Assembly (NCBI GenBank): GCA_963674965.2
Contig: CAXXFL010000005.1
Coordinates: 800,001-864,000, forward strand
Source of the DNA: a bacterium
GTDB lineage: Bacteria > RBG-13-61-14 > DATKZS01
DNA: 64,000 nucleotides
Direction: 5' to 3'
Within the stretch, counting starts at the first letter, position 1; each line of letters starts with the position of its first letter. Below the pieces are notes generated by a model that saw only the letters and a program-made list of their open reading frames with translations, searched no databases and was not told the DNA's origin. Of this stretch, positions 1 to 64,000 are shown piece after piece. The position numbers and the translations under genes were made by a program.

Positions 1-560
1 GCCGCGCCCGACCTGGCCATGACCTTGATCGCCGCTCTGGCCGTTCCCTCGGGAACGTCAACGCCTCGGCAGGCGTCCTCGATGACCATGGCCTCGAAGC
101 CGCTGGACATGGCGTCGAGGGCCGTGGCCTTGACGCAGTAGTCGGTGGCCAGGCCTCCCACGAACACCCTCTTTATTCCCCTTCCCTTAAGTCGTTTCGC
201 CAGGTCCGTTCCCTGGAAGCCGCTGTAGGCCTCGAGTTCCTTGTCGTCTCCCTTGCTTATGATGATGGCGTCATCGGGCACGTTTAAGTCCTTATGAAAC
301 TTCGCGCCCTCCGTGTCCTGGACGCAGTGGGAGGGCCAGCTCTTGTCCACGAACTCGGGAGGGTCCGAGAAGGACACGTGGCCGGCCGGGTGCCAGTCCC
401 GAGTAAAGACTCGAGTCGAAAAAAGGCCCATCACCTTGTTAAGCGGCGCCACGACCTCGTCTCCTCCGGCGACGGCCAGGGAACCCCCGGGAAGAAAGTC
501 GTTTTGCACGTCCACCACGATAAGGGCGTCCTCCGGACCGATCTTGATTTTGCTGGACAT
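1..560 (-). CDS. pncA: Nicotinamidase/pyrazinamidase (isochorismatase family), 3' end outside the window
   Basis: Not in the ORF track. Manual translation from ATG 560 gives MSSKIKIGPEDALIVVDVQNDFLPGGSLAV...TRDWHP...WPSHCVQDT...GLATDYCVKAT, with an AAGGAG RBS upstream. Confidence 0.92.
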   Translation of the reverse strand, partial: MSSKIKIGPEDALIVVDVQNDFLPGGSLAVAGGDEVVAPLNKVMGLFSTRVFTRDWHPAGHVSFSDPPEFVDKSWPSHCVQDTEGAKFHKDLNVPDDAIIISKGDDKELEAYSGFQGTDLAKRLKGRGIKRVFVGGLATDYCVKATALDAMSSGFEAMVIEDACRGVDVPEGTARAAIKVMARSGA

Positions 561-586
561 GTGAGTCTCCTTGTGGGATGGGGCCG

Positions 587-1072
587 TCAGGCGTAGAGGC
601 TTCTCTCGCCTTCCTCGACCACGGAGATGAAACCCTCCCGCGTCTTCTGCGCCCTTAGCCTGGCCAGGAACTCGGGCTGGCGCGCCAGCCTGGCTATGCG
701 GGCCAGGAGCTGGAGGTGGAGGCCCACCTCGCCGGGTTTTCCTCCAATGAGGAAGACCACGTCCACGGGCACGTCGTCCAGGGCCTTGTAGTCAACGGGT
801 TTCTTGAGTATGGCGCCGACCAGGAAGGTTTCCCTGGCCCCGGGCACCTCGGCGTGAGGAACGGCGAGGCCCCGGCCCACGCCCGTGCTCATCTCGGCCT
901 CCCGGTCCCGCAGGCGGCCCAAAAAGGAACGGCCGTCCGTGACCAGGCCGCCCTCGGCCGCCGCGTCCGCCAGCTTGGCCAAGAGCTCCGACCGGTCGCC
1001 GGCCTCGAGACCGATCTGGACACAGTCCTTGCTGATGTGTCTTAACAGTTTGAGTTCCACGTCTTCGCTCAT
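587..1072 (-). CDS. PTS system IIA component (fructose/mannitol/nitrogen-regulatory PtsN-like)
   Basis: RE..MSTGVGRGLAVPH phospho-His motif, plus PVDVVFLI and HLQLLARIARL. Confidence 0.88.
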   Translation of the reverse strand: MSEDVELKLLRHISKDCVQIGLEAGDRSELLAKLADAAAEGGLVTDGRSFLGRLRDREAEMSTGVGRGLAVPHAEVPGARETFLVGAILKKPVDYKALDDVPVDVVFLIGGKPGEVGLHLQLLARIARLARQPEFLARLRAQKTREGFISVVEEGERSLYA

Positions 1073-1261
1073 GCCGCCCCTCCTCCGAAAAGCCGGATTT
1101 TCCCTCTTTCCCGGCGACTCGGAGTAATACCGATTGAAACACCGCCTCCCTCACTTGTCAAGGCTAAGCAGGCCACGTTTAACCTCCGCGTGGACTCTTC
1201 TTTCTTCTGGAAAAGACTTTGCCGTTGTTATCGCGACCATCCTGTTTTATCTTTACCTCTT

Positions 1262-2683
1262 ATGACGGACAAGCAGGCCAACGACATGACGGCGGTAAGG
1301 CGCTCGGCCCTCATCGTGGCGAGCATAAGCGCTTTTATCACTCCCTTTATGGGATCGGCCACCAACGTGGCCCTGCCCGAGCTGCAAAAAACATTCGAGA
1401 TGGACGCCGTGGCCCTTAGCTGGGTCGTGACCTCGTACCTTCTGGTAACGGCGGTGTTCCTCGTTCCCTTCGGCCGGCTGGCTGATATTATCGGCCGGAA
1501 AAAGGTCTTCACCATGGGGATGATCGTATTCACGGCGTCCTCGATATGGTGCGGGCTGGCGGGTTCCACCCCCGTTATCTTCGCGGCCCGCGGCCTGCAA
1601 GGGATGGGCAGCGCCATGATCTTCGCCAACGGCATCGCCATCCTGACCTCGGTTTACCCGCCCCGCGAAAGGGGCCGGGTCCTGGGCATCAACGTGGCCT
1701 CCGTTTACATCGGGCTGTCGGCAGGTCCTTTTTTGGGCGGCATGATGACGCAGTACCTTACGTGGCGGAGCATCTTTCTTGCCGCCGGTCCGCTGGGAGC
1801 GGCGGTGATCGCCCTCATCATGTGGAAGCTGAAGGGAGAATGGGCCGGCTCGGAGGGTGAGAAGTTCGACCTCAAAGGCTCGGTCCTTTTGGGCGTATCT
1901 CTCGTCTTCACCATGTACGGTTTGACGCGCCTTCCCCGTCCCGAGAGCGTGATTATGATCGCGGCCGGGACGCTTTGTCTTATCGAGTTCTTCATCTTGG
2001 AGAGCAAGATCGAGTTCCCCGTTTTTCCCGTTTCCCTGTTCAGGACCAACCGTGGATTTACCTTCTCGAGCCTGGCGGCGCTTATAAATTACAGCGCCAC
2101 CACGGCGGTGGCCTTTCTGGTCAGCCTTTACCTTCAGTACCTCAAGGGCATGGAGCCGAGGGACGCCGGCATGGTCCTGGTGAGCCAGCCCATCCTGATG
2201 GCGCTCCTCTCCCCGCTGGCGGGAAAGCTCTCGGACCGCGTCGAGCCCCGCTACCTGGCTTCCATCGGCATGTCCCTGACCGCCGCCGGCCTCTTCATGC
2301 TGGCACGGGCCCGGGCGGACTCGAACGTCCTTTATATCGTCGCCTGCCTGGCCGTGCTGGGCGTGGGGTTCGCGCTTTTCAGTTCGCCCAACATGAACGC
2401 CATCATGGGATCGGTCGAGAAGCGCCTTTACGGCATCGCCTCGGGCGCGGTGGCGACCATGCGTCTGGTGGGCCAGATGCTGAGCATGGCCATGGCCACC
2501 ACCGCGCTCGCCATATTGGTGGGACGGGTCGAGATCACGCCCGAGCGGTATCCCGACTTTATGAAGAGCATGACGGTTTCATTTTCGATATTCGCGGGGC
2601 TTTGCGCGCTCGGCGTGTTGGCCTCCCTGGCGAGGGGAGACATTATGAACAACGGCCGGGAAGGCCCGGCAAGGGAGGACTGA
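1262..2683 (+). CDS. MFS transporter, DHA2/EmrB-QacA-like (about 14 TM)
   Basis: GRLADIIGRKK motif A, GPFLGG motif C and many hydrophobic helices. Start chosen at ATG 1262 (1286 is an alternative). Confidence 0.9.
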   Translation: MTDKQANDMTAVRRSALIVASISAFITPFMGSATNVALPELQKTFEMDAVALSWVVTSYLLVTAVFLVPFGRLADIIGRKKVFTMGMIVFTASSIWCGLAGSTPVIFAARGLQGMGSAMIFANGIAILTSVYPPRERGRVLGINVASVYIGLSAGPFLGGMMTQYLTWRSIFLAAGPLGAAVIALIMWKLKGEWAGSEGEKFDLKGSVLLGVSLVFTMYGLTRLPRPESVIMIAAGTLCLIEFFILESKIEFPVFPVSLFRTNRGFTFSSLAALINYSATTAVAFLVSLYLQYLKGMEPRDAGMVLVSQPILMALLSPLAGKLSDRVEPRYLASIGMSLTAAGLFMLARARADSNVLYIVACLAVLGVGFALFSSPNMNAIMGSVEKRLYGIASGAVATMRLVGQMLSMAMATTALAILVGRVEITPERYPDFMKSMTVSFSIFAGLCALGVLASLARGDIMNNGREGPARED

Positions 2684-2684
2684 A

Positions 2685-3509
2685 ATGGAAAGCCTTATCG
2701 TCAAGACCATGGGGCTTAAATATCAACCCGTCGCGGTCATCCTGACCAACGACCTTCCCGAGGAGGCCAAGCGCTTCAAGGAGGGCAAGTGGGGCTGCGT
2801 CATGTTCCTTTTAGCCTCGGCCATGAAGGGCAAGACGGCCGCCTTCGACCGCAAGACCTTCGGCTGTCCCGGCGGGGGCGTGGGCCTTGGCTTTGGCAAC
2901 CAGTACGTGAACTTCGCGGGGGGTATGGACGGCTTTTGCTATTTCCTTTCCATCGGCAACGACCAGTGGGAACAAGGAAAGCAGATCGCGGAAAAGGTGA
3001 AGCCCTACCTGCGCGACCACGCCTATGACGACTTCTTGCACGGAGAGCGTTATCTCAAGGACCCGGACCGGGTGCGCAAGTTCGTTGACCTTCTTCCCAT
3101 CACCGACGTTCCCTTCGAGTACGTTGTATTCAAGCCCCTCTCGGAGGTCGATCCCGCGGCGGACAAGCCGGAGGTGGTTATCTTCGTGACCGACGTGGAC
3201 CGGTTCGCGGCCCTTTCCATTTTGGCCAACTTCGAGGGCCCGGACAACGAGCGGGTCATCATGCCCTTCGCCGCCGGCTGCCAGACGGCGGTGCTCTATC
3301 CGCTGCGGGAGGCCGGGTCCGACTCCCCCCGCGCCGTGGCCGGCCTCATGGACATATCCGCCCGCGTGGCCCTCAAAAGGCAGACGGGCGACGACCTCCT
3401 CTCCCTCGCGGTCCCCTTCCCCATGTTCCAGCGCATGGAGTCCAACGTCCCCGAAAGCTTCCTCCTCCGCAACACCTGGAAGGAGTTGATGGAACTGAAG
3501 GAGAAGTAG
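2685..3509 (+). CDS. DUF169 family protein
   Basis: PVAV...WGC...GCPGG and FAAGCQ...GLMDISAR pattern; GGAGG RBS and 1-bp spacing to the MFS gene. Confidence 0.7.
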   Translation: MESLIVKTMGLKYQPVAVILTNDLPEEAKRFKEGKWGCVMFLLASAMKGKTAAFDRKTFGCPGGGVGLGFGNQYVNFAGGMDGFCYFLSIGNDQWEQGKQIAEKVKPYLRDHAYDDFLHGERYLKDPDRVRKFVDLLPITDVPFEYVVFKPLSEVDPAADKPEVVIFVTDVDRFAALSILANFEGPDNERVIMPFAAGCQTAVLYPLREAGSDSPRAVAGLMDISARVALKRQTGDDLLSLAVPFPMFQRMESNVPESFLLRNTWKELMELKEK

Positions 3510-3549
3510 TGGGAGGTAAGAGATAAATTGTTGCTCTGCTTATTTATTT

Positions 3550-4044
3550 TAGGACACTTCACGTTTTTGATGGCGTATAATTGCGCGAAAAAAATAGCCC
3601 TTAGCATCGCTGGCCGTAATGGAAGATAATGCCTCGCTAATTGCCACGATTAATCGAGGATGCTTTCGAGCCTTGGCGGAACGTAAATGATTCTTCACGC
3701 TGCTCCACGTCTTTTCGATCGGATTGAAATCGGGACTGTACGGAGGCAGGAACACCAAGCGGGCGCCGAGGGCTTCGATAATCTCCCGACTTTGGGCGTC
3801 CAATGCACCGAGAGATTATCGGCGACCAACCACGTCGCCCGGTCGCAAAGTCGGGCCATGTTCCTGGTACTGCTTGAGCCAGCGTTGAAAGGCGCGCGTA
3901 CTGACCCGAAAGATGGCGGCGACCTCCAATTGGGTGTAATCGCCGGTCTGATAGGCGGCAAGCGCCCGCTCGCGAATCTCTGAAGATGATATTCCCATGA
4001 CGAATACCATAATCAATACGACATGTCAATCGTTAAGTGCTCTA
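3550..4044 (-). mobile_element. Internally deleted IS630-family element (about 495 bp), transposase pseudogene
   Basis: N-terminal HTH (EIRERALAAYQTG...RWLKQY) joined to the C-terminal DDE part (DNLSVH, LPPYSPDFNPIE) with frameshifts. Imperfect TA-bounded TIRs: TAGGACACTTCACGTT and rc TAGAGCACTTAACGAT. Confidence 0.85.
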
Positions 4045-4081
4045 AAGCCTTCAACCATGGATGGGTCGGTCTCAGGGCAAG

Positions 4082-4187
4082 ACGGGTATGGCTTACTTCC
4101 AGGAATATGATAATATTGATTATCATAATATCCTACGGGTATGGCTTACTTCCAGGAATATGATAATATTGATTATCATAATATCCT
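4082..4187. repeat. Exact 53-bp tandem duplication (2 copies)
   Basis: 4082-4134 equals 4135-4187 (ACGGGTATGGCTTACTTCCAGGAATATGATAATATTGATTATCATAATATCCT). Confidence 0.97.
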
Positions 4188-4595
4188 ATTGTATAATAAA
4201 AATAATAATAATCGAGCTTATACCAACCATATGTCATTTCGAACTTGATATCATCATAAGATGCCGCGAATAAAAGCGTATCGCCAGGAGGATAGTTATA
4301 TGATATTTTGCCGTCAGGTCCACCGGAGATTATGTAAGTTGTTTTATTTCCTTCAAACTTAATCCCATCAATTTCAAATGATACTTCCTTCCCTACAAGA
4401 ACAAGATGCTTGTGGCCCCAAACGTCTTTTCCGATAATGTCATGTATTTCTTCCTCCGTCATATCAAAATCAATGACAGAAGATGCTTCAATTAAATTGT
4501 CAACCTCCTTTTTAAGTTTCTCGCTACCCTCTGTGCCAACGTAGATGAGACACTTCCCCTATGTTAAATTACTGTAGGGCGGGGGAGGTATTAGG

Positions 4596-5135
4596 ATGTA
4601 TAGAGAGATGGATGAAGACAGGAAGAAGGCAGGGATTGTTGGGGAGACGGAGGGAGCCCGTAGGGCGACCGGAGTCTCCCCAACCGGGACGGCCGAGCCG
4701 GAGGACACTCCGGCCAAGCGGCCCGAGCGGGGAGGGGCGCCGATCATTCTTCCCGACCCGGAGGTCCCGGAAAAGCCCGCCCGGCGGCGCTTCACCGCGG
4801 CTTACAAGCTCGCAATCCTCGGGAAGGCCGACGCCTGCTCGGGGCATGGCGAGGTCGGCGCCCTGCTGCGCCGGGAGGGCCTTTATTCGTCGCACCTGAC
4901 GGCCTGGCGCAAGCAGCGGGACGAGGGGGCCTTGAAAGCGCTTTCGCCCGTAAAGCGGGGCCGCAAGCCCAAGGCCAAAAACCCGCTGGCCGATGAAGTG
5001 GCCCGCCTCGAGCGCGAGAACCGGAAGCTCCAAAAGCGGCTCGAACAGGCCGAGATGATAATCGACTTCCAAAAAAAAGTTGCCGATCTGCTGGGGATAC
5101 CCCTGGCCAAGCCGCCCGGCGAAGAGAGCGAATGA
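4596..5135 (+). CDS. IS3-family transposase OrfA (HTH)
   Basis: RRRFTAAYKLAIL...LLRREGLYSSHLTAWR and a coiled coil. An A8G run at 5071-5079 allows a stop-free -1 shift into the orfB frame. Confidence 0.9.
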   Translation: MYREMDEDRKKAGIVGETEGARRATGVSPTGTAEPEDTPAKRPERGGAPIILPDPEVPEKPARRRFTAAYKLAILGKADACSGHGEVGALLRREGLYSSHLTAWRKQRDEGALKALSPVKRGRKPKAKNPLADEVARLERENRKLQKRLEQAEMIIDFQKKVADLLGIPLAKPPGEESE

Positions 5136-6148
5136 TGGAATCGGCAAGCACGGCCGCTCCCCGGGTCGGCGTCAAGGCCGCCTGCGAGGCCCTGGGCCTG
5201 TCGCGGGCAACGTTTGACCGCCGCGCTAAAATTCCCTTCGGGCCTCCGCCGCCGAGGCGCGCGGCCAAGCCGGCAAGGTCGTTGAGCGAGGACGAGCGGC
5301 GCCGGGTGCTGGACGGACTCCACTCCGAGCGCTTTGCCGACAAGGCCCCCCGCGAGGTCTGGGCAACGCTCCTGGACGAGGGGACATGGCTGTGCTCGGT
5401 CCGCACCATGTACCGCGTCCTCGACTCGGAAAAGGAAGTCAGGGAGCGGCGCAACCAGCTTCGGCATCCCCGATACAAAAAACCCGAGTTGCTGGCCGAG
5501 GCCCCCAACCAGGTCTGGTCCTGGGACGTCACCAAGCTCAAGGGACCGGCCAAATGGACCTGCTACCAGCTCTACGTGATCATGGATATCTTCAGCCGCT
5601 GCGTGGTGGGCTGGATGATCGCCCGCCGCGAGAGCGCCGAGCTGGCCCGCCGCCTGATCGGGGACAGCATCCGAAAACAGGAGATCGAGCCGGGACAACT
5701 CACAATCCACGCCGACCGGGGGAGTTCGATGAAATCAAAGCCGGTGGCCTTCTTGATGGCCGACCTGGGCGTGACCAAGAGCCACTCGCGGCCCCACGTG
5801 TCCGACGACAACCCCTACTCGGAAAGCCAGTTCAAGACCATGAAGTACCGGCCCGAGTTCCCGAGCCGGTTCGGCTCCATCGAGGACGCCAGGGCCTTTT
5901 GCGTGAAGTTTTTCGATTGGTACAACCGCGAGCATCGGCACACCGGGATCGGCCTGATGACGCCCGAGATGGTCCATTACGGAATGGCGAGCGAGATCGT
6001 GGCCGCCCGGCAAAAAACGCTCGACCACGCCTATGAAAAAAACCCGGAGCGCTTCGTGAAAAGACCGCCGACGGCGCCGGAGTTGCCCGGCAAAGCGTGG
6101 ATCAACCCACCGGAGAAACCGGAGGAAACAAACAGTTTGCCACACTAA
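5132..6148 (+). CDS. IS3-family transposase OrfB (rve/DDE)
   Basis: PNQVWSWDVT, IHADRG and DNPYSESQFKTMK catalytic motifs; ATGA overlap with orfA. Confidence 0.95.
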   Translation: MMESASTAAPRVGVKAACEALGLSRATFDRRAKIPFGPPPPRRAAKPARSLSEDERRRVLDGLHSERFADKAPREVWATLLDEGTWLCSVRTMYRVLDSEKEVRERRNQLRHPRYKKPELLAEAPNQVWSWDVTKLKGPAKWTCYQLYVIMDIFSRCVVGWMIARRESAELARRLIGDSIRKQEIEPGQLTIHADRGSSMKSKPVAFLMADLGVTKSHSRPHVSDDNPYSESQFKTMKYRPEFPSRFGSIEDARAFCVKFFDWYNREHRHTGIGLMTPEMVHYGMASEIVAARQKTLDHAYEKNPERFVKRPPTAPELPGKAWINPPEKPEETNSLPH

Positions 6149-6320
6149 ATTCAGGAAAGGCGTGTCTCATTTTGCTTGACACATTCCGCTATTTGAAAAT
6201 AAGGTATCAGAGTTTTTCGTCTTATATGGATGAAATGAAATAACGAGAAACGGCAATAATATAAATGTAACTGTAAACATTTTTCGAGACATCTCATTAC
6301 TCCTTCTCGAGGTATGGCAA

Positions 6321-6483
6321 ATTTGGGGACGGCATCAATATCTCGCCTCTTTTCCTTTATCTGGGGGCAGTGTACTTAATTGCTGAAAATCATCTGGGTT
6401 CTCTGATAGTGAATATTGATGAAATATTCATAAACACTTGTCCGCCCTGCAATAAAGGCGAGATATGGATGCTGTCGCCATAT
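6321..6483. repeat. 30-bp imperfect inverted repeat pair (REP/MITE-like)
   Basis: 6321-6350 matches the reverse complement of 6454-6483 at 25/30; a related copy is at 24311-24331. Confidence 0.75.
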
Positions 6484-6567
6484 CTCATAAGATTTCTTTA
6501 TCTTTTCATCGGATTATTCCTGGCCTCCTTTTAAAATCAGAAACTCTAAGATTTTATCATGCAACTA

Positions 6568-7776
6568 TTACTCGGTCCCACCATGATTTTTGATGATTTG
6601 CGCAATTTCTTTATGGCCTTTTTCAAGCGCGGCCATATAAGGGGTTTTCCCATTACTGCACTTTGCATTTACGTCAGCCCCATTTTCGATTAGTAGTTCG
6701 ACCATGCCTCTTTTGCCTTCCAAGGCCGCAATGTACAAAGGAGTCTCGCCTGATATAGTCCCCTTCGCATTGATTGTCGCGCCGTTTTGGATCAGGACCT
6801 TGGCGACTCTGACGTGATCAAATGCGCTGGCTATATGGAGAGGCGTCCAATTATTTTCCTCCACAATGTCAACATTTACTCTTTTGGACAATAATAGCTC
6901 AGCTACTTCCACCGCATCCTTTCTTGCGGCCAAGTGTAAGGGACTTAAGTTTGCATTTTCTTCTGCGAGGTTAGGGTCCGCGCCCTTGGCAATCAGGTCC
7001 AAGGCCAAATCTGTCTGTCCCATTATAATTGACTTGTGCAGGGCCGTTTGTCCATCATTCGATTTGGCATCCAGGTCTATGCCTTTAGAGATAAGGATAC
7101 GCGCAACATCCACTTTCTCCTGGGCGACCGCGAGTAATAGGGGAGTATATCCGGCGTCGGTTCGAGCCCCCAAGTTTGCGCCTTTTTCGACCAGCAATTC
7201 TACGATCTTTTTTCGTCCCTGGAAGCTTGCTATGTGAAGGGCGGTCATGTCGTGTTCGGATTTAACATCAAGCTTGGCTCCTCTTTCCACTAGCAATCTC
7301 GCAACATCGTAATTGCCCATATTGGCGGCATGGTGCAGAGCCGTCATGCTTTGATTGTCCTGTACGTCGATCTCAGCTCCAGCGTTAAGTAACTGTTCGC
7401 AAGCCTCTCTCTGTCCTTTGTGTGCCGCCATCAACAGAGGCGTAAATCCAACCTTATCCGTGGCTTCAATATCCGCTCCATTAGCCAAGAGCAAGGTTAT
7501 CATCTCATTATTTCCCAAGTGAGCGGCAAAGTGAAGAGGCGTATGATTTTTATATCTCTCTCTGGAGTTGACCTTTTTAGGCTTCTTTTCGAGTGTCTTC
7601 CTGACCTCGGATATATCACCATTTGCCACTGCCTGATGAATCTTTCCGCCCCATACAGTCTCAGGACATAAAAGAAAGAAAACCACCATAACTAGAAGTG
7701 GTTTTATAACCCCTTTTTGGCAACCGGAATTATGCGGCATCCCGCCTTCAATATAATTTTTACCTGATCGATCCAT
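6568..7776 (-). CDS. Ankyrin repeat protein, probably secreted (start uncertain)
   Basis: Ten TPLH/TALH-type ankyrin repeats and a hydrophobic segment KPLLVMVVFFLLCPETVWG near the N-terminus; low GC. Confidence 0.92.
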   Translation of the reverse strand: MDRSGKNYIEGGMPHNSGCQKGVIKPLLVMVVFFLLCPETVWGGKIHQAVANGDISEVRKTLEKKPKKVNSRERYKNHTPLHFAAHLGNNEMITLLLANGADIEATDKVGFTPLLMAAHKGQREACEQLLNAGAEIDVQDNQSMTALHHAANMGNYDVARLLVERGAKLDVKSEHDMTALHIASFQGRKKIVELLVEKGANLGARTDAGYTPLLLAVAQEKVDVARILISKGIDLDAKSNDGQTALHKSIIMGQTDLALDLIAKGADPNLAEENANLSPLHLAARKDAVEVAELLLSKRVNVDIVEENNWTPLHIASAFDHVRVAKVLIQNGATINAKGTISGETPLYIAALEGKRGMVELLIENGADVNAKCSNGKTPYMAALEKGHKEIAQIIKNHGGTE

Positions 7777-8121
7777 TTTTCACCAGCCCTCACTAGAGTT
7801 TTATTGTCCATGATCTCATTTCTGTTTCTACTTTTGAGAGAAATCTTTGGCCTTGATGCCCATGAAACACTCTTTGAACATACCAATCCGTAAGCCCCAG
7901 GTCAAACTTAATATTTGTCCTCGAAAAACGCCGCGCAGCTAACCATGACCAAGCGCCGTCCGGTAGTGATGGGACAGCGGAAAGGCGGTTGCAGTTCCAG
8001 GGGCTGGGTGGCGCATCTGTGAGCAATCCGAAGGATTTTTTGCATGTCTGGAGAACCGTCCGGCCTATCCTTCCCGCGCCTTCGGCGCCCTAATAGGCAA
8101 GCTATCAGGGCCACCCGCGAT

Positions 8122-8152
8122 AAAAAAGGGGGCGTCGAGTGGACGTCCCCTT
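8122..8152 (-). terminator. Rho-independent terminator of the cytochrome/NrfD operon
   Basis: On the - strand: GGGGACGTC-CACTC-GACGCCCCC-TTTTTT, 23 bp after the stop at 8175. Confidence 0.75.
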
Positions 8153-8174
8153 GGCGTTGCGTGCAACGGATAGA

Positions 8175-10034
8175 TTATTTCATGGCTGTGGTATTGGTTA
8201 CCTTCGGCTCGTGGCAGAAGGCGCAGTTGCCGATGCAGTCGGCCTCGGCGTTGCATCCCATGGCGTCTCCGTTCATGCGGTGACAGGTCAGGCACAGGCC
8301 GTGCATGGCGTGCTTGTAACCGGGCGCCCACCTGGTGACGCCCTTGCCATAGAGCTTCTCGGCCGTCATGGGATACTGGCCGTCCTTGTCGTGGCACTCT
8401 ACGCATCCCTTGGCCGTTGCCTCGGACTTTTCCTTGTACGACTCGTGGCACTTGTCGCAGGAGTCGTTATTTCCCATCCGCTCCTTGTGTTTGTCGTGGT
8501 CGAAGATATCCGTGTCTACCGCCATGTCGGCGTGGCAGAGGTGGCAGGAGGTCGCATGGTCGTCGGGTCTTTCGAGGTGATGGCATTTCACGCAGGAGTC
8601 CTCGCCGCCCATCAGCTCCTGGTGGACGTCGTGGGGAAAGTTCACGTACTCCGCGGAAAGGTTGCCGTCGATCTTCAGCACGGCCCTGGTCTCGTCTACT
8701 CCCTTCGCCTTCTCGACCGGCTGGGGAGTGGGCTCGAACTTGCTCGTGCCCTTGCCCAGGAAGGCCAGATAGGCCAAGGGTATGGTGATGACCACGATGA
8801 GCGACACCTTGAGGCCGTCCTTGAACTTGATCATGGAGAAGGCTTCCCGCAGCGTGAACTGGGGGGCCATGTCGTGATGGACTCCCTCGGCCTCGGGCAC
8901 GTGGCAGGCCTCGGGGGCCTCGAGGATATAGAACCTCTCGAGGAGGAAAAAGAACAACAGGGCCGCCGCCGCGGGAACGCCAAGACAAACGACCATCTCG
9001 GCCAGGGAGGGAACGTAAACCCTCTCGGCGAAGCGGAAGTATCCCACGAAGCCCACGTCGAGACGGTGCATGACCAGCCCGATAAAGGCGGGCACGCTGA
9101 AGGCGTACAGGCCGGGCACGGTCTTTCTCCATTTGCCGCTTAGTCCGATGATGACCGGTATTATGGCCTGGAGTGTAATTTCGATGAGGAATAGTTTTCC
9201 TTCCCAGCCGGCGTCCGAGCCGAACACCCAGTTCCACTTGCCCTCGGCCGTAAGCACGATGAGGCGGATGGCCAGGAAGATGGCCAGCAGGACCGCGGAA
9301 ATCCTCGCCACGCCGGAGAGGACCTCGAGGTCGGGCTTTCTTCTATACAGCCACGAGACTATGAGCATGATGAGCACGATGGTGGCCATGCCCGCTCCCA
9401 TGGCGGAGATGAAGAACTCGATCGGTATCCAGAAGGTGTGCCACAGGGGGTGGAGCCTGGTATAGGACAGCATGAAAAGGGAGCCCAGCGAGCTGTGGTG
9501 CATGGTCGAGAGGGTCACGCCCAGGGCGATGATGGGCAGGGCCATCTCGTGCAGGAAGTGGGTCAGCCGGGGAAAGGGAAAGCGCTCGAGGATAACGGGC
9601 ACCATCTCGTAGGCGGTGATCATCCAGTAAACGGACACGCACCAGAAGACCTCGAAGAGGAAGGAGTGTGGGTTCCAGATGAGGAACGGGTGCCATCCGC
9701 GCCATGGGAGACCGATGTCGAAAACGAGAGCCGTAAGTGACGCCCCGTATCCGAGGAAGCCGATGAGCACGGCTATTCTTCCGATGGACCTGTATTTATC
9801 GGCGTACCAGATGTTAATGATAAAAGCTACCACGAATCCGGAGGTGGCGAGAGCGGCGCCGGCGACCATGTTGAAAATCTTCCACATGCCCCATGGCAGT
9901 CCGTCGGACATGTAGGACGCGGCGCCGAGTCCGAAGGCGAACCTTCCGACCACGGCCACCAGGGCGGCGAAGGACATGACCCAGAGTATTTCTTTTATCC
10001 GCTTGAGGGCGGTGGAGTCGGACTTAATCATCAC
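8175..10034 (-). CDS. NrfD/HybB/HmcC-like integral membrane subunit fused to a C-terminal hexaheme c3-type cytochrome
   Basis: DGLPWGMW, DIGLPWR, SFLFEV.WC, LSTMHHSSLGSL and LHPLW motifs; six CxxCH motifs after an extra TM helix. Confidence 0.88.
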   Translation of the reverse strand: MMIKSDSTALKRIKEILWVMSFAALVAVVGRFAFGLGAASYMSDGLPWGMWKIFNMVAGAALATSGFVVAFIINIWYADKYRSIGRIAVLIGFLGYGASLTALVFDIGLPWRGWHPFLIWNPHSFLFEVFWCVSVYWMITAYEMVPVILERFPFPRLTHFLHEMALPIIALGVTLSTMHHSSLGSLFMLSYTRLHPLWHTFWIPIEFFISAMGAGMATIVLIMLIVSWLYRRKPDLEVLSGVARISAVLLAIFLAIRLIVLTAEGKWNWVFGSDAGWEGKLFLIEITLQAIIPVIIGLSGKWRKTVPGLYAFSVPAFIGLVMHRLDVGFVGYFRFAERVYVPSLAEMVVCLGVPAAAALLFFFLLERFYILEAPEACHVPEAEGVHHDMAPQFTLREAFSMIKFKDGLKVSLIVVITIPLAYLAFLGKGTSKFEPTPQPVEKAKGVDETRAVLKIDGNLSAEYVNFPHDVHQELMGGEDSCVKCHHLERPDDHATSCHLCHADMAVDTDIFDHDKHKERMGNNDSCDKCHESYKEKSEATAKGCVECHDKDGQYPMTAEKLYGKGVTRWAPGYKHAMHGLCLTCHRMNGDAMGCNAEADCIGNCAFCHEPKVTNTTAMK

Positions 10035-10957
10035 TCGCCCTCCTTCCCCGAGTCCGGGCCCGGCCCGTCGTCATGGCATACCTCGTCGATAAATGCGGTC
10101 TGGGCGCCCTCGGGTCCGGCGGCCCCATGTTCTCCGTCGCCTCCGCTCATAAGGTGGGAGCGTCTTTTTAAAAACCACATGCTCATGATGCCGCTAAAGA
10201 AGATAATAAACTGGAAAGGCGTCCACCAAACCCACGGCTCCACCTGGTGCGGTATGGACTGGGTGGACAGTTTCCCGGCGGCCATTTTTTTAAGCTTGGC
10301 CGGATCGGGTATTTTAAGGGCGTCGCCGAGGGGCACGTCCGAGATGTACATTACGGATGTCCCGCCGAACTCGCTCTCTCCCCAGATATGGTCGATGTAC
10401 TTGCCGGGGTCCTTCTTGATCCTGTCCCTGGCCTCCTTGATGAGGTCGTCGCGGTCTCCGAAGATGGTGGCGCCCGTCGGGCAGGCCGCCACGCAGGAGG
10501 GGCGGTTGTCCCGCTCGCTGGCCCGGCACTCCTCGTTCATCTTGCACTTGACCACGTAGGGCACGGGCTTGTCCCACTCGTAGCGGGGGACCATGAAGGG
10601 ACACGCCAGCATGCAGTAGCGGCACCCGATGCACTTGTCGGCGTCGTAAACGACCGGCCCGTCCTCGCGCTTGTCGAACGCTCCGACCAGGCAGGCGGCC
10701 TTGCAGGCGGGATCGATGCAATGCATGCACTGCCGGCGCACGTTCCTTATTTCCCCGGCGCTTTTGCCGGCTATCTTGACGATCGAGGTGAGCCTCCTGC
10801 CGCTCAGTCCGTCCTTCGCCTTGTAATGGGCGGGGACGTCCCTGGGCAGCTTGTTAGCCTGAACGCACGCCTCGACGCATCTCTCACATCCAATGCACTT
10901 GGTCACGTCGGTGAGGATGCCCTTCATTTTTCCGTTGCCGGAATGGCCCGAGCTCAT
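10031..10957 (-). CDS. HybA/HmcB/NrfC-like 4Fe-4S dicluster protein with a C-terminal membrane anchor
   Basis: CIGCERC..AC, CMHCIDPAC...C, CIGCRYCMLACP and KC..C...PSCVAACP motifs; TM helix followed by KRR. Confidence 0.9.
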   Translation of the reverse strand: MSSGHSGNGKMKGILTDVTKCIGCERCVEACVQANKLPRDVPAHYKAKDGLSGRRLTSIVKIAGKSAGEIRNVRRQCMHCIDPACKAACLVGAFDKREDGPVVYDADKCIGCRYCMLACPFMVPRYEWDKPVPYVVKCKMNEECRASERDNRPSCVAACPTGATIFGDRDDLIKEARDRIKKDPGKYIDHIWGESEFGGTSVMYISDVPLGDALKIPDPAKLKKMAAGKLSTQSIPHQVEPWVWWTPFQFIIFFSGIMSMWFLKRRSHLMSGGDGEHGAAGPEGAQTAFIDEVCHDDGPGPDSGKEGE

Positions 10958-11004
10958 TAAAAGCCCTCCTTATATCCACCGCTGAGGATCGTCTCGGCGG
11001 CCTT

Positions 11005-12522
11005 TTATCGTTTGACGTGGCAATCGTCGCAATCGGTCGGACCGGCCAGCCTCTCGTGACAGACGATGCACGAGTCGTGCACCACGTCGCCCAGGCTGGG
11101 TATGCCCGTCCTCCATTCCTCGACCGGGTTCGTTTCCTTTTCCGATACGTGGCACTCGCCGCACTTGAGGGGAACGTCGGTCCCCTCGGGGCAGTCGAGG
11201 CCGCCGCATTTAAGGACCCGTTTGCCGTCCTTTTTCCAGGTATTGTGATGGCACTCCCGGCAGGAGAAGGCCATGTCCTGGGCGTGGAACCGGTGCGACC
11301 AGTTGGCCTCGCCCTTGGAGGTCTGGTGCATGAACTGGCCAAAGCTCCTGTCCGGGGCGTGACACCCCTCGCACTCGGTGGGACCGTCTTTTTCCTTCTC
11401 GTGGCAGCCGATGCATCCGGTGGCCTCTCCGCCCTGGTTCCAGTGCATGGCGTCGGCCAGGGACGGCACGTCCTCGAACTGAAGATCGTCCCGCCCGTGA
11501 CAGGCGCGGCAGGCCAGGTAAGGCTCGTTCTCCACGCCGCCGTGCTTGTGGTGGCAGACATTGCAGTCGCGCTCGGAGGGCGCGGCGTGACGCTCGTGGC
11601 TCCAGACCACGGTCCCGGCCGTTCCGCCGGGGAGCATGGACGGGTTCGAGCGGTGGCACTCTCCGCAGGTTATGGGCATGCCCTTGCCCGCGTCGGGATG
11701 ATCGGCGTGGTGGCAATCGAGGCAACGCTCGTGCAGGGCCTCCTCGACGCTGGGCGCGCCCTCCTTGACGGCCATGCCGGTATGGCAGTCCACGCACCTT
11801 TCGGCGCCCAGCTCGGGGTTGTACTCGGTATGACAGGTGAAGCAACGCTTGTGCGCCAGTTCCTCGTGGTCCTCGATGCCCGTGCGCATGGAAAGGGACA
11901 TTACCTCGGCCGGCTGGTGGCAGGAGTCGCAGGCCCGGTACTCGCTCTCGAGCACGGGCTTTTCCTCGGTCCCCTTGTCCTTGTGGTGGCAGTACTCGCA
12001 GTCCAGCTCCATGTAGCGGGAGTGCTCGCGGTGGTCCCACTCGACCTTGCCCATACGGCCGGTGAAGCGCTGCATATGGCAGTCGCGGCAACCCACGGGT
12101 CCCTGGTTCTTGACCACGTGGCAGCCCATGCACTTCGAGTGATAGGCGGTCATCGAGTCGCTCGCCGCGGGTCCCACGCCCTCCTCTTTTTTCATCATTT
12201 CCTTGAGGCGGACGTCGGCCAGCACCACGGAGTCGGCGCTGCTTTTCAGATGGTGACAGTCCTTGCACGGCTTGGGCGTGGTGGCCCCGGCTTTTTCCGC
12301 CGCGTCCATGGCGGACTTGTGGTGGCAGTCGGTGCACTTGACGTCCTTCATCCGGGCGTGAAGCTCATGATTCCAGATCACGTCGCCGATCCTGGCCGGC
12401 AGGGTATGGTCCGGCTCGCCGCTGGGGCGAAGGAGCATGCCTCCCGCGCCGGTCCCGATGAGCACCAATATGGCGGCCAACAGATACTCGACTTTGATTT
12501 GTTTACCTTTCACTGCTATCAT
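11005..12522 (-). CDS. High-molecular-weight c3-type multiheme cytochrome c, 18 CxxCH (HmcA-like)
   Basis: 18 CxxCH counted in four modules (4+6+4+4), each opening with WxHxxH; N-terminal signal/anchor. Confidence 0.92.
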   Translation of the reverse strand: MIAVKGKQIKVEYLLAAILVLIGTGAGGMLLRPSGEPDHTLPARIGDVIWNHELHARMKDVKCTDCHHKSAMDAAEKAGATTPKPCKDCHHLKSSADSVVLADVRLKEMMKKEEGVGPAASDSMTAYHSKCMGCHVVKNQGPVGCRDCHMQRFTGRMGKVEWDHREHSRYMELDCEYCHHKDKGTEEKPVLESEYRACDSCHQPAEVMSLSMRTGIEDHEELAHKRCFTCHTEYNPELGAERCVDCHTGMAVKEGAPSVEEALHERCLDCHHADHPDAGKGMPITCGECHRSNPSMLPGGTAGTVVWSHERHAAPSERDCNVCHHKHGGVENEPYLACRACHGRDDLQFEDVPSLADAMHWNQGGEATGCIGCHEKEKDGPTECEGCHAPDRSFGQFMHQTSKGEANWSHRFHAQDMAFSCRECHHNTWKKDGKRVLKCGGLDCPEGTDVPLKCGECHVSEKETNPVEEWRTGIPSLGDVVHDSCIVCHERLAGPTDCDDCHVKR

Positions 12523-12624
12523 CCCTTTTCACGCGGGACGCCATATCCCGCGTCCGATTTGCGCCGGCGGCCTTTGCCGCTATCTTATTTTTTACGGCGG
12601 TCTTTTCCGCCCTGGTGTTTCAAA

Positions 12625-13101
12625 ATGTCCCGTTTCGGCATAATCATAAAAACTTCCGACGGCCGCGCCGTCGTCCGGACCTCGCGCCGGGGCGTTTGCG
12701 AGTCCTGTTCCGAGCGCGAGACCTGCACCTTCGAGACGGCGCTCGGTAAGGACGTCCCCGAGGAGGTCGAGGTTTTAAACCCGATCAACGCCTCGACCGG
12801 AGACGCGGTCGAGTTCGACCTGCCCGGCCATTCCGAGCTTAAGGTCTCCCTCCTCATCTGGGCCGTGCCCCTCGCCGGGCTTATTCTCGGCGGAGCGGCC
12901 GGCGCGCTGGCGGGCGACGCGCTGGGCGTCGACCCCAACCTGACCACCCTGGCCGGAGTGGCCGTCGGCCTCGCCGCCGGAATGCTTCCGGTCATCCTCA
13001 TGGACCGCGCGGCCGCGAGCGACCCCAAATATACTCCCCGCGTAATCCGGGTCGTGCCCGTCTCCACCTGCCCGACCTCGGTCAGGGAAGACGCCCCCTG
13101 A
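12625..13101 (+). CDS. RseC/MucC family membrane protein
   Basis: Real part of ORF 11017-13101: MSRFGIII...RRGVCESC...NPINASTGDAV...LIWAVPL and two TM helices. Confidence 0.8.
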   Translation: MSRFGIIIKTSDGRAVVRTSRRGVCESCSERETCTFETALGKDVPEEVEVLNPINASTGDAVEFDLPGHSELKVSLLIWAVPLAGLILGGAAGALAGDALGVDPNLTTLAGVAVGLAAGMLPVILMDRAAASDPKYTPRVIRVVPVSTCPTSVREDAP

Positions 13102-15321
13102 TCAGGGCGAGTTACGCAAAAGTTCCTCCAGCTTCTCGAGGCCCGACTTGTCGGTACCCTCGAGTATCTTTTTATGCTTGTCCTTCTCGGCGTCCGAGTA
13201 AAAACAGATCGTGCCGCAGCGCATGCACCGGTTGGCCTCCGCCTCGATAAGGTCCTGGGTAAGGTTCAGGTCGACCTCGTCGAAGCTCTTGATCCTCTCC
13301 TTGGCCGGAAGCTCGGGCTGAGGCTGCTTCGGGAGCTTGGCCACGCCGAACACCGGCTCCTCGCCCGAGTCGGGGTTTCGCGTGGGCTTGTAGGACACGC
13401 CCTTGGGAAAGCGCATGTCCTTGCCCTCGAGATAAAGATGGATGCTCCGCGCCGCCTGCCTGCCCGTGCCGATGGCCTCGACCACCAGGCCCGGACCGGT
13501 CCAGATGTCGCCCGCCGTAAAGATGTGGGGCACGGTCGATTGAAGCGTTTCCTCGTCGGCCACGATGGTGGCCCACCTGGTCAGTTCGAGGCCCCGCTCC
13601 TTCATGTCATCGCTCAGCCAGTCGGTGCGGGGCCGCTGGCCGATGGCGGCGATGACCACGTCCACGTCCATCAGGGTCTCGGACCCCTCCTTGGGAACGG
13701 GCCGGCGACGTCCCGAGGCGTCGGGCTCTCCCAGTTCCATCTGGATGTACTCGATCTGTTTTAACTTGCCGTCCTCGCCGGCGATCAGCCTGGTGGGGGC
13801 CGCCAGGAAGTGGTACTGCACTCCCTCGTGCTCGGCCGCCACTATCTCGACGTCGTTGGCGGGCATTTCCTTCCTGGTGCGGCGGTAAAGGAGGATGACC
13901 TCGGCCGCGTTCATGCGCAGGGAGCTGCGGCAGGCGTCCATGGCGGTGTTGCCGCCGCCCACCACCACCACGCGCTTGCCCGCCAGGTCCACCTTGATCC
14001 CCAGCTCTCTTTTCTGGAGGAACTCGGTGCCCTTCCAGACGCCCTCCATGTCCTCGCCCTCGACGCGGAGGGACGAGTTGTCCCACGCTCCCATGGCCAG
14101 GAGGATGGCGTCGAACTCCTTCTCGAGCTCGGCTATCTTGATGTCCGTTCCCAGGTTGACGTTGTATTTCGCCTCGACGCCCAGGTCGAGAATCTCCTGG
14201 ATTTCCCAGTCGAGTATCTTCTTGGGCAGCCGGTACTCGGGGATGCCGTAGCGGAGCATGCCGCCGTAGGCCGGCTTGTTGTCGAAGATGGTGACGGCGT
14301 GACCCATCCTGCGCAGGAAGTAAGCCGCCGTCAGGCCGCAGGGACCGCCGCCGATGACGGCCACCTTCTTGCCCGTGTCGGGCAGGCACGAGGGCTTCTT
14401 GCGCTCGGGCAGGGCCCTTTCCCAGTCGGCCACGAAACGCTTGATATAGTTATGATGGACCGGCTCGTCCTCGATGGCGACCCTCCTGCATCCGGCCTCG
14501 CAGGGGGCCGGGCACACGCGGCCGCACACCAGGGGCAGGGGGTTCCTTTCCTTGATGATATTAACCGCCTCCTCGTATTTGCCCTCGGCCGCGAACTCGA
14601 CGTAGGCCGGGATGTCGATCTGGGCCGGGCAGAGCTGCTTGCAGGGGGCCAGGCACTCGTCGCTCGTATTGAAATGGAGGAGTCTCTGTGAGGTCGAGTA
14701 CAGATGGATGACGTCCATGGGACAAATCTTTTCGCAGGTCCCGCAGCCCACGCACTTGGAGGCGTCCACCTCGGGCGTTCCCTCGGGCCCCATCTTCAGG
14801 GCGCCGAAGGGGCAGGCCTCGACGCAGGAGCCAAGGCCCAGGCAGCCGTGCTTGCACCAGATGTCCCCGCCCCATACCTCGGCCATGGCCCGGCAGTCCA
14901 TTACGCCGTCGTAGTAATATTTCTTGACCGCCCGATAGCCGCCGTTGCAGTAGTGGTCGGCGATTTTAGGCTCGACGAACCCGACCTCGCCGCCCATGAC
15001 CTTTGCCACCTTGGCCGCCACGTCGGGGCCGCCGGCAATGCAGGCGTTCACGGGCGCGTCACCGGCCACGATGGCCTCGGCGCAGGCCGAGCACCCGGTG
15101 AAGCCGCAGCCGCCGCAGTTGGCGCCCGGCAGGGAGTCCTCGACCTGGACCACGCGGGGGTCGACCTCGACGTGGAATATTCGGGAGGCCGCCGCCAGGA
15201 CTATGGCCGCCACGCCGCCCACCGCCAGCATCAGCAGCATGGGCAAAAGGGTCAGCATGGTCGGGTTGCCAGAATAACTCGCGTAAATGTCCTGCATTAT
15301 TTTCGCGATAGAGTCCATCAC
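13102..15321 (-). CDS. rnfB: RnfB fused to a GltD/NfnB/SudA-like FAD/NADP(H) oxidoreductase
   Basis: TM plus LPGANCGGCGF.GC and ferredoxin motifs, then APC...CP, CGRVCPAPCE, IGGGPCG, GGMLRYGIPEYRLP, GGGNTAMD and YRRT. Confidence 0.9.
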   Translation of the reverse strand: MMDSIAKIMQDIYASYSGNPTMLTLLPMLLMLAVGGVAAIVLAAASRIFHVEVDPRVVQVEDSLPGANCGGCGFTGCSACAEAIVAGDAPVNACIAGGPDVAAKVAKVMGGEVGFVEPKIADHYCNGGYRAVKKYYYDGVMDCRAMAEVWGGDIWCKHGCLGLGSCVEACPFGALKMGPEGTPEVDASKCVGCGTCEKICPMDVIHLYSTSQRLLHFNTSDECLAPCKQLCPAQIDIPAYVEFAAEGKYEEAVNIIKERNPLPLVCGRVCPAPCEAGCRRVAIEDEPVHHNYIKRFVADWERALPERKKPSCLPDTGKKVAVIGGGPCGLTAAYFLRRMGHAVTIFDNKPAYGGMLRYGIPEYRLPKKILDWEIQEILDLGVEAKYNVNLGTDIKIAELEKEFDAILLAMGAWDNSSLRVEGEDMEGVWKGTEFLQKRELGIKVDLAGKRVVVVGGGNTAMDACRSSLRMNAAEVILLYRRTRKEMPANDVEIVAAEHEGVQYHFLAAPTRLIAGEDGKLKQIEYIQMELGEPDASGRRRPVPKEGSETLMDVDVVIAAIGQRPRTDWLSDDMKERGLELTRWATIVADEETLQSTVPHIFTAGDIWTGPGLVVEAIGTGRQAARSIHLYLEGKDMRFPKGVSYKPTRNPDSGEEPVFGVAKLPKQPQPELPAKERIKSFDEVDLNLTQDLIEAEANRCMRCGTICFYSDAEKDKHKKILEGTDKSGLEKLEELLRNSP

Positions 15322-15372
15322 CCACCTCTTTTAATGACAAGTAAAACCATTTAGTACGGCCTCATCCAAAAA

Positions 15373-15984
15373 TCAGATCATGCCCTTGAAGGCGAAAAAG
15401 CTAAGGGCCAGAAGGCCGGCCGTGACAAGGCCGATCCCCGTTCCATCCAACACCTTGGGTATCCGGGATATCTCGAACTTCTCCCGGATGCCGGCGAAAA
15501 GAATCAGCGCCAGCCCGAAGCCGCAGGCCGCGGCGGCGGAGTAAACCAGGGCCACGATCAGCTCGTGGCCGGCCCAGACCTTGGTGTACTCCTTGAAATT
15601 TTTTATGTTCAGGAGCGTGACGCCCATGACGGCGCAGTTGGTCGTTATCAGGGGCAGGAAGATACCGAGCGACTTGTAAAGGGCCGGTATGGATTTTCTC
15701 AGGAACATCTCGACGAACTGGACCAGGGTGGCTATAACCAGGATGAAGGCCAGTGTCTGAATATACTCGAGCTTAAGGGGCTTAAGGAACATGAAGTAGG
15801 CCAGCCAGGTGAAAAGGGCGGCCAGGGTCAGGACGAAGACGACGGCCCCCGCCATTCCCACGGCCGTGTCCATTTTCTTGGACACGCCCAAAAAGGGGCA
15901 GTTGCCGAGGAACTGGGCCAGCAGTATGTTGTTGATAAAGATGGCCGCCACAACCAGGGCGATCATATCCGTGAAGACTTCCAT
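15373..15984 (-). CDS. rnfA: Rnf complex subunit A
   Basis: NNILLAQFLGNCPFLG and LGIFLPLITTNCAV. Confidence 0.95.
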   Translation of the reverse strand: MEVFTDMIALVVAAIFINNILLAQFLGNCPFLGVSKKMDTAVGMAGAVVFVLTLAALFTWLAYFMFLKPLKLEYIQTLAFILVIATLVQFVEMFLRKSIPALYKSLGIFLPLITTNCAVMGVTLLNIKNFKEYTKVWAGHELIVALVYSAAAACGFGLALILFAGIREKFEISRIPKVLDGTGIGLVTAGLLALSFFAFKGMI

Positions 15985-15996
15985 GTTCTTTTCCCC

Positions 15997-16605
15997 TTAC
16001 TTGTTGCCCAGCTTGCCGAGCACGTTCATCACGCCGAGCATAAGGCCAAGGGCCATGAAGGCGCCGGGGGCCTGCTGGAGGATGGCGAAGGGCTCGAAAT
16101 TAAGGCCCATGGCCTCGAAAAGCTTCCACCCGAAAATCTCGCCGGCGCCGAAAATTTCCCTGAGTCCGCCCAGCACGGTAAGGGACATGGTAAAGCCGAG
16201 TCCCATTCCCAGCCCGTCGGCCATGGAGGCGATGACTCCGTTCTTTTTGGCGAAGGCCTCTGCCCTTCCCAGTATGATGCAGTTGACCACGATCAGGGGA
16301 ATGAATATTCCCAGGCTCTCGTAAAGAGGATACACGAAGGCCTTGGTGAACATCTCGACGCAGACCACGAATGTGGCCACGATCACGATGTAACACGCGA
16401 CCCTGACCTCGTCGGGTATGACCTTTCTGAGGGCGGAGATGAAGACGTTGGAGCAGACCAGGACGAAGGTCGCGGCCAGCCCCATGCCTATTCCGTTTTC
16501 CATGGACGTGGTTACGGCCAGGGTCGGGCATAGTCCCAGCACGAACCGGAAAGGAGGAATCTCCTTCCATAGTCCCTTGGTAAATTCCTGAGTGATGGTA
16601 CTCAT
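15997..16605 (-). CDS. rnfE: Rnf complex subunit E
   Basis: LGLCPTLAVT and LGIFIPLIVVNCIILGRAEAFA. Confidence 0.95.
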   Translation of the reverse strand: MSTITQEFTKGLWKEIPPFRFVLGLCPTLAVTTSMENGIGMGLAATFVLVCSNVFISALRKVIPDEVRVACYIVIVATFVVCVEMFTKAFVYPLYESLGIFIPLIVVNCIILGRAEAFAKKNGVIASMADGLGMGLGFTMSLTVLGGLREIFGAGEIFGWKLFEAMGLNFEPFAILQQAPGAFMALGLMLGVMNVLGKLGNK

Positions 16606-16623
16606 ATTCCCAATCTCCCGCTC

Positions 16624-17244
16624 TTATTTAACGGCCTCTTCAAGCTCGTCCTTGTGTTGGTCATAGGTTGCCTTGGCTTTTCTGATGGCGTCGGCCACGG
16701 CCCCGCTGGACTTGGTAGCCCCGCTCACCTGGTCGATGATCCCGCCGTTTTTCTTGATCTTGAAGACGGAGTCCTTGCTCATGCCGATGAACTGATGCTG
16801 GAAGGCGGGCTCAGTAACCCTGGCGCCCAGGCCCGGGGTCTCAGAGTGAGTGGTGATACCGATGCCGTCCAGGTTTCCCGACTGGATATTGAAGCCGACC
16901 ATGACGCCGATGTTGCCGCCGTAGCCGCCCTCCCCCTCGCGCTCGATCACGATGGTGTTTGGCTTGCCGTCTTTTTTCGTCACGAACATAAGAAGTTCCT
17001 GTTCCTCTCCGACGTCAATCATTTTATAGCTGGAGAGAAGCTCTTGCGTGACCTTTTCCTCGTCCGCCTCGCTCATCTTGCCGGAAACTCCCTCGATGAT
17101 GCTTATCACGGCCGGGACCTTTTTAAACTTGAGCACGTTCTGCTCGCCCTTTTCCTTGGTGAGCCTGTTAAGTCCGCCGAGGGCGATTCCGCTGATGAGG
17201 CTTATTCCCACCAGGACGACGATCATTTTGATCATGTTACCCAT
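16624..17244 (-). CDS. rnfG: Rnf complex subunit G (FMN-binding)
   Basis: N-terminal TM, GYGG, HSETPGLG and the IDQVSGATKSS flavinylation motif. Confidence 0.93.
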   Translation of the reverse strand: MGNMIKMIVVLVGISLISGIALGGLNRLTKEKGEQNVLKFKKVPAVISIIEGVSGKMSEADEEKVTQELLSSYKMIDVGEEQELLMFVTKKDGKPNTIVIEREGEGGYGGNIGVMVGFNIQSGNLDGIGITTHSETPGLGARVTEPAFQHQFIGMSKDSVFKIKKNGGIIDQVSGATKSSGAVADAIRKAKATYDQHKDELEEAVK

Positions 17245-18223
17245 TTTGGATCACCACCTCCGTAACCTTGGGCCTGATCCTGTCAAGCAAGGGGTTAAGG
17301 ACGTTGGACAAAAGCACGGCGAAGGGTATGGCGTCGGGCCATTGTCCATAGGTCCGAATCAGCATTATAAGGAGTCCCATGCATATCCCGAAGAGCCAGG
17401 CGGGCAGATTGTTGGTGGGGGAGCTGGTCGAGTCCGTTGCCAGGAAGAAGGCCGCAATAATGACGTGTCCGGAAATAAATTGAGCGGCCATGATCTCGGC
17501 CAGAGACCCGCCGCCCAGTTTTTCCGGCGCCACCGACCCGAAGATCAGCGAGCCCAGGATTACGCCGCCGATCACGGCCGCTGGTATCTGCCACCTAATA
17601 TGGCCGAGGGCGCAAAGTGCGATCCCGCCGGCGGCGGTGGTAAGGATCACGGCGAAGTGGGCCGAGGCGATGCTTTTCATTCCCACCGGATAGATATGGT
17701 GGGGCCATGAAAGAAGGAGTATAAGCCATCCCACCATGGCCGGATGGAACGGATAACTTCCGATGCCGCCGTAAAGCTGCTTGCCGATGAGTATGGCCAG
17801 GAACACGCCGATGACCAGGGTCCACCAGGGCACCGAGACGGGCATGAACATGGCCACTAAAAGTCCCATCAGTGCCCCGTGTCCGTTCATGGCGTGATAG
17901 GGCTGGCGGAAGAGCACCTGGATCAGGTACTCGGCCGCGACCCCGACGCCCATGCCCATGGCCAGGACCCCGCCGGCCCCGATCGAGGCGAGGAGGCCGG
18001 GACTGATCCCGAACTCCCGAACGATGGACCCGAGAAGCCACTCGAGCCCCGTGGCCCGGCCGAGGACGTGCATTTCATCGGTCATGAACCCGTGGGCTAT
18101 GACCCCGATGGCGGCCGCCGGAAGAAGCGCCAGAATGAAGGCGTAGTTCATCTGGGTGACGCTCGTCTTCGAGCGCCAGTGCGGCCCGGGACCCACGGTG
18201 AACAAAGTCTCTCTAGACTCCAT
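17237..18223 (-). CDS. rnfD: Rnf complex subunit D, atypical (no [ST]GAT flavinylation loop)
   Basis: GPH, KQLYGGIG..PFHPA, FLATD..SSP and LIRTYG.WPD..PFAVLL.N motifs; position in the operon. Confidence 0.88.
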   Translation of the reverse strand: MESRETLFTVGPGPHWRSKTSVTQMNYAFILALLPAAAIGVIAHGFMTDEMHVLGRATGLEWLLGSIVREFGISPGLLASIGAGGVLAMGMGVGVAAEYLIQVLFRQPYHAMNGHGALMGLLVAMFMPVSVPWWTLVIGVFLAILIGKQLYGGIGSYPFHPAMVGWLILLLSWPHHIYPVGMKSIASAHFAVILTTAAGGIALCALGHIRWQIPAAVIGGVILGSLIFGSVAPEKLGGGSLAEIMAAQFISGHVIIAAFFLATDSTSSPTNNLPAWLFGICMGLLIMLIRTYGQWPDAIPFAVLLSNVLNPLLDRIRPKVTEVVIQNG

Positions 18224-18253
18224 TATCTACCCCCGCAAATTTATACCAAGCGC

Positions 18254-19624
18254 TCATCCGGCCGAGGCCTCGGAGACGGCCGGCTCGTTTTGTTCCTTGC
18301 AAGCCTCTTCCGCCTCTTCCCGCGCTTTCTTATCCTTGGCCTTTTGTTCGGCCTCGTTTCTAATCCTTGTTACTTCCCGCTTGGCGAGCCGGATCATCTG
18401 CACCAGCGGCCTCCTGGCCGTGCAGACCATGGCGCAAAGACCGCATTCGACGCAGTTCATGACTCCCAGGTCGTCGGCGGGCTCGAAGATCGAGAACTCC
18501 GAGTATCTTCCCAACAGGCTGGGCTGGAGGTTGACCGGGCACACCGACACGCAGGCGCCGCAGCTTACGCAGGGCTCGTCGCTCCAGGGTAATATGTTTT
18601 CCCGGGGAATGAGCATGACCGCGTCCAGCCCGGCGTCCACCGGGGCCTCGAGCGAGTACTGGGCGATGCCCCGGAGGGGGCCGCCGGCCAATACCTTGTC
18701 GCCGTCCCTGGGCTTGAGTCCCATGAAGGCGAACAGGTCCTTTAGCTTGGCGCCGATGGGAGCGCGAAGGTTGGCCTTGGCCTCCCCTTTTGGCCCGATA
18801 AAGGTGACGACCTTTTTATCCTGGACCTTGCCGTCCCGGATGGCGTCCAGGGCCGCCAGGGCCGTTCCCGCCGTGATAACGCGGACGCCCTTGCCGCCGC
18901 CGGCCCTAAGGGCCACCATGGGCTTCAAGGTCATGGGGTACTCGGGGGGCACGGAAAGGACCTTGACGCCCGTGCCGCCGGCCGACTTGCCCGTCTGGCC
19001 CGCGCTTTTGTCATGGGCCGCCACGTAAACGTCCTTGGCCCCGGCCATCTTGCCCAGGACCTTGGCCGCGATGAAAACGTCCTCGGACCTCCAGCGGAAA
19101 ACCTCGGAGGTCGAGAAGACCTCGGGCTCGCGGTCAGAGGCAAGCACCACCAGGGTCTCGACCTCGACGTCCGCCTCGGGACCAATGATCTCGCCCAGGG
19201 GCCTGGGCGTATAGGACTCGGTCAGTATGCCGGCCTCGGCCACCCTGGCCCAAAGTTCCCGGGCCGAGGCGGTTTCCGGGTCCATGGGCTTCCAGGCGAC
19301 GGGTGAAGAATCGGGATCGGGATCGACGGCCACCGAGTGGCCCACGTAATGGTTCCTGGCGTCGGGACCGGATATCACGCCCACTACCTTGCCCTTTACC
19401 GGGCAGACCACGGCCTTTTTAACGCCGTCGCTTCCCAGGAACTGGCCGGGCTTGACCTGGTCCCCCTCCTTGACCAGGGCCTCGTAGGGGACCCCGGTCC
19501 CGCTGAAAAGCGGGAAGACGAGGCTCGAGGACGCGGCCGCGTCCTTGATGGCCAAGTGCTGGGATTTAAGTGGGAACTTCGGCCGCCTAAACCCGAAGAG
19601 CCTATCCGTAATTTCGTCAAACAT
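18254..19624 (-). CDS. rnfC: Rnf complex subunit C, atypical (FMN/NADH motifs degenerate)
   Basis: VKEGDQVKPGQ barrel, SLBB-region GGPLRG and two 4Fe-4S motifs (CVSCGACVSVCP, CVECGLCAMVC); first gene of CDGEAB. Confidence 0.85.
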   Translation of the reverse strand: MFDEITDRLFGFRRPKFPLKSQHLAIKDAAASSSLVFPLFSGTGVPYEALVKEGDQVKPGQFLGSDGVKKAVVCPVKGKVVGVISGPDARNHYVGHSVAVDPDPDSSPVAWKPMDPETASARELWARVAEAGILTESYTPRPLGEIIGPEADVEVETLVVLASDREPEVFSTSEVFRWRSEDVFIAAKVLGKMAGAKDVYVAAHDKSAGQTGKSAGGTGVKVLSVPPEYPMTLKPMVALRAGGGKGVRVITAGTALAALDAIRDGKVQDKKVVTFIGPKGEAKANLRAPIGAKLKDLFAFMGLKPRDGDKVLAGGPLRGIAQYSLEAPVDAGLDAVMLIPRENILPWSDEPCVSCGACVSVCPVNLQPSLLGRYSEFSIFEPADDLGVMNCVECGLCAMVCTARRPLVQMIRLAKREVTRIRNEAEQKAKDKKAREEAEEACKEQNEPAVSEASAG

Positions 19625-19809
19625 GGACTTGCTCCGCTTTTAAGATAAGGGTCGCCTGATGAAAGTGGTCTCGAAATGTACCTGGATAAAAATTCCCGGC
19701 GCCCCTTAGTTACCGCCAGGGGATGCGCGCTAGGTTACTGCAAATGTTTCCCCTCGTTACGTTGCGTTAATTTTGGAAGAATTTATATGAACACCTAAAA
19801 GTCTGGTAT

Positions 19810-19837
19810 ATTTTACGCCTCTTTGCGGCTTTGTCAA
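19810..19837 (-). promoter_or_regulatory. Putative sigma70 promoter of the rnf operon
   Basis: TTGACA-N16-TAAAAT on the - strand. Confidence 0.55.
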
Positions 19838-19928
19838 GCAAATCGGGAACAAAATGGAACAAAATATCCAAGCTTTCCCAATAAATAAGGATAGCTTCAT
19901 TTTCCGGGGAACCAAGCGCCAGTTAAGT

Positions 19929-19957
19929 TTGACAAAAATAGAGTATGAACGTAGCAT
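19929..19957 (+). promoter_or_regulatory. Putative sigma70 promoter of gspLMN
   Basis: TTGACA-N17-TAGCAT, 35 bp before ATG 19992. Confidence 0.55.
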
Positions 19958-19991
19958 GGAACCGAACGCGAAAAGAGGATAACCCCTTTAT

Positions 19992-21521
19992 ATGGCGAGA
20001 GTGGTAATAGGTCTGGACGTTTCCGGCGCGGGCTGGAAGTACGCAGTGGCGGCGGGACCGTCAAAAGACAGGATCAGGGTCATCGAGTATGGCCGTTTCG
20101 ATCCTCCACCCGTGGACTTCGACTACCTTTTCTCCGACGAGATGGACGAGATCGATCTCGAGGAAAAGGTCTCCGAGTGGGCCGAGGCCTTTTACGCCAA
20201 ACTCGAGCCCTATCTTGGCTCGGACCCGGACGTGGTGGTGGGCATTCCCCGCGAGTTGGTGACCATCCGCTCTCTTGACGTTCCCTTTACCAAGGACTCC
20301 CGCATCGCCCAGGTCCTGCCTTACGAGGCCGAGGCCAGCCTGGCCTTGGACGCGGACGAGTTGGTCTTCGATTTCTACGCCCTCGGGTCCCGCGAGGAGG
20401 AAACCAGGGTGCTGGCCGCGGCGGTCGAGCGCGAGAAGATACACTCCCTGCTGACCCTTTTCAAGCTGGTGGGAATCGACCCCATGGTCGTGGCGCCCAC
20501 TCCCCTTTCCCTCCATCACCTGGGTCGCGTGACCGGACCGGCCGCTAACGGGGTCCCCTCTCGGACCGGCTACCTTCAAATCGAGAACGGCGGCGTCTTC
20601 TTAACGGTAACCGAGCAAGATAAAAGCGTTTTCACCGCCTCGTTCCACGCGAGCGAAGACGAGGGACCTTCAACCGGCGCCGGGACAAGCCTTCTCCAGA
20701 ACATTGGACGGGCCATTCATTATCTCGAGGGTTTCAAAACGGTCGGCGCCGGATGCCCTCCTCCCTTGAAGAAACTTTTCGTGACCGGAGACCCCGCCAA
20801 GGTGGGGCCAACCGTTTCCGAGTTGGAACAACGGCTGGGCCTCGAGGTCATGCCCTTTAAAATTGCGCCCGCCGCCGTGACGGAGGACACCCAGCTCAAT
20901 CCGGATCGGGACCTGGCCATGGCCACGTCACTGGCCCTTGCTCTCCAGGGGATGTCCACCGGCAAAAAGGCGGGGCTTAATTTCAGAAAGGGAGAGTTCT
21001 CCTTCCGCCACGAGCGCAAGGCATTGATAAAAAAGGCTATATTCCCAGCCACCTTGCTGGTGACCCTTGTTTTATCCATTGTCTTCAGCGCCTCGGTTAC
21101 GGGTTCGTCCTCAGACGAGAACTCGGCCGCTATCGTGGACCTTATGAAAAAGGAGTTCGCCGCCTATTTTCCCGGCGAGCCCATTGTCGATCCCACCGTC
21201 CAGATCAAAAACAAGCTGGACGAGACCAAGGCCAAGAAAATCAAGTACGAGGACCTTTCCAACCCCTCGGCTCTTACCGTCATGGCCGCCTTGTCCAGCG
21301 CCGTTCCCGACGACCTGGTTGTAACCATAACCAGTTTCGATTTCAAGGGCGACAAGCTGGTCCTGAAAGGAGAATGCGAGGAACTGGACATACCCAACAA
21401 GGTGGCCAAGGAACTCGAGAAGGTACCCATATTTAAAAAGGTGGACCTTGGCAATGTAACTTCCGGTAAAGAAAAGAAATTCACCATAGATATCGACCTG
21501 AGGGAGAAGGGACGGCCATGA
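19992..21521 (+). CDS. gspL: Type II secretion protein GspL (PilM/PilN-like)
   Basis: Actin-like VIGLDVS, RSLDVPF...IAQVLPYEAE, LNFRKGEF before a single TM, and a PilN-like C-terminus. Confidence 0.78.
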   Translation: MARVVIGLDVSGAGWKYAVAAGPSKDRIRVIEYGRFDPPPVDFDYLFSDEMDEIDLEEKVSEWAEAFYAKLEPYLGSDPDVVVGIPRELVTIRSLDVPFTKDSRIAQVLPYEAEASLALDADELVFDFYALGSREEETRVLAAAVEREKIHSLLTLFKLVGIDPMVVAPTPLSLHHLGRVTGPAANGVPSRTGYLQIENGGVFLTVTEQDKSVFTASFHASEDEGPSTGAGTSLLQNIGRAIHYLEGFKTVGAGCPPPLKKLFVTGDPAKVGPTVSELEQRLGLEVMPFKIAPAAVTEDTQLNPDRDLAMATSLALALQGMSTGKKAGLNFRKGEFSFRHERKALIKKAIFPATLLVTLVLSIVFSASVTGSSSDENSAAIVDLMKKEFAAYFPGEPIVDPTVQIKNKLDETKAKKIKYEDLSNPSALTVMAALSSAVPDDLVVTITSFDFKGDKLVLKGECEELDIPNKVAKELEKVPIFKKVDLGNVTSGKEKKFTIDIDLREKGRP

Positions 21522-22048
21522 GCCTGGAAGCACGGGAAAAGAAATTCCTCGGCATCGGGGCTATCGCTTTTGTCTTGATAGTTGCCATCTGGCTTGTCAC
21601 GGGCGGTGATTCCGGGACCAGGGGCGGAGATTCGAAAAGGGTCGCTCAAAAACAGGAGACCTTTCATAAGGACCTGAAGGATTACCTCGAGATCAAGGAC
21701 TCGGTCGAAAAGATCGATCAGAGGCTGTCCAAAACTCCGGAGAATTTCGATCTGGCAGGAGAGCTCAACGAGATATTCGACTCCCTGGGAATCAAAAACG
21801 CCATCAGGAGCCTCAACCCCACGGACGCCGGCGCCAACGACTTTTACTCGGCCTCCTACGTGGACATTAAAATAGACGAGATATCCCTTGACGACCTGGT
21901 CAGCCTGCTGGTTAAGATCGAGTCGTCCGACGCCTTTATCAAGGTGGACAAACTCACGGTCAGAAGAAGGTTCAAGGACAACGCCCTGGATATAAATATC
22001 AGGGTCGCCGCCTACTCGGCCAAGCTCGAAGAGGCCCCTCCCAAATGA
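21518..22048 (+). CDS. gspM: Type II secretion protein GspM
   Basis: LEAREKKFL plus TM, coiled coil, ISLDDLVSLLVKIE; ATGA-coupled to gspL. Confidence 0.72.
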   Translation: MSLEAREKKFLGIGAIAFVLIVAIWLVTGGDSGTRGGDSKRVAQKQETFHKDLKDYLEIKDSVEKIDQRLSKTPENFDLAGELNEIFDSLGIKNAIRSLNPTDAGANDFYSASYVDIKIDEISLDDLVSLLVKIESSDAFIKVDKLTVRRRFKDNALDINIRVAAYSAKLEEAPPK

Positions 22049-22977
22049 ACGGCTGGAAAAGGATAGTGCTTGGCGGCCTCGGATACCTCCTCTTCTTCGT
22101 CGTCTCCCTGGTACTCTTCACCTTCTTAACCTTCGACCCCACCATGTTCGCGCCCCGCATCGAGCGGGCGGCCAAGGACGGCGGGATAACCCTTCAGATT
22201 CAAAAGATTTCCCTCAAGGGCCTCGGGGGCCTCGAGATGCGGGGAGTTAAAGTCTCCCCCGCGGCCAAGCCTCAGGAAGGCGAAGGGGAGGCGGCCGATC
22301 CACCGACTCCCATGGTCATCGACCGGCTCATTGTAAAGCCCAAGCTCACTACCCTGCCGGGCCTTTTAACGGCGGCCAGGGACAACAAGCCGCCCCGTAT
22401 CGAGGCCGCCTTTTCCGCCCGGGTCGGGGAGGGCGAGATCGAATCGGGCTTTCTCTCCTTTTACGGGGAATCCCTTTCCGCGGAGGCCGAGGCCAAGTCT
22501 TTTCCCCTGGCTCGGGTCCCGCTCTCCGGGTTTGAAATCAAGGGCCTCAAGTTCTACGCCCCCACCTTGTCCGGCTCCATGGACGCCAAGGTGAAGCTGG
22601 AAATGGGAAACCGGAAAAACCCCGACACCTGGAACGGGGACGTCCAGCTGGACCTGAAAAATCCGGGCATAAGCGAACTGAAAAACGCGATTATCGCTTT
22701 TCCCGGACCGAAAATGCAAAGCGGAAACCTCAAGGCGAAAATCGACAGGGGGTTGGTAACGGTCAGTTCCCTTAAACTGGTGGGCGACGACATGCCCATG
22801 AACTTTACCGGGACCATCAAGTTAAACCCCAATTTCGCCGCGTCCATGTCTGAAATTAACGGGACCATCGAGTTCAGCGAGTCCTTCAAATCCAGGCTGG
22901 ACCCCACCTTCGCCCAAATGCTTCCGCCCAAGAAAATCGAGTATAAAGGACCCATCGGAAAACTGGCCGCCTGGTAA
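22045..22977 (+). CDS. gspN: Type II secretion protein GspN-like
   Basis: N-terminal TM (YLLFFVVSLVLFTFLTF) and a beta-rich periplasmic part; follows gspLM. Confidence 0.65.
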   Translation: MNGWKRIVLGGLGYLLFFVVSLVLFTFLTFDPTMFAPRIERAAKDGGITLQIQKISLKGLGGLEMRGVKVSPAAKPQEGEGEAADPPTPMVIDRLIVKPKLTTLPGLLTAARDNKPPRIEAAFSARVGEGEIESGFLSFYGESLSAEAEAKSFPLARVPLSGFEIKGLKFYAPTLSGSMDAKVKLEMGNRKNPDTWNGDVQLDLKNPGISELKNAIIAFPGPKMQSGNLKAKIDRGLVTVSSLKLVGDDMPMNFTGTIKLNPNFAASMSEINGTIEFSESFKSRLDPTFAQMLPPKKIEYKGPIGKLAAW

Positions 22978-23078
22978 CGCCCGCTCGGATTCCATTAATT
23001 TTCGGCTATAAGAAACCGCCATACATTCCGGCATTTTAAAAAGGAACAATCGCGGACCATCGATTCAAAGAGCTTTCC

Positions 23079-23107
23079 TTGACATAAGGGGAGGCTTTAG
23101 TTACACT
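23079..23107 (+). promoter_or_regulatory. Sigma70 promoter of tRNA-Arg
   Basis: TTGACA-N17-TACACT, 11 bp before the tRNA. Confidence 0.7.
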
Positions 23108-23118
23108 CGAATCATTCA

Positions 23119-23191
23119 GGGCGATTAGCTCAGTGGATAGAGCACTTGCCTCCGGAGCAAGGGGTCGCGGGTTCGACTCCCGCATCGCCCT
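23119..23191 (+). tRNA. tRNA-Arg(CCG), CCA not encoded
   Basis: GGGCGAT/ATCGCCC acceptor stem, anticodon arm CTTGC-CTCCGGA-GCAAG, GGTTCGACTCC T-arm. Confidence 0.96.
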
Positions 23192-23319
23192 TATATATCA
23201 ATGACTTACAAGCATCCCTTAAAGTTGACTATCAAGGACTGAATGGGGACAAAAAGGGGAACAACCCCCCGGAAACCATAAACTTGTCAAGCGGTGCCTA
23301 GTGGGCTGCCCCGGCGACG

Positions 23320-24120
23320 CTACTGAAACGCTTTTCCAAATTCATCTTGATCAAGAAAGTACCTCAGTTGAGCGCCTTGCATATTCCGAGCTCGATGAAT
23401 ATCAAACCTATTCTCGTCGAACTCCGGCAGGTTCACGTCATTTTCGTCGAAAAACAAGCAATGGCTATACAACGTTCTAAGTTCAGCGTACCGTCTCGGC
23501 TCCCATCCCTTTTTATAGCCATACCAGTCGTCTATCAGCGCGCATTTCGTTCCACATGAATTGTCTCTCTCCAGTGTCACTTTCATTTCAAAATCAAAAC
23601 AGAGATCGAACATCGTAACCCTGCATCTTCCGCCACGTTCTCTCATGCATGGCATTTGGACAGCTACAATGTCTTCGCCACTGTCAAAATAAAGCTCAGA
23701 AAAACGATGGTTTGTAATAACATCAATAACATTATAATTGGGCGCCTCATTTTCGATTTTTTCTCGTATTTGCCGTTCGGCTTCGTCTATCATGGCCGCC
23801 ATCATCGGATCCTGGGAGGATATTTCCCTATTTATTATCCTGGATATGTTTTCATGCCTCAGGTGTTTGAAGATGATCCTCTTAAAAGGTTTCTCCTCCT
23901 CGGGACCCGCATTTATCAAGCTTTCATGGGAGTAAAATATATCTATTACCCCATTATAATTTTCACCATTAATATCCAGATTCCATTCACTCGGATGGTA
24001 GATCTCCAATGAGCCGGGTATAAGGCTTTTGTTTTCAATATATCCTATTAGAATGCGTATTGACGCGGCCACGATAACAGACAATACTAAAAAGATTGCG
24101 GCTATCGCCTTTTTCTTCAT
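23320..24120 (-). CDS. AT-rich hypothetical membrane-anchored/secreted protein
   Basis: Open frame with likely start MKKKAIAAIFLVLSVIVAA (ATG 24120); no family recognised. Confidence 0.65.
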   Translation of the reverse strand: MKKKAIAAIFLVLSVIVAASIRILIGYIENKSLIPGSLEIYHPSEWNLDINGENYNGVIDIFYSHESLINAGPEEEKPFKRIIFKHLRHENISRIINREISSQDPMMAAMIDEAERQIREKIENEAPNYNVIDVITNHRFSELYFDSGEDIVAVQMPCMRERGGRCRVTMFDLCFDFEMKVTLERDNSCGTKCALIDDWYGYKKGWEPRRYAELRTLYSHCLFFDENDVNLPEFDENRFDIHRARNMQGAQLRYFLDQDEFGKAFQ

Positions 24121-24289
24121 GACAACGGGCCTTTTCGCCGGCTTTCCGGCAATGCATTTAATTTTCCTCAGGGCGCATAATCCTAAAAACGGCAGTTGGT
24201 AATTCCGCCAGGGCTTCAAAGATTATATAATATCAGTTGTGTAGGTCAAATTCTGCAATTTCAGGTTGGTATCTCCATGAATTCTGGGG

Positions 24290-24331
24290 GAATTGTGGGG
24301 ACAGAATTGTGGGGACAGCATCCTTATCTCG
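24290..24331. repeat. GAATTGTGGGGACA x2 followed by GCATCCTTATCTCG (REP-like motif)
   Basis: 14-bp tandem repeat; 24311-24331 matches the arms at 6325-6345 (18/21) and rc of the 6454-6483 arm (19/21). Confidence 0.7.
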
Positions 24332-24415
24332 TTTGAACTGTGGACAATCGTATATGAGAACGACGGCGTAAAGCATGTCAGCTTGGAAGGCATTAATACG
24401 CGACCCTAAACCTTA

Positions 24416-25340
24416 CTGAACTTTAAAACTTTTTAGTCTGGTTTGCACGTATCGACATTAAGCAGCCTCCTTGAGGGGCGTAATTTCCTCTGGTTTGGGG
24501 TCGGAATGGAAAGCGGGAGAAATTCGCAAAGCCTTGTAGAAAGCGCGTCGGAGCCGACCGACGCTTGGGGGGCCGCTCGGGTCCCACCACGGTTCGGCCT
24601 CGATCTTTTCCGCCTCCGGGACGCAAAGGGCAAGCAGGCCCAAAAGGCCGTAGGCGACCAGGCAGAGGTTGGCGTGGCGCTTGATGGCCGTGAACGACCT
24701 CTGGCGATAGTCGCCGAAACCGCCCGCCGTCTTCACCTCCCGGAACAACTCCTCGATCTTCCAGCGGCCCGAATACGTTTCCAGCGCCCGCTCCGGCTTC
24801 ATCTCGACGTCGGTGGTGAAAAACACGTTCATTTTTTTGCCGGAGCGCCGGGGGAAAATGATGACGAGTATCGGCTTGTCGCCGAGGGTGGCGCTGGGGA
24901 CCATCACCCCGACGAAGGCCTCGATGGTAACGGTCTTGCCGTAAATCCTGGCCTTGATTTTTTCGCGCTTCGATCTTTTCAACCACAGTTGTTGGGGGCC
25001 GTACTTTTTGCCGCGCTTGGGAGGACGGCCCGGCCCCTCTTCCTTTTGGGGAGTTCGTAGAGCGCCGCGTTCGAGCGGAGGCGGCTGATCAGGACCACCT
25101 CCCTGTCCCCGACCTCGACGCTCGCCAACTTGGCCTTGGCGTAGAGGTTGTCCACTACCAGGACCAGTCTCCGAGCGGGCCAGGAGAACCTTTTTATCAT
25201 CATGGCGGCCAATTCGATCTTGGTTTTGAACTCCCATCCCTTGGGGCAAAACTTTTCCTGGACGAAGAGCAGCGCCGAGAGGAGGACTGGTGAACGCTAT
25301 TTTTACATGGTGGAACATGGCTAAAAAGTTCAAAGTTCAG
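24416..25340 (-). mobile_element. Internally deleted IS701/IS4-like element, transposase pseudogene
   Basis: TIRs CTGAACTTTAAAACTTTTTAG and rc CTGAACTTTGAACTTTTTAG flanked by TA. Two frames encode KTKIELA..VVDNLY..ISRLRSNAALY and Y..RWKIEELFREVK. Confidence 0.82.
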
Positions 25341-25558
25341 TAACATAGTCTCCAGTATTATAAATCAAACTGGCTCAACTTTTCCAGAACCGACTGTAAT
25401 TCCAACGAAAACTCACCAAACTTTGGCCTTTTGCTAATACGATCGAAAAATAAGCCGCCTAGAATTTAACATAAAGTAGGCCCTCGCCTTATTTCTCGGG
25501 CCGATAAGGGGGGAAACTAAACTGAAAAAAAAAGGACCGGAAAAGCCAAGGATAAATT

Positions 25559-26893
25559 ATGAAAAATAAAAGGATAATACAAGGATTGAGAACTATCTCG
25601 TCCATCGCCTCGGGAAGGCCGCCGGGCCAGGTCGTAATCCAATATTCCGACGCATGCAACGCCTCGTGCCCCCAATGCGAGCTTCGCGCCTCCAACCTTT
25701 TTCCCCGCTCCCGCGTGCCTCTTGACGATATTAAACGAGCCATCGACCGAGCGGCAAAAACGGGAGTCCGGGCCCTCAGCGTCACGGGCGGCGAGCCATT
25801 TCTTTTCCGGCGCGAACTGATCGAGATATTGACCTACGCCCGCGAGGCCGGCATACCTTACACCCGCACCGGAACCAACGGCTTCCCGTTCAGGAACTCG
25901 GACGGCCCGGGCTGGGAGAAAAGGATCAGAAACCTGGCCCGGGAATTGGCCGAATCGGGTGTCTATACTTTATGGATCAGCGTGGACTCGGCCGACGCCG
26001 GGACGCACGAAAAGATGAGGGGACTGCCCGGCGTGATCCGGGGCATCGAGAAGGCCCTGCCGATTTTTCACGAGCACGGCGTATATCCCGCCGCCAACCT
26101 GGGAGTCAACCGCAACGTGGGAGGCGAATGGAAGTCACTCGCGGATGGACGCCGGTGGCTCGGCGAGCGGGAAACCTACCTCATCTTCCGGAGGTCGTTT
26201 GCCGACTTTTACAATTTCGTCATCGGCCTGGGCTTTACCATGGCCAACGCCTGTTATCCCATGAGCTCGGGAGGTTTTGCCGACGGCCTCGATTCCGTTT
26301 ACGGGGCCTCGAGCGCCGACGAGGTGGTGAACTTCTCGGACAAGGAAAAGGCCTCGGTCTTCGCCGCCCTGTTCGACGTCATTCCCGCCTTCCGGGACAA
26401 GATCAGGATATTCACTCCGCGCTGCTCGCTTTACTCCCTGATAAGGCGCCACTCGGGAAAGGAAGAGCCGGGCTACGCCTGCCGGGGAGGGATCGACTAT
26501 TTCTTTATCAGCGCCGCGAGCGGCAACGTCTATCCCTGCGGTTTCCGAGGGACCGAGGACCTGGGAAAATTCTGGGAGATGAAACTGGATAAAAACGAAA
26601 AGCCCTCCTGCCGGCTCTGCGACTGGGAGTGCTTTCGGGACCCGTCCGAGCTATTAGGACCCATATTCGAGGCCAGGAACGACCCGGCCGTGCTTTTCCG
26701 GCGAGTGAAAAACGAGCCCGGCTTCATGAGGCTCTGGCTTTTGGACCTCGAGTATTACCGGGCCTGCTCGTTCTTCTCCGGAAGGGTAGCGCCCGATTAT
26801 AAAAGGATGACGAGGGTCGCGAAAAGACAAGTCCGATCGGTCCGCGACCCAGGCCGGCCCCGGGCGCTTGGCGCCGCCGAGGCCCCGGCTTAA
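25559..26893 (+). CDS. Radical SAM protein with C-terminal SPASM/twitch-like Cys motifs
   Basis: CNASCPQC, TGGEP, TNG, CRGG...GNVYPC and CRLCDWEC. Confidence 0.9.
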   Translation: MKNKRIIQGLRTISSIASGRPPGQVVIQYSDACNASCPQCELRASNLFPRSRVPLDDIKRAIDRAAKTGVRALSVTGGEPFLFRRELIEILTYAREAGIPYTRTGTNGFPFRNSDGPGWEKRIRNLARELAESGVYTLWISVDSADAGTHEKMRGLPGVIRGIEKALPIFHEHGVYPAANLGVNRNVGGEWKSLADGRRWLGERETYLIFRRSFADFYNFVIGLGFTMANACYPMSSGGFADGLDSVYGASSADEVVNFSDKEKASVFAALFDVIPAFRDKIRIFTPRCSLYSLIRRHSGKEEPGYACRGGIDYFFISAASGNVYPCGFRGTEDLGKFWEMKLDKNEKPSCRLCDWECFRDPSELLGPIFEARNDPAVLFRRVKNEPGFMRLWLLDLEYYRACSFFSGRVAPDYKRMTRVAKRQVRSVRDPGRPRALGAAEAPA

Positions 26894-26957
26894 GGTCCGC
26901 GTAATATTGGCGGAGGCTCGCGCTCGAAGTTGGACAAGCCGCAAAGGAGATGAAATT

Positions 26958-29435
26958 ATGAAAATCGATCTTCATTTATACTCGAAACTTTCCAAAAGGC
27001 CCTCGATCTGGCTGCTAAAAAAAATAGGCTGCGCCGAAAGTTACGCCGAGCCGGCCGAGCTTTACCGGATAGCCAGGTCCCGGGGCATGGACGGCGTGAC
27101 CATTACCGACCATAACGCCATCGAGGGGGCCCTCGAGATAGCCCATCTTCCAGGCGCCTTCGTGAGCTGCGAGGTGACCACTTATTTTCCCGACGACAAC
27201 TGCAAGCTCCACGTCCTTGTTTACGGGATTTCGGAGGAGCAGTTCCGGGAGATCGACAAGCTTCGCGCCAACGTGTTCGAGTTGGTATCTTATCTAAGAG
27301 AAGAGGGAATATTTCACGCCCTGGCCCATCCCTTTTACGCGGTCAACGACCGCTTGACCGTCGAAAGGGTCGAGCAGTGCGTCCTGCTTTTTAAGTACTT
27401 CGAGCTGAACGGGGACCAGGCCGCCGAGGTCAACGAGGCCATCAGGCGGCTTTTCTCGAGGATACCTATTTCCGAGATCGAGCGCATGAGTAACGTCCAC
27501 GGCCTCGAGCCCGGTTTTGACGAGCCCTGGCGCAAGGTCTTCATCGGTGGTTCCGACGATCACAGCTCCCTTAACGTGGCCAACACCTTCAGCCAAGTGG
27601 AGAATGCCTCGTCGGTAAGCGAGTTTTTCCGCGGAATCGAGCGTGGAGAGGTATCGGTAGAATACTACAAACCGCCCGACCCGCTTTTGATGGCCCACAA
27701 TATTTACGGCGTGGCTTACCAGTTTTACGGCCGGAAGTTCTCGCCCGGACGGATGAGGGAATACAGCCTGATACTGCGGTTCCTGGACGGGATGCTCCGG
27801 GCCGAGCCCCTCAAGGAGACGTCTTTTTTGAAGCGGGTTTACTTTAAGTTCAAGCGGCAGGTCAATCCTCCACCCGAGCCCCCGGGCAAGGCGACCCTTT
27901 CAGAGCTCATCCAATACGAGGCCCAGAAGAAAATTTCCTCCGACCCCGAATTGTCCCGTCTCCTCGACGAGGGGGAATCCTCATCGAGCGAGACCCACAA
28001 GGAATGGTTCGGCTTCGTCAGCCAGGTCAGCGACCGGATTTCGGGAAGACTCGCCCGCGACTTCAGGGACAGGCTGTCGGGGGCCAATCCCCTCGAGATG
28101 TTCGGCGCCCTCGGGGGGGCCGGGGCCCTCTACGCCACCCTGGCGCCTTATTTCATTTCCTACTCCCTGTACAGCCGGGGAATACGGTTCGCCGAGACGG
28201 TGGAAAAAAGGTTTCACGGAGACGCCACCAAACGCGTCGAGCCCAAGGTGGTGGTCTTTACCGATACCTTCGACGAGATAAACGGAGTGGCCCGCACCTG
28301 GAACAAGAACGTTCGTCTCGCCGCTCGCTCGGGCAAGAAGCTGACCGTGGTTACCTGCTCTTCAGCGGGAGGCCGGGAGGAGGCCGGACCGGGCGTTAAG
28401 TATTTCAAGCCCGTCGAGGTCTTCGAGACGCCCGAGTACCCCGAGCAAAAGCTTTTCATCCCTCCCTTCCTGGAGATGCTGAGGTATTGCTACGAAAACA
28501 ACTTCACTCACGTTCACGGGGCCACGCCCGGCCCGCTTGGACTGGCGGCCCTGGCGGCGGCCAGGCTTTTAAAGCTTCCCTTTTACACCACTTATCACAC
28601 CTCCGTGCCCGAGTACGCGCTATATCTTACGGGCGACCGCTCGGTCGAGGACCTTTTGTGGAGGTTCATCGTATGGTTTTACGATCAGTCGGACCTTATA
28701 TTCTCTCCTTCCCTGGCGACCTCGAGGGGGCTCGTCAGCCACGGCGTTCCCGAGTACAAGCTCCGACTCATGCCAAGAGGAGTGGACGCCGAGGCCTTCA
28801 CCCCCGCGAGGCGCCGCGAGTACCCGGGCCTTCCAGCGGGCAAAAGACTCCTTTACGTGGGCAGGGTCTCGAGGGAGAAAAACCTCGAGCTTCTGGGCAA
28901 GGCCTTTAAGATGCTCTCGGCCGCGGAAAAGGAAGCGCGCCTGGTGGTGGTGGGAGACGGACCTTACCTCAAGGAGATGAAGCGGGAAATGGAGGGATAC
29001 CCCTGCTTCTTCACGGGCTATAAGGAGGGCGAGGAGTTGGCCTCGATCTACGCCTCATGCGACCTGTTCGTCTTTCCCAGCGCCACCGACACCTTCGGGA
29101 ACGTGGTGCTCGAGGCCCAGGCCAGCGGCCTTCCCGTCATCGTCACGGACAAGGGCGGCCCCAAGGAGAACCTCCTGCCCGAGCGCACGGGCCTGGTGGT
29201 GGAGGCCAACGACGCGGGAGCCCTGTTCCAGGCCTCGCGCCGACTGCTGGCCAGCCCCGAGCGGGCCGAAGAAATGGGCCGAAACGCCAGGCTTTACGCC
29301 GAGACCAGGTCATTCGACAAAGCCTTTAACCGCTACTGGGACCTCTATAAAACCAGCCCACCCAACGCCTTCCCAAAAAAGGATAGCCAAAGCGGCGACG
29401 AGAACGGCTCGGAGTCCTTGATCAAAACTGCCTGA
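26958..29435 (+). CDS. PHP-domain / GT4 (GT-B) glycosyltransferase fusion
   Basis: KIDLH, ITDHN, AHP and GGSDDH (PHP); FTDTFDEINGV, YVGRVSREKN and DTFGNVVLEAQASG (GT4); AAGGAG RBS. Confidence 0.9.
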   Translation: MKIDLHLYSKLSKRPSIWLLKKIGCAESYAEPAELYRIARSRGMDGVTITDHNAIEGALEIAHLPGAFVSCEVTTYFPDDNCKLHVLVYGISEEQFREIDKLRANVFELVSYLREEGIFHALAHPFYAVNDRLTVERVEQCVLLFKYFELNGDQAAEVNEAIRRLFSRIPISEIERMSNVHGLEPGFDEPWRKVFIGGSDDHSSLNVANTFSQVENASSVSEFFRGIERGEVSVEYYKPPDPLLMAHNIYGVAYQFYGRKFSPGRMREYSLILRFLDGMLRAEPLKETSFLKRVYFKFKRQVNPPPEPPGKATLSELIQYEAQKKISSDPELSRLLDEGESSSSETHKEWFGFVSQVSDRISGRLARDFRDRLSGANPLEMFGALGGAGALYATLAPYFISYSLYSRGIRFAETVEKRFHGDATKRVEPKVVVFTDTFDEINGVARTWNKNVRLAARSGKKLTVVTCSSAGGREEAGPGVKYFKPVEVFETPEYPEQKLFIPPFLEMLRYCYENNFTHVHGATPGPLGLAALAAARLLKLPFYTTYHTSVPEYALYLTGDRSVEDLLWRFIVWFYDQSDLIFSPSLATSRGLVSHGVPEYKLRLMPRGVDAEAFTPARRREYPGLPAGKRLLYVGRVSREKNLELLGKAFKMLSAAEKEARLVVVGDGPYLKEMKREMEGYPCFFTGYKEGEELASIYASCDLFVFPSATDTFGNVVLEAQASGLPVIVTDKGGPKENLLPERTGLVVEANDAGALFQASRRLLASPERAEEMGRNARLYAETRSFDKAFNRYWDLYKTSPPNAFPKKDSQSGDENGSESLIKTA

Positions 29436-29519
29436 TTGGAGAGCGGCTCGAGCTCACGGGCAAGTCGCGTTCTCCGATGGCGTCGCGTCGCGCCGTTGTT
29501 CGCCTTGAGTACGGTTTAC

Positions 29520-29540
29520 AAAAAAGCCGCGGGCCGCGGC
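29520..29540 (-). terminator. Putative terminator after mglA
   Basis: On the - strand: GCCGCG-GCC-CGCGGC-TTTTTT. Confidence 0.55.
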
Positions 29541-29656
29541 CTGACCCGATCCCGTCCCGGCTGGAGTGGATTGAGGCGCCGAGGCGCAATGTATGATTGA
29601 GGTTCAAACGCGAAAGGGACGCGGTTTTCCGCGTCCCCATGGATAATCGGCTGAAG

Positions 29657-30244
29657 TTATTTCCCTTTTCTGAGTTCCTGGAGCACGAGTTTGGCCACGG
29701 CCTTGAGGGTGTCGAAGACCCCCTGTCCGGTCACGGCGCAGGCCTCGAACTCGGGCACGCCCATGGGGTTGAGTTCGCGCCGGAGCTCGTCCATGGGGGT
29801 GGCGTTGGGCAGGTCCCTTTTGTTGTACTGGACCACGTAGGGAATTTTCTTGAGGTCGTAGCCGTGTTCCTCGAGGTTGATGCCCAGGTTCTCGAGGCTT
29901 TCGATGTTGGCCTCCATCCTTTCCTCCTGGGAGTCAGCGACGAAGACGACCCCGTCCACGCCCTTGAGGATGAGTTTTCTGGAGGCGTCGTAGAAGACCT
30001 GACCGGGAACGGTGTAAAGGTGGAAGCGGGTCTTGAAGCCCCGAATCTCGCCCAGGGAGAGGGGCAGGAAGTCGAAGAAGAGCGTCCTTTCCGTCTCGGT
30101 GGCGAGGGAGATCATCTTCCCCTTGGCCTGCGGGTTGGTCTTGTCGTAAATGTATTGCAGGTTCGTGGTCTTACCGCAGAGCCCGGGACCGTAATACACG
30201 ATCTTGCAATTGATCTCGCGTGAAGAGTAGTTAATGAACGACAT
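29657..30244 (-). CDS. mglA: Ras-like small GTPase MglA
   Basis: [48 protein letters not shown] and NKRD. Confidence 0.97.
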
Positions 30245-30277
30245 GTCTGGTTCTACTCCTTGATGAGCGGCGCTTTA

Positions 30278-30775
30278 TTATTCACTGAAGAGGTTGTCGA
30301 TGTCATCGTCGGTAATCTCGGCGAACGGCGACGCCCCCGCCGCGGCTCCCGCGGCCTCGGCTTCCGCTTTCTTCATCAAGTTGTTAAAAATTACCGTCAG
30401 CTCGTCGCTGGCTTTCTTGACCCGGAGCCGTACCAGTCCAAGACTGGAGCGGGCGTCGAATATGACCACCAGGATGACCCTCATGCCCACTATCGAGATA
30501 TGAAGGTTGTCCCGCTCCCCCTCATGGAAAAGGATCGAGAACTCCTTTTCGCCGAGAAGCTTGGCGAGACCGCCCGTGGCCGCGATGTTTCCGGCGGTCA
30601 AGGAAGCAAGGCTGGTCGTGTCGAGGTTCTCGGTCTCGCCGTGGGCCGCTATCAACTGCCCGTTTTTATCCACCAGGAAAACGACCTTGGCGTTGGCGTC
30701 CTTGACCAGTTTTTCCAGAACCTGACTGATCTGGTGGAACTCCTCTTCATACATCACCATACCGGGGCCTGGCAT
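30278..30775 (-). CDS. mglB: Roadblock/LC7 GTPase-activating protein MglB
   Basis: FLVDKNGQLIA...LASLTAGNIAATGGLAKL..EKEF...SSLGLVRLRVK and PFAEITDDDIDNLF. Confidence 0.96.
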   Translation of the reverse strand: MPGPGMVMYEEEFHQISQVLEKLVKDANAKVVFLVDKNGQLIAAHGETENLDTTSLASLTAGNIAATGGLAKLLGEKEFSILFHEGERDNLHISIVGMRVILVVIFDARSSLGLVRLRVKKASDELTVIFNNLMKKAEAEAAGAAAGASPFAEITDDDIDNLFSE

Positions 30776-30878
30776 CCTCGCGTCTCCTTATCTTTGCCTT
30801 TTTAATTTACAAGAAATTATTCAGTTAACATAGCAAACTAGATGGACAAGTGCAAACCGCCGCCCACCCCTCGATCAA

Positions 30879-31823
30879 TCAGCCCTTCACGTTCACGCAT
30901 TTTTTCCGGAGAAGCTCCCATTCACGGTCAACCTTTTCCTGGATGTCCTGCACCTGGTCCGGAGTAAGGTGGCGGAAACGCCCGTGACCCTTGAAATATT
31001 CCTCCACGGGCTTCCTGTTCTTAAAGTCCATGCTTAAATGATACTCCCTGTCGATCACCTCGTAAAGCGGGAAGATACCCGTCTGCGTCGCCAGCTTGCC
31101 GTACTCGATGGCCTTTTCCGCGGGAATGCGCCAGCCCGTCGGACAAACGGACATGACGTGCACGTAGGCCGGTCCAGGCGTCTCGACGGCCCTCTTGGCC
31201 TTTTTGTACAAGTCCAGCGGAAACGCGGAGTTGGCCGTGGCCACGTAGGGCACGTGGTGGGCGGCCGCTATCTCGGGCATGGGCTTTTTCCAGGTTTTCT
31301 GTCCGAAGCTTTCGCTGCCCGCGGGCGAGGTGGTGGTCGAGGCCCCGAAGGGGGTCGAGGACGACCTTTGAATGCCCGTGTTCATGTAGGCCTCGTTGTC
31401 CACGCAGAAAAAGGTCATGTCATGGCCGCGCTCGAGGGCGCCGGAAAGGGCCTGGAGACCGATGTCGGCCGTGCCCCCGTCTCCGGCCATGCCGATGACG
31501 TGAATTTTCTTTTGGGGAATGCGGCCTTTTTTCATGAGAATCTTGAGTCCGGCCTCCACTCCCGAGGCCACGGCCGCCGAGTTCTCGAAGGCCACGTGAA
31601 TCCAGGGCACCTTCCAAGAGGTGGTGGGAAGAGGAGAACTGATGATCTCCATGCAGCCCGTGCTCATGGCCATGATAGTGTCCGGACCCGTGGCCTTGAG
31701 GATTATGCGCACGCTCAGCGCCTCGGCGCATCCCTGGCAGGCCCGGTGGCCGCTGGCAAGATACTCCTCCCTGGGAAGGGTTTTGGGATTAACCTTTTCC
31801 TTTTTCTCGGCTGTATCGTTCAT
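30879..31823 (-). CDS. porB: Pyruvate/2-oxoacid:ferredoxin oxidoreductase beta subunit
   Basis: GHRACQGC, GDGGTADIG, DNEAYMNTGIQRS and CPTGW. Confidence 0.93.
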   Translation of the reverse strand: MNDTAEKKEKVNPKTLPREEYLASGHRACQGCAEALSVRIILKATGPDTIMAMSTGCMEIISSPLPTTSWKVPWIHVAFENSAAVASGVEAGLKILMKKGRIPQKKIHVIGMAGDGGTADIGLQALSGALERGHDMTFFCVDNEAYMNTGIQRSSSTPFGASTTTSPAGSESFGQKTWKKPMPEIAAAHHVPYVATANSAFPLDLYKKAKRAVETPGPAYVHVMSVCPTGWRIPAEKAIEYGKLATQTGIFPLYEVIDREYHLSMDFKNRKPVEEYFKGHGRFRHLTPDQVQDIQEKVDREWELLRKKCVNVKG

Positions 31824-32995
31824 TCGCGCACCCCGTAAATTTCATATTCGTCATCACGGCCGGAATCCACCTTCTCCCCGGCCAGTTTGGCCATCTCGAT
31901 AAAGGCCTCCGGCTGCACGTCCCGGCCCGCGAGACCGACGATAAAGTCGACCACCTTGGGACGGTCGGCCATCGAGTAGAGTTGACTCCGTAGCTCCGAG
32001 GCCACGGGACCGCCGAAACCGAAGCTCAGCGCCCGGTCAATCACGATAAGGACCTGGGCGCCCTCGACGGCCTTCTTGAACTCCTCCACCGGGAAGGGCC
32101 GCCAGAGCCGAATCTTGACCAGACCAACCTCCTGGCCCGCGCCGCGCATCTCGTCCACCGCCACGCTGGCCGTCTCGCCCATGCTGCCCATGGTTATGAA
32201 AAGGGTCTTGGCCCCCTCGGTCTTGTAGGTCTCGACGGCCTTGTACTCCCGGCCCGTCAGTTCCTTCCACTCCTCCCAGGCCTTGAGGCAGGCCGGCTTG
32301 GATTGAACCAGGGCGTCCTCCTGGGCCATCTTGGTCTCCGTGAAAAGCTCGGGCATGGCGAAGGCCCCCATGGTGACCGGCTTGTCCGGATGGAGGGTGT
32401 GGATGGGCCTGAACTGGGGAAGGTATTTTTCCACCGTCTTCTGGTCCACGAACTCGATGGGCTCGATAACGTGGGAAAGGATAAACCCGTCCATGTTCAG
32501 GATGGTGGGAAGCATTACCCCACGATCCTCAGCCACGCGGAAGCTCCAGAACACGTGGTCGTAGGCCTCCTGCCCGTTCTCGACGAAGACCTGGACCCAG
32601 CCGCAGTCCCTTATCATCATCACGTCCGAGTGGTCGTTCCAGATCGAGAGGGGCGATGAAAGCGACCTGTTAACCAGGGCCATCACCACGGGAAGACGCA
32701 TGGCCGAGGCGATGAACACTATCTCGCTCATGAGGGCGAGTCCCTGCGAGGCCGTCGAGGTAAAAGTCCTGGCCCCCGCCGCCGAGGTGCCGCAGCAAAC
32801 GCTCATGGCCGAGTGCTCGCTCTCGACGAGGATGAACTCCGCGGACAGGTGTCCGTCGGCCACCAGCTCGGAGAGGTGCTCGACGATGTGAGTCTGCGGC
32901 GTGATGGGGTAGGCCGCGATGCAGTCAACGTCGCACTGGCCCACCGCCTCGGCCACGGCTATGGATATCTCTATTCCTACTCTGCCCTGGCGCAT
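31820..32995 (-). CDS. porA: Pyruvate/2-oxoacid:ferredoxin oxidoreductase alpha subunit
   Basis: AYPITPQT, ESEHSA, TSTASQGL and WNDHSD. Confidence 0.94.
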   Translation of the reverse strand: MRQGRVGIEISIAVAEAVGQCDVDCIAAYPITPQTHIVEHLSELVADGHLSAEFILVESEHSAMSVCCGTSAAGARTFTSTASQGLALMSEIVFIASAMRLPVVMALVNRSLSSPLSIWNDHSDVMMIRDCGWVQVFVENGQEAYDHVFWSFRVAEDRGVMLPTILNMDGFILSHVIEPIEFVDQKTVEKYLPQFRPIHTLHPDKPVTMGAFAMPELFTETKMAQEDALVQSKPACLKAWEEWKELTGREYKAVETYKTEGAKTLFITMGSMGETASVAVDEMRGAGQEVGLVKIRLWRPFPVEEFKKAVEGAQVLIVIDRALSFGFGGPVASELRSQLYSMADRPKVVDFIVGLAGRDVQPEAFIEMAKLAGEKVDSGRDDEYEIYGVRE

Positions 32996-32996
32996 G

Positions 32997-33287
32997 TCAC
33001 TCCTCCTCCACCATCTTGATCGCGTCCTTTGGACATATGTCCGCGCAGATGCCGCAGCCCTTGCAGTAATCCAGGTTGGCCACGTATACCTCGTCGTCCC
33101 GCTGGTAGATGGCCGCGTCGGGGCAATACATCCAGCACTGGGCGCACTTGATGCACTTCTCCTCGTCCACGATGGGACGCTGGCTCCGCCACGAGCCCGT
33201 CAGGTACTCCGAGGCGTTGCCCGGCTCGAGAATGACGCAGCCCACCTCGAGTTCCCTCCAGCCTATTTTATCCATCGGCTTGGTCAT
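32997..33287 (-). CDS. porD: POR delta subunit (2x4Fe-4S)
   Basis: TGSWR..RP, CIKCAQCWMYCP and YCKGCGICADICP. Confidence 0.93.
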   Translation of the reverse strand: MTKPMDKIGWRELEVGCVILEPGNASEYLTGSWRSQRPIVDEEKCIKCAQCWMYCPDAAIYQRDDEVYVANLDYCKGCGICADICPKDAIKMVEEE

Positions 33288-33290
33288 GGG

Positions 33291-33839
33291 TCACTCCTTG
33301 ATTTCCGTCTCGTCAAAGGCGCGCTTGACCGCGTTCCAGTTGATCGAGGCGATCTTTCCGAAGCGCTGGTTCAGCGGTTCCTCGAGGCTCTCGAGCTTGA
33401 CTATGCCCGTGGCCTTGACCAGGGCCCCCATCATGGCCGTGTTGGTAATGGGCCTTTTCAGCTCGTCCCAGGCTATCCGGGTGGCGTCCACCAGGGCGAT
33501 CCTGGCCTTGAGCCCGTAACGCTCCCGAAGGGCCATAACGTCCTCGTTGGAATTGATGATAAGAAGGCCGTTCTCCTTAAGCCCGCTGGTGGGGTCCACC
33601 ACGTCAAGGAGCTTGGGATCGAGGACGATGGCCGCGTCCGGACGCTTGACCTGGGCCCGAAGCCGGATGCGCTCGCCGTCGACGCGACAGAAGGCCATCA
33701 CGGGCGCTCCCCGCCTCTCCGGTCCAAAGGCCGGAAAAGCCTGGCTGAAGCGGCCCTCCTTAACCGCGGCCTGGGCGACCAGCTCGGCCGTCGTGACCGC
33801 GCCTTGTCCGCCCCTGCCGTGAAACCTGATTTCTAGCAT
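33291..33839 (-). CDS. porC: POR gamma subunit
   Basis: MLEIRFHGRGGQG and FGPERRGAPV. Confidence 0.94.
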   Translation of the reverse strand: MLEIRFHGRGGQGAVTTAELVAQAAVKEGRFSQAFPAFGPERRGAPVMAFCRVDGERIRLRAQVKRPDAAIVLDPKLLDVVDPTSGLKENGLLIINSNEDVMALRERYGLKARIALVDATRIAWDELKRPITNTAMMGALVKATGIVKLESLEEPLNQRFGKIASINWNAVKRAFDETEIKE

Positions 33840-34322
33840 GTTACCGAGCCTCCCTGCTGATCTAAGACCGGAAAAGAAATCCAAGGCCCAGGGTCAAGAT
33901 ACATCCTTTTTACAGCCGAATACTCCGAAAAGAAGTGAGGAGGAAAAGCCCTCCTTAATGGCCGGCAAGGCCATGGGTCCCTAATCTCCGATCAACGCGG
34001 TAAAGATTTATATCACAAGCTCATGGCTCGCGCAAACGGCGCGTTAACTTTTTTCCCGCTTTCGGAAGATAAAAATTTGCCAAGGCGCGGGGAAAAAAGC
34101 CCTTTCCCTTGAAACCGGGCGTAAAGAGTTTTAATATCCTATATGCCGCTGGAGGGAAAATAAAGCCGCGCCCCGTCCGGCGCCCAGGCGCCATCCGCAA
34201 AAAGAAATTTTAGGCCGCGTCCGGGTCCGGGCATTCCGAAAAGGAACAATCACGATCGACAATGGGGTCTTCATTTATTCTCTTGACGGCGCGTTAAATA
34301 ATGCGTTCGAGCGAGGTGTAAA

Positions 34323-35273
34323 ATGAGCGAGTCAAGACGCGTTCCTCTTTTGATAGTGGGGGGCGGACCGGCGGGTTTGACGTCGGCCATTTACTCTTTG
34401 CGCTCGGGGATCGAGTGCGAGGTTATCGAGCGGGCGGTCCCCGGCGGCCAGGTTTTCATAGCCGACAGGATAGAGAATTATCCGGGTTTTATCGATCCCA
34501 TAGCGGGATCGGAGCTTAGCGACCGCATGAAGGCCCAGGCCGAGCGCTTCGGCGCCAGGATCATTCAGGACGAGGTGGTCAAGGTCGAGGTGGAAGGCGA
34601 CCTGAAAAAGGTGACCCTTCAGCGCGGCGGCCAGGTCGCGTGCGACGCCCTGGTGGTGGCCACCGGCTCGAGGCCCAGACAGCTTGGCATTCCCGGCGAG
34701 ATGGAGCTGTGGGGCCGGGGCGTCAGCTACTGCGCCACCTGCGACGGCAACTTCTTTCGAGGTCAGAAGCTGGCGGTCATAGGGGGGGGCGACAGCGCCT
34801 GTCAGGAGGCGTCCATGCTCTCCCACCTGGCGAGCGAGGTGTACATCATCCACCGGCGCGACCAGTTCCGGGCCCAGGAGTACATCGTGCAGTGCGCCAT
34901 GAGCGAGCCCAACGTGAAGGTCTTATGGGACACCGTGGCCGAGCGCGTCGAGGGCAAGGACGAGGTCAAGGGCGTGAGTATCAGGAACGTCAAGACGGGG
35001 GAGGAATCCCTGATCGAGGTGCAGGGAGTTTTTATTTACGTGGGTCTTATTCCCCTGACCGATTTCCTTCAAGGCGTGGTCGAGCTGAGCGGCGAGGGCT
35101 ACGTGGCGGCGGGGGAGGATACCATAACCTCGGTACCCGGCATATTCGCGGCCGGCGACTGCCGCGTCAAGCCGCTTCGCCAGGTGGCCACGGCCGTGGC
35201 CGACGGGGCCAACGCCATAAGGTCGATGGAGATGTACTTCATCGAGCGGGGAATCTCGAGCAGGTATGTCTGA
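34323..35273 (+). CDS. trxB: Thioredoxin reductase
   Basis: GGGPAG, GVSYCATCDG, GGGDSA, HRRD and FAAGD. Confidence 0.95.
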   Translation: MSESRRVPLLIVGGGPAGLTSAIYSLRSGIECEVIERAVPGGQVFIADRIENYPGFIDPIAGSELSDRMKAQAERFGARIIQDEVVKVEVEGDLKKVTLQRGGQVACDALVVATGSRPRQLGIPGEMELWGRGVSYCATCDGNFFRGQKLAVIGGGDSACQEASMLSHLASEVYIIHRRDQFRAQEYIVQCAMSEPNVKVLWDTVAERVEGKDEVKGVSIRNVKTGEESLIEVQGVFIYVGLIPLTDFLQGVVELSGEGYVAAGEDTITSVPGIFAAGDCRVKPLRQVATAVADGANAIRSMEMYFIERGISSRYV

Positions 35274-36177
35274 TCAAGACAATGTCGTCCCCGGCTGGAT
35301 CGAGTTTCAGCTCGGCGGGTCCCTGGCGGCCCTCGAGCTTTTCGCGGATTTCATGGACGAGATGGGCGCGGGAGGCGCGGTGTTCTCCGAGGACCCCGCG
35401 GGAGAGGAAGGGTCCCAGATGGTGACGGCCTTTTTATCCTCGGCCAAGGCCGGTCCCCAGACGATGAACGCGGTCAAGGACAAGGCCGACGAGCTTGGAC
35501 GTCGTTTTCCCCTCGGCTGGCGGGGCCTTTCCGTGACCAGGGTCGAGGACCGGGACTGGGCCGAGGAATGGAAAAAGGGACTCGAGCCCGAGCGCCTCGA
35601 GCCGGGGCTGTGGGTGGTTCCCAGCCACAAGGACGTTCCCAGGGAGGCCGAGTCGGAGAAGGTGCTCCGCATAGACCCGGGCATGGCCTTCGGCACCGGC
35701 GCCCATCACACCACCAGGATGTGCGTCGAGTTGGTGGCCAGGGCGGCCATGGAGGGCGCGACCTCGATGCTGGACATTGGGACGGGCACGGGTATACTGG
35801 CCATGACGGGGATTTTATTCGGAGTTAAAAAGGCCTCGGCCGTGGATATAGACCCCACGGCGCTTAGGACGGCCAAAGAGAACGCCCTGGCCAACGGGCT
35901 TTCGGCGAGCATCGAGTTCGGGAGCGGAATATCCGACGCTAATGAAACGGTACCCGGCGGTCCTTTCGACCTCGTCTCGGCCAACCTCTTCGCCGAGGCC
36001 CTGGCCGAGCTTATGCCCTTTATGGCCCGCCACCTCCGGCCCGGGGGCAAGCTGGTTTTATCGGGGATAATCAACGAGAGGGAAGAATTGGTTGACCGCT
36101 CGCTTGCAAATTCGCGTCTAAAGGTAGTAAAAAGGCTTAAGGAGGAAGGATGGACGGCAATCCTGGCAGAACGATAA
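35266..36177 (+). CDS. prmA: Ribosomal protein L11 methyltransferase
   Basis: DWAEEWK, IDPGMAFGTGAH.TT, LDIGTGTGILA and LSGI. Confidence 0.95.
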   Translation: MSDQDNVVPGWIEFQLGGSLAALELFADFMDEMGAGGAVFSEDPAGEEGSQMVTAFLSSAKAGPQTMNAVKDKADELGRRFPLGWRGLSVTRVEDRDWAEEWKKGLEPERLEPGLWVVPSHKDVPREAESEKVLRIDPGMAFGTGAHHTTRMCVELVARAAMEGATSMLDIGTGTGILAMTGILFGVKKASAVDIDPTALRTAKENALANGLSASIEFGSGISDANETVPGGPFDLVSANLFAEALAELMPFMARHLRPGGKLVLSGIINEREELVDRSLANSRLKVVKRLKEEGWTAILAER

Positions 36178-36944
36178 AGAAAAAGCGGATCAAACATCGC
36201 TTTTTCGTTTACCCCTCCCGCGTGGAGTTCAGTGGACGCGAGATTCCTCACGTGACCATCGACCATGACACGGCCCATCACATACGCAACGTGCTCAGGC
36301 TGCAGGCGGGCTCGATGGTTTCCATTTTCGACGGCAGCGGCCGCGAGTACGAGGCCGAGGTCACCCAAAGCAAGCCCTCCGGGGTCAAGGTCAAGGTAAG
36401 CAGGGTCACCTCCCCCGCGGTCGAGTCTCCAATAAAAATCAACCTGGCCCAGTCCCTCATCAAAGGAAACGGCTTCGACAAAATTCTGACCTCGTGCACC
36501 GAGCTTGGCTGCGCGCGCTTCACTCCTCTTTTCACCTCGCGGACCGCCGCCAGGCTGAGCAAGACGGCCGCGGCCGACAAGGTTAAAAGATGGGAAAAGA
36601 TAGCCGCCGAGGCCGCGGCCCAGTGCGGAAGGGTCAAGGTACCGGTCGTGGACATGCCCCTGGATTTCGAGGATTTCCTCGAAAAGCGAGACGAGTCCAA
36701 CGGGATCATCCTTTGGGAAAAAGGAGGCTCGGGACAACTGGCCCAAATAAGGGAGGAAACGCAAAAGAACCTGCCCTTCGTGCTTCTCGCAGGGCCGGAG
36801 GGGGGCTTCTCCCAGGCCGAGGTCAAAATGGCCATGGACGCGGGTTTCCACATCTGGGGACTGGGACCGAGAAAACTCCGGGCGGAAACGGCCGGGGCCA
36901 CCGCCATCAGCGTTCTTCAATTTATTCTGGGAGATATGGGGTGA
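36150..36944 (+). CDS. rsmE: 16S rRNA m3U1498 methyltransferase
   Basis: HHIRNVLRL, TELG, AAAQCGR, GPEGGFS and LGPRKLRAETA. Confidence 0.95.
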   Translation: MDGNPGRTIKKKRIKHRFFVYPSRVEFSGREIPHVTIDHDTAHHIRNVLRLQAGSMVSIFDGSGREYEAEVTQSKPSGVKVKVSRVTSPAVESPIKINLAQSLIKGNGFDKILTSCTELGCARFTPLFTSRTAARLSKTAAADKVKRWEKIAAEAAAQCGRVKVPVVDMPLDFEDFLEKRDESNGIILWEKGGSGQLAQIREETQKNLPFVLLAGPEGGFSQAEVKMAMDAGFHIWGLGPRKLRAETAGATAISVLQFILGDMG

Positions 36945-37013
36945 GCGACGGGGCTTGAACCCGCGACAACCGAGGCCACAACCCGGTGCTCTACCAACTG
37001 AGCTACGCCCACC
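36937..37013 (-). tRNA. tRNA-His(GTG) with G-1 and encoded CCA
   Basis: On the - strand: G-GTGGGCG TAGCTCAGTTGGTAGAGC ACCGGG TTGTGGC CTCGG...GGTTCAAGCCC...CGCTCAC C CCA. Confidence 0.97.
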
Positions 37014-37027
37014 ACGGATAGAAAATA

Positions 37028-37055
37028 GGGACGAGCCATGGCCCGTCCTTTTTTT
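37028..37055 (+). terminator. Terminator hairpin for trxB-prmA-rsmE, located beyond the tRNA-His gene
   Basis: GGACGAGCC-AT-GGCCCGTCC followed by T7. Confidence 0.6.
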
Positions 37056-37083
37056 ATTATAGCCGGCTTTTCGGCGGCGTCAA
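37056..37083 (-). promoter_or_regulatory. Sigma70 promoter of tRNA-His
   Basis: TTGACG-N16-TATAAT on the - strand. Confidence 0.7.
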
Positions 37084-39818
37084 TTCCGGGAAACCCCGCC
37101 CCGCCCAAAAGCCTTGGCCGCGAAGAGAAAGAGGATGAAAAGGACGCCGAACAGGTGGTTCCATATACCCACTCGAAATCCCGGCGGCTCGTAGGACAGT
37201 CGGTAGCCGTGTTCTCCCTTTTGAATTTCGACTCCCTTCAGAAGGTCGGCCACCTTGTAAATCTTTATCTCTTTCCCATCCCGAAACGCTCGCCAGCCGG
37301 GGAAATAAAGGTCCGATATTATGGCGAAGCCTTCACCCTCGGAAGAAGCGTGAAAGGTCAGCCCGTCGTGTTCGACCCGGACGCCTTGGACCAAGACCTC
37401 GGCCATATCTCCAGGCTTGGCTCCCGGGACTTTAAAGGTCCCGCTCGTCATGTCGTCAGCGTCCCGGCCGAAGTCCCCTGCGCGGGGCTTTTGATCCACG
37501 ATCTTTTTGGCGCCGAACACCCTGGGCTGAAATGATGGGACCTCCCTTATCTGAAAATCCCCGTCATGGATGGGGTCCGGGTAAACTCCGGCGTTCTTGG
37601 GAGGAACGGTTGGAAGGCTCCAGACCCCGAAGTCGCAGGTCACGTCGTCGCGAGGTCCGGGCAAGGATGACAGGAGAAGGTCCCCGCCCCCGGGAGCAAG
37701 TTTAAGAGGTATCCAGCGCTTGTCCCGGTCCGCTCGAATGAGCCGGGCAAAGGCGAGGGATTCTCGGCCGTCCTTTGTCCGGACGGCGCCCAGCATGACC
37801 CCGTCGGCCCCCTCGCAGGTGGACGCTCGCTCGATAACGCCCGCCTCCATGAAAATCTTCCCGCCCGCCGAGCAGGGCAAAGCCGCCTCGATGAGGGCGG
37901 GAGCGTGTTCGATGACTCCCTTTCTGGCGACCCCGCGAAGAGCAATCTCGGCGAAGGAGATCATGCCCGGAGCGCCCGTCAGCGCCCGTGTTTTTTGGGG
38001 GTCCAAATCCATCGGCCTGGAGCCCGGCTCTCCGTACGAAAGAACGTAGCGGACGTTTAGAAGGCCAAGCAGGGAAGGATTGATTTTGTCGAAGTCGAGG
38101 TCGAAATAGAACTTCCCGTCGGCGAGGAAATGGTTCATGGTTTCCTCTCCGGACTCGCATCCGTTGGCGCCCGCCATCATGAGGGCATATTCATCGACGT
38201 AGAGCGGGTTGTAATCTCGAAGGTCCATGAGTCCCCACAGTCCCGCCAGGTTGGGATGGAGCGCCCTCTGGTCCGCCCCCCAAATCCTGAAGGGACCATC
38301 GCCGCCTCGAGACTGGATGAGTTTGACCTCGGGAGAGGCCTCGAGCTTGAATGCCTCAGGCCCGAAAACGGGAACGGCTATGGCGAAGTACCCCGCCAGC
38401 TCGAGTCCCGTGACGAGTACAAGGGATGGGCCGAGAGCCATGGTCCATGACGCTCCCCTCTTTCTCGCCAAATAAACAAGCAAGGCAAATATAAAATAGC
38501 CGAAAAATATGGCGGCAAGTCCGATCGCGGCAAGGGAAGTCGCCATTACCTGGCTTCGAAAAATAAAGGCGTGTACCCCGGTCCAGGCCAGGACGAAAAG
38601 AGCGATCTTGGCGCCAAGCCGCCTTTTTCCCGGAAGCTTTATGGCCAGGTCCAGACCCATGCCCGCCAGCATGCAGACAAAGAAGGCCACAAAAGGCTGA
38701 ATGTAGCGGAAGTTCTGGAAATACCTTATCAAGGGAAAATCGAGAAGAAGGTTGAAAGGCGGCGCGGAGAAAAGCATTCCCGCCGTGACCAGGGCCCCGG
38801 CGGCGTGGAAAAGACCGTCCCTCGAGAGCCTTTTAGGAGCGCTGAGACCGACCAGGGCCAGGGTAAAAACCGGAACTCCCCAATAAGCCGGGACCAGGGT
38901 AAGCTGTTCCATGTTCTCGAAGGACAAGGTCGGCGCGTTGAAAATCCAGTAGTCGAAAAGTGGCGTGACCAGGCCAATGGCCGAGGAAATGGGAACGTGC
39001 AGCCGACCCAGTCCCTCGGGATGAAAGTGCCAGGCCCGGGCGTAGAACTCCGCGAATTGCCACATGCCGCTGCAGGAGAGAAAAAAGGCGTACGCCGTTA
39101 GCGAGCCGAGAAGTAGAAGCCTTCCAAGCGCCCATTTAAGGCCTCGGCCTTTGTCCGACATTCCCGCCGACGCGAGATAAACGGCGTAGAACATGACGAT
39201 AAAGCACATAAACGCCGTGGACTCAGGGCTGTTGTCCATCACGTGTCCCGTCAGAATGTAGCCGGCCGAGTTGGCCAGGGTGGCCTTCCTGAAAAGCCGC
39301 CGCTCGAGAAGAAGGAGCAAGGGAAAGAGGTTGAGAACGTTCACGTCCGGCAGGTTATGGAATTCCCGGAAAAAGCCGCATAGCATGAAGCCCACCGCGC
39401 CAAAAAGGGAGCCGAAAAAGGAAATCTTGCCGTCGCGAGCGAAGAGAAAAAATAACAGCCCGGCCAGAAAAAGCCTGGAAAGAAAATAAAGCTCCCAGCC
39501 CCAGTTCGAATTTATAATATAGGCCATTATCCTGAGCGGATAATCCACCGTGCCGAAGGTGGGCGCCACGTGTGGCGCTCCAAGGCCGCGCGTGTGGTCC
39601 CAAAGGGGGAAACGACCCGACTGGAAAGCGTCGATGGCGAACTGGTCGCCGGTATAAAAGCTGTATACGGCAACGGGGTCCCAGATAACCTGCCGGGCCA
39701 GCCCCTGTCCGTGAACGTAATGGATAAAGGTGGCCAGGAAAAGAAAAAGCGCGAGCAACGCCGCCGCGGCCGCGGTTTCCCTGAGGCTCAGTCCTTCCTT
39801 GGTGGGCGAGGTGGGCAT
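37080..39818 (-). CDS. YfhO-like multi-TM GT-C glycosyltransferase
   Basis: GRFPLWD...G.P, many TM helices, LLNVRYV, and C-terminal SDLYFPGWRA..DG...YEPPGF..G. Confidence 0.78.
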   Translation of the reverse strand: MPTSPTKEGLSLRETAAAAALLALFLFLATFIHYVHGQGLARQVIWDPVAVYSFYTGDQFAIDAFQSGRFPLWDHTRGLGAPHVAPTFGTVDYPLRIMAYIINSNWGWELYFLSRLFLAGLLFFLFARDGKISFFGSLFGAVGFMLCGFFREFHNLPDVNVLNLFPLLLLLERRLFRKATLANSAGYILTGHVMDNSPESTAFMCFIVMFYAVYLASAGMSDKGRGLKWALGRLLLLGSLTAYAFFLSCSGMWQFAEFYARAWHFHPEGLGRLHVPISSAIGLVTPLFDYWIFNAPTLSFENMEQLTLVPAYWGVPVFTLALVGLSAPKRLSRDGLFHAAGALVTAGMLFSAPPFNLLLDFPLIRYFQNFRYIQPFVAFFVCMLAGMGLDLAIKLPGKRRLGAKIALFVLAWTGVHAFIFRSQVMATSLAAIGLAAIFFGYFIFALLVYLARKRGASWTMALGPSLVLVTGLELAGYFAIAVPVFGPEAFKLEASPEVKLIQSRGGDGPFRIWGADQRALHPNLAGLWGLMDLRDYNPLYVDEYALMMAGANGCESGEETMNHFLADGKFYFDLDFDKINPSLLGLLNVRYVLSYGEPGSRPMDLDPQKTRALTGAPGMISFAEIALRGVARKGVIEHAPALIEAALPCSAGGKIFMEAGVIERASTCEGADGVMLGAVRTKDGRESLAFARLIRADRDKRWIPLKLAPGGGDLLLSSLPGPRDDVTCDFGVWSLPTVPPKNAGVYPDPIHDGDFQIREVPSFQPRVFGAKKIVDQKPRAGDFGRDADDMTSGTFKVPGAKPGDMAEVLVQGVRVEHDGLTFHASSEGEGFAIISDLYFPGWRAFRDGKEIKIYKVADLLKGVEIQKGEHGYRLSYEPPGFRVGIWNHLFGVLFILFLFAAKAFGRGGVSRN

Positions 39819-39860
39819 ATCCTTAAACGACCGATTCCGCGCGGCTTTTGTTCCGGTGGG

Positions 39861-40736
39861 TCATTTCACGATTACCCCGGCCGATGAGAGGGCCTTCTCG
39901 AGCGCCGCCAGGGCGGGCGACTCCATCGGCAGCTCGGTAAGAGGACGTCCTTCCGCGTCGAACCGGGCCACCATTTCATCCTGGGGCAGGGTCCCGAGGA
40001 TGGACGTTCCCGCCCTCTCCAATCTGTTCCTCGCGGCCTCGAGCGAGGATGAAGGCTTATTGAAAAGAACTCCCAACGGCTCGATCGAACAAACGCTTCT
40101 CAAGGCGTCACCGATGGCCAGGGCCGCCTCAGCTCCTCGCAGGGAGGCGTCGGTCACGATAATGGGACAATCCACCCGCCGCGTCACCTGCCGCGTCACC
40201 TGCTCGATGCCCGCCTCCGCGTCTATCACGATGTAGTCGAAACCTTGAGACAACTCCTCGATGGCCGCCCGAAGAAGGGAGTTGACCGGGCAAAAGCATC
40301 CGGGACCCTCCGCCCTTCCCATGACCATGACCGCGTAATCGGGAAGCTCGAGAAGGGATTCCATGACCAGGTAGTCTATGGACATGGAAAGCCTTTCCTT
40401 GTCCGAGTCGCTTTGGGCCGAGCGCGCGCCCCGGATGACTTCGTCTCGAACCTCGCCGATGGTGCGGGGAGACCCGAGCCCGAGAGCGAAGACCAGGCCC
40501 ATGGCCGGATCGGCGTCGATAAGGAGCGTCTTGATACCGGCTTTTCCCGCCAGGATTCTGGCGGTCATGGCGCTGCACGCGGTCTTGCCCACGCCTCCCT
40601 TTCCGAGAAAGGCGATCACCCGGGCCCGGTCATGGCCGGCGCCGATTTCACTTTTCAGTTCCAAAATGTTGCCTTGCGACGAGAATTTCGCATGACGGTC
40701 GATTTTCATTATTCTTCCGGCCAAGCGCGTTGTCAA
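39861..40736 (-). CDS. CooC/AcsF-like nickel-insertion ATPase (start uncertain)
   Basis: Deviant Walker [23 protein letters not shown] metal-binding CxC and DAEAGIE. Confidence 0.85.
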
Positions 40737-40924
40737 TTAGGTCTTCATTACAAATTAAAAAACGTCTTGAAACCGATAGGCAATTCTGGCATCATAATGT
40801 GTTAAACGCCGAGCCGATCATAAAGATCGAAAATCGGAGATTGGTAAAACGGTTTTGCTTTAGGCATGAAAAATATTGGCTGGAAGCGAATAAATACAAC
40901 AAGCAGGCAGAAAGGAGCGGGCAG

Positions 40925-41251
40925 ATGGGCGGTAATCTTATTGAATTCACTAACGATAATTTCGAGGCCGAGGCCCTTCAATCGGACAAGCCGGTACTGG
41001 TGGACTTTTGGGCCGAATGGTGCGGTCCGTGCCGCATGGTGGGACCCACGGTCGAGGAACTGGCCGAGGAGTACGCGGGCAAGGTCAAGGTGGGCAAACT
41101 CAACGTGGACAACGCCCGTGAGGTTGCGGCGAAATACGGCATTCGCAGCATTCCCACCTTGATGATTTTCAAGGGTGGCCAGGTGGCCGACACGGTAATC
41201 GGGGCCCAGCCCAAGGATTCCCTGAAGGCGTTCCTGGATAAAAACCTTTAA
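40925..41251 (+). CDS. trxA: Thioredoxin
   Basis: [11 protein letters not shown] and GIRSIPTL. Confidence 0.96.
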
Positions 41252-41419
41252 TATTTCTGAGGTTCACTGACATATTAGAGGAAACGGGCTATTGACCTTA
41301 CGCGCCCGGCTGGGGACCAGCCAAGCCGGGCGCGGACTTTTTTCCCTTTCGTGTTATAATTTCCATTCTTTGGCGCCACAAGGCGCCGGCATTTTTTCTT
41401 GTACCAAATAGGAGGAGAT

Positions 41420-41842
41420 ATGGCTATCGAGCGCACTTTGGGGATTATCAAACCGGACGCGGTCGCCGCCGGGACCGCCGGAAAAATCCTCGCCATGTAC
41501 CAGGAGGCCGGACTTAAGGTCGTGGCCATGAAGATGATTTACCAGACCAAGTCCCAGGCGGGCGGGTTTTATATCGTTCACAAGGAAAGGCCCTTTTACG
41601 GCGAGCTTTGCGATTTCATGAGCTCGGGTCCTTGCATCCCCGTCGTGCTGGAGGGCGAGAACGCCATCGAGGCCAACCGCAAGCTCATGGGCGCGACCAA
41701 CTCGAAGGAGGCCGCGAAGGGGACCATCCGCAACCTCTACGGCACGAACCTCCAGAACAACGCCGTTCACGGCAGCGACGGCCCCGAAAGCGCGGCCTTC
41801 GAGATCGGCTATTATTTCTCCGCTCTCGAGATAGTCGGCTGA
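41420..41842 (+). CDS. ndk: Nucleoside diphosphate kinase
   Basis: [20 protein letters not shown] and [15 protein letters not shown]. Confidence 0.97.
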
Positions 41843-41870
41843 AACGGGGGACTGGAAGGCCCCGTCCGTC

Positions 41871-42893
41871 ATGGCTTATGTCCTCGATCTTTCGCCCTCC
41901 CAGCTCGAGGCGTGGGTAAGGGAACGGGGATTCCCCAAATTCAGGACCGACCAGATACTCGACTGGATCTATAAGAAAAACGAGAACGACCCCCAGCGCA
42001 TGTCCAACCTGCCGGCCGGGCTCCGGCAAGAGTTGGCGCTTAACATGGGGCCGCCTCCCGCGCGGGAAAAGGACCGAGCCTCCTCATCGGACGGAGCCGT
42101 GAAAATCCTGCACGAGCTTCGCGGCGGGGCCCTGGTCGAAAGCGTTTACATGCCCGAAAAAGACAGGGCGTCCCTTTGCGTTTCCACCCAGTCGGGATGC
42201 AGGATGGCCTGCCGCTTCTGCGCCACCGGCGCCGTAGGCTTCACCAGGGACCTTTCGCCCTCGGAGATCGTGGGCCAGGTCCTGGCCGCCAGGGCCATGG
42301 ACCCGAGGATAAACTCCATCGTTCTCATGGGCATGGGTGAGCCGCTGGACAACCTGGAAAACGTCTTAGCCGCGCTCGAGATACTCGCCGATCCCCGCGC
42401 CCTGTCCTTCCCCGCGAAATCCATAGTCGTGTCCACGGTCGGGCTGCCCGAGGGCATTACGGCGCTGGCCGACTCGGGCCTTGGCGTCGGCGTGGCCTTG
42501 TCCCTCCACTCCGCCCTGGCCCCGACCAGGGAATACCTCGTGCCCGCGGCGAAAAAACACGGCCTCAATGAAATCAAAAAGGCGCTGAAAGATTATCCCT
42601 TGCCGGGCAAAGAAAAGATCACCCTCGAGATCACCCTGATCGGCGGGGTGAACGACTCGGCCGATGAGGCCATGGCCGTCGCCAAATGGGCCCATGACCT
42701 GCCCGTCAGAATCAACCTTATCCGCTTCAATCCTTCGCCTGATATAAATCTTCGGGCCCCATCCGAGGAGGCGGTGCTGGCCTATCAGGCCGCTCTCCGC
42801 GACAAGGGTTTCCTCGCCTTCATAAGACGCCCTCGAGGCCGGGACGTGATGGCCGCCTGCGGCCAGCTCCGGGCACGGGCCATGAAGGAATGA
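41871..42893 (+). CDS. rlmN: 23S rRNA m2A2503 methyltransferase
   Basis: CVSTQSGCRMACRFCATG, MGMGEPLDN, SLH and AACGQL. Confidence 0.95.
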   Translation: MAYVLDLSPSQLEAWVRERGFPKFRTDQILDWIYKKNENDPQRMSNLPAGLRQELALNMGPPPAREKDRASSSDGAVKILHELRGGALVESVYMPEKDRASLCVSTQSGCRMACRFCATGAVGFTRDLSPSEIVGQVLAARAMDPRINSIVLMGMGEPLDNLENVLAALEILADPRALSFPAKSIVVSTVGLPEGITALADSGLGVGVALSLHSALAPTREYLVPAAKKHGLNEIKKALKDYPLPGKEKITLEITLIGGVNDSADEAMAVAKWAHDLPVRINLIRFNPSPDINLRAPSEEAVLAYQAALRDKGFLAFIRRPRGRDVMAACGQLRARAMKE

Positions 42894-43063
42894 AAGTTCT
42901 CCTTTACTCTCCGCGTCGAAACAATTCCTTGACCCCGGATTGAAATCCCGAATTGAATGCTTACGTTTAAGTAAAGGCGTTCAAAGACCGCCTTGGCGTA
43001 ATTAATAAAATGGAGTTTGAGTTCGACTCCCGAGTTGAATCGAGCAAAGGGAGGTCGGGTAAG

Positions 43064-44152
43064 ATGCGATTAAAGTTATTGGTAACGATGGGAGTAATCA
43101 TGGCTATAATGTCCTGCGGAAATAACGCTGAGAAAAAAGACGCCAATTACGAGACGGCCGTTTTCGCCGGCGGCTGTTTCTGGTGCATGGAGTCTCCGTT
43201 CGAAAAGCTTGAGGGCGTCAAGGAGGTGGTCTCCGGCTACACGGGCGGTGACAAGGACAACCCCACTTACGAGGAAGTATGCTCGGGCCGGACCGGCCAT
43301 TACGAGGCCATCGAGGTCACCTACGATCCCAAGGTGATCGGCTATGAAAAACTGCTCGAGGTGTTCTGGCGGCAGATCGACCCCACCGACGGGGGAGGCC
43401 AGTTCGTGGACAGGGGAAGCCAGTATAAGTCCGCCGTCTTTTACAAGGACGACGGGCAAAAAGCCAAGGCCGAGGCCTCCAAAAAAGCGCTTGACGAGTC
43501 GGGCCTGTTCTCGAAGCCGGTGGTGACCGAGATATTGCCGGCCAGGGAGTTTTTTCCCGCCGAGGATTACCATCAGGGCTATTACAAGAAAAGCCCCGTC
43601 CGCTACCGGATGTACAGGTCCGGCTCCGGCCGGGACCTCTTCCTGGACAAGACCTGGAGCGGTCCTCAGTGCCCCCTCAAAATTCCACCGGCCGACAAAC
43701 AAGCGGCCGAATATAAAAAGCCGGGCGACGAGGAGCTCAAGAAAACCTTAACCCCCCTTCAGTACAAGGTGGCCCGCCAAAACGCGACGGAGACGCCCTT
43801 CCAAAACGAGTACTGGGACAATAAAAAACCCGGCATCTACGTGGACGTGGTCTCGGGCGAGCCTCTTTTCAGCTCGTCGGACAAGTTCGACTCGGGCACG
43901 GGCTGGCCCAGTTTTATAAAGCCCCTGGCCGCGGACAACGTGGTGGAAAAGGAAGATAAAAGCATGTTCATGGAGAGGACCGAGGTCAGAAGCAAGCACG
44001 GGGACTCCCACCTGGGCCACGTTTTCGACGATGGTCCCGGCCCGACGGGCCAAAGGTACTGCATCAACTCGGCCTCCTTGCGGTTCATCCCCCTCGAGGA
44101 CATGGAAAAGGAGGGTTACGGCCAGTACATAAAGTACGTCGAGAAAAAGTAG
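43064..44152 (+). CDS. msrAB: Peptide methionine sulfoxide reductase MsrA/MsrB fusion, lipoprotein
   Basis: Lipobox-like IMSC; GGCFWC and AEDYHQ (MsrA); [15 protein letters not shown] and RYCINS (MsrB). Confidence 0.95.
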
Positions 44153-44359
44153 TCACCTATTCGCCGCGGATCGATCTGGATAAAGGCCGGCTTTCAATTT
44201 AATTGATTGTTCCGCGTTATCTGTATTGTTTCTCAATATCGGCAATGGGTCATATGGACAAGTGGACCTTAATAATATAAACCGCGCGGCTACTCCAAGA
44301 ACCTAATAGTTATTTGACACTTACAACCGCGCGGCAAACTGGGAATCGATATCCTCACG

Positions 44360-44375
44360 CGGCACGGTTGTTGCT
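44360..44375 (+). promoter_or_regulatory. Putative sigma54 (-24/-12) promoter
   Basis: CGGCACGGTTGTTGCT with GG and GC 12 bp apart, just upstream of the GGAGG RBS and ATG 44393. Confidence 0.65.
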
Positions 44376-44392
44376 CTTGAATTACGCGGAGG

Positions 44393-44893
44393 ATGGTCAT
44401 GGATATTTTGAAAGTACTGGATCGGTTGCGTGATTTCGAGAACAAGATGCGCGACATGTACGACTGGTTCGCCGCGTGCTTCGAGGGAGAGGACCCCGAG
44501 GCGTCCATCTTTTTCAGGAAAATGGCCAAGGAGGAAAAATCCCATGCCGATATCGTTTCTTTCGAGATAAGCCTGGTGATGAAGGACAGGAGGTCGTACG
44601 CGGACATAGAATACGACGTTTCCGAGATCGACAAGGTTTGCGAATGGGCCGACTCGATCATGGAGGTCCGGCCGGGACCGACCCTGCATGAGGCGCTCAA
44701 TATCGCGGTCGAGTTCGAGCGCGACGCCCTCGAGCATCATTACCGCGCCGCCATGGAGCAATCCAATCCTCAGATGGAAAAGCTTATAAGGTCGCTTGGC
44801 AACAAGGACGTTCTCCACTACGAAAGGCTCATGGATTTCGTCAAAGCGCGGGGAGAGCGTCTTTGCAACCCGAGGATGGCCGCCTCGGGGTGA
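44393..44893 (+). CDS. Rubrerythrin/ferritin-like diiron protein
   Basis: E......Y, MAKEEKSH, ALNIAVEFE......Y and D..H. Confidence 0.75.
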   Translation: MVMDILKVLDRLRDFENKMRDMYDWFAACFEGEDPEASIFFRKMAKEEKSHADIVSFEISLVMKDRRSYADIEYDVSEIDKVCEWADSIMEVRPGPTLHEALNIAVEFERDALEHHYRAAMEQSNPQMEKLIRSLGNKDVLHYERLMDFVKARGERLCNPRMAASG

Positions 44894-44965
44894 CAGCCTT
44901 GAGGCGGACCCGTCCGCTCGAGCCGGCGTCGGCCATTCCCCGTATTGTCACGATCAGCCTCGCCT

Positions 44966-45454
44966 TTATTCCGGGATATACTCCATGGCCACCTCCGGGC
45001 AGGTGAGGGGAGACTTGTATTTGGTGCAGTTGAGGCATCCCACAAGTATCTTCTGGTAGAGCTTTTCCTTGCTGGTTTCCTTGAACCCGAAGTTCTTGAA
45101 ATATTCAGGGTAAAAGGTGAGCACCACCAGCCGGTCGGGCTCGTACAGGCTGAGAAGCTCGAGCATGTGTTTAAGAAGCGCGGCCCCTATGCCTTTTTTC
45201 TTTTCCGCGTCTTTCACGCTGAAGCTGATGATCTCGAGGCATCGGTCGGGGTGGTCGGGATTGACCAGGGGAAGGGCCTGCCAGGAGATGACGCCCTTGA
45301 TGCCGCCGTCGTCATAAACGTGGAAGCGGTCGAAGTGCATCCAGATATCCTGGAACGACCGGGGCAGGACCTCGGTGGGGTTCTCCTTGATAGTCTCGTA
45401 GATCGCGTGGACGTCGTCCAGGCGAGCGAGCCGTACTTTGGAAGGGTCGGCCAT
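44966..45454 (-). CDS. GNAT acetyltransferase, short ArgA-like
   Basis: RLARLDDV, VLPRS, LEI.S..V...GIG..L, LTF.PEYF..FGF and KI...C..C...C.E. Confidence 0.75.
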   Translation of the reverse strand: MADPSKVRLARLDDVHAIYETIKENPTEVLPRSFQDIWMHFDRFHVYDDGGIKGVISWQALPLVNPDHPDRCLEIISFSVKDAEKKKGIGAALLKHMLELLSLYEPDRLVVLTFYPEYFKNFGFKETSKEKLYQKILVGCLNCTKYKSPLTCPEVAMEYIPE

Positions 45455-45466
45455 CTTCGCGTCTCC

Positions 45467-47842
45467 TTAGAGAGTGAACTCGATTTTTCCGCGGACGTTG
45501 GACTTGCCGGTGTTGCCAAGACCAAGGCCCAGGGTGCCGTCCTTATATCCCCTTAAGTTGGTCGCCGTCAAGTCGTGGCCGCTAAAACGCCTCGAGGCCA
45601 ACTCCGCGCTCGATATTGCCTCTGCCCCGGCGCGGCCTTCTTTATAGTTCCTCGGGGTCCTGACCTTAGTGCCCATGACCCGGTAAAAGAGCCGCTCTCC
45701 CGACTCTTTCCTCAGCTCGTTAAGCCGCGTGTAGGCGGAGAAATACTCGAGACGGCCCGTCCGTCCCCGGCGGCTGACCTTTAACAGGCGGTAGCCGCAA
45801 GGGTACTCGGCCGTCGCGGGCGTCTGCATGGCCGAGGTATAGGCGTCGTCGGCCGCTCTTCCGGCGAAGACCTTCTTCGGGTACTGGTCGAAAAGGGTCC
45901 CGTGATGATGGCCGTAGCATACGAGCTTGACGCAGGAGTGGCGGGCGAATATGTCCTGGAGCGCCATTCGAGCCGCGCTCATCATGGGCGTGAAGTCAAA
46001 CATTATTCTGCTCACGGCGTGCATGACCGGAGGCGTCTCCCGGATGGACCAGGGGCAGTGGTGAAGGCCGGCGATGACGGCCTTGCCTCTCGAGTCGGAC
46101 AGGACGTCCTCCAGCCAGTCGAGCTGGTCCTGACCCATGCCGATGTGGTCGTAGGTGGTCATGACCGAGTCGAGGGCCACAATCCGGAGCCAGTCGGTCA
46201 CGTCCTTGAAATAGTGCATCCGTCCCCGGGGAGGACCGTAGCCGGAGTAGCACTCGGAAACCGCCTCGCGGTCGCTGGCCGACATGTCGGGCGCGAAGTC
46301 GCTCCAGTACATGTCATGGTTGCCGATAGCCACCATGCACCGCTCATTCAAGGGCGGCCCGAGAGAGTCCATGCCCGCCTTCAGTATCTCGGCCTCCTCG
46401 AGGCGGCCCTCGTCCGCCAGGTCGCCCGTCATGAGCACCGCGTCAACGGGAAGATTGAGATAATGCTTGTCCGACTCTTCATCGCGCGAGAACACGTCGG
46501 AAAAAAACTCGACCCGATGACGCCCGCTCGCGATCTGGTCCATCACGTCCTTGTAGAGCCTCTGGCTGTCCTCGCCCGAGAAGTGGCCCGCGTACCGGCC
46601 GAAGCCAGAGGATTCCTCGGTGCTGACATGAGGGTCCGACACCACCGCCAGGACGGCTGAGTCGCCATGGCCAAGCCAGGGCGCCATGCGCGGGTCCAAG
46701 ACGGACTTGGCGGGCACGATCGATCTCGAGGCGGACGCGGCGAAAAATGTCCTGTCCTTTCCAGCCCCGGTTCGGCGGGCGGGAGCGGGAGGCAGGTCGC
46801 GGAAAAAGCTCTTCTCCACCATCTCGAGCATCCGGGTCTGGACGAAGCGGGACTCGATCTCGACCTGGCCGCCTCCATTAACCTTCAAGTCCAGCGTCCG
46901 GGCGCCGCAGGGGAAGCGGATGGGAGAGCAGGTGGTCACGGCCAGCGCGGAGGACCCCGGGATAAAGGCGGCCCGGTTGTCCATGTCCTTGCCGGTTAAG
47001 GCGAGCACGACCTGGGGGTTGGCGCGAATGAGCCGCGTCACTTCATGCAAGTCCCTCGAGTCGAGCGTCAAGTCCTCGGGTCCCTCCCGAGGCAGGATCG
47101 AGGGATGCATGACCAGGACCGTCGGGACCGAGCCGTTTCGAGCCAGGTCGTCCGCGAGCCACTCGAGCTGGGCCCGCCGCTCCCGCAGCCGCTCGGTCAG
47201 CTCGGCCACCAGGTATGTGGCCGACGAGTCCAGGTGAATGAAATGGAAGCCGCCCGCGTCGTGGGAATAGTATCCCTTCCCGCCGCCAAAGCCCGGGCCC
47301 GAAAGCTCCCTTAAAAAATCCTCCGGCCCCATCCCGCCCGCCATGGCGTCCCTTCCTCCAAGGGTGGGATAGAAAGGAATGCCAAGGCCCCTGGCCCAGG
47401 AGGCCGCCGTTCCAAGCTGGGCCGCGCCCTTGTGGCCCCGGCTGGAGCGGACCAGGTTTCCGCCGTGGAGAATCAACTCGGGGAGACCGCCCTCCGACTT
47501 CCGGATGATCCTGATAAGGTCGTCGGCTATCCGATAAGCCTCGCCGTAGAGGGCGCCATGGTTTTGGTAGCCCGAGCGGGAGGCGGTCAGGTCCTTGAAC
47601 CTCTCGGACAGGCTAAGCTCGTACGATCCCCTATCCTCCGGCCCATCCGATCCGCCCTTGGTCTCGAGCCAGGGCCTTATGGGGTCCTCGTCCGTGAACA
47701 TGGTGTCGATAAAATGGGTGACCCTGACAAAGGCCGGCCGCAAGGATGCCCGGGTTCGGAAGGAAAGGGCAAAGCTTCCTCCCGCCGCCGCGGCCATGGC
47801 CCGGATAAAACGTCTTCTGTCTCCTAGATTCGAGTGGATCAT
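45467..47842 (-). CDS. Tat-exported tandem calcineurin-like metallophosphoesterase
   Basis: DRRRFI Tat motif; C-domain has SDPH, GDLAD, GNHD, HH and GHHH; N-domain is a degenerate copy. Confidence 0.78.
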   Translation of the reverse strand: MIHSNLGDRRRFIRAMAAAAGGSFALSFRTRASLRPAFVRVTHFIDTMFTDEDPIRPWLETKGGSDGPEDRGSYELSLSERFKDLTASRSGYQNHGALYGEAYRIADDLIRIIRKSEGGLPELILHGGNLVRSSRGHKGAAQLGTAASWARGLGIPFYPTLGGRDAMAGGMGPEDFLRELSGPGFGGGKGYYSHDAGGFHFIHLDSSATYLVAELTERLRERRAQLEWLADDLARNGSVPTVLVMHPSILPREGPEDLTLDSRDLHEVTRLIRANPQVVLALTGKDMDNRAAFIPGSSALAVTTCSPIRFPCGARTLDLKVNGGGQVEIESRFVQTRMLEMVEKSFFRDLPPAPARRTGAGKDRTFFAASASRSIVPAKSVLDPRMAPWLGHGDSAVLAVVSDPHVSTEESSGFGRYAGHFSGEDSQRLYKDVMDQIASGRHRVEFFSDVFSRDEESDKHYLNLPVDAVLMTGDLADEGRLEEAEILKAGMDSLGPPLNERCMVAIGNHDMYWSDFAPDMSASDREAVSECYSGYGPPRGRMHYFKDVTDWLRIVALDSVMTTYDHIGMGQDQLDWLEDVLSDSRGKAVIAGLHHCPWSIRETPPVMHAVSRIMFDFTPMMSAARMALQDIFARHSCVKLVCYGHHHGTLFDQYPKKVFAGRAADDAYTSAMQTPATAEYPCGYRLLKVSRRGRTGRLEYFSAYTRLNELRKESGERLFYRVMGTKVRTPRNYKEGRAGAEAISSAELASRRFSGHDLTATNLRGYKDGTLGLGLGNTGKSNVRGKIEFTL

Positions 47843-48031
47843 GATCTCCCCTGAAGCTTAAAGGATGATCCCTTATTGGGACACAACCTATTTTATATCA
47901 TAACCGGCGGCGCCGCTCGAAAGGATACCCTAAGATCGATCAGGCCTCCGTGGGGGCTGGAGGTCTTTCGGTTTTCAAACGCCCCTGGCCATTTGACAGC
48001 CGGTGAAAGCGCGTGCCAGAATTTTCAGATT

Positions 48032-49027
48032 ATGGGCGGAAAGATATTGGTTACCGGCGCGACCGGCCTGCTTGGCGGGAACCTGGCCCGTCTCCTGGTG
48101 GAGGACGGACGTGAGGTCCGGGCCCTTGTACGGGAGAACTCGAACGCCATAGCCCTCGAGGGGCTTGAGGTGGAAAAGTTTTACGGCGACGTCCGGGACA
48201 TGGGGTCGGTGGAAAAAGCCGCGGCCGGCGTCGAGGAAGTGGTTCACTGCGCGGCCTCGGTGAGCCAGTGGCGGCCCAACCTGCCCTGGATGCGGGACGT
48301 CAACGTCAAGGGCACGGCCAACGTGCTCGAGGCGGCGCTGAGGGCCGGCGTAAAAAGGGCCGTCCACGTAAGCACGGTGGATACCCTGGGGCTTTCCTCC
48401 CTCGAGCGCCCGGCCGACGAGAGTTGGGAACACGAGAGCATGGCGGCCTTCCGTAACCCCTACGTTGACACCAAGTACGAGGCGGAAAAGGAAGCCCTTC
48501 GCGTCCACCGGGAGGGACTAGACCTGGTGATAGTAAAACCGACCTATATGATCGGGGAGTGGGACGTCAAGCCCAGCTCGGGCCAGATGATCGTCGAGGT
48601 GGCAAAAGGGCGGGCCCTGGGGTATCCTGGCGGAGGCAATAATTTCGTCGACGTCCTGGACGTGGCCCGGGGAATTACCCTGGCCATCGAGAAGGGGAAA
48701 TCGGGCGAGTCCTATATCCTGGCCAACGGTGAGGGGAACCTGACCTACAAGGAGATGTTCACCCGCATAGCCGGGGTGGTGGGGGCCCGTCCTCCCATGT
48801 TCCCCATACCCTACGCCCTGGCCCTGGGCGCGGGATACCTTTTGGACGCGGCGGGAAGGGTCTTCGGGCTCGAGCCCGACGTCAACTCGGTGACGGCCAG
48901 GATGGGCTTCGCGGCTCATTACTTTACGCCGGCCAAGGCCGTAAAGGAACTGGCCATACCCCAGTCGCCCATCGAGCCGGCCATCGCCCGGGCTTACGAC
49001 TGGTTCAAGAGGCATGGAAGGTTATAA
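48032..49027 (+). CDS. NAD-dependent epimerase/dehydratase (HpnA/DFR-like extended SDR)
   Basis: LVTGATGLLG, NVKGT, YVDTK and FVDVLDVARG. Confidence 0.88.
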   Translation: MGGKILVTGATGLLGGNLARLLVEDGREVRALVRENSNAIALEGLEVEKFYGDVRDMGSVEKAAAGVEEVVHCAASVSQWRPNLPWMRDVNVKGTANVLEAALRAGVKRAVHVSTVDTLGLSSLERPADESWEHESMAAFRNPYVDTKYEAEKEALRVHREGLDLVIVKPTYMIGEWDVKPSSGQMIVEVAKGRALGYPGGGNNFVDVLDVARGITLAIEKGKSGESYILANGEGNLTYKEMFTRIAGVVGARPPMFPIPYALALGAGYLLDAAGRVFGLEPDVNSVTARMGFAAHYFTPAKAVKELAIPQSPIEPAIARAYDWFKRHGRL

Positions 49028-49075
49028 CCTTTTGGAGGATTGACCCCGCCTCGAGGCGGGAGGGGAGGATGCTAC

Positions 49076-49885
49076 ATGGTCAGGCGCCTGACTCCGGTTT
49101 TCATGGTCTTCGCGCTGGCCCTTTCAGGGTGCGGCGGCAGCAAAAAGGAAGTGGTCGAGACCCCGCCCTTCGAGCTTAACGAATGCCCGGTCGCTCGGCT
49201 GGAGATTAGTCCGTCGCGGGTTGACGATCCTTCCAACGTCATCGGCTCGGACCGGGAGACTTCCTTTTCCGCCTCGGCCTACGACCGGGAAGGGCGGCCC
49301 ATCGAGCGGGACTTGACGTGGAGCTTCGTTTATCCGGACGGGGACGACGGGACCAGGGGCGGCGCCGGCCACTCGATCATAGTGGAGAGCGGTGGCCGGG
49401 CGACTTTCAGGGCCGGGGGCCTGGCGGCGGGTACCTTCAACGTCATGGTCCAGGACCGGGGCTGCAACCTCTACACCGATGAGGAACCCCAATACGCCGA
49501 GGCCATCGCCAGGGTCAAGGTTTACAGCCGTCCCGGCGACCCGGCGGCCTGCGGCAAGATGCGGGTGACCTACGGTGACGAGCTCGACCGCATGGGGGAC
49601 GAGCTGATAGCCAGCGCCAAGGTAACCCTTATCTCGGAGATATCCGCCCGGGAGAAGCTGCCCTCTTCCTACAAGGTGAGGTTCTTTTTCAAGGACGAGG
49701 CCTTTCCCAAGAAGCGTCCCCTTTACCGTGACGACTCGGTGGTTCGGATCGAGGGCATGCCCATGGGCTACAAATCCATTTTGCCCATATATCTTGTCCC
49801 GGGCCAGTACGAGGTTCATTACGAACTTTTGGACGGCGACGACGTGGTCTGCGGCTCGCGCGCGGAGCGTTTCGAAACCAGGTAG
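49076..49885 (+). CDS. Hypothetical lipoprotein
   Basis: Lipobox LSGC after a hydrophobic stretch; GGAGG RBS. Confidence 0.7.
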   Translation: MVRRLTPVFMVFALALSGCGGSKKEVVETPPFELNECPVARLEISPSRVDDPSNVIGSDRETSFSASAYDREGRPIERDLTWSFVYPDGDDGTRGGAGHSIIVESGGRATFRAGGLAAGTFNVMVQDRGCNLYTDEEPQYAEAIARVKVYSRPGDPAACGKMRVTYGDELDRMGDELIASAKVTLISEISAREKLPSSYKVRFFFKDEAFPKKRPLYRDDSVVRIEGMPMGYKSILPIYLVPGQYEVHYELLDGDDVVCGSRAERFETR

Positions 49886-49891
49886 GTTTAT

Positions 49892-50533
49892 ATGACGTTT
49901 ATCAAGTGGACAATCCCGGCGGCGTTGCTATGTCTTATTCCTTTTTTCACGGCCGGGGCCCAGACTCCCAGCCTGGGGTCATTTTATGGAGACAAGAACC
50001 TCTCTTACATCGAGGTAAACGCCTCTCCCTTGATCCCACCGTTCCAGGGATACGGCGGCGACCTTTATTTCGGCTTCGACACTCTTTCCAAGCGCAGCCG
50101 CAAGGGCTCGACCTATCAGTATTTCGTGGGCCTGGCCCTGGGCGGCGGCGGCTTCGGGTTCCAGGACGCCGAGTTCTCGGGAGGATACGGGGAGCGAGAC
50201 GTGAGCGGCGGCTACATTGCCATGCGGATCGAGAATAAGCTTTTCTTTACCACCGAGGGCGACGTGAGACCCTACGTGGGCGCCAACTTGGGCGTTGGAA
50301 GGGGAGCCATCAGCGGCTCCCACCTTGACGAGTATGACAGTTTGTCCAGCGAGATGATGGTTTACGCGGTGGGCGCGGAAGCGGGCGCTCATATAAGGCT
50401 GACGCCCAAGTATTTTTTAACCGTGGCGCTGGCGGGCAAGGCCGAGATGCTGGGTTACTCGAGCGATTATCAGGCGGTATATCCTATCTCTATCAACATT
50501 GGCGCGTGCCGCTGGAGGGGACGCCTCAAGTGA
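49892..50533 (+). CDS. Putative outer-membrane beta-barrel protein
   Basis: Signal peptide, alternating beta strands and VRPYVGANLG. Confidence 0.6.
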   Translation: MTFIKWTIPAALLCLIPFFTAGAQTPSLGSFYGDKNLSYIEVNASPLIPPFQGYGGDLYFGFDTLSKRSRKGSTYQYFVGLALGGGGFGFQDAEFSGGYGERDVSGGYIAMRIENKLFFTTEGDVRPYVGANLGVGRGAISGSHLDEYDSLSSEMMVYAVGAEAGAHIRLTPKYFLTVALAGKAEMLGYSSDYQAVYPISINIGACRWRGRLK

Positions 50534-50570
50534 TCGCGGACCTCTCGAGGTTCGAGCGGGGGAGATTAAA

Positions 50571-51227
50571 TTGGCCGACGAGAGACAATACCTGGTCGAT
50601 TCTTTAAAGCCCGGCGAGTCGTGGCGCATATTCAGGATCATCGCCGAGATAGTTGAGGGGTTCGAGGACCTCTCGACTATATGCCCGGCGGTTTCGGTGT
50701 TCGGCTCGGCGCGGTCCAAGCCCGGCGATCCCGAGTATGAAAAGGCCTATAAAATAGGGCGGCTGCTGGCGGAGTCGGGCTACTCGGTGATAAGCGGCGG
50801 CGGGGGCGGAGTCATGGAGGCGGCCAACAAGGGGGCCATCGAGGGAAACGGAAGATCGGTGGGACTTAACATTGACCTGCCCATGGAACAAAAGCCCAAC
50901 AAGTACCAGAACCTGAGCCTTAACTTCCGCTACTTTTTCGTGCGCAAGGTCATGTTCATCAAATACGCCCAGGCCTACGTGGTGCTACCGGGCGGGTTCG
51001 GGACCCTGGACGAGTTGAGCGAGGCTTTAACTCTCATCCAGACCCGCAAGATCAGGCCCTTTCCAGTGATACTGGTCGAGAGCGAATACTGGAAGCCGCT
51101 GGTGGAGTGGTTTAAAACGACCATGTTGAAGGCGGGCAAAATAAACCCGGGCGACCTTGATATCTTCCGCGTGATCGACGACCCGGTCGAGGTGGTACGG
51201 GAGATAAGAAGGACCGTCATTATTTAA
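50571..51227 (+). CDS. LOG family (TIGR00730-like) nucleotide phosphoribohydrolase
   Basis: SVFGSAR, SGGGGGVMEAAN, FFVRKVMF and PGGFGTLDE; TTG start after a GGGAG RBS. Confidence 0.92.
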   Translation: MADERQYLVDSLKPGESWRIFRIIAEIVEGFEDLSTICPAVSVFGSARSKPGDPEYEKAYKIGRLLAESGYSVISGGGGGVMEAANKGAIEGNGRSVGLNIDLPMEQKPNKYQNLSLNFRYFFVRKVMFIKYAQAYVVLPGGFGTLDELSEALTLIQTRKIRPFPVILVESEYWKPLVEWFKTTMLKAGKINPGDLDIFRVIDDPVEVVREIRRTVII

Positions 51228-51265
51228 GGCCAAAGCAAAAAGAATAAAGTCAGGAAAAACCTGAT

Positions 51266-51303
51266 CGCCGCTCGGGAAAACGGGGCGGCGCTTTTCGCTT
51301 TTT
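51266..51303 (+). terminator. Rho-independent terminator
   Basis: CGCCGCTCG-GGAAAA-CGGGGCGGCG followed by CTTTTCGCTTTTT. Confidence 0.65.
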
Positions 51304-51412
51304 ATCAGGGACTTGACTGGAATCCCTACCGGTAATAAATTTAATAGGGAACAAATATACTCGGTTTTTGTCCAACAACGTGTTCCTTCAGCGATTTTAT
51401 AAGGAGACGGAC

Positions 51413-52633
51413 ATGCCACGGAAAAAGAATTTAAGTGATACCCAGAAGTGGAGCATGCATACCTCGACGGTGCACTCGGGAGAACACGGCGTCAAATACG
51501 CCGACGCCCTCACCGTTCCCATCGTGCAGACCTCGACTTTCGTTTTTCACGGCAGCGAGAATATCAAGGGCTACACCAAGGCCAAGATGCGCAAAAAGCT
51601 CATCCGCTACGAGTACGCCCGCTACGGCAATCCCACCCAGGAGGCGGCGGAAAAAAAGCTCTCCGTCCTCGAGGGCGCCCAGGACTGCATTCTTTTCGAT
51701 TCCGGCATGAGCGCCATCACCACCACCTTGTGGGCGCTTCTCAACCAGGGCGACCATATCGTTTTGACCGACGACCTGTACGGGCAGACGCTCAAGTTCT
51801 GCACCCGCCACCTCACCCGGTTCGGCATCGAGTATACCGTTACCAAGATGGGCGACTACGCGGGCCTTCGCAAATCGATCAAGAAAAACACCAAGATCAT
51901 TTTTTCCGAGTCGCCCACCAACCCCTATTTAAACATCCTCGACATGGAGGAAATGCTCAAGATCAGGCAGACCTACAAGGGTCTCATGATTATCGACTCG
52001 ACCTTCGCCACGCCCTACAACCAGAGGCCGCTCGAGTTCGGCATGGACCTGGTCATTCACAGCGCCACCAAGTACCTGGCCGGGCATAACGACATCCTGG
52101 CCGGCGCGGTCCTGGGCAACTCCGACCTTATCAACGTCATCAGGGACTACCAGCACGCCACGGGATCGATCATCGATCCCCACGCCTGCTACCTCCTCGT
52201 CAGAGGCCTGAAAACGGCGGCCCTCCGGGTCGAGTACCAGAACGCCTCGGCCATGAAGGTGGCCCAGTTCCTCGAAAAACACCCCAAGATTAGAAAGGTC
52301 TTCTATCCCGGACTCGAGAGCCATCCCCACCACGAGATAGCCAAGGCCCAGATGAAGGGCTACGGAGGTGTTGTCAGCTTCTGGGTAAAGGGAGACCTGA
52401 AAAAGGTCAACAAGTTCCTCGACGCCCTGCAATGGATTTACATCGCGCCCAGCCTGGGAGGGGTCGAGACCCTCATCACCCACCCGGCCACGGTTACCTA
52501 CTACCGCAACACCAGGAAGGAAAGGTACAAGCTGGGCATAACCGACCAACTCGTCCGACTCGCCCTCGGTATCGAGGACCCCGAGGACATCATGGCCGAC
52601 CTCGACCGGGCCCTCTGGGCCATGGACAAGTAA
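51413..52633 (+). CDS. Cys/Met metabolism PLP enzyme (cystathionine gamma-synthase/lyase-like)
   Basis: YARYGNPT, SGMSAI, ESPTNP, DSTFATP, HSATKYLAGHND and SLGGVE. Confidence 0.92.
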   Translation: MPRKKNLSDTQKWSMHTSTVHSGEHGVKYADALTVPIVQTSTFVFHGSENIKGYTKAKMRKKLIRYEYARYGNPTQEAAEKKLSVLEGAQDCILFDSGMSAITTTLWALLNQGDHIVLTDDLYGQTLKFCTRHLTRFGIEYTVTKMGDYAGLRKSIKKNTKIIFSESPTNPYLNILDMEEMLKIRQTYKGLMIIDSTFATPYNQRPLEFGMDLVIHSATKYLAGHNDILAGAVLGNSDLINVIRDYQHATGSIIDPHACYLLVRGLKTAALRVEYQNASAMKVAQFLEKHPKIRKVFYPGLESHPHHEIAKAQMKGYGGVVSFWVKGDLKKVNKFLDALQWIYIAPSLGGVETLITHPATVTYYRNTRKERYKLGITDQLVRLALGIEDPEDIMADLDRALWAMDK

Positions 52634-52782
52634 AAGGAAAAAGATGAGCGCAAAGGGCGGCGTCCGGGCGGCGCCCTTAAATTTTCAGGCCGGCCCGCGG
52701 CCAAGGCCAAAAAGCCTTCGCGTTTCCCTTGCGGCCTATTACTCGGCTTGATATTTGCGCGGCACGAAATTATACTGCCCGC

Positions 52783-52950
52783 GTGAAGGCGAAAAAGAAA
52801 ATGGGGCGGCCGCCGGCGCCGCCGGACAAGAAGTTCTCGCGGCGGGTCACCGTCTGGATGACCGAGGCCGAGCGCGAGCGGATCGGCCGGAAGGCCGAGA
52901 AACTGGGCGTGAGCCTGTCGGAATGCCTCATGAAGCCCTGGCGGGAATGA
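52783..52950 (+). CDS. Small ribbon-helix-helix/CopG-like DNA-binding protein
   Basis: MGRPP...RVTVWMTEAERERI..KAEKLGVSLSE pattern; start GTG 52783 or ATG 52801. Confidence 0.55.
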   Translation: MKAKKKMGRPPAPPDKKFSRRVTVWMTEAERERIGRKAEKLGVSLSECLMKPWRE

Positions 52951-53089
52951 CGAGAAAAGACGGCAAGGCCCCGGGGCCGCTTCCGAGCGCGAGCCGGAAA
53001 AGAGTGGTAGAATTTTATTGCGGGCCGCGTGGAGTTCCCGCGCGATCTTTTCAGCGAGCGTTTCAAAAAGACTGACTCCGAGGATGTGA

Positions 53090-53314
53090 ATGAAAGAGTA
53101 CTTGAAAAAAAGAAAGTCCGAAAAGGTCGGCCTTACCAGGGCCGGTTTTCCCAAGGAAGTATACTTCGAGGCTATCGTCAAGGACGTGTCCGGCGAGGTG
53201 GCGATCCTTGAGGACGAAAAGGGCAAAGAGGTGGCCATACCCATCGACAAGATTCTTATGGTCGGTCCTCCCGAGAAAGAGGAGACCGCCGAGAACCGGG
53301 CCGGTTTCCTCTGA
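53090..53314 (+). CDS. Small hypothetical protein, possibly Sm/SH3-like beta fold
   Basis: GAGG RBS, host-like codon usage, beta-rich core ending IPIDKI and a C-terminal AGFL. Confidence 0.6.
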   Translation: MKEYLKKRKSEKVGLTRAGFPKEVYFEAIVKDVSGEVAILEDEKGKEVAIPIDKILMVGPPEKEETAENRAGFL

Positions 53315-53324
53315 GGAGACGATT

Positions 53325-53849
53325 ATGAGCGGGTCGGATCAAGGCGATAAAAAAATCCGGACCATCGACTGGGACGAATACTCGAGGCTTTGCCGCCTTC
53401 TCGCGAACAAGGCGCTCGAGCGCCACAAGGTGGACACGGTGGTGGGCATCGCTCACGGCGGCGTTATCGTGGGGGCCACGTTGGCCACCATCCTGGGCCG
53501 CGACTTCTTTCCCATCAAGTTCTCCAGGCGGGTCAACTCGAGGGTGGTCCGCAAAAAGTCCAAGCTCCTGGTGCCTCCCACCGCGGACCTGAAGGACAAG
53601 GTCGTCCTGTTAATCGACGACGTCACCAACACGGGCGAGACCATGAAGGCGGCCCTCGAGGCCATCAAGGCCCGCTCTCCCGCCGAGGTCCTGACCCTGT
53701 CCCTGGTGAGGAAGTCCGCCTATGAAACGGATTTCGTGGGCACCTATTTTCCCGGCCAGGTCATCTTGCCCTGGCAGATTGAGGACGACCCCAGAAACGG
53801 CGGCAAAGGAGCGAACGGTAACCGAGTCATCAAGGAGATATATGAATGA
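53325..53849 (+). CDS. Purine phosphoribosyltransferase-like protein (type I PRT)
   Basis: VVGIAHGG, VLLIDDVTNTGET PRPP motif and LPW. Confidence 0.88.
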   Translation: MSGSDQGDKKIRTIDWDEYSRLCRLLANKALERHKVDTVVGIAHGGVIVGATLATILGRDFFPIKFSRRVNSRVVRKKSKLLVPPTADLKDKVVLLIDDVTNTGETMKAALEAIKARSPAEVLTLSLVRKSAYETDFVGTYFPGQVILPWQIEDDPRNGGKGANGNRVIKEIYE

Positions 53850-54502
53850 TCCCCATCATCGGCGTCATCGGCCGCTCGGGATCGGGCAAGACCACCTTGA
53901 CGGTTAAGGTAATCAAGGAACTCGTCGGCAGGGGCTACAAGGTGGGAGCCATCAAGCACACGCGCCATGAAATCGATATCGACCAGCCCGGCAAGGACTC
54001 GATGCTCATGAAGGAGGCCGGGGCCGCCGCGGTGGCCATCGCCTCCCCCGACCGGGTGGCCCTGCACCTGCCGACGGACGAGGAGTTCTCGCCCGAGGAC
54101 GTGGTTGCCCGGCTTTTTCCCGAGGTGGACGTGGCCCTGGTCGAGGGCTTCGGGGACGCGCCCATCCCCAAGATCGGGATCATCAGGAAGGGCGTCTCCG
54201 ACGAGCTGCCCACGGAAAAAGGCCTTATCGGCCTGGTCACGGACTCGGCCGCCAGGCGGGAAGTTCCCCTTTTCTCCTTTGACCAGGTCCCGCAAATAGC
54301 CGACCTCGTCGAGAGCTATATCCTGAAGAAACAAAACAAACGCGAAGCCTTTCTTTTCGTTAACGGAAAAAAGATATTTCTCAAGCCCTTTATCAAGGAC
54401 CTCTTCCTCAAGGCCATCGCGGCCATGGTCGACTGCCTGAAAGGTACCGAGGGCGCCGGCAGGATACAGGTCATTATCGATAAGCCGGGGGGCGTCGAGT
54501 AA
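53846..54502 (+). CDS. mobB: Molybdopterin-guanine dinucleotide biosynthesis protein B
   Basis: GRSGSGKTTL, IKH, DQPGKDS and LVEGF. Confidence 0.92.
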   Translation: MIPIIGVIGRSGSGKTTLTVKVIKELVGRGYKVGAIKHTRHEIDIDQPGKDSMLMKEAGAAAVAIASPDRVALHLPTDEEFSPEDVVARLFPEVDVALVEGFGDAPIPKIGIIRKGVSDELPTEKGLIGLVTDSAARREVPLFSFDQVPQIADLVESYILKKQNKREAFLFVNGKKIFLKPFIKDLFLKAIAAMVDCLKGTEGAGRIQVIIDKPGGVE

Positions 54503-54691
54503 ATACAATCCTACTTTCCAAAGCGATACCCGCCGGGCGCGAATAATAGGAGCAAGGGCAAAAGTTTGACCGGGCGCCTTGCCGATATTATAATCACCCC
54601 CGAAGTTGGAGCGCGGCATTATATGGAACAACCTTATGGCCCGCGGCCTCAAATATTGAAAGTAAAAGATAAGGCAGGGGGAAAATCCACT

Positions 54692-55450
54692 ATGAGATTC
54701 CAGAAATTGTATTTGTGTTTGGCTATGGTTCTTTTCGTTGCTTTCGCCATGACGGCATGTCCGGAAAAACCTAAGAAGGACGGCAAGGATGGCGGTGATG
54801 GCTCGGTCGCCAAAACCACGGCCGACGTGGAAAAAGGCGGCACGGCGGAGGTAAAACCCGCCGACGGCTCGACGACGGCCAAGGGGGCGACCGTGGAAAA
54901 TGGTTCCACCGCTCCGGTCGCCCCGGCCAGGCCCGCGCCGGTTTCCGGCTCGACCGCGCCCGTTTCCTCGACTCCTCCCATCGCTTCCGACGTTTACTGG
55001 AAGGTCCATATCGAGAGGCTGAAACTGACCCGGGACCTTTACGCCGCCATGCTCAAGGTTTACGAGGAAGAGGGCGGCGCCACCGATGGGGCCAGGGAAA
55101 AAATCAGCAAGCTGCAAATTGCCCATAAAGACAAGATGCAGGCTATTTTCGACGAGCACGGATTGACGGGTCGTGACTTCTATCCTCGAGGACCGGACCA
55201 GGCCAAGCGCGACGTCTTTGCCGAAAGGCAGAATTACCTGAAGGAACATCCCGATCTGAAAGCCGAGTTCGACCAGATCAACAAGGAAATGAGGGACCTT
55301 AGGAACGAGGTGAAAAAATACCGGGGCGATGAGAGGATGCACAGAAGAGGAATGAGAGGGGAAGGACCTGGCGAAAGAAGGCCAAGAGGACCGGGAGCGC
55401 CTGTGCCCATGCCTCCCGAGATGAAAAAAGGATCGACCGCGACGCCCTGA
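54692..55450 (+). CDS. Hypothetical lipoprotein (paralog of the next gene)
   Basis: Lipobox MTAC, Pro/Ala/Thr linker and a helical domain. Confidence 0.75.
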   Translation: MRFQKLYLCLAMVLFVAFAMTACPEKPKKDGKDGGDGSVAKTTADVEKGGTAEVKPADGSTTAKGATVENGSTAPVAPARPAPVSGSTAPVSSTPPIASDVYWKVHIERLKLTRDLYAAMLKVYEEEGGATDGAREKISKLQIAHKDKMQAIFDEHGLTGRDFYPRGPDQAKRDVFAERQNYLKEHPDLKAEFDQINKEMRDLRNEVKKYRGDERMHRRGMRGEGPGERRPRGPGAPVPMPPEMKKGSTATP

Positions 55451-55516
55451 AGATAACTGACTTTAACATACATATCGCCAGGTTAGACCGTAAGGGTCCA
55501 TGCCATGGGAAAAACC

Positions 55517-55557
55517 TTTTCATCCCGGCCGGGAAAATTGACCAGCCGGGATGAAAA
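55517..55557. repeat. 13-bp perfect inverted repeat
   Basis: TTTTCATCCCGGC-N15-GCCGGGATGAAAA. Confidence 0.7.
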
Positions 55558-55632
55558 TTTCGGAAAGGCGCCTTATAATCGTACTTTATCGGGAAACCGA
55601 TACATGTATCGAGCAAATAAGGCGACGAAAAA

Positions 55633-56259
55633 ATGACCCGAAAAAGTTGGCGCTTCATATCCGGCTTGGCCGTATCGATTTTATTGTTTTGTCTTTCCCT
55701 GACGGCGGCGGCCCAGGACAACCCTGAGATGGACATGTCCGACGCCGACCCGGCCGAGGTGGAGGAAATTTTAAAGGGAGGATCCACCCAGGCGGGAGAA
55801 AGCGTTGCCCCGGCTGACGGTCCCGTCCAACCGGAACCGGGCGAGGAAAAAAAATCCCTTCCTCCCCCCGGCCCCCGCAAGCTTTCCATACAAAACGCCG
55901 AGGATTATTACCAGCTTCTGCTCGAGCGCCAGGGCTTGACCATTTCCAGCCATCGGCGCGTGCTCGAGATACTCGAGTCCCACGGCGGCGATCAACTGGC
56001 GGCCATGAAGGACCTTAAAAATCACGACAAGGAAAGACTTCGGAAGTCGGACGAACTGTTCAAGAAATACGGGACCAGTCACGAGGAATACTATGGCTCG
56101 GTCAAGGGATCGGACACGCTAAAGGAACGCTCCGCTTACCTGGATGAGCACCCCGAGATAAGAGACCAGCTCGCGGCGAACTCGAAGGAGATCAAGAGCC
56201 TGGAGAAGGCCGTCTGGTCCGCGTTAAGGCCTCTTTGGCGAGACGCTCCCGGCGGTTAA
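55633..56259 (+). CDS. Hypothetical secreted protein (paralog of the previous gene)
   Basis: Sec signal ending AAA, Pro-rich linker and a helical domain. Confidence 0.75.
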   Translation: MTRKSWRFISGLAVSILLFCLSLTAAAQDNPEMDMSDADPAEVEEILKGGSTQAGESVAPADGPVQPEPGEEKKSLPPPGPRKLSIQNAEDYYQLLLERQGLTISSHRRVLEILESHGGDQLAAMKDLKNHDKERLRKSDELFKKYGTSHEEYYGSVKGSDTLKERSAYLDEHPEIRDQLAANSKEIKSLEKAVWSALRPLWRDAPGG

Positions 56260-56496
56260 CTTTAGAAAATCCTAATCGTGGGGCCGAAGAATCCCAACGC
56301 TGGGCCGGCCATTGGACAAGGTCTTTTGACCAGAGGAATTCCCCTATACACGCCGGTTTTTCGCGACGGGATATTTTCCCGATATTCTCAATGCTTGAAG
56401 CCGTATTCCCATACCGGGAGGGGTTTACAATCGGTCGGCCCTGTGGTAGCGTAAATAGTTGGGCGGGACCGTTTTGGGATCGCCCGGGCTGAACTC

Positions 56497-56526
56497 CTTA
56501 TCCGCAAGGAAGAGCTTGCGGATAAG
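56497..56526 (+). promoter_or_regulatory. 12-bp perfect hairpin in the leader of the chemosensory operon
   Basis: CTTATCCGCAAG-GAAGAG-CTTGCGGATAAG, downstream of TTTACA-N17-TAGCGT (56424-56452). Confidence 0.5.
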
Positions 56527-56576
56527 TGCGTTTCCAGTTACAAGAAAGCCGCGCCATGACATGGAGAAAATAAAGC

Positions 56577-58619
56577 ATGGGCCTGGTCGGAAACCTTGAG
56601 GACTTGGGCCTCGGAGACATTTTACAGATCGTAAGCCTTTCCCGTAAGTCGGGGCTTTTGAGTCTCAACTGGGGTGAGGTTGAAGGGAAAATTATCTTCA
56701 AGGACGGCCAGGTGGTCGCGGCTTCCTCGAGTTCGGACTCCCGCACCATATCGTCAGTGCTGGCCGAGCGCAAGGTGGCCTCGGCCGATCAGGTCGGCGC
56801 CATCGAGGAGTTGGCCAAGTCCTCGGCCGACGCCGCGTCCGCCCACGCCTCCCTCGCCGACAAGCTGGGACTTTCAGCCGCCAAAATCGAGGACGCAGTG
56901 CGGGACAAGATCGAGAGCACGGTCTTCGACTTCTTCACCTGGCCCGAGGGTACCTTCAGTTTCGAGCTCCAGGAGATCGACGCCGAGATCGGAGGGTTGG
57001 GCTATCCCGACAGCGTCTTCGTGCTCGAGATGGGACTAAGCCCTCAGTTCCTCGCCATGGAGGGGACCAGGCTCCAGGATGAAAGGAGAAGGGACGAGGC
57101 GCCCGTCGGTCCGCCCATAAGAGGGCCCTCCAGTTTCGAGCCTCCCCCCCGGCCATCCGCGCTGGAGGAGGAACCGATATTCAAAACGAGCGGGACCGCG
57201 CCGGCCGCGGCCGGGTCGTCCCCCCTTCCCGAGGCCGAGGAAGACTTCAGCTCGGTGGCCGAGGCCCTCCAGCGTTACAAGGACGAGCCGGCGTCTCCCT
57301 CCCCGGCGGATGACGGAGACGAGAGTTCCCCGGTGGAATCGGCCTACGACGAAATCGACGCCTCGGGCGAGGTGGAGGAAGTCGTCCGCGGAACCGCCGC
57401 CGAGGATGAATACGCCCCCGAGCCGCCGATCGAGCCCGAGGCGGCCGCCGAGCCGGCTCCTCCCCCCGAGGGGCCCGTCACCAGCCGGGAGCCGGCCGGT
57501 GGGGACCATTCGATCGAGCTGGTGGTGGTGGACGACGACCCGGTGCTTATCCGCCGCGTCGGGAGTCACCTTGTCCCCAAAGGTTACAAGGTCATCGGTT
57601 TCGACTCCGTGGCGGCGGCCGTCAAGCACGTTCAGGAAGAAGTCGACCTGGGAGAAAAACCGACGGTGGTGCTGGCCGACCTTATCATGCCCGACTCGAG
57701 GGGCGAGTCGACCCTCGGCGGACTCGAGATGCTGGAACAAACCAGGAAGACGAACCCGGCCATATCCGTGTACGTCATGACCGACTATGAAAACAAGCCC
57801 GCCCGCGAAAAGGCCCGGGAACTGGGCGCTCGCTTCTTTTTCATGAAGCCCAAGTCCAGCCAGATCGAGGAGGACGAGGACACCCCCGAGCTTGTCAACT
57901 TCGTCCAGGTCCTCGACGACGCGCTGGGCACGGAACCGAAAAAGAAAGCGGCCGAGAAGGCCCCGGACAAGGCGGCCGAAAGCGGGATGATCAATCTCGG
58001 CGAGGAGCTCAGGAGGGAGTTCGGCGAGGAAGTCATTCCCGAGAAGGCTCAGCCGGCCGAGCAGGTAAGGCCCAGCCGGGGACTGTTCATGCTCAAGTCC
58101 ATGATCAGCGAGCTTAACGATCCCCAGTCCAGCGGCCAGATAACCCTGATGATCCTGAGGTTCGCCGCCGAGATCATGAACCGGTCCGTAATATTCCTGG
58201 TGGCGAAAAACCAGATAGCCGGCCTGGGCCAGTTCGGCATCGAGATTGACGGGATCGATCCTCAAAAACACGTGAGGAAAATACGCATCCCCCTCAAGGA
58301 GCCCTCGATCTTCCGGGAAGCCATTCAAAAGCGCCTGCCCCTCAAGAAAAGCCTGAAGAAAAACAAATGGCATGAATACCTGGTTAAAAGCCTCGGGGGG
58401 GTGTTGCCCAACGAGGTCTTCGTGGCGCCCATCATCGCCGGCGGCAAGATAGCGGCTATACTCTATGGAGACAACGTGCCCGAGGACAAGGAAATAGGCG
58501 ACACCGAAAGCCTGGAGATTTTCCTTGCCCAGGCGGGCCTGGCGATGGAAAAGGCGCTTTTGGAAAGAAAGCTCAGGGAGATGGGAAGCCCGCCCGAGGG
58601 ACTGGCTGAAAACTCCTGA
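56577..58619 (+). CDS. DUF4388 (PatA-N-like) / receiver / GAF-like multidomain protein
   Basis: LVGNLEDLGLGDILQIVSLSRKSG...W.EG.FSF; VVDDD...ADLIMP...MT...KP; APIIAGGKIAAILYGDN. Confidence 0.85.
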   Translation: MGLVGNLEDLGLGDILQIVSLSRKSGLLSLNWGEVEGKIIFKDGQVVAASSSSDSRTISSVLAERKVASADQVGAIEELAKSSADAASAHASLADKLGLSAAKIEDAVRDKIESTVFDFFTWPEGTFSFELQEIDAEIGGLGYPDSVFVLEMGLSPQFLAMEGTRLQDERRRDEAPVGPPIRGPSSFEPPPRPSALEEEPIFKTSGTAPAAAGSSPLPEAEEDFSSVAEALQRYKDEPASPSPADDGDESSPVESAYDEIDASGEVEEVVRGTAAEDEYAPEPPIEPEAAAEPAPPPEGPVTSREPAGGDHSIELVVVDDDPVLIRRVGSHLVPKGYKVIGFDSVAAAVKHVQEEVDLGEKPTVVLADLIMPDSRGESTLGGLEMLEQTRKTNPAISVYVMTDYENKPAREKARELGARFFFMKPKSSQIEEDEDTPELVNFVQVLDDALGTEPKKKAAEKAPDKAAESGMINLGEELRREFGEEVIPEKAQPAEQVRPSRGLFMLKSMISELNDPQSSGQITLMILRFAAEIMNRSVIFLVAKNQIAGLGQFGIEIDGIDPQKHVRKIRIPLKEPSIFREAIQKRLPLKKSLKKNKWHEYLVKSLGGVLPNEVFVAPIIAGGKIAAILYGDNVPEDKEIGDTESLEIFLAQAGLAMEKALLERKLREMGSPPEGLAENS

Positions 58620-58695
58620 GAATTGAGACGCAATTTTGTGGGTGAGGGCCGACTGGGCCCCTCCCGTTACGCGACAACAAAACGATGGAGGAAGG

Positions 58696-59082
58696 ATGGG
58701 ACGAGCTGTCCTGATCGCCGAGGATTCCGCGGTGACCCGGGCCTTTTTGGTTTCGACCCTGGAGGAAATCGAGGACTTCGACATCGTGGAGGCGTCAACC
58801 GGCTTCGAGGCGCTGAAACAACTGCCGAGAAGGAAGTTCTCGCTGATCATTACCGACATCAACATGCCGGACATCAACGGGCTCGAGCTTATCAACTTCG
58901 TCAAGAATAACCTGAGCTACCGGCAAATACCGTTGATAGTGGTCACCACCGAGGGCGCCGAAAAGGACCGCCAAAAGGGCATGGCCCTGGGCGCGGACGA
59001 ATACCTCGTAAAACCGATCGATCCGGAGGAACTGCAGGAGGCCGTCTCCAAGCACCTGGGAGACGGAGGCAACCGAGGGTAA
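58696..59082 (+). CDS. CheY-like single-domain response regulator
   Basis: LIAEDS, ITDINMPDINGLEL, VTT and YLVKP. Confidence 0.92.
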   Translation: MGRAVLIAEDSAVTRAFLVSTLEEIEDFDIVEASTGFEALKQLPRRKFSLIITDINMPDINGLELINFVKNNLSYRQIPLIVVTTEGAEKDRQKGMALGADEYLVKPIDPEELQEAVSKHLGDGGNRG

Positions 59083-59089
59083 TAAAGGA

Positions 59090-61330
59090 ATGTCAAACGA
59101 CGTCCCCATAGATGAGTTCCTGGGTGAGGCCGAGGACATCATCGATTCCCTTAACCGGGACCTCTTAAGCGTTCATAAGGCGGTTTCCGGGGCCAAGAGG
59201 GTCGACCCCTCTCTCGTGAACAATATCTTCCGAGCCGCCCACTCGCTTAAGGGGATTTCCGGGCTGTTCGGTTTTACCGACCTCACCAAGCTCGCCCATA
59301 CCCTCGAGAACATGCTCGACAGGCTGAGACTCGGAAAAATAGACCTTAACGAGGCCGTGCTCGACCTCCTCTTCGAGAGCGTCGATATGCTCAGGGCCAT
59401 CGTGGCCGGAAAGGCCGAGGACGTCGATCCACCCTCCCTGGCCGAGATCGAGGACGTCACGGCAAGACTCGAGAGCGCCGAGAGTCAAAAAACCGACGGC
59501 GCGGCGGACGACGTCCTTAAATGCGTGGGACAGGAAATCCTCGCCGTGCTCACCGAGTACGAGGAACACCGCCTCCAGGAAAATATCAAGGAGGGCATGA
59601 ATATAATCAAGGTCAGGGCCGCCTTCGACCTGGCCACCTTCGACGAGGACCTGACCGACCTCCAGGCCGCGGCCAAGGAATTCGGCGAGATCATTACCAC
59701 CCTCCCGAGCGCCGAGGAAAGCTCCGAGGATAAAATCACCTTCGACATCGTGGTGGGGACCGAATACTCGATCGAGAGCGTCGAGACCTCCCTCGCCGGA
59801 AGGCCCCTGACGTATAAGCTCCTTAGGAAGGGGACCGTCAAGCCGCCGGCCCCTCCCCCTCCCAGTCCCGCGCCCAAGGCCAAGGACCCCGCTCCAGCGG
59901 CCAAGGCGGAGGAGAAAAAAAGCCCGGCCCCGAAAACGAAAAAAGAAGCCGATGACCCGGCGGACCCCGAGGCGGACCAGGGCCTTCGGGCCATCTCCCA
60001 GTCGGTGCGGGTGGACATTGGCAAGCTGGACAACCTGATGAACATCGTGGGCGAGCTGGTCATAGGCAAGAACATCATGACTCAGCTCATCGAGAGGCTA
60101 CGCCTGGACATGGGATTTTCCGAGCTGACCATCGAGCTTGTGAAAAACACCCGGACCATGGAAAGGAAACTCTTCGAGCTCCAGCAGGGGGTCCTCGAGG
60201 TCCGCATGGTCCGGATCGGACAGATATTCGACAAGCTCCATAGAAACGTGAGAAAACTATCCCGCGAGCTTGACAAGGCGGTCGATTTCGTGGTCGAGGG
60301 AGGGGACACGGAACTGGACAAACTGATCATCGAGGACCTGGCCGATCCCCTCATGCATATAATACGCAACTGCATGGACCACGGACTCGAGTCCAAGGCC
60401 GAGCGCGTCCAACTCGGGAAACCGGTAAAAGGACTGGTCCAGCTCAAGGCTTTCCAGAGAGGAAACCACGTTATCATAGAAATCTACGACGACGGCGGGG
60501 GAGTGGACTTCGAGAAAATCAGGGCCAAGGCCATCGAGCGCGGCATGATCGAGCCCACCGCCGAGCCCCGGCCGGAGGAGCTCATCGAGTGCATGTTCAC
60601 CCCCGGTTTTTCCACCGCCGAGATCGTGTCCGAGATAAGCGGAAGGGGCGTCGGACTGGACGTGGTCAAGGCCAACATCGGGGCCCTCTCGGGGGCCATC
60701 GACGTCGAGAGCAGGCCCGGGGAGGGGACCAAGTTCATCATCACCTTGCCCATCACCCTGGCCATCATCCAGGCGCTGATCGTCGAGTCCAGCCGCGAGA
60801 CCTTCGCCATACCGCTCAACTCGGTGCAGCAGGGACTCATGATAAAGCCCGAGGACATCGAGACCATCGAGGGACGAGAGGTGATCGAGCTGAGGGGAAA
60901 GACCCTTCCCCTGCTCCGCCTCGATAAGCTCTTCGGTCTTGGAAACGGAGCGAAGGCCGAAAACGGCGGGCTTGCAACAGGCGCGGCAAAAAAGGAAGAG
61001 GCGGCGGGTGACTCGAGGCCGAAAGACGGTCCCCGCGCCGTCGAGATAGGTCCCATGGGACTGGCGCCCAAGAAGGGCGGGGAAACAAAGGACAAGGAGG
61101 GCGAAGAAATCTACGTGGTCAAGGTGGGAATAGCCGACCGCGGACTGGGCATCATCGTGGACAAGCTTTGGGGCCGCCAGGACATCGTGATCAAGCCGGT
61201 GGGCGAGCTTCTCAAGGGGATCAAGGGCATCGCCGGGGCCACCGAGCTTGGCAACCAGCGGACCATCCTCGTCCTGGACGTCATGGACCTGATGGAGGAA
61301 TCCTCCGTGTCCATGTTCAGCGTGAACTGA
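59090..61330 (+). CDS. cheA: Chemotaxis histidine kinase CheA
   Basis: IFRAAHSLKG (Hpt), P2, RVDIGKLDNLMNIVGEL, RNCMDHG, DDGGG, GRGVGLDVV and a C-terminal CheW domain. Confidence 0.96.
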   Translation: MSNDVPIDEFLGEAEDIIDSLNRDLLSVHKAVSGAKRVDPSLVNNIFRAAHSLKGISGLFGFTDLTKLAHTLENMLDRLRLGKIDLNEAVLDLLFESVDMLRAIVAGKAEDVDPPSLAEIEDVTARLESAESQKTDGAADDVLKCVGQEILAVLTEYEEHRLQENIKEGMNIIKVRAAFDLATFDEDLTDLQAAAKEFGEIITTLPSAEESSEDKITFDIVVGTEYSIESVETSLAGRPLTYKLLRKGTVKPPAPPPPSPAPKAKDPAPAAKAEEKKSPAPKTKKEADDPADPEADQGLRAISQSVRVDIGKLDNLMNIVGELVIGKNIMTQLIERLRLDMGFSELTIELVKNTRTMERKLFELQQGVLEVRMVRIGQIFDKLHRNVRKLSRELDKAVDFVVEGGDTELDKLIIEDLADPLMHIIRNCMDHGLESKAERVQLGKPVKGLVQLKAFQRGNHVIIEIYDDGGGVDFEKIRAKAIERGMIEPTAEPRPEELIECMFTPGFSTAEIVSEISGRGVGLDVVKANIGALSGAIDVESRPGEGTKFIITLPITLAIIQALIVESSRETFAIPLNSVQQGLMIKPEDIETIEGREVIELRGKTLPLLRLDKLFGLGNGAKAENGGLATGAAKKEEAAGDSRPKDGPRAVEIGPMGLAPKKGGETKDKEGEEIYVVKVGIADRGLGIIVDKLWGRQDIVIKPVGELLKGIKGIAGATELGNQRTILVLDVMDLMEESSVSMFSVN

Positions 61331-61343
61331 AAAAGGGGGCGGC

Positions 61344-62210
61344 GTGTATCTCGATTTCTACGGCCTGGAAAGAAAGCCTTTCTCCAAGACGCCGGACCCG
61401 GCCATGCTCTACTTCAGTCCCGAGCACGCCGAGGCCCTGGCGAGAATGGAGCAGGCCGTCGAGGACCGGGAGTTCATGATGCTGACGGGGGACGTGGGCT
61501 GCGGCAAGACGACCCTGAGCCGCGCCCTTATCGACCGTCTGCCCGACTCGGTCAGGCCCGCCCTTATCATCAATCCGCGGCTGACGCCGAACCAGCTTCT
61601 TCGCGTCATCGCCTCGAGGCTGGGGGAGGACGAGCCGAAACATTTCAGGGTCGACCTGGTGGAGCAGATCAACGACCTTTTGCTCAACTGTCTCGAGAAC
61701 GAGGTCCTGCCCCTGCTTATCATCGACGAGGCCCAGTCGATACCGAGCAGGGAAACCTTCGAGGAGATCAGGCTGCTCACCAACTTCCAGCTCGACGACC
61801 GCAACCTCATGTCCATCATGCTGATAGGACAGCCCGAGTTGGACAAGAGGGTCAGACACTCGGCCTACGAGGCCCTGCGGCAAAGGATAGGGTTCAGGTA
61901 TCACCTGGGCCCCCTCCGGCCCGAGTCGGTCAGGGAATACGTGGCCCACCGGCTAGAGGCCGTCGGCGGTCCTCCGGACCTCTTTACCGACGACGCCCTC
62001 GAGCTGGTGGCCGGCGTCACCGGGTCGATACCGAGATGGATCAACAACGTGTGCGGCGCGGCCCTGCTCGAGGGCTTTGGAAGAGAGGCCCGGAGCATCG
62101 ACCGCCAGATCGTAAGGGACGCCGCCGTCGATCTCGGACTTATAAGCGGGACCGGAAGGTCCCCGGAGGCGCTCGAGCTGGTCGAGGACTCGGCGGCATC
62201 CTCCACTTAG
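61344..62210 (+). CDS. ExeA/GspA-like AAA ATPase
   Basis: MYLDFYGL..KPF..TPDP, TGDVGCGKTT, IIDEAQ, IGQPEL and LRQRI. Confidence 0.92.
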   Translation: MYLDFYGLERKPFSKTPDPAMLYFSPEHAEALARMEQAVEDREFMMLTGDVGCGKTTLSRALIDRLPDSVRPALIINPRLTPNQLLRVIASRLGEDEPKHFRVDLVEQINDLLLNCLENEVLPLLIIDEAQSIPSRETFEEIRLLTNFQLDDRNLMSIMLIGQPELDKRVRHSAYEALRQRIGFRYHLGPLRPESVREYVAHRLEAVGGPPDLFTDDALELVAGVTGSIPRWINNVCGAALLEGFGREARSIDRQIVRDAAVDLGLISGTGRSPEALELVEDSAASST

Positions 62211-62227
62211 GAGACGAAAAGGAGAAC

Positions 62228-62750
62228 ATGGACCTTCTCAAGGCCAGGGAGCGGGCGAAGAAAAAAGCCCGCGAGAAAGAGGAACTCGAGGCGGCGAAAA
62301 AAGCCGGCCGCGAAGAGGGGACCACCGCGCCTACAAAGGACGAGCCGCCGCCCGAGGCCGCGGCGGCGGCCAAGGAGTCGGCCGAGCCCGGTCCCGAGGC
62401 GATGGAGCGTCCCGCCGGCGAGGAGAAAAAACTCGAGCCCGCGCCTCTTGGGGGCGACGAGTCCGACGTCTTCGTTGACGACGCCTTTGGGGAGGACCTT
62501 CCCTACGTGGAGAGCGAGGAAGACGAGTCGGACGACCTTATGCTTGAAGTTACCTCCGGTTCCGCCTCGGACCTGGTCATCGACAACGAGGATGAGGAAT
62601 CTTGGGAAGCCGAGCTGGAACAGATGAAAAAGGAGACGGAAAAGGAGCCGGCCAAAGAGGCGGCGCGGCCTTCGGCCCGTCCCGTTCCTCCCCGGACGGA
62701 ATCGGCGCCGGAGGAGTTGGAGGAGGATGAGATCGAGGTCCAGGCCATCG
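62228..62750 (+). pseudogene. Truncated gene with an acidic low-complexity N-terminus, probably CheW, cut at a junction
   Basis: AAGGAG RBS and MDLLKARERAKKK. The frame then runs into antisense AlaX sequence. The CheW identity is inferred from position only. Confidence 0.5.
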
Positions 62751-63277
62751 GCAGTCCGCGCGAGCGCACCGAACGGCGGGCCGCCCCGGCGGGGGTTTCC
62801 CAATGGACCCTTACGGTGCGATTTTCGCGAATCAGGGCATTGGCCCCCGTCTCCAGGTCCTGCAGGATGTCGTCTGCAAGTGCCGCACAATCCAGTTCGA
62901 CGTCCGATCGCAGAACTCCCAGGTGAAACGCCGTGGTCGCAAGGCCGAAGCGGTCCTGGGCCAGGGCGGTCAACAGGTGCTGGGCGCTGTGTTGTTGCAT
63001 GTGGTCGTAGCGTCGGGGCCAGTCCAGGGTTTACCGTCACCTCGCCGGCCACCGGCCGGTCCAGCAGGTGTACCAGAGCACCGTCCTCCCGGCGGTAGAG
63101 TTTGCGGACCGGCCGGTCGGCCACCCACCCGGTATCGGCCGGTTGGCCGCCACTCTCGGGGTAGAGCACGGTTCGGTCCAAAACGACCCGATAGCCGTCC
63201 GCGCCTTTGCGGCATTCTTTGACGGCGGCGGTCAGGGTTGTGCGATAGGCGTCCTCTTGGCAAACCAAACGGGTCAT
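62750..63277 (-). pseudogene. Alanyl-tRNA editing protein (AlaX-like), frameshifted and 3'-truncated
   Basis: DRTVLYPESGGQPADTG, then an extra base at 63030-63032, then DWPRRYDHMQQHSAQHLL. The C-terminal CxxxH half is missing. Confidence 0.85.
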
Positions 63278-64000
63278 CGGTTGCGGGCCCCCACTATAAA
63301 AAGATGGATATGGCGAGGGTCCAGGTCTTTTTTGAGCACCCGGCCCAGTTCGGTTTCGATGTCGGCGAACAGCGCCTCCAGGCAGGGACCCAGGCGCCGG
63401 GTGAGCGCTTGCGCCCCCAGCCGGCTGCGGGTGCACAGCCATTGCAAGAAATTGGCCCGCATGTCCAGGGCCACCGTGCGGGGACGGTGGCGTCCCGACC
63501 AAAGGTGGCCGAAAAAATCTCCGAAGGCGTTCGGGGACAAGGCCTCCAGAGAGTCCGGCAGGCCCAAAAAATGGCGTGCCCAGAGGGTCAACAGAAGGTT
63601 TTTGTAGCTCAGACGGCCGTACAACTCGAAGCGGCTGAAATCGATCTGCAGGCGCGCCAGCAGGTGGTCCATGGCACGAATTTGCTCCCAGACGGCCTGG
63701 GCTTCCAGAACCTCCGCCAAGGCCGCAAATTCACGATAAAGTGCCCCGCTGCGATAGTCGTCATAGTATCGGGGGGTTTTGATCAGCAGGCCGCCCAAAA
63801 CCCCCAGCCAGTCCTGGCCCCAGAAACTCAAGGGCAGCCCGGCCGTTTGGGCCCAGCTGTGGCGGCGCCATTTCTGTACCCGCCATTTGAGTTCCAGCAC
63901 CCGGCCGTAGCCGACCCTGAAGATGTGGGCCAGGTGATACCGGCGCAGCAGGGCCGCACCGTGACTGCGACCATCAGACCGGTCGTGGCCGATCAGCACT
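63274..64000 (-). CDS. Conserved hypothetical protein (DUF6178-like), 5' end outside the window
   Basis: IFRVGYG..LELKW...LSFWG..WLGVLGGLL...YREF pattern recalled from Desulfobacterales proteins; ATGA overlap with alaX. Confidence 0.6.
   Translation of the reverse strand, partial: VLIGHDRSDGRSHGAALLRRYHLAHIFRVGYGRVLELKWRVQKWRRHSWAQTAGLPLSFWGQDWLGVLGGLLIKTPRYYDDYRSGALYREFAALAEVLEAQAVWEQIRAMDHLLARLQIDFSRFELYGRLSYKNLLLTLWARHFLGLPDSLEALSPNAFGDFFGHLWSGRHRPRTVALDMRANFLQWLCTRSRLGAQALTRRLGPCLEALFADIETELGRVLKKDLDPRHIHLFIVGARNR

Follow-up and report, generated by a model that had tools for sequence, protein, structure and literature searches.

An Rnf2-type gene cluster with a loop-less RnfD adjoining a multihaem cytochrome/Fe-S/NrfD operon

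Results

Organization of the cluster

The window, that is the whole 64,000-nucleotide stretch of DNA analysed here, contains a 10-gene cluster (positions 8175-19624) composed of rnfCDGEAB, an inverted rseC and an operon encoding a multihaem cytochrome, an Fe-S protein and an NrfD-haem fusion (Table 1). The gene content and positions proposed in an earlier note, made from the sequence alone, were borne out by the coordinates, and the haem counts by the CxxCH motifs. The rseC gene runs towards rnfB and away from the cytochrome gene, and its product contains conserved cysteines and is predicted to span the membrane with two helices. In relatives too it adjoins the cluster, located upstream of rnfC or in the gap separating rnfB from the cytochrome gene.

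Table 1. Genes of the cluster, with positions in the window and the evidence for their assignment
Gene or product	Length	Position	Strand	Evidence
rnfC	456 aa	18254-19624	-	Pfam, NCBIfam, alignments with solved RnfC, clade alignment
rnfD	328 aa	17237-18223	-	PF03116, alignments with PDB, clade, Rnf2-type and canonical RnfD
rnfG	206 aa	16624-17244	-	Pfam, NCBIfam (best NCBIfam model RnfG_DVU2794)
rnfE	202 aa	15997-16605	-	Cys motifs GLCP and VNCI, NCBIfam
rnfA	203 aa	15373-15984	-	Cys motifs GNCP and TNCA, NCBIfam
rnfB fusion	739 aa	13102-15321	-	Pfam, NCBIfam, alignments with solved structures
rseC family	~158 aa	probably 12625-13101	+	PF04246 at 78.7 bits
18-haem c3-type cytochrome, HmcA-like	505 aa	11005-12522	-	18 CxxCH
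Four-cluster Fe-S protein, HmcB/HybA/FdnH-like	308 aa	10031-10957	-	HmcB model, FdnH 1kqf_B
NrfD-hexahaem fusion, HmcC/HybB-like	619 aa	8175-10034	-	6 CxxCH

Flavin sites of RnfD and RnfC

RnfD matched PF03116 with 222 bits and scored below the cut-off of TIGR01946. Between query residues 179 and 197 it is shorter by ~35-50 residues than the solved RnfDs, the loop on the periplasmic side, where canonical RnfD is flavinylated at a Thr, being reduced to ...YPVGMKSIASAH.... The loop was absent from all 88 clade RnfDs aligned (proteins of at least 280 aa), and by this alignment the window is assigned to a distinct loop-less RnfD clade outside Desulfobacterales, with members in records labelled SAR324 and others. 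Residues 184-187 of the window protein read S-I-A-S; HMMER sets them against T-T-A-T of the C. tetanomorphum RnfD, and they conform to the looser motif [ST]-x-A-[ST] that canonical RnfDs show in the sampled loci. The long periplasmic loop is indeed gone, as the earlier note had it, but this motif speaks against a complete lack of a flavinylation site, and the window RnfD itself may still bind a covalent flavin there. The last motif position in the 88 clade proteins is mostly Ala (Ala 69, Ser 11, Thr 4), so covalent flavin binding is not conserved across the clade.

The window RnfC has retained both CxxCxxCxxxC [4Fe-4S] motifs along with its barrel-sandwich domain at the N-terminus and is devoid of the GxGGxxFP and ECEP FMN/NADH motifs. 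Its Complex1_51K match gave 16.5 bits versus a cut-off of 31.2, TIGR01945 gave 188 versus 246, and an SLBB domain was not matched by Pfam. When the protein was aligned with solved RnfC (7zc6_C, 9eri_C and 8ahx_C), 'ggatfpt' and 'aecepy' of the C. tetanomorphum protein (7zc6_C) were replaced by 'tesytprpl' and 'sdrepe', respectively. The proposed loss of the FMN/NADH motifs is hence supported by both the alignments and the weak domain scores. The changes are old and do not represent recent decay, since besides the uniform lack of the loop the RnfC motifs were found in none of the nine clade RnfCs.

In 80 genome loci both FMN/NADH motifs were missing from 75 of 77 RnfCs, and the two motif-bearing proteins were members of second, canonical clusters. 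Rnf2-type RnfDs have Tyr at the position of the flavinylated Thr of canonical RnfDs. A separate sample from another phylum comprised 28 Thr-less RnfDs, all adjoining a motif-less RnfC, and five Thr-bearing ones, which adjoined a motif-bearing RnfC in three cases and a motif-less one in one case, the remaining case being cut off. In the sampled loci, loss of the RnfD flavinylation Thr accompanies loss of the RnfC FMN site. Both [4Fe-4S] motifs were retained in 77/77 RnfCs, and rnfC and rnfD form a single open frame in two clade loci, so RnfC presumably still conducts electrons somewhere. To call the RnfD/RnfC half 'disabled', as was done previously, is too strong for a protein with such conserved Fe-S motifs; NqrA, by contrast, is truly devoid of cofactors and has lost its own (PMC12174285, accessible part).

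RnfA, RnfE, RnfG and the RnfB fusion

The Cys pairs of RnfA and RnfE are intact (Table 1). RnfG has an N-terminal membrane anchor and an FMN_bind domain with D-Q-V-S-G-A-T; the SGAT site is intact in the window protein, and none of the 12 aligned clade sequences deviates from G-A-T. RnfB residues 25-214 align with solved RnfB (RnfB models cover 25-232), and residues ~200-710 align with NfnB/Stn/GltD-type flavoproteins (E 1e-128 to 1e-72). The N-terminal part (~25-215) comprises a membrane anchor and the RnfB Fe-S domains, the fused module (~220-635) two [4Fe-4S] sites (Fer4_20) and FAD and NAD(P)H Rossmann folds, and the protein ends in a C-terminal CxxCxxxC tail. NF009410 scored 512 bits versus a cut-off of 516. 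The best solved matches to the fused domain (E 1e-128 to 1e-94) were 9n5u, 5jca_L, 9bov and 8oh5_C, deposited as NfnA, NfnI alpha subunit, molybdopterin oxidoreductase and formate dehydrogenase-O major subunit, respectively; we take 8oh5 to be the Stn transhydrogenase. The structure alignments thus corroborate the predicted fusion to an NfnB/GltD-like flavoprotein, and the retention of the outward half of the complex is supported by conservation of the RnfA/E, RnfG and RnfB cofactor sites across the clade.

The cytochrome operon and its linkage to rnf

The big cytochrome is membrane-anchored and its closest solved structure is the 16-haem cytochrome 1z1n. Its N-terminal 150 aa, comprising the anchor and the first haems, are collinear with the small Rnf2-associated cytochromes and match 65/65 of them from the N-terminal anchor (E<=0.01). 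The Fe-S protein gave 227 bits with the HmcB model (cut-off 420) and E 5e-26 with FdnH 1kqf_B. A hydrophobic stretch near its C-terminus, followed by KRR, was judged by eye to be a membrane helix; a crude scan found none. An N-terminal signal peptide was found neither in the window protein nor in any clade member, and the gene has just 4 open codons upstream of its start. In the NrfD fusion an extra membrane helix joins the NrfD part to the C-terminal hexahaem c3-type domain, and this domain pair occurs in at least 120 full-length relatives. A paralogous FeS-NrfD-haem module lies on contig C1 of the source genome beside two other membrane proteins. Genome G001 carries a full-length NrfD-haem copy away from Rnf, and a clade RnfD was not found there with the query used.

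A 16-18-haem cytochrome gene comes next after rnfB in 10/10 clade loci extending past rnfB, followed by the Fe-S gene in 8/8 and the NrfD-haem gene in 7/7 loci extending that far, which substantiates the suggested linkage of the operon to the loop-less Rnf in other genomes. The cytochrome gene is directly behind rnfB on the same strand (<= ~90 bp) in three of the ten loci; in the other seven an inverted rseC separates the two units, which are therefore separate transcripts there. In a Myxococcales-labelled MAG RnfD and NrfD-haem are 8 locus tags apart. The adjacency of the rnf and cytochrome genes holds at ~50 % protein identity across different phylum labels. Immediately upstream of rnfC, 60 of 62 Rnf2-type loci encode a small anchored cytochrome with 3-8 haems, which is missing from precisely those loci that have the big one.

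The source genome encodes a single ApbE, an MqnA/D-family protein (menaquinone synthesis), DsrAB, a Nuo homologue and 11 POR_N matches, and the window RnfD is its only RnfD/NqrB homologue. No QrcD was detected above the cut-off, and COX1 (haem-copper oxidase) was not found at 97.6 % completeness.

Discussion

The earlier note presented the rewired Rnf as part of a candidate new respiratory module. As a kind of Rnf it is not new, since a large NAD-binding RnfB and an RnfC without the NADH domain are already described, with the subunits seen in proteomes and formed constitutively, for the Rnf2 or Desulfobacula toluolica Tol2-type of Desulfobacteraceae (accessible parts of PMC5109826 and PMC11887813). 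Judging from its sequence, the cluster is most likely a member of this lineage, genetically joined to a cytochrome c:quinone module. The loop-less form with the adjoining cytochrome/FeS/NrfD module is a previously undescribed Rnf2 sub-form.

We give about an even chance to an ion-coupled route from NAD(P)H/ferredoxin to menaquinone, and infer its direction, ion coupling and every electron-transfer step from domains, motifs, conservation and linkage. The donors would be NAD(P)H, oxidised at the NfnB/GltD-like flavoprotein on RnfB, and/or ferredoxin, oxidised at the RnfB Fe-S domains, and electrons would pass along the RnfB Fe-S chain to the membrane RnfA/E [2Fe-2S] site, the covalent FMN of periplasmic RnfG and then the membrane-anchored 18-haem cytochrome. 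With neither flavin site present, a return to NAD+ via RnfD-FMN and RnfC-FMN would be closed to them. From the cytochrome they would reach the NrfD quinone site by way of the hexahaem domain and the four-cluster Fe-S protein, and menaquinone would be reduced there. Na+ or H+ translocation would be driven by this downhill step (NAD(P)H ~ -320 mV, menaquinone ~ -74 mV) through the membrane core of RnfA, E, G and D, and in the host, an anaerobe with dsrAB and without a haem-copper oxidase, the output may feed the Qmo/Dsr sulfate-reduction chain.

Several observations speak against this route. The conserved RnfC [4Fe-4S] pair has no role in it, S-I-A-S of the window RnfD is a possible flavinylation motif, and the Fe-S protein would be needed in the periplasm, yet lacks a signal peptide throughout the clade. 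FeS-NrfD-haem modules are also found away from Rnf (the source-genome paralogue and G001), and the rnf and cytochrome genes are on separate transcripts in 7/10 clade loci. A cytochrome-linked Rnf has long been proposed in Desulfovibrio; in D. alaskensis rnf mutants show a fitness defect and the dhcA mutant does not (PMC4841214). Published schemes, in the accessible part of PMC11887813, have Rnf2 connecting the ferredoxin and NAD(P) pools.

According to that working view, Rnf2 would be a ferredoxin:NAD(P)+ oxidoreductase with the nucleotide site moved to RnfB, the RnfC Fe-S motifs, kept in every RnfC, serving as a site for ferredoxin or another cytoplasmic carrier, and the cytochrome module being separate and co-regulated, in line with its occurrence without a loop-less Rnf. 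We consider this unlikely: the cytochrome genes are present in 60/62 Rnf2-type and 10/10 clade loci, the cytochrome N-terminus is common to both sub-types, and with the RnfD Thr replaced no evident cofactor bridges RnfG-FMN to RnfC. NqrB Thr-to-Tyr mutants lose FMN, which also counts against it. It is somewhat harder to believe that the operon encodes a stand-alone periplasmic cytochrome:quinone oxidoreductase, a Hmc/Qrc-like collector of hydrogenase or formate dehydrogenase electrons that exchanges none with Rnf and owes its location to inherited gene order. The inverted rseC between the units, the paralogous module on contig C1 and the G001 fusion without a clade RnfD match would fit such an enzyme; persistence of the adjacency at this level of divergence, the mutually exclusive small and big cytochromes and their common N-terminal module would not.

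The same hardware could also run in reverse, from quinol or periplasmic cytochromes through NrfD/FeS/cytochrome, RnfG, RnfA/E and RnfB to NAD(P)H or ferredoxin, the ion gradient being spent on reverse electron transport in support of biosynthesis or autotrophy. No sequence feature sets the direction, the clade is present in SAR324-labelled and other records, and Rnf and NQR cores are said to work in both directions (accessible part of PMC12174285); we nevertheless consider the reversal improbable, since a genome with a Nuo homologue and 11 POR_N matches should supply ample cytoplasmic low-potential reductant. Least probable, and in our opinion very unlikely, is bifurcation at the NfnB-like FAD on RnfB, with NADPH reducing ferredoxin through the RnfB clusters (low-potential branch) and cytochromes/menaquinone through the membrane path (high-potential branch). 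Nfn/Stn enzymes do bifurcate electrons and the solved structures closest to the fused domain are those listed above, but the non-bifurcating GltD and dihydropyrimidine dehydrogenase have the same fold and an NfnA-like partner was not found in the cluster.

The constant cytochrome/FeS/quinone-site neighbour hints at the electron destination of an Rnf2-type pump. Qrc, likewise composed of cytochrome, FeS and NrfD subunits, acts electrogenically as a cytochrome c3:menaquinone oxidoreductase (accessible part of PMC13059093). The favoured route from NAD(P)H and/or ferredoxin to menaquinone with ion coupling would make the cluster a functional analogue of Na+-NQR, although differently built.

Organisation of the gene cluster and its host genome

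The layout of ten genes that the earlier note had proposed for positions 8175-19624 was borne out, and their positions are collected in the table. The flanks of the cluster are unrelated to Rnf. Upstream of rnfC there are 367 bp of non-coding DNA followed by a divergent T2SS-L-like gene. On the downstream side of the module, an ankyrin-repeat protein of 402 aa is encoded in a low-GC patch (45.8 % GC in 6001-8000 vs about 60 % around it), and an IS3-like transposase pair with the domains HTH_Tnp_1 and rve occupies 4596-6148. The region 4596-7776, comprising the transposase pair and the ankyrin gene, is possibly a recent insertion. No additional Hmc genes were found in 6568-8175.

Genes of the rnf and cytochrome cluster, with positions counted in the window
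Gene or product	Position	Strand	Remarks
rnfC	18254-19624	minus	
rnfD	17237-18223	minus	
rnfG	16624-17244	minus	
rnfE	15997-16605	minus	
rnfA	15373-15984	minus	
rnfB	13102-15321	minus	739 aa
rseC-family gene	probably 12625-13101	plus	convergent with rnfB
Cytochrome	11005-12522	minus	505 aa, 18 CxxCH motifs
Four-cluster Fe-S protein	10031-10957	minus	308 aa
NrfD-family membrane protein	8175-10034	minus	619 aa, C-terminal domain with 6 CxxCH

The host genome (6.5 Mb, 7 contigs, 97.6 % complete) contains one RnfD/NqrB homologue (a single PF03116 match) and one ApbE, the latter on another contig. A second, canonical Rnf elsewhere in the genome was rejected on the basis of this single match at such completeness. 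The genome carries dsrAB, one NuoD, 11 POR_N matches and an MqnA/D-family gene of menaquinone synthesis; no haem-copper oxidase was found in it, and QrcD gave no match above the cut-off. The genome is accordingly read as that of an anaerobe equipped with a Dsr system and numerous ferredoxin-linked oxidoreductases. Reduced ferredoxin should be abundant in this organism, which has no canonical Rnf. A two-gene 2-oxoacid:ferredoxin oxidoreductase (POR_N/PFOR_II and TPP_enzyme_C) is encoded at 30879-32995.

Cofactor sites of the Rnf subunits

Most of what the earlier note had read from the cofactor motifs was upheld. The RnfA (GNCP and TNCA), RnfE (GLCP and VNCI) and RnfG (SGAT) motifs are intact and the sites are conserved in relatives, and the FMN/NADH motifs of RnfC (GxGGxxFP and ECEP) are absent both in the alignments to solved chains and in the clade, i.e. 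the group of loop-less RnfD proteins that includes the one from the window. The window RnfC was matched by the RnfC_N and ferredoxin-type domains; Complex1_51K scored 16.5 bits against a cut-off of 31.2, SLBB gave no match, and the protein remained below the TIGR01945 cut-off. Its residues tesytprpl lie opposite the glycine-rich ggatfpt-type stretch of the C. tetanomorphum, A. woodii and A. vinelandii RnfC, and sdrepe lies opposite ecepy of the solved RnfC chains, to which both CxxCxxCxxxC motifs align perfectly. RnfB has gained an NfnB/GltD-like flavoprotein: residues 25-214 align to solved RnfB, residues ~200-710 match NfnB/Stn/GltD-type proteins (E 1e-128 to 1e-72), and the FeS and Fer4 domains are accompanied by Fer4_20 and Pyr_redox_2.

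The claim that RnfD has no flavinylation loop held with one reservation: the loop is shortened and devoid of Thr, and a residual S-I-A-S is present at residues 184-187. The window RnfD aligns with the solved RnfDs in two blocks joined by 17 residues, compared with 50-80 in the solved proteins, and S-I-A-S was set by HMMER opposite T-T-A-T of clostridial RnfD. Canonical RnfDs in the examined loci read S-T-A-T, T-I-A-T, S-S-A-T, S-Q-A-T and similar, and the flavinylation motif is described in PMC8238504 as '[S/T]GA[S/T]-like'. In the 88 aligned proteins of the clade the residue at the last position of the motif is mostly Ala (69 proteins), less often Ser (11) or Thr (4). Judging by these residues, a covalent flavin on RnfD is no conserved property of the clade, and the window's own RnfD may nevertheless carry one.

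Extent and age of the loop-less RnfD clade

In an RnfD search of a large protein collection, the first 92 of the best 120 matches listed (the window's own included) showed 43-100 % identity, followed by a sharp fall to about 31 %. The loop deletion is common to all 88 of these 92 proteins that are at least 280 aa long. Clade records are labelled SAR324, Deltaproteobacteria TL4, Proteobacteria, Planctomycetaceae and Myxococcales, and the clade is also present in the small phylum of the window (13 species genomes), where a clade RnfD was found in 4 of the 4 other genomes of the same family at 53-59 % identity. A metagenome scan added at least 6 clade loci, these counts, like those of the genome scan described below, being lower bounds. 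None of the nine clade RnfCs aligned has the FMN/NADH motifs; all eight Fe-S cysteines are kept in eight of them and the ninth differs by a single Cys-to-Ser change. No stop codon separates rnfC from rnfD in the clade loci L003 (8633-10918) and L006, whose labels are Deltaproteobacteria TL4 and SAR324; the shared frame runs over 762-792 aa from stop to stop and points to a fused RnfC-RnfD protein.

When one subunit was placed in a quick maximum-likelihood tree (64 RnfDs, LG+G4, root chosen on 11 canonical rows) all Thr-less rows were placed on one side (SH-aLRT 87) and the 24 loop-less rows formed one monophyletic group (SH-aLRT 98), sister to rows labelled Desulfovibrio, Pseudodesulfovibrio and Desulfobulbaceae. 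The clade did not fall inside the Desulfobacterales Rnf2 group in this tree and made up a separate branch within the Thr-less group. Recent decay of RnfC and RnfD, which the earlier note had named as a refuting outcome, was rejected, as the altered features are common to the 88 clade RnfDs and to the wider lineage.

Paired losses in RnfD and RnfC of Rnf2-type loci

A scan of species genomes with the clade RnfD profile gave at least 80 loci, 4 of the clade and 76 of Desulfobacterales type at ~30 % RnfD identity. The latter correspond to the published Desulfobacula toluolica Tol2-type Rnf (Rnf2), which combines a large NAD-binding RnfB with an RnfC without the NADH domain. An RnfB of at least 600 aa, about 50 % identical to that of the window, directly follows rnfA in 34 of the 45 Desulfobacterales-type loci reaching far enough, and an anchored cytochrome with 3-8 CxxCH is encoded directly upstream of rnfC in 60 of the 62 Rnf2-type loci. 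Both FMN/NADH motifs are missing from 75 of the 77 RnfC frames longer than 380 aa in the 80 loci. The remaining two come from L012 and L020, where each lies in an additional, canonical rnf cluster, and served as built-in positive controls; the two [4Fe-4S] motifs are kept in all 77. The Rnf2-type RnfD reads ...Y-P-L... where canonical RnfD has ...T-A-T-P-L....

A further sample comprised 301 genomes from the phylum of the Desulfobacterales locus L016. Thr-less RnfD was present in 28 of the 33 best RnfD loci, and a motif-less RnfC was encoded beside it in 28 of 28, numbers that describe a lineage of relatives and not independent events. The five Thr-bearing RnfDs were accompanied by a motif-bearing RnfC in three cases, by an RnfC cut off by the locus edge in one, and by a motif-less one in L179. 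In the last locus (G013:C34:47449-51198) RnfD has a normal T-A-A-T-P-L, and the RnfC-like protein, of which 359 aa are visible, is motif-less and keeps both Fe-S motifs.

Some Thr-less loci combine a cytochrome with a short RnfB, namely L212 (RnfB of 321 aa) and L213 (268 aa, with a tetrahaem cytochrome); in the Thr-less L210 a decahaem gene lies upstream. In complexes of this short-RnfB kind, none of the subunits would offer a recognisable NAD(P) site. The co-loss of Thr and the FMN motifs raises the question of whether some short-RnfB 'Rnf' complexes of Desulfobacterota may have no NAD site.

Linkage of rnf to the cytochrome, Fe-S and NrfD genes

Fifteen clade loci were examined (the window, L003-L006, L092-L100 and L139), five of which end before or within rnfB. 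In each of the other ten the big cytochrome is the next gene on the rnf strand, so that the linkage seen in the window recurs in other genomes. The inverted rseC lies between rnfB and the cytochrome in seven of the ten; in L003, L006 and L100 the cytochrome directly follows rnfB within ~90 bp and rseC is inverted upstream of rnfC. The Fe-S gene is then present in 8/8 and the NrfD-haem gene in 7/7 clade loci that reach so far, with 16+5 haem motifs in relatives vs 18+6 in the window. In a Myxococcales-labelled MAG, RnfD and the NrfD-haem protein are eight locus tags apart on one contig. An HmcB- or NrfD-like gene was found in 0 of the 76 loci of Desulfobacterales type within the flanks covered.

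The N-terminal 150 residues of the window cytochrome begin with a basic stretch, which is followed by an anchor helix and the earliest haem motifs. This segment matches every one of the 65 small Rnf2 cytochromes with E<=0.01 (2e-15 for the best), collinearly from the first residues; haem motifs inflate such scores, and homology is proposed because the anchor and the order are shared. By this comparison the big cytochrome seems to be an enlarged and relocated form of the cytochrome subunit of Rnf2. Its closest solved chain is a 16-haem cytochrome, 1z1n.

The best family models for the downstream module were HmcA, HmcB/HybA and HmcC/HybB, all far below their equivalog cut-offs, and the closest solved chain to the Fe-S protein is FdnH (1kqf_B). 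NrfD-haem fusions are common (410 proteins at E<=1e-10), the domain pair occurring nearly throughout the best 120 of the 410.

The Fe-S protein carries no Tat or Sec signal in the window or in any clade relative. It begins directly with the first cluster motif, with few codons open upstream, and the homologue models HybA and HmcB were matched only from model positions 31-39 onward. FdnH-type proteins are exported piggy-back on a Tat-signal partner; no such partner for the Fe-S protein is encoded in the cluster. The absence of a signal peptide argues against a periplasmic Fe-S domain, whereas an extra helix between the NrfD and haem domains and KRR after the C-terminal hydrophobic stretch suggest one; a crude hydropathy and positive-inside count was too coarse and missed helices.

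Proposed function and alternatives

An overall NAD(P)H:menaquinone reaction, ion-coupled via the conserved membrane core, is the preferred reading, and we would give it an even chance. NAD(P)H would be oxidised at the FAD of the NfnB-like domain fused to RnfB, perhaps with ferredoxin reacting at the RnfB clusters, and electrons would pass from RnfB through the RnfA/E cluster to the FMN of RnfG. They would leave RnfG-FMN for the anchored cytochrome, because a conserved flavin attachment is missing from RnfD, as is an FMN/NADH site from RnfC. From the haems they would proceed to the Fe-S protein and the quinone site of NrfD.

The same electron path might instead be run in reverse, or electrons might be bifurcated at the NfnB-like flavin. 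The complex could also be a ferredoxin:NAD(P)+ enzyme whose two ends have been exchanged, the operon beside it being unrelated, or the downstream operon could be an independent Hmc-like collector. To be set beside the last two is the pairing found in every clade locus that reaches far enough. In most loci the rnf unit is transcribed separately from the cytochrome unit, which counts against the NAD(P)H:menaquinone reading; among the sequencing runs covering 10000-19624, three of DNA type from one study were found and no RNA run. The genome itself holds a second pair at C1:430281-434608, consisting of an Fe-S protein (277 aa, no signal peptide) and an NrfD-hexahaem protein (637 aa). Two paralogous membrane proteins (237 and 275 aa) are encoded in front of the pair, which makes up an Hmc-like module without linkage to rnf. 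A full-length NrfD-haem fusion of 45 % identity is encoded at G001:C3:9110-10900, in a genome of the same class and another family where the window RnfD query gave no match to a clade RnfD; the NrfD-haem module is therefore not restricted to Rnf-bearing genomes. A misfit for the NAD(P)H:menaquinone reading also comes from RnfC, since loss of the cysteines would be expected if RnfC served only as a structural subunit, as NqrA does, and those of the Fe-S motifs are kept in each of the 77 RnfCs, with L003 and L006 in addition joining rnfC and rnfD in one frame.

A broader extension is doubtful. The whole cytochrome-bearing lineage with Thr-less RnfD and FMN-less RnfC, which occurs in sulfate reducers and in phyla close to them, may consist not of ferredoxin:NAD+ oxidoreductases but of ion-motive pumps passing cytoplasmic electrons to periplasmic haems. 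RnfB would be short or NfnB-fused, the donor would be ferredoxin or NADPH, and the Fe-S clusters of RnfC would serve on a new partner. Within the loop-less clade, a fixed chain of 22-24 haems and the FeS/NrfD unit would connect the pump to menaquinone, making it an NADPH:menaquinone 'complex I substitute' arisen in parallel to Na+-NQR.

Desulfobacteraceae are major carbon oxidisers of marine sediments, and to our knowledge the reaction of Rnf2 has never been measured. The window variant, in which the anchored cytochrome of Rnf2 appears to have grown and is always encoded with a quinone module, offers a concrete, testable hypothesis for its function. If true, NAD(P)H would enter the menaquinone pool via a periplasmic haem wire with ion pumping, the energy-yield estimates for sulfate reducers and SAR324-like lineages would be altered, and a second, independent case of Rnf-to-NQR type rewiring would be added.

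Comparison with known systems

The earlier note had put forward the rewired Rnf as part of a candidate new module; its core is the published Rnf2. The Tol2-type Rnf is presented in PMC5109826 (Dorries et al. 2016), after Wohlbrand et al. 2016 (Proteomics 16:973), as having an RnfB of ~700 aa with NAD-binding sites and an RnfC without the NADH-ubiquinone oxidoreductase (51K) and soluble-ligand-binding domains, and both features are found in the window. In that paper five of the six Rnf2 subunits of D. multivorans were formed under all conditions tested, and the partner of RnfC 'has to be identified'. Rnf2 is described in PMC11887813 (2025) as part of the Desulfobacteraceae core genome and 'abundantly and constitutively formed'. 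The window shares with Rnf2 the rnfCDGEAB order, the ~700-aa flavoprotein RnfB, RnfC without Complex1_51K/SLBB, RnfD without the flavinylated Thr, a multihaem cytochrome encoded alongside and an rseC often nearby. It differs in that its clade lacks the small upstream cytochrome (no small anchored multihaem cytochrome gene lies directly upstream of the window rnfC) and has instead the downstream 16-18-haem cytochrome, HmcB-like Fe-S protein and NrfD-haem fusion.

New here are the loop-less RnfD clade outside Desulfobacterales and its invariable pairing with the cytochrome/FeS/NrfD-haem module, as well as the proposed homology of the big-cytochrome anchor module to the Rnf2 cytochrome and the observation that, across the lineage, the RnfD Thr and the RnfC FMN site are lost together. 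The literature searched yielded nothing joining a large-RnfB Rnf with an Hmc-like or NrfD-haem operon, and sulfate reducers were nowhere said to have lost the flavinylation site of RnfD; the RnfD change or the cytochrome link may already be covered by Wohlbrand et al. 2016 or by fig. S18 (Rnf1 vs Rnf2) in the PMC11887813 supplement.

Canonical Rnf (7zc6, 9eri, 8ahx) has six subunits homologous to those of the window, with the RnfA/E Cys, the RnfG site, the RnfB Fe-S clusters and the RnfC [4Fe-4S] pair in common. The window RnfC, however, is without the FMN/NADH motifs, RnfD has no Thr and a much shorter loop, RnfB bears the extra flavoprotein, and there are cytochrome partners. An rnf-encoded multihaem cytochrome with proposed electron exchange at the outer face is also known from Methanosarcina MmcA (10.1101/2022.07.20.500911) and Desulfovibrio DhcA (PMC4841214). 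The known RnfB, D, G and C cofactor sites are reported as conserved in M. acetivorans (10.1101/2022.07.20.500911), whereas two of them are lost here, and the MmcA/DhcA systems have no dedicated FeS/NrfD quinone module such as that of the window clade. According to the authors of the D. alaskensis study (PMC4841214), their attempts to demonstrate ferredoxin:NAD+-coupled ion gradients in vesicles 'have been unsuccessful'.

The downstream operon resembles HmcABCDEF and QrcABCD of sulfate reducers, the latter a cytochrome c3:menaquinone oxidoreductase (PMC13059093), in that a multihaem cytochrome of the periplasm is combined with an Fe-S protein of four clusters and a membrane subunit of the NrfD family. 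Its scores are far from those of either system (score/equivalog cut-off: HmcA 114/400, HmcB 227/420, HmcC 200/550, QrcC 73/400, QrcD 106/570), and neither HmcDEF nor a QrcB-like gene is present in the cluster. Unlike in Hmc and Qrc, the Fe-S protein has no signal peptide and the NrfD subunit is fused to a hexahaem domain.

The proposed NAD(P)H:menaquinone route would parallel the published scenario for the origin of NQR from Rnf, in which a flavoprotein that accepts NADH newly occupied the position of RnfB and RnfC was stripped of its cofactors (PMC4014512). Na+-NQR and the window have in common an NAD(P)H flavoprotein at the RnfB side, the loss of the RnfC/NqrA nucleotide site and quinone as the proposed acceptor (PMC4014512, PMC12174285). 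The flavoprotein of NQR is the FNR-like NqrF, whereas that of the window is NfnB/GltD-like and carried on a full RnfB; there is no NqrF-like gene in the cluster and the NQR models score far below their cut-offs. NqrA has no Fe-S clusters, in contrast to the window RnfC, which keeps the Fe-S motifs. NqrB keeps its covalent FMN and binds quinone itself, whereas the quinone site of the window system would be located on the separate NrfD protein and reached via periplasmic haems.
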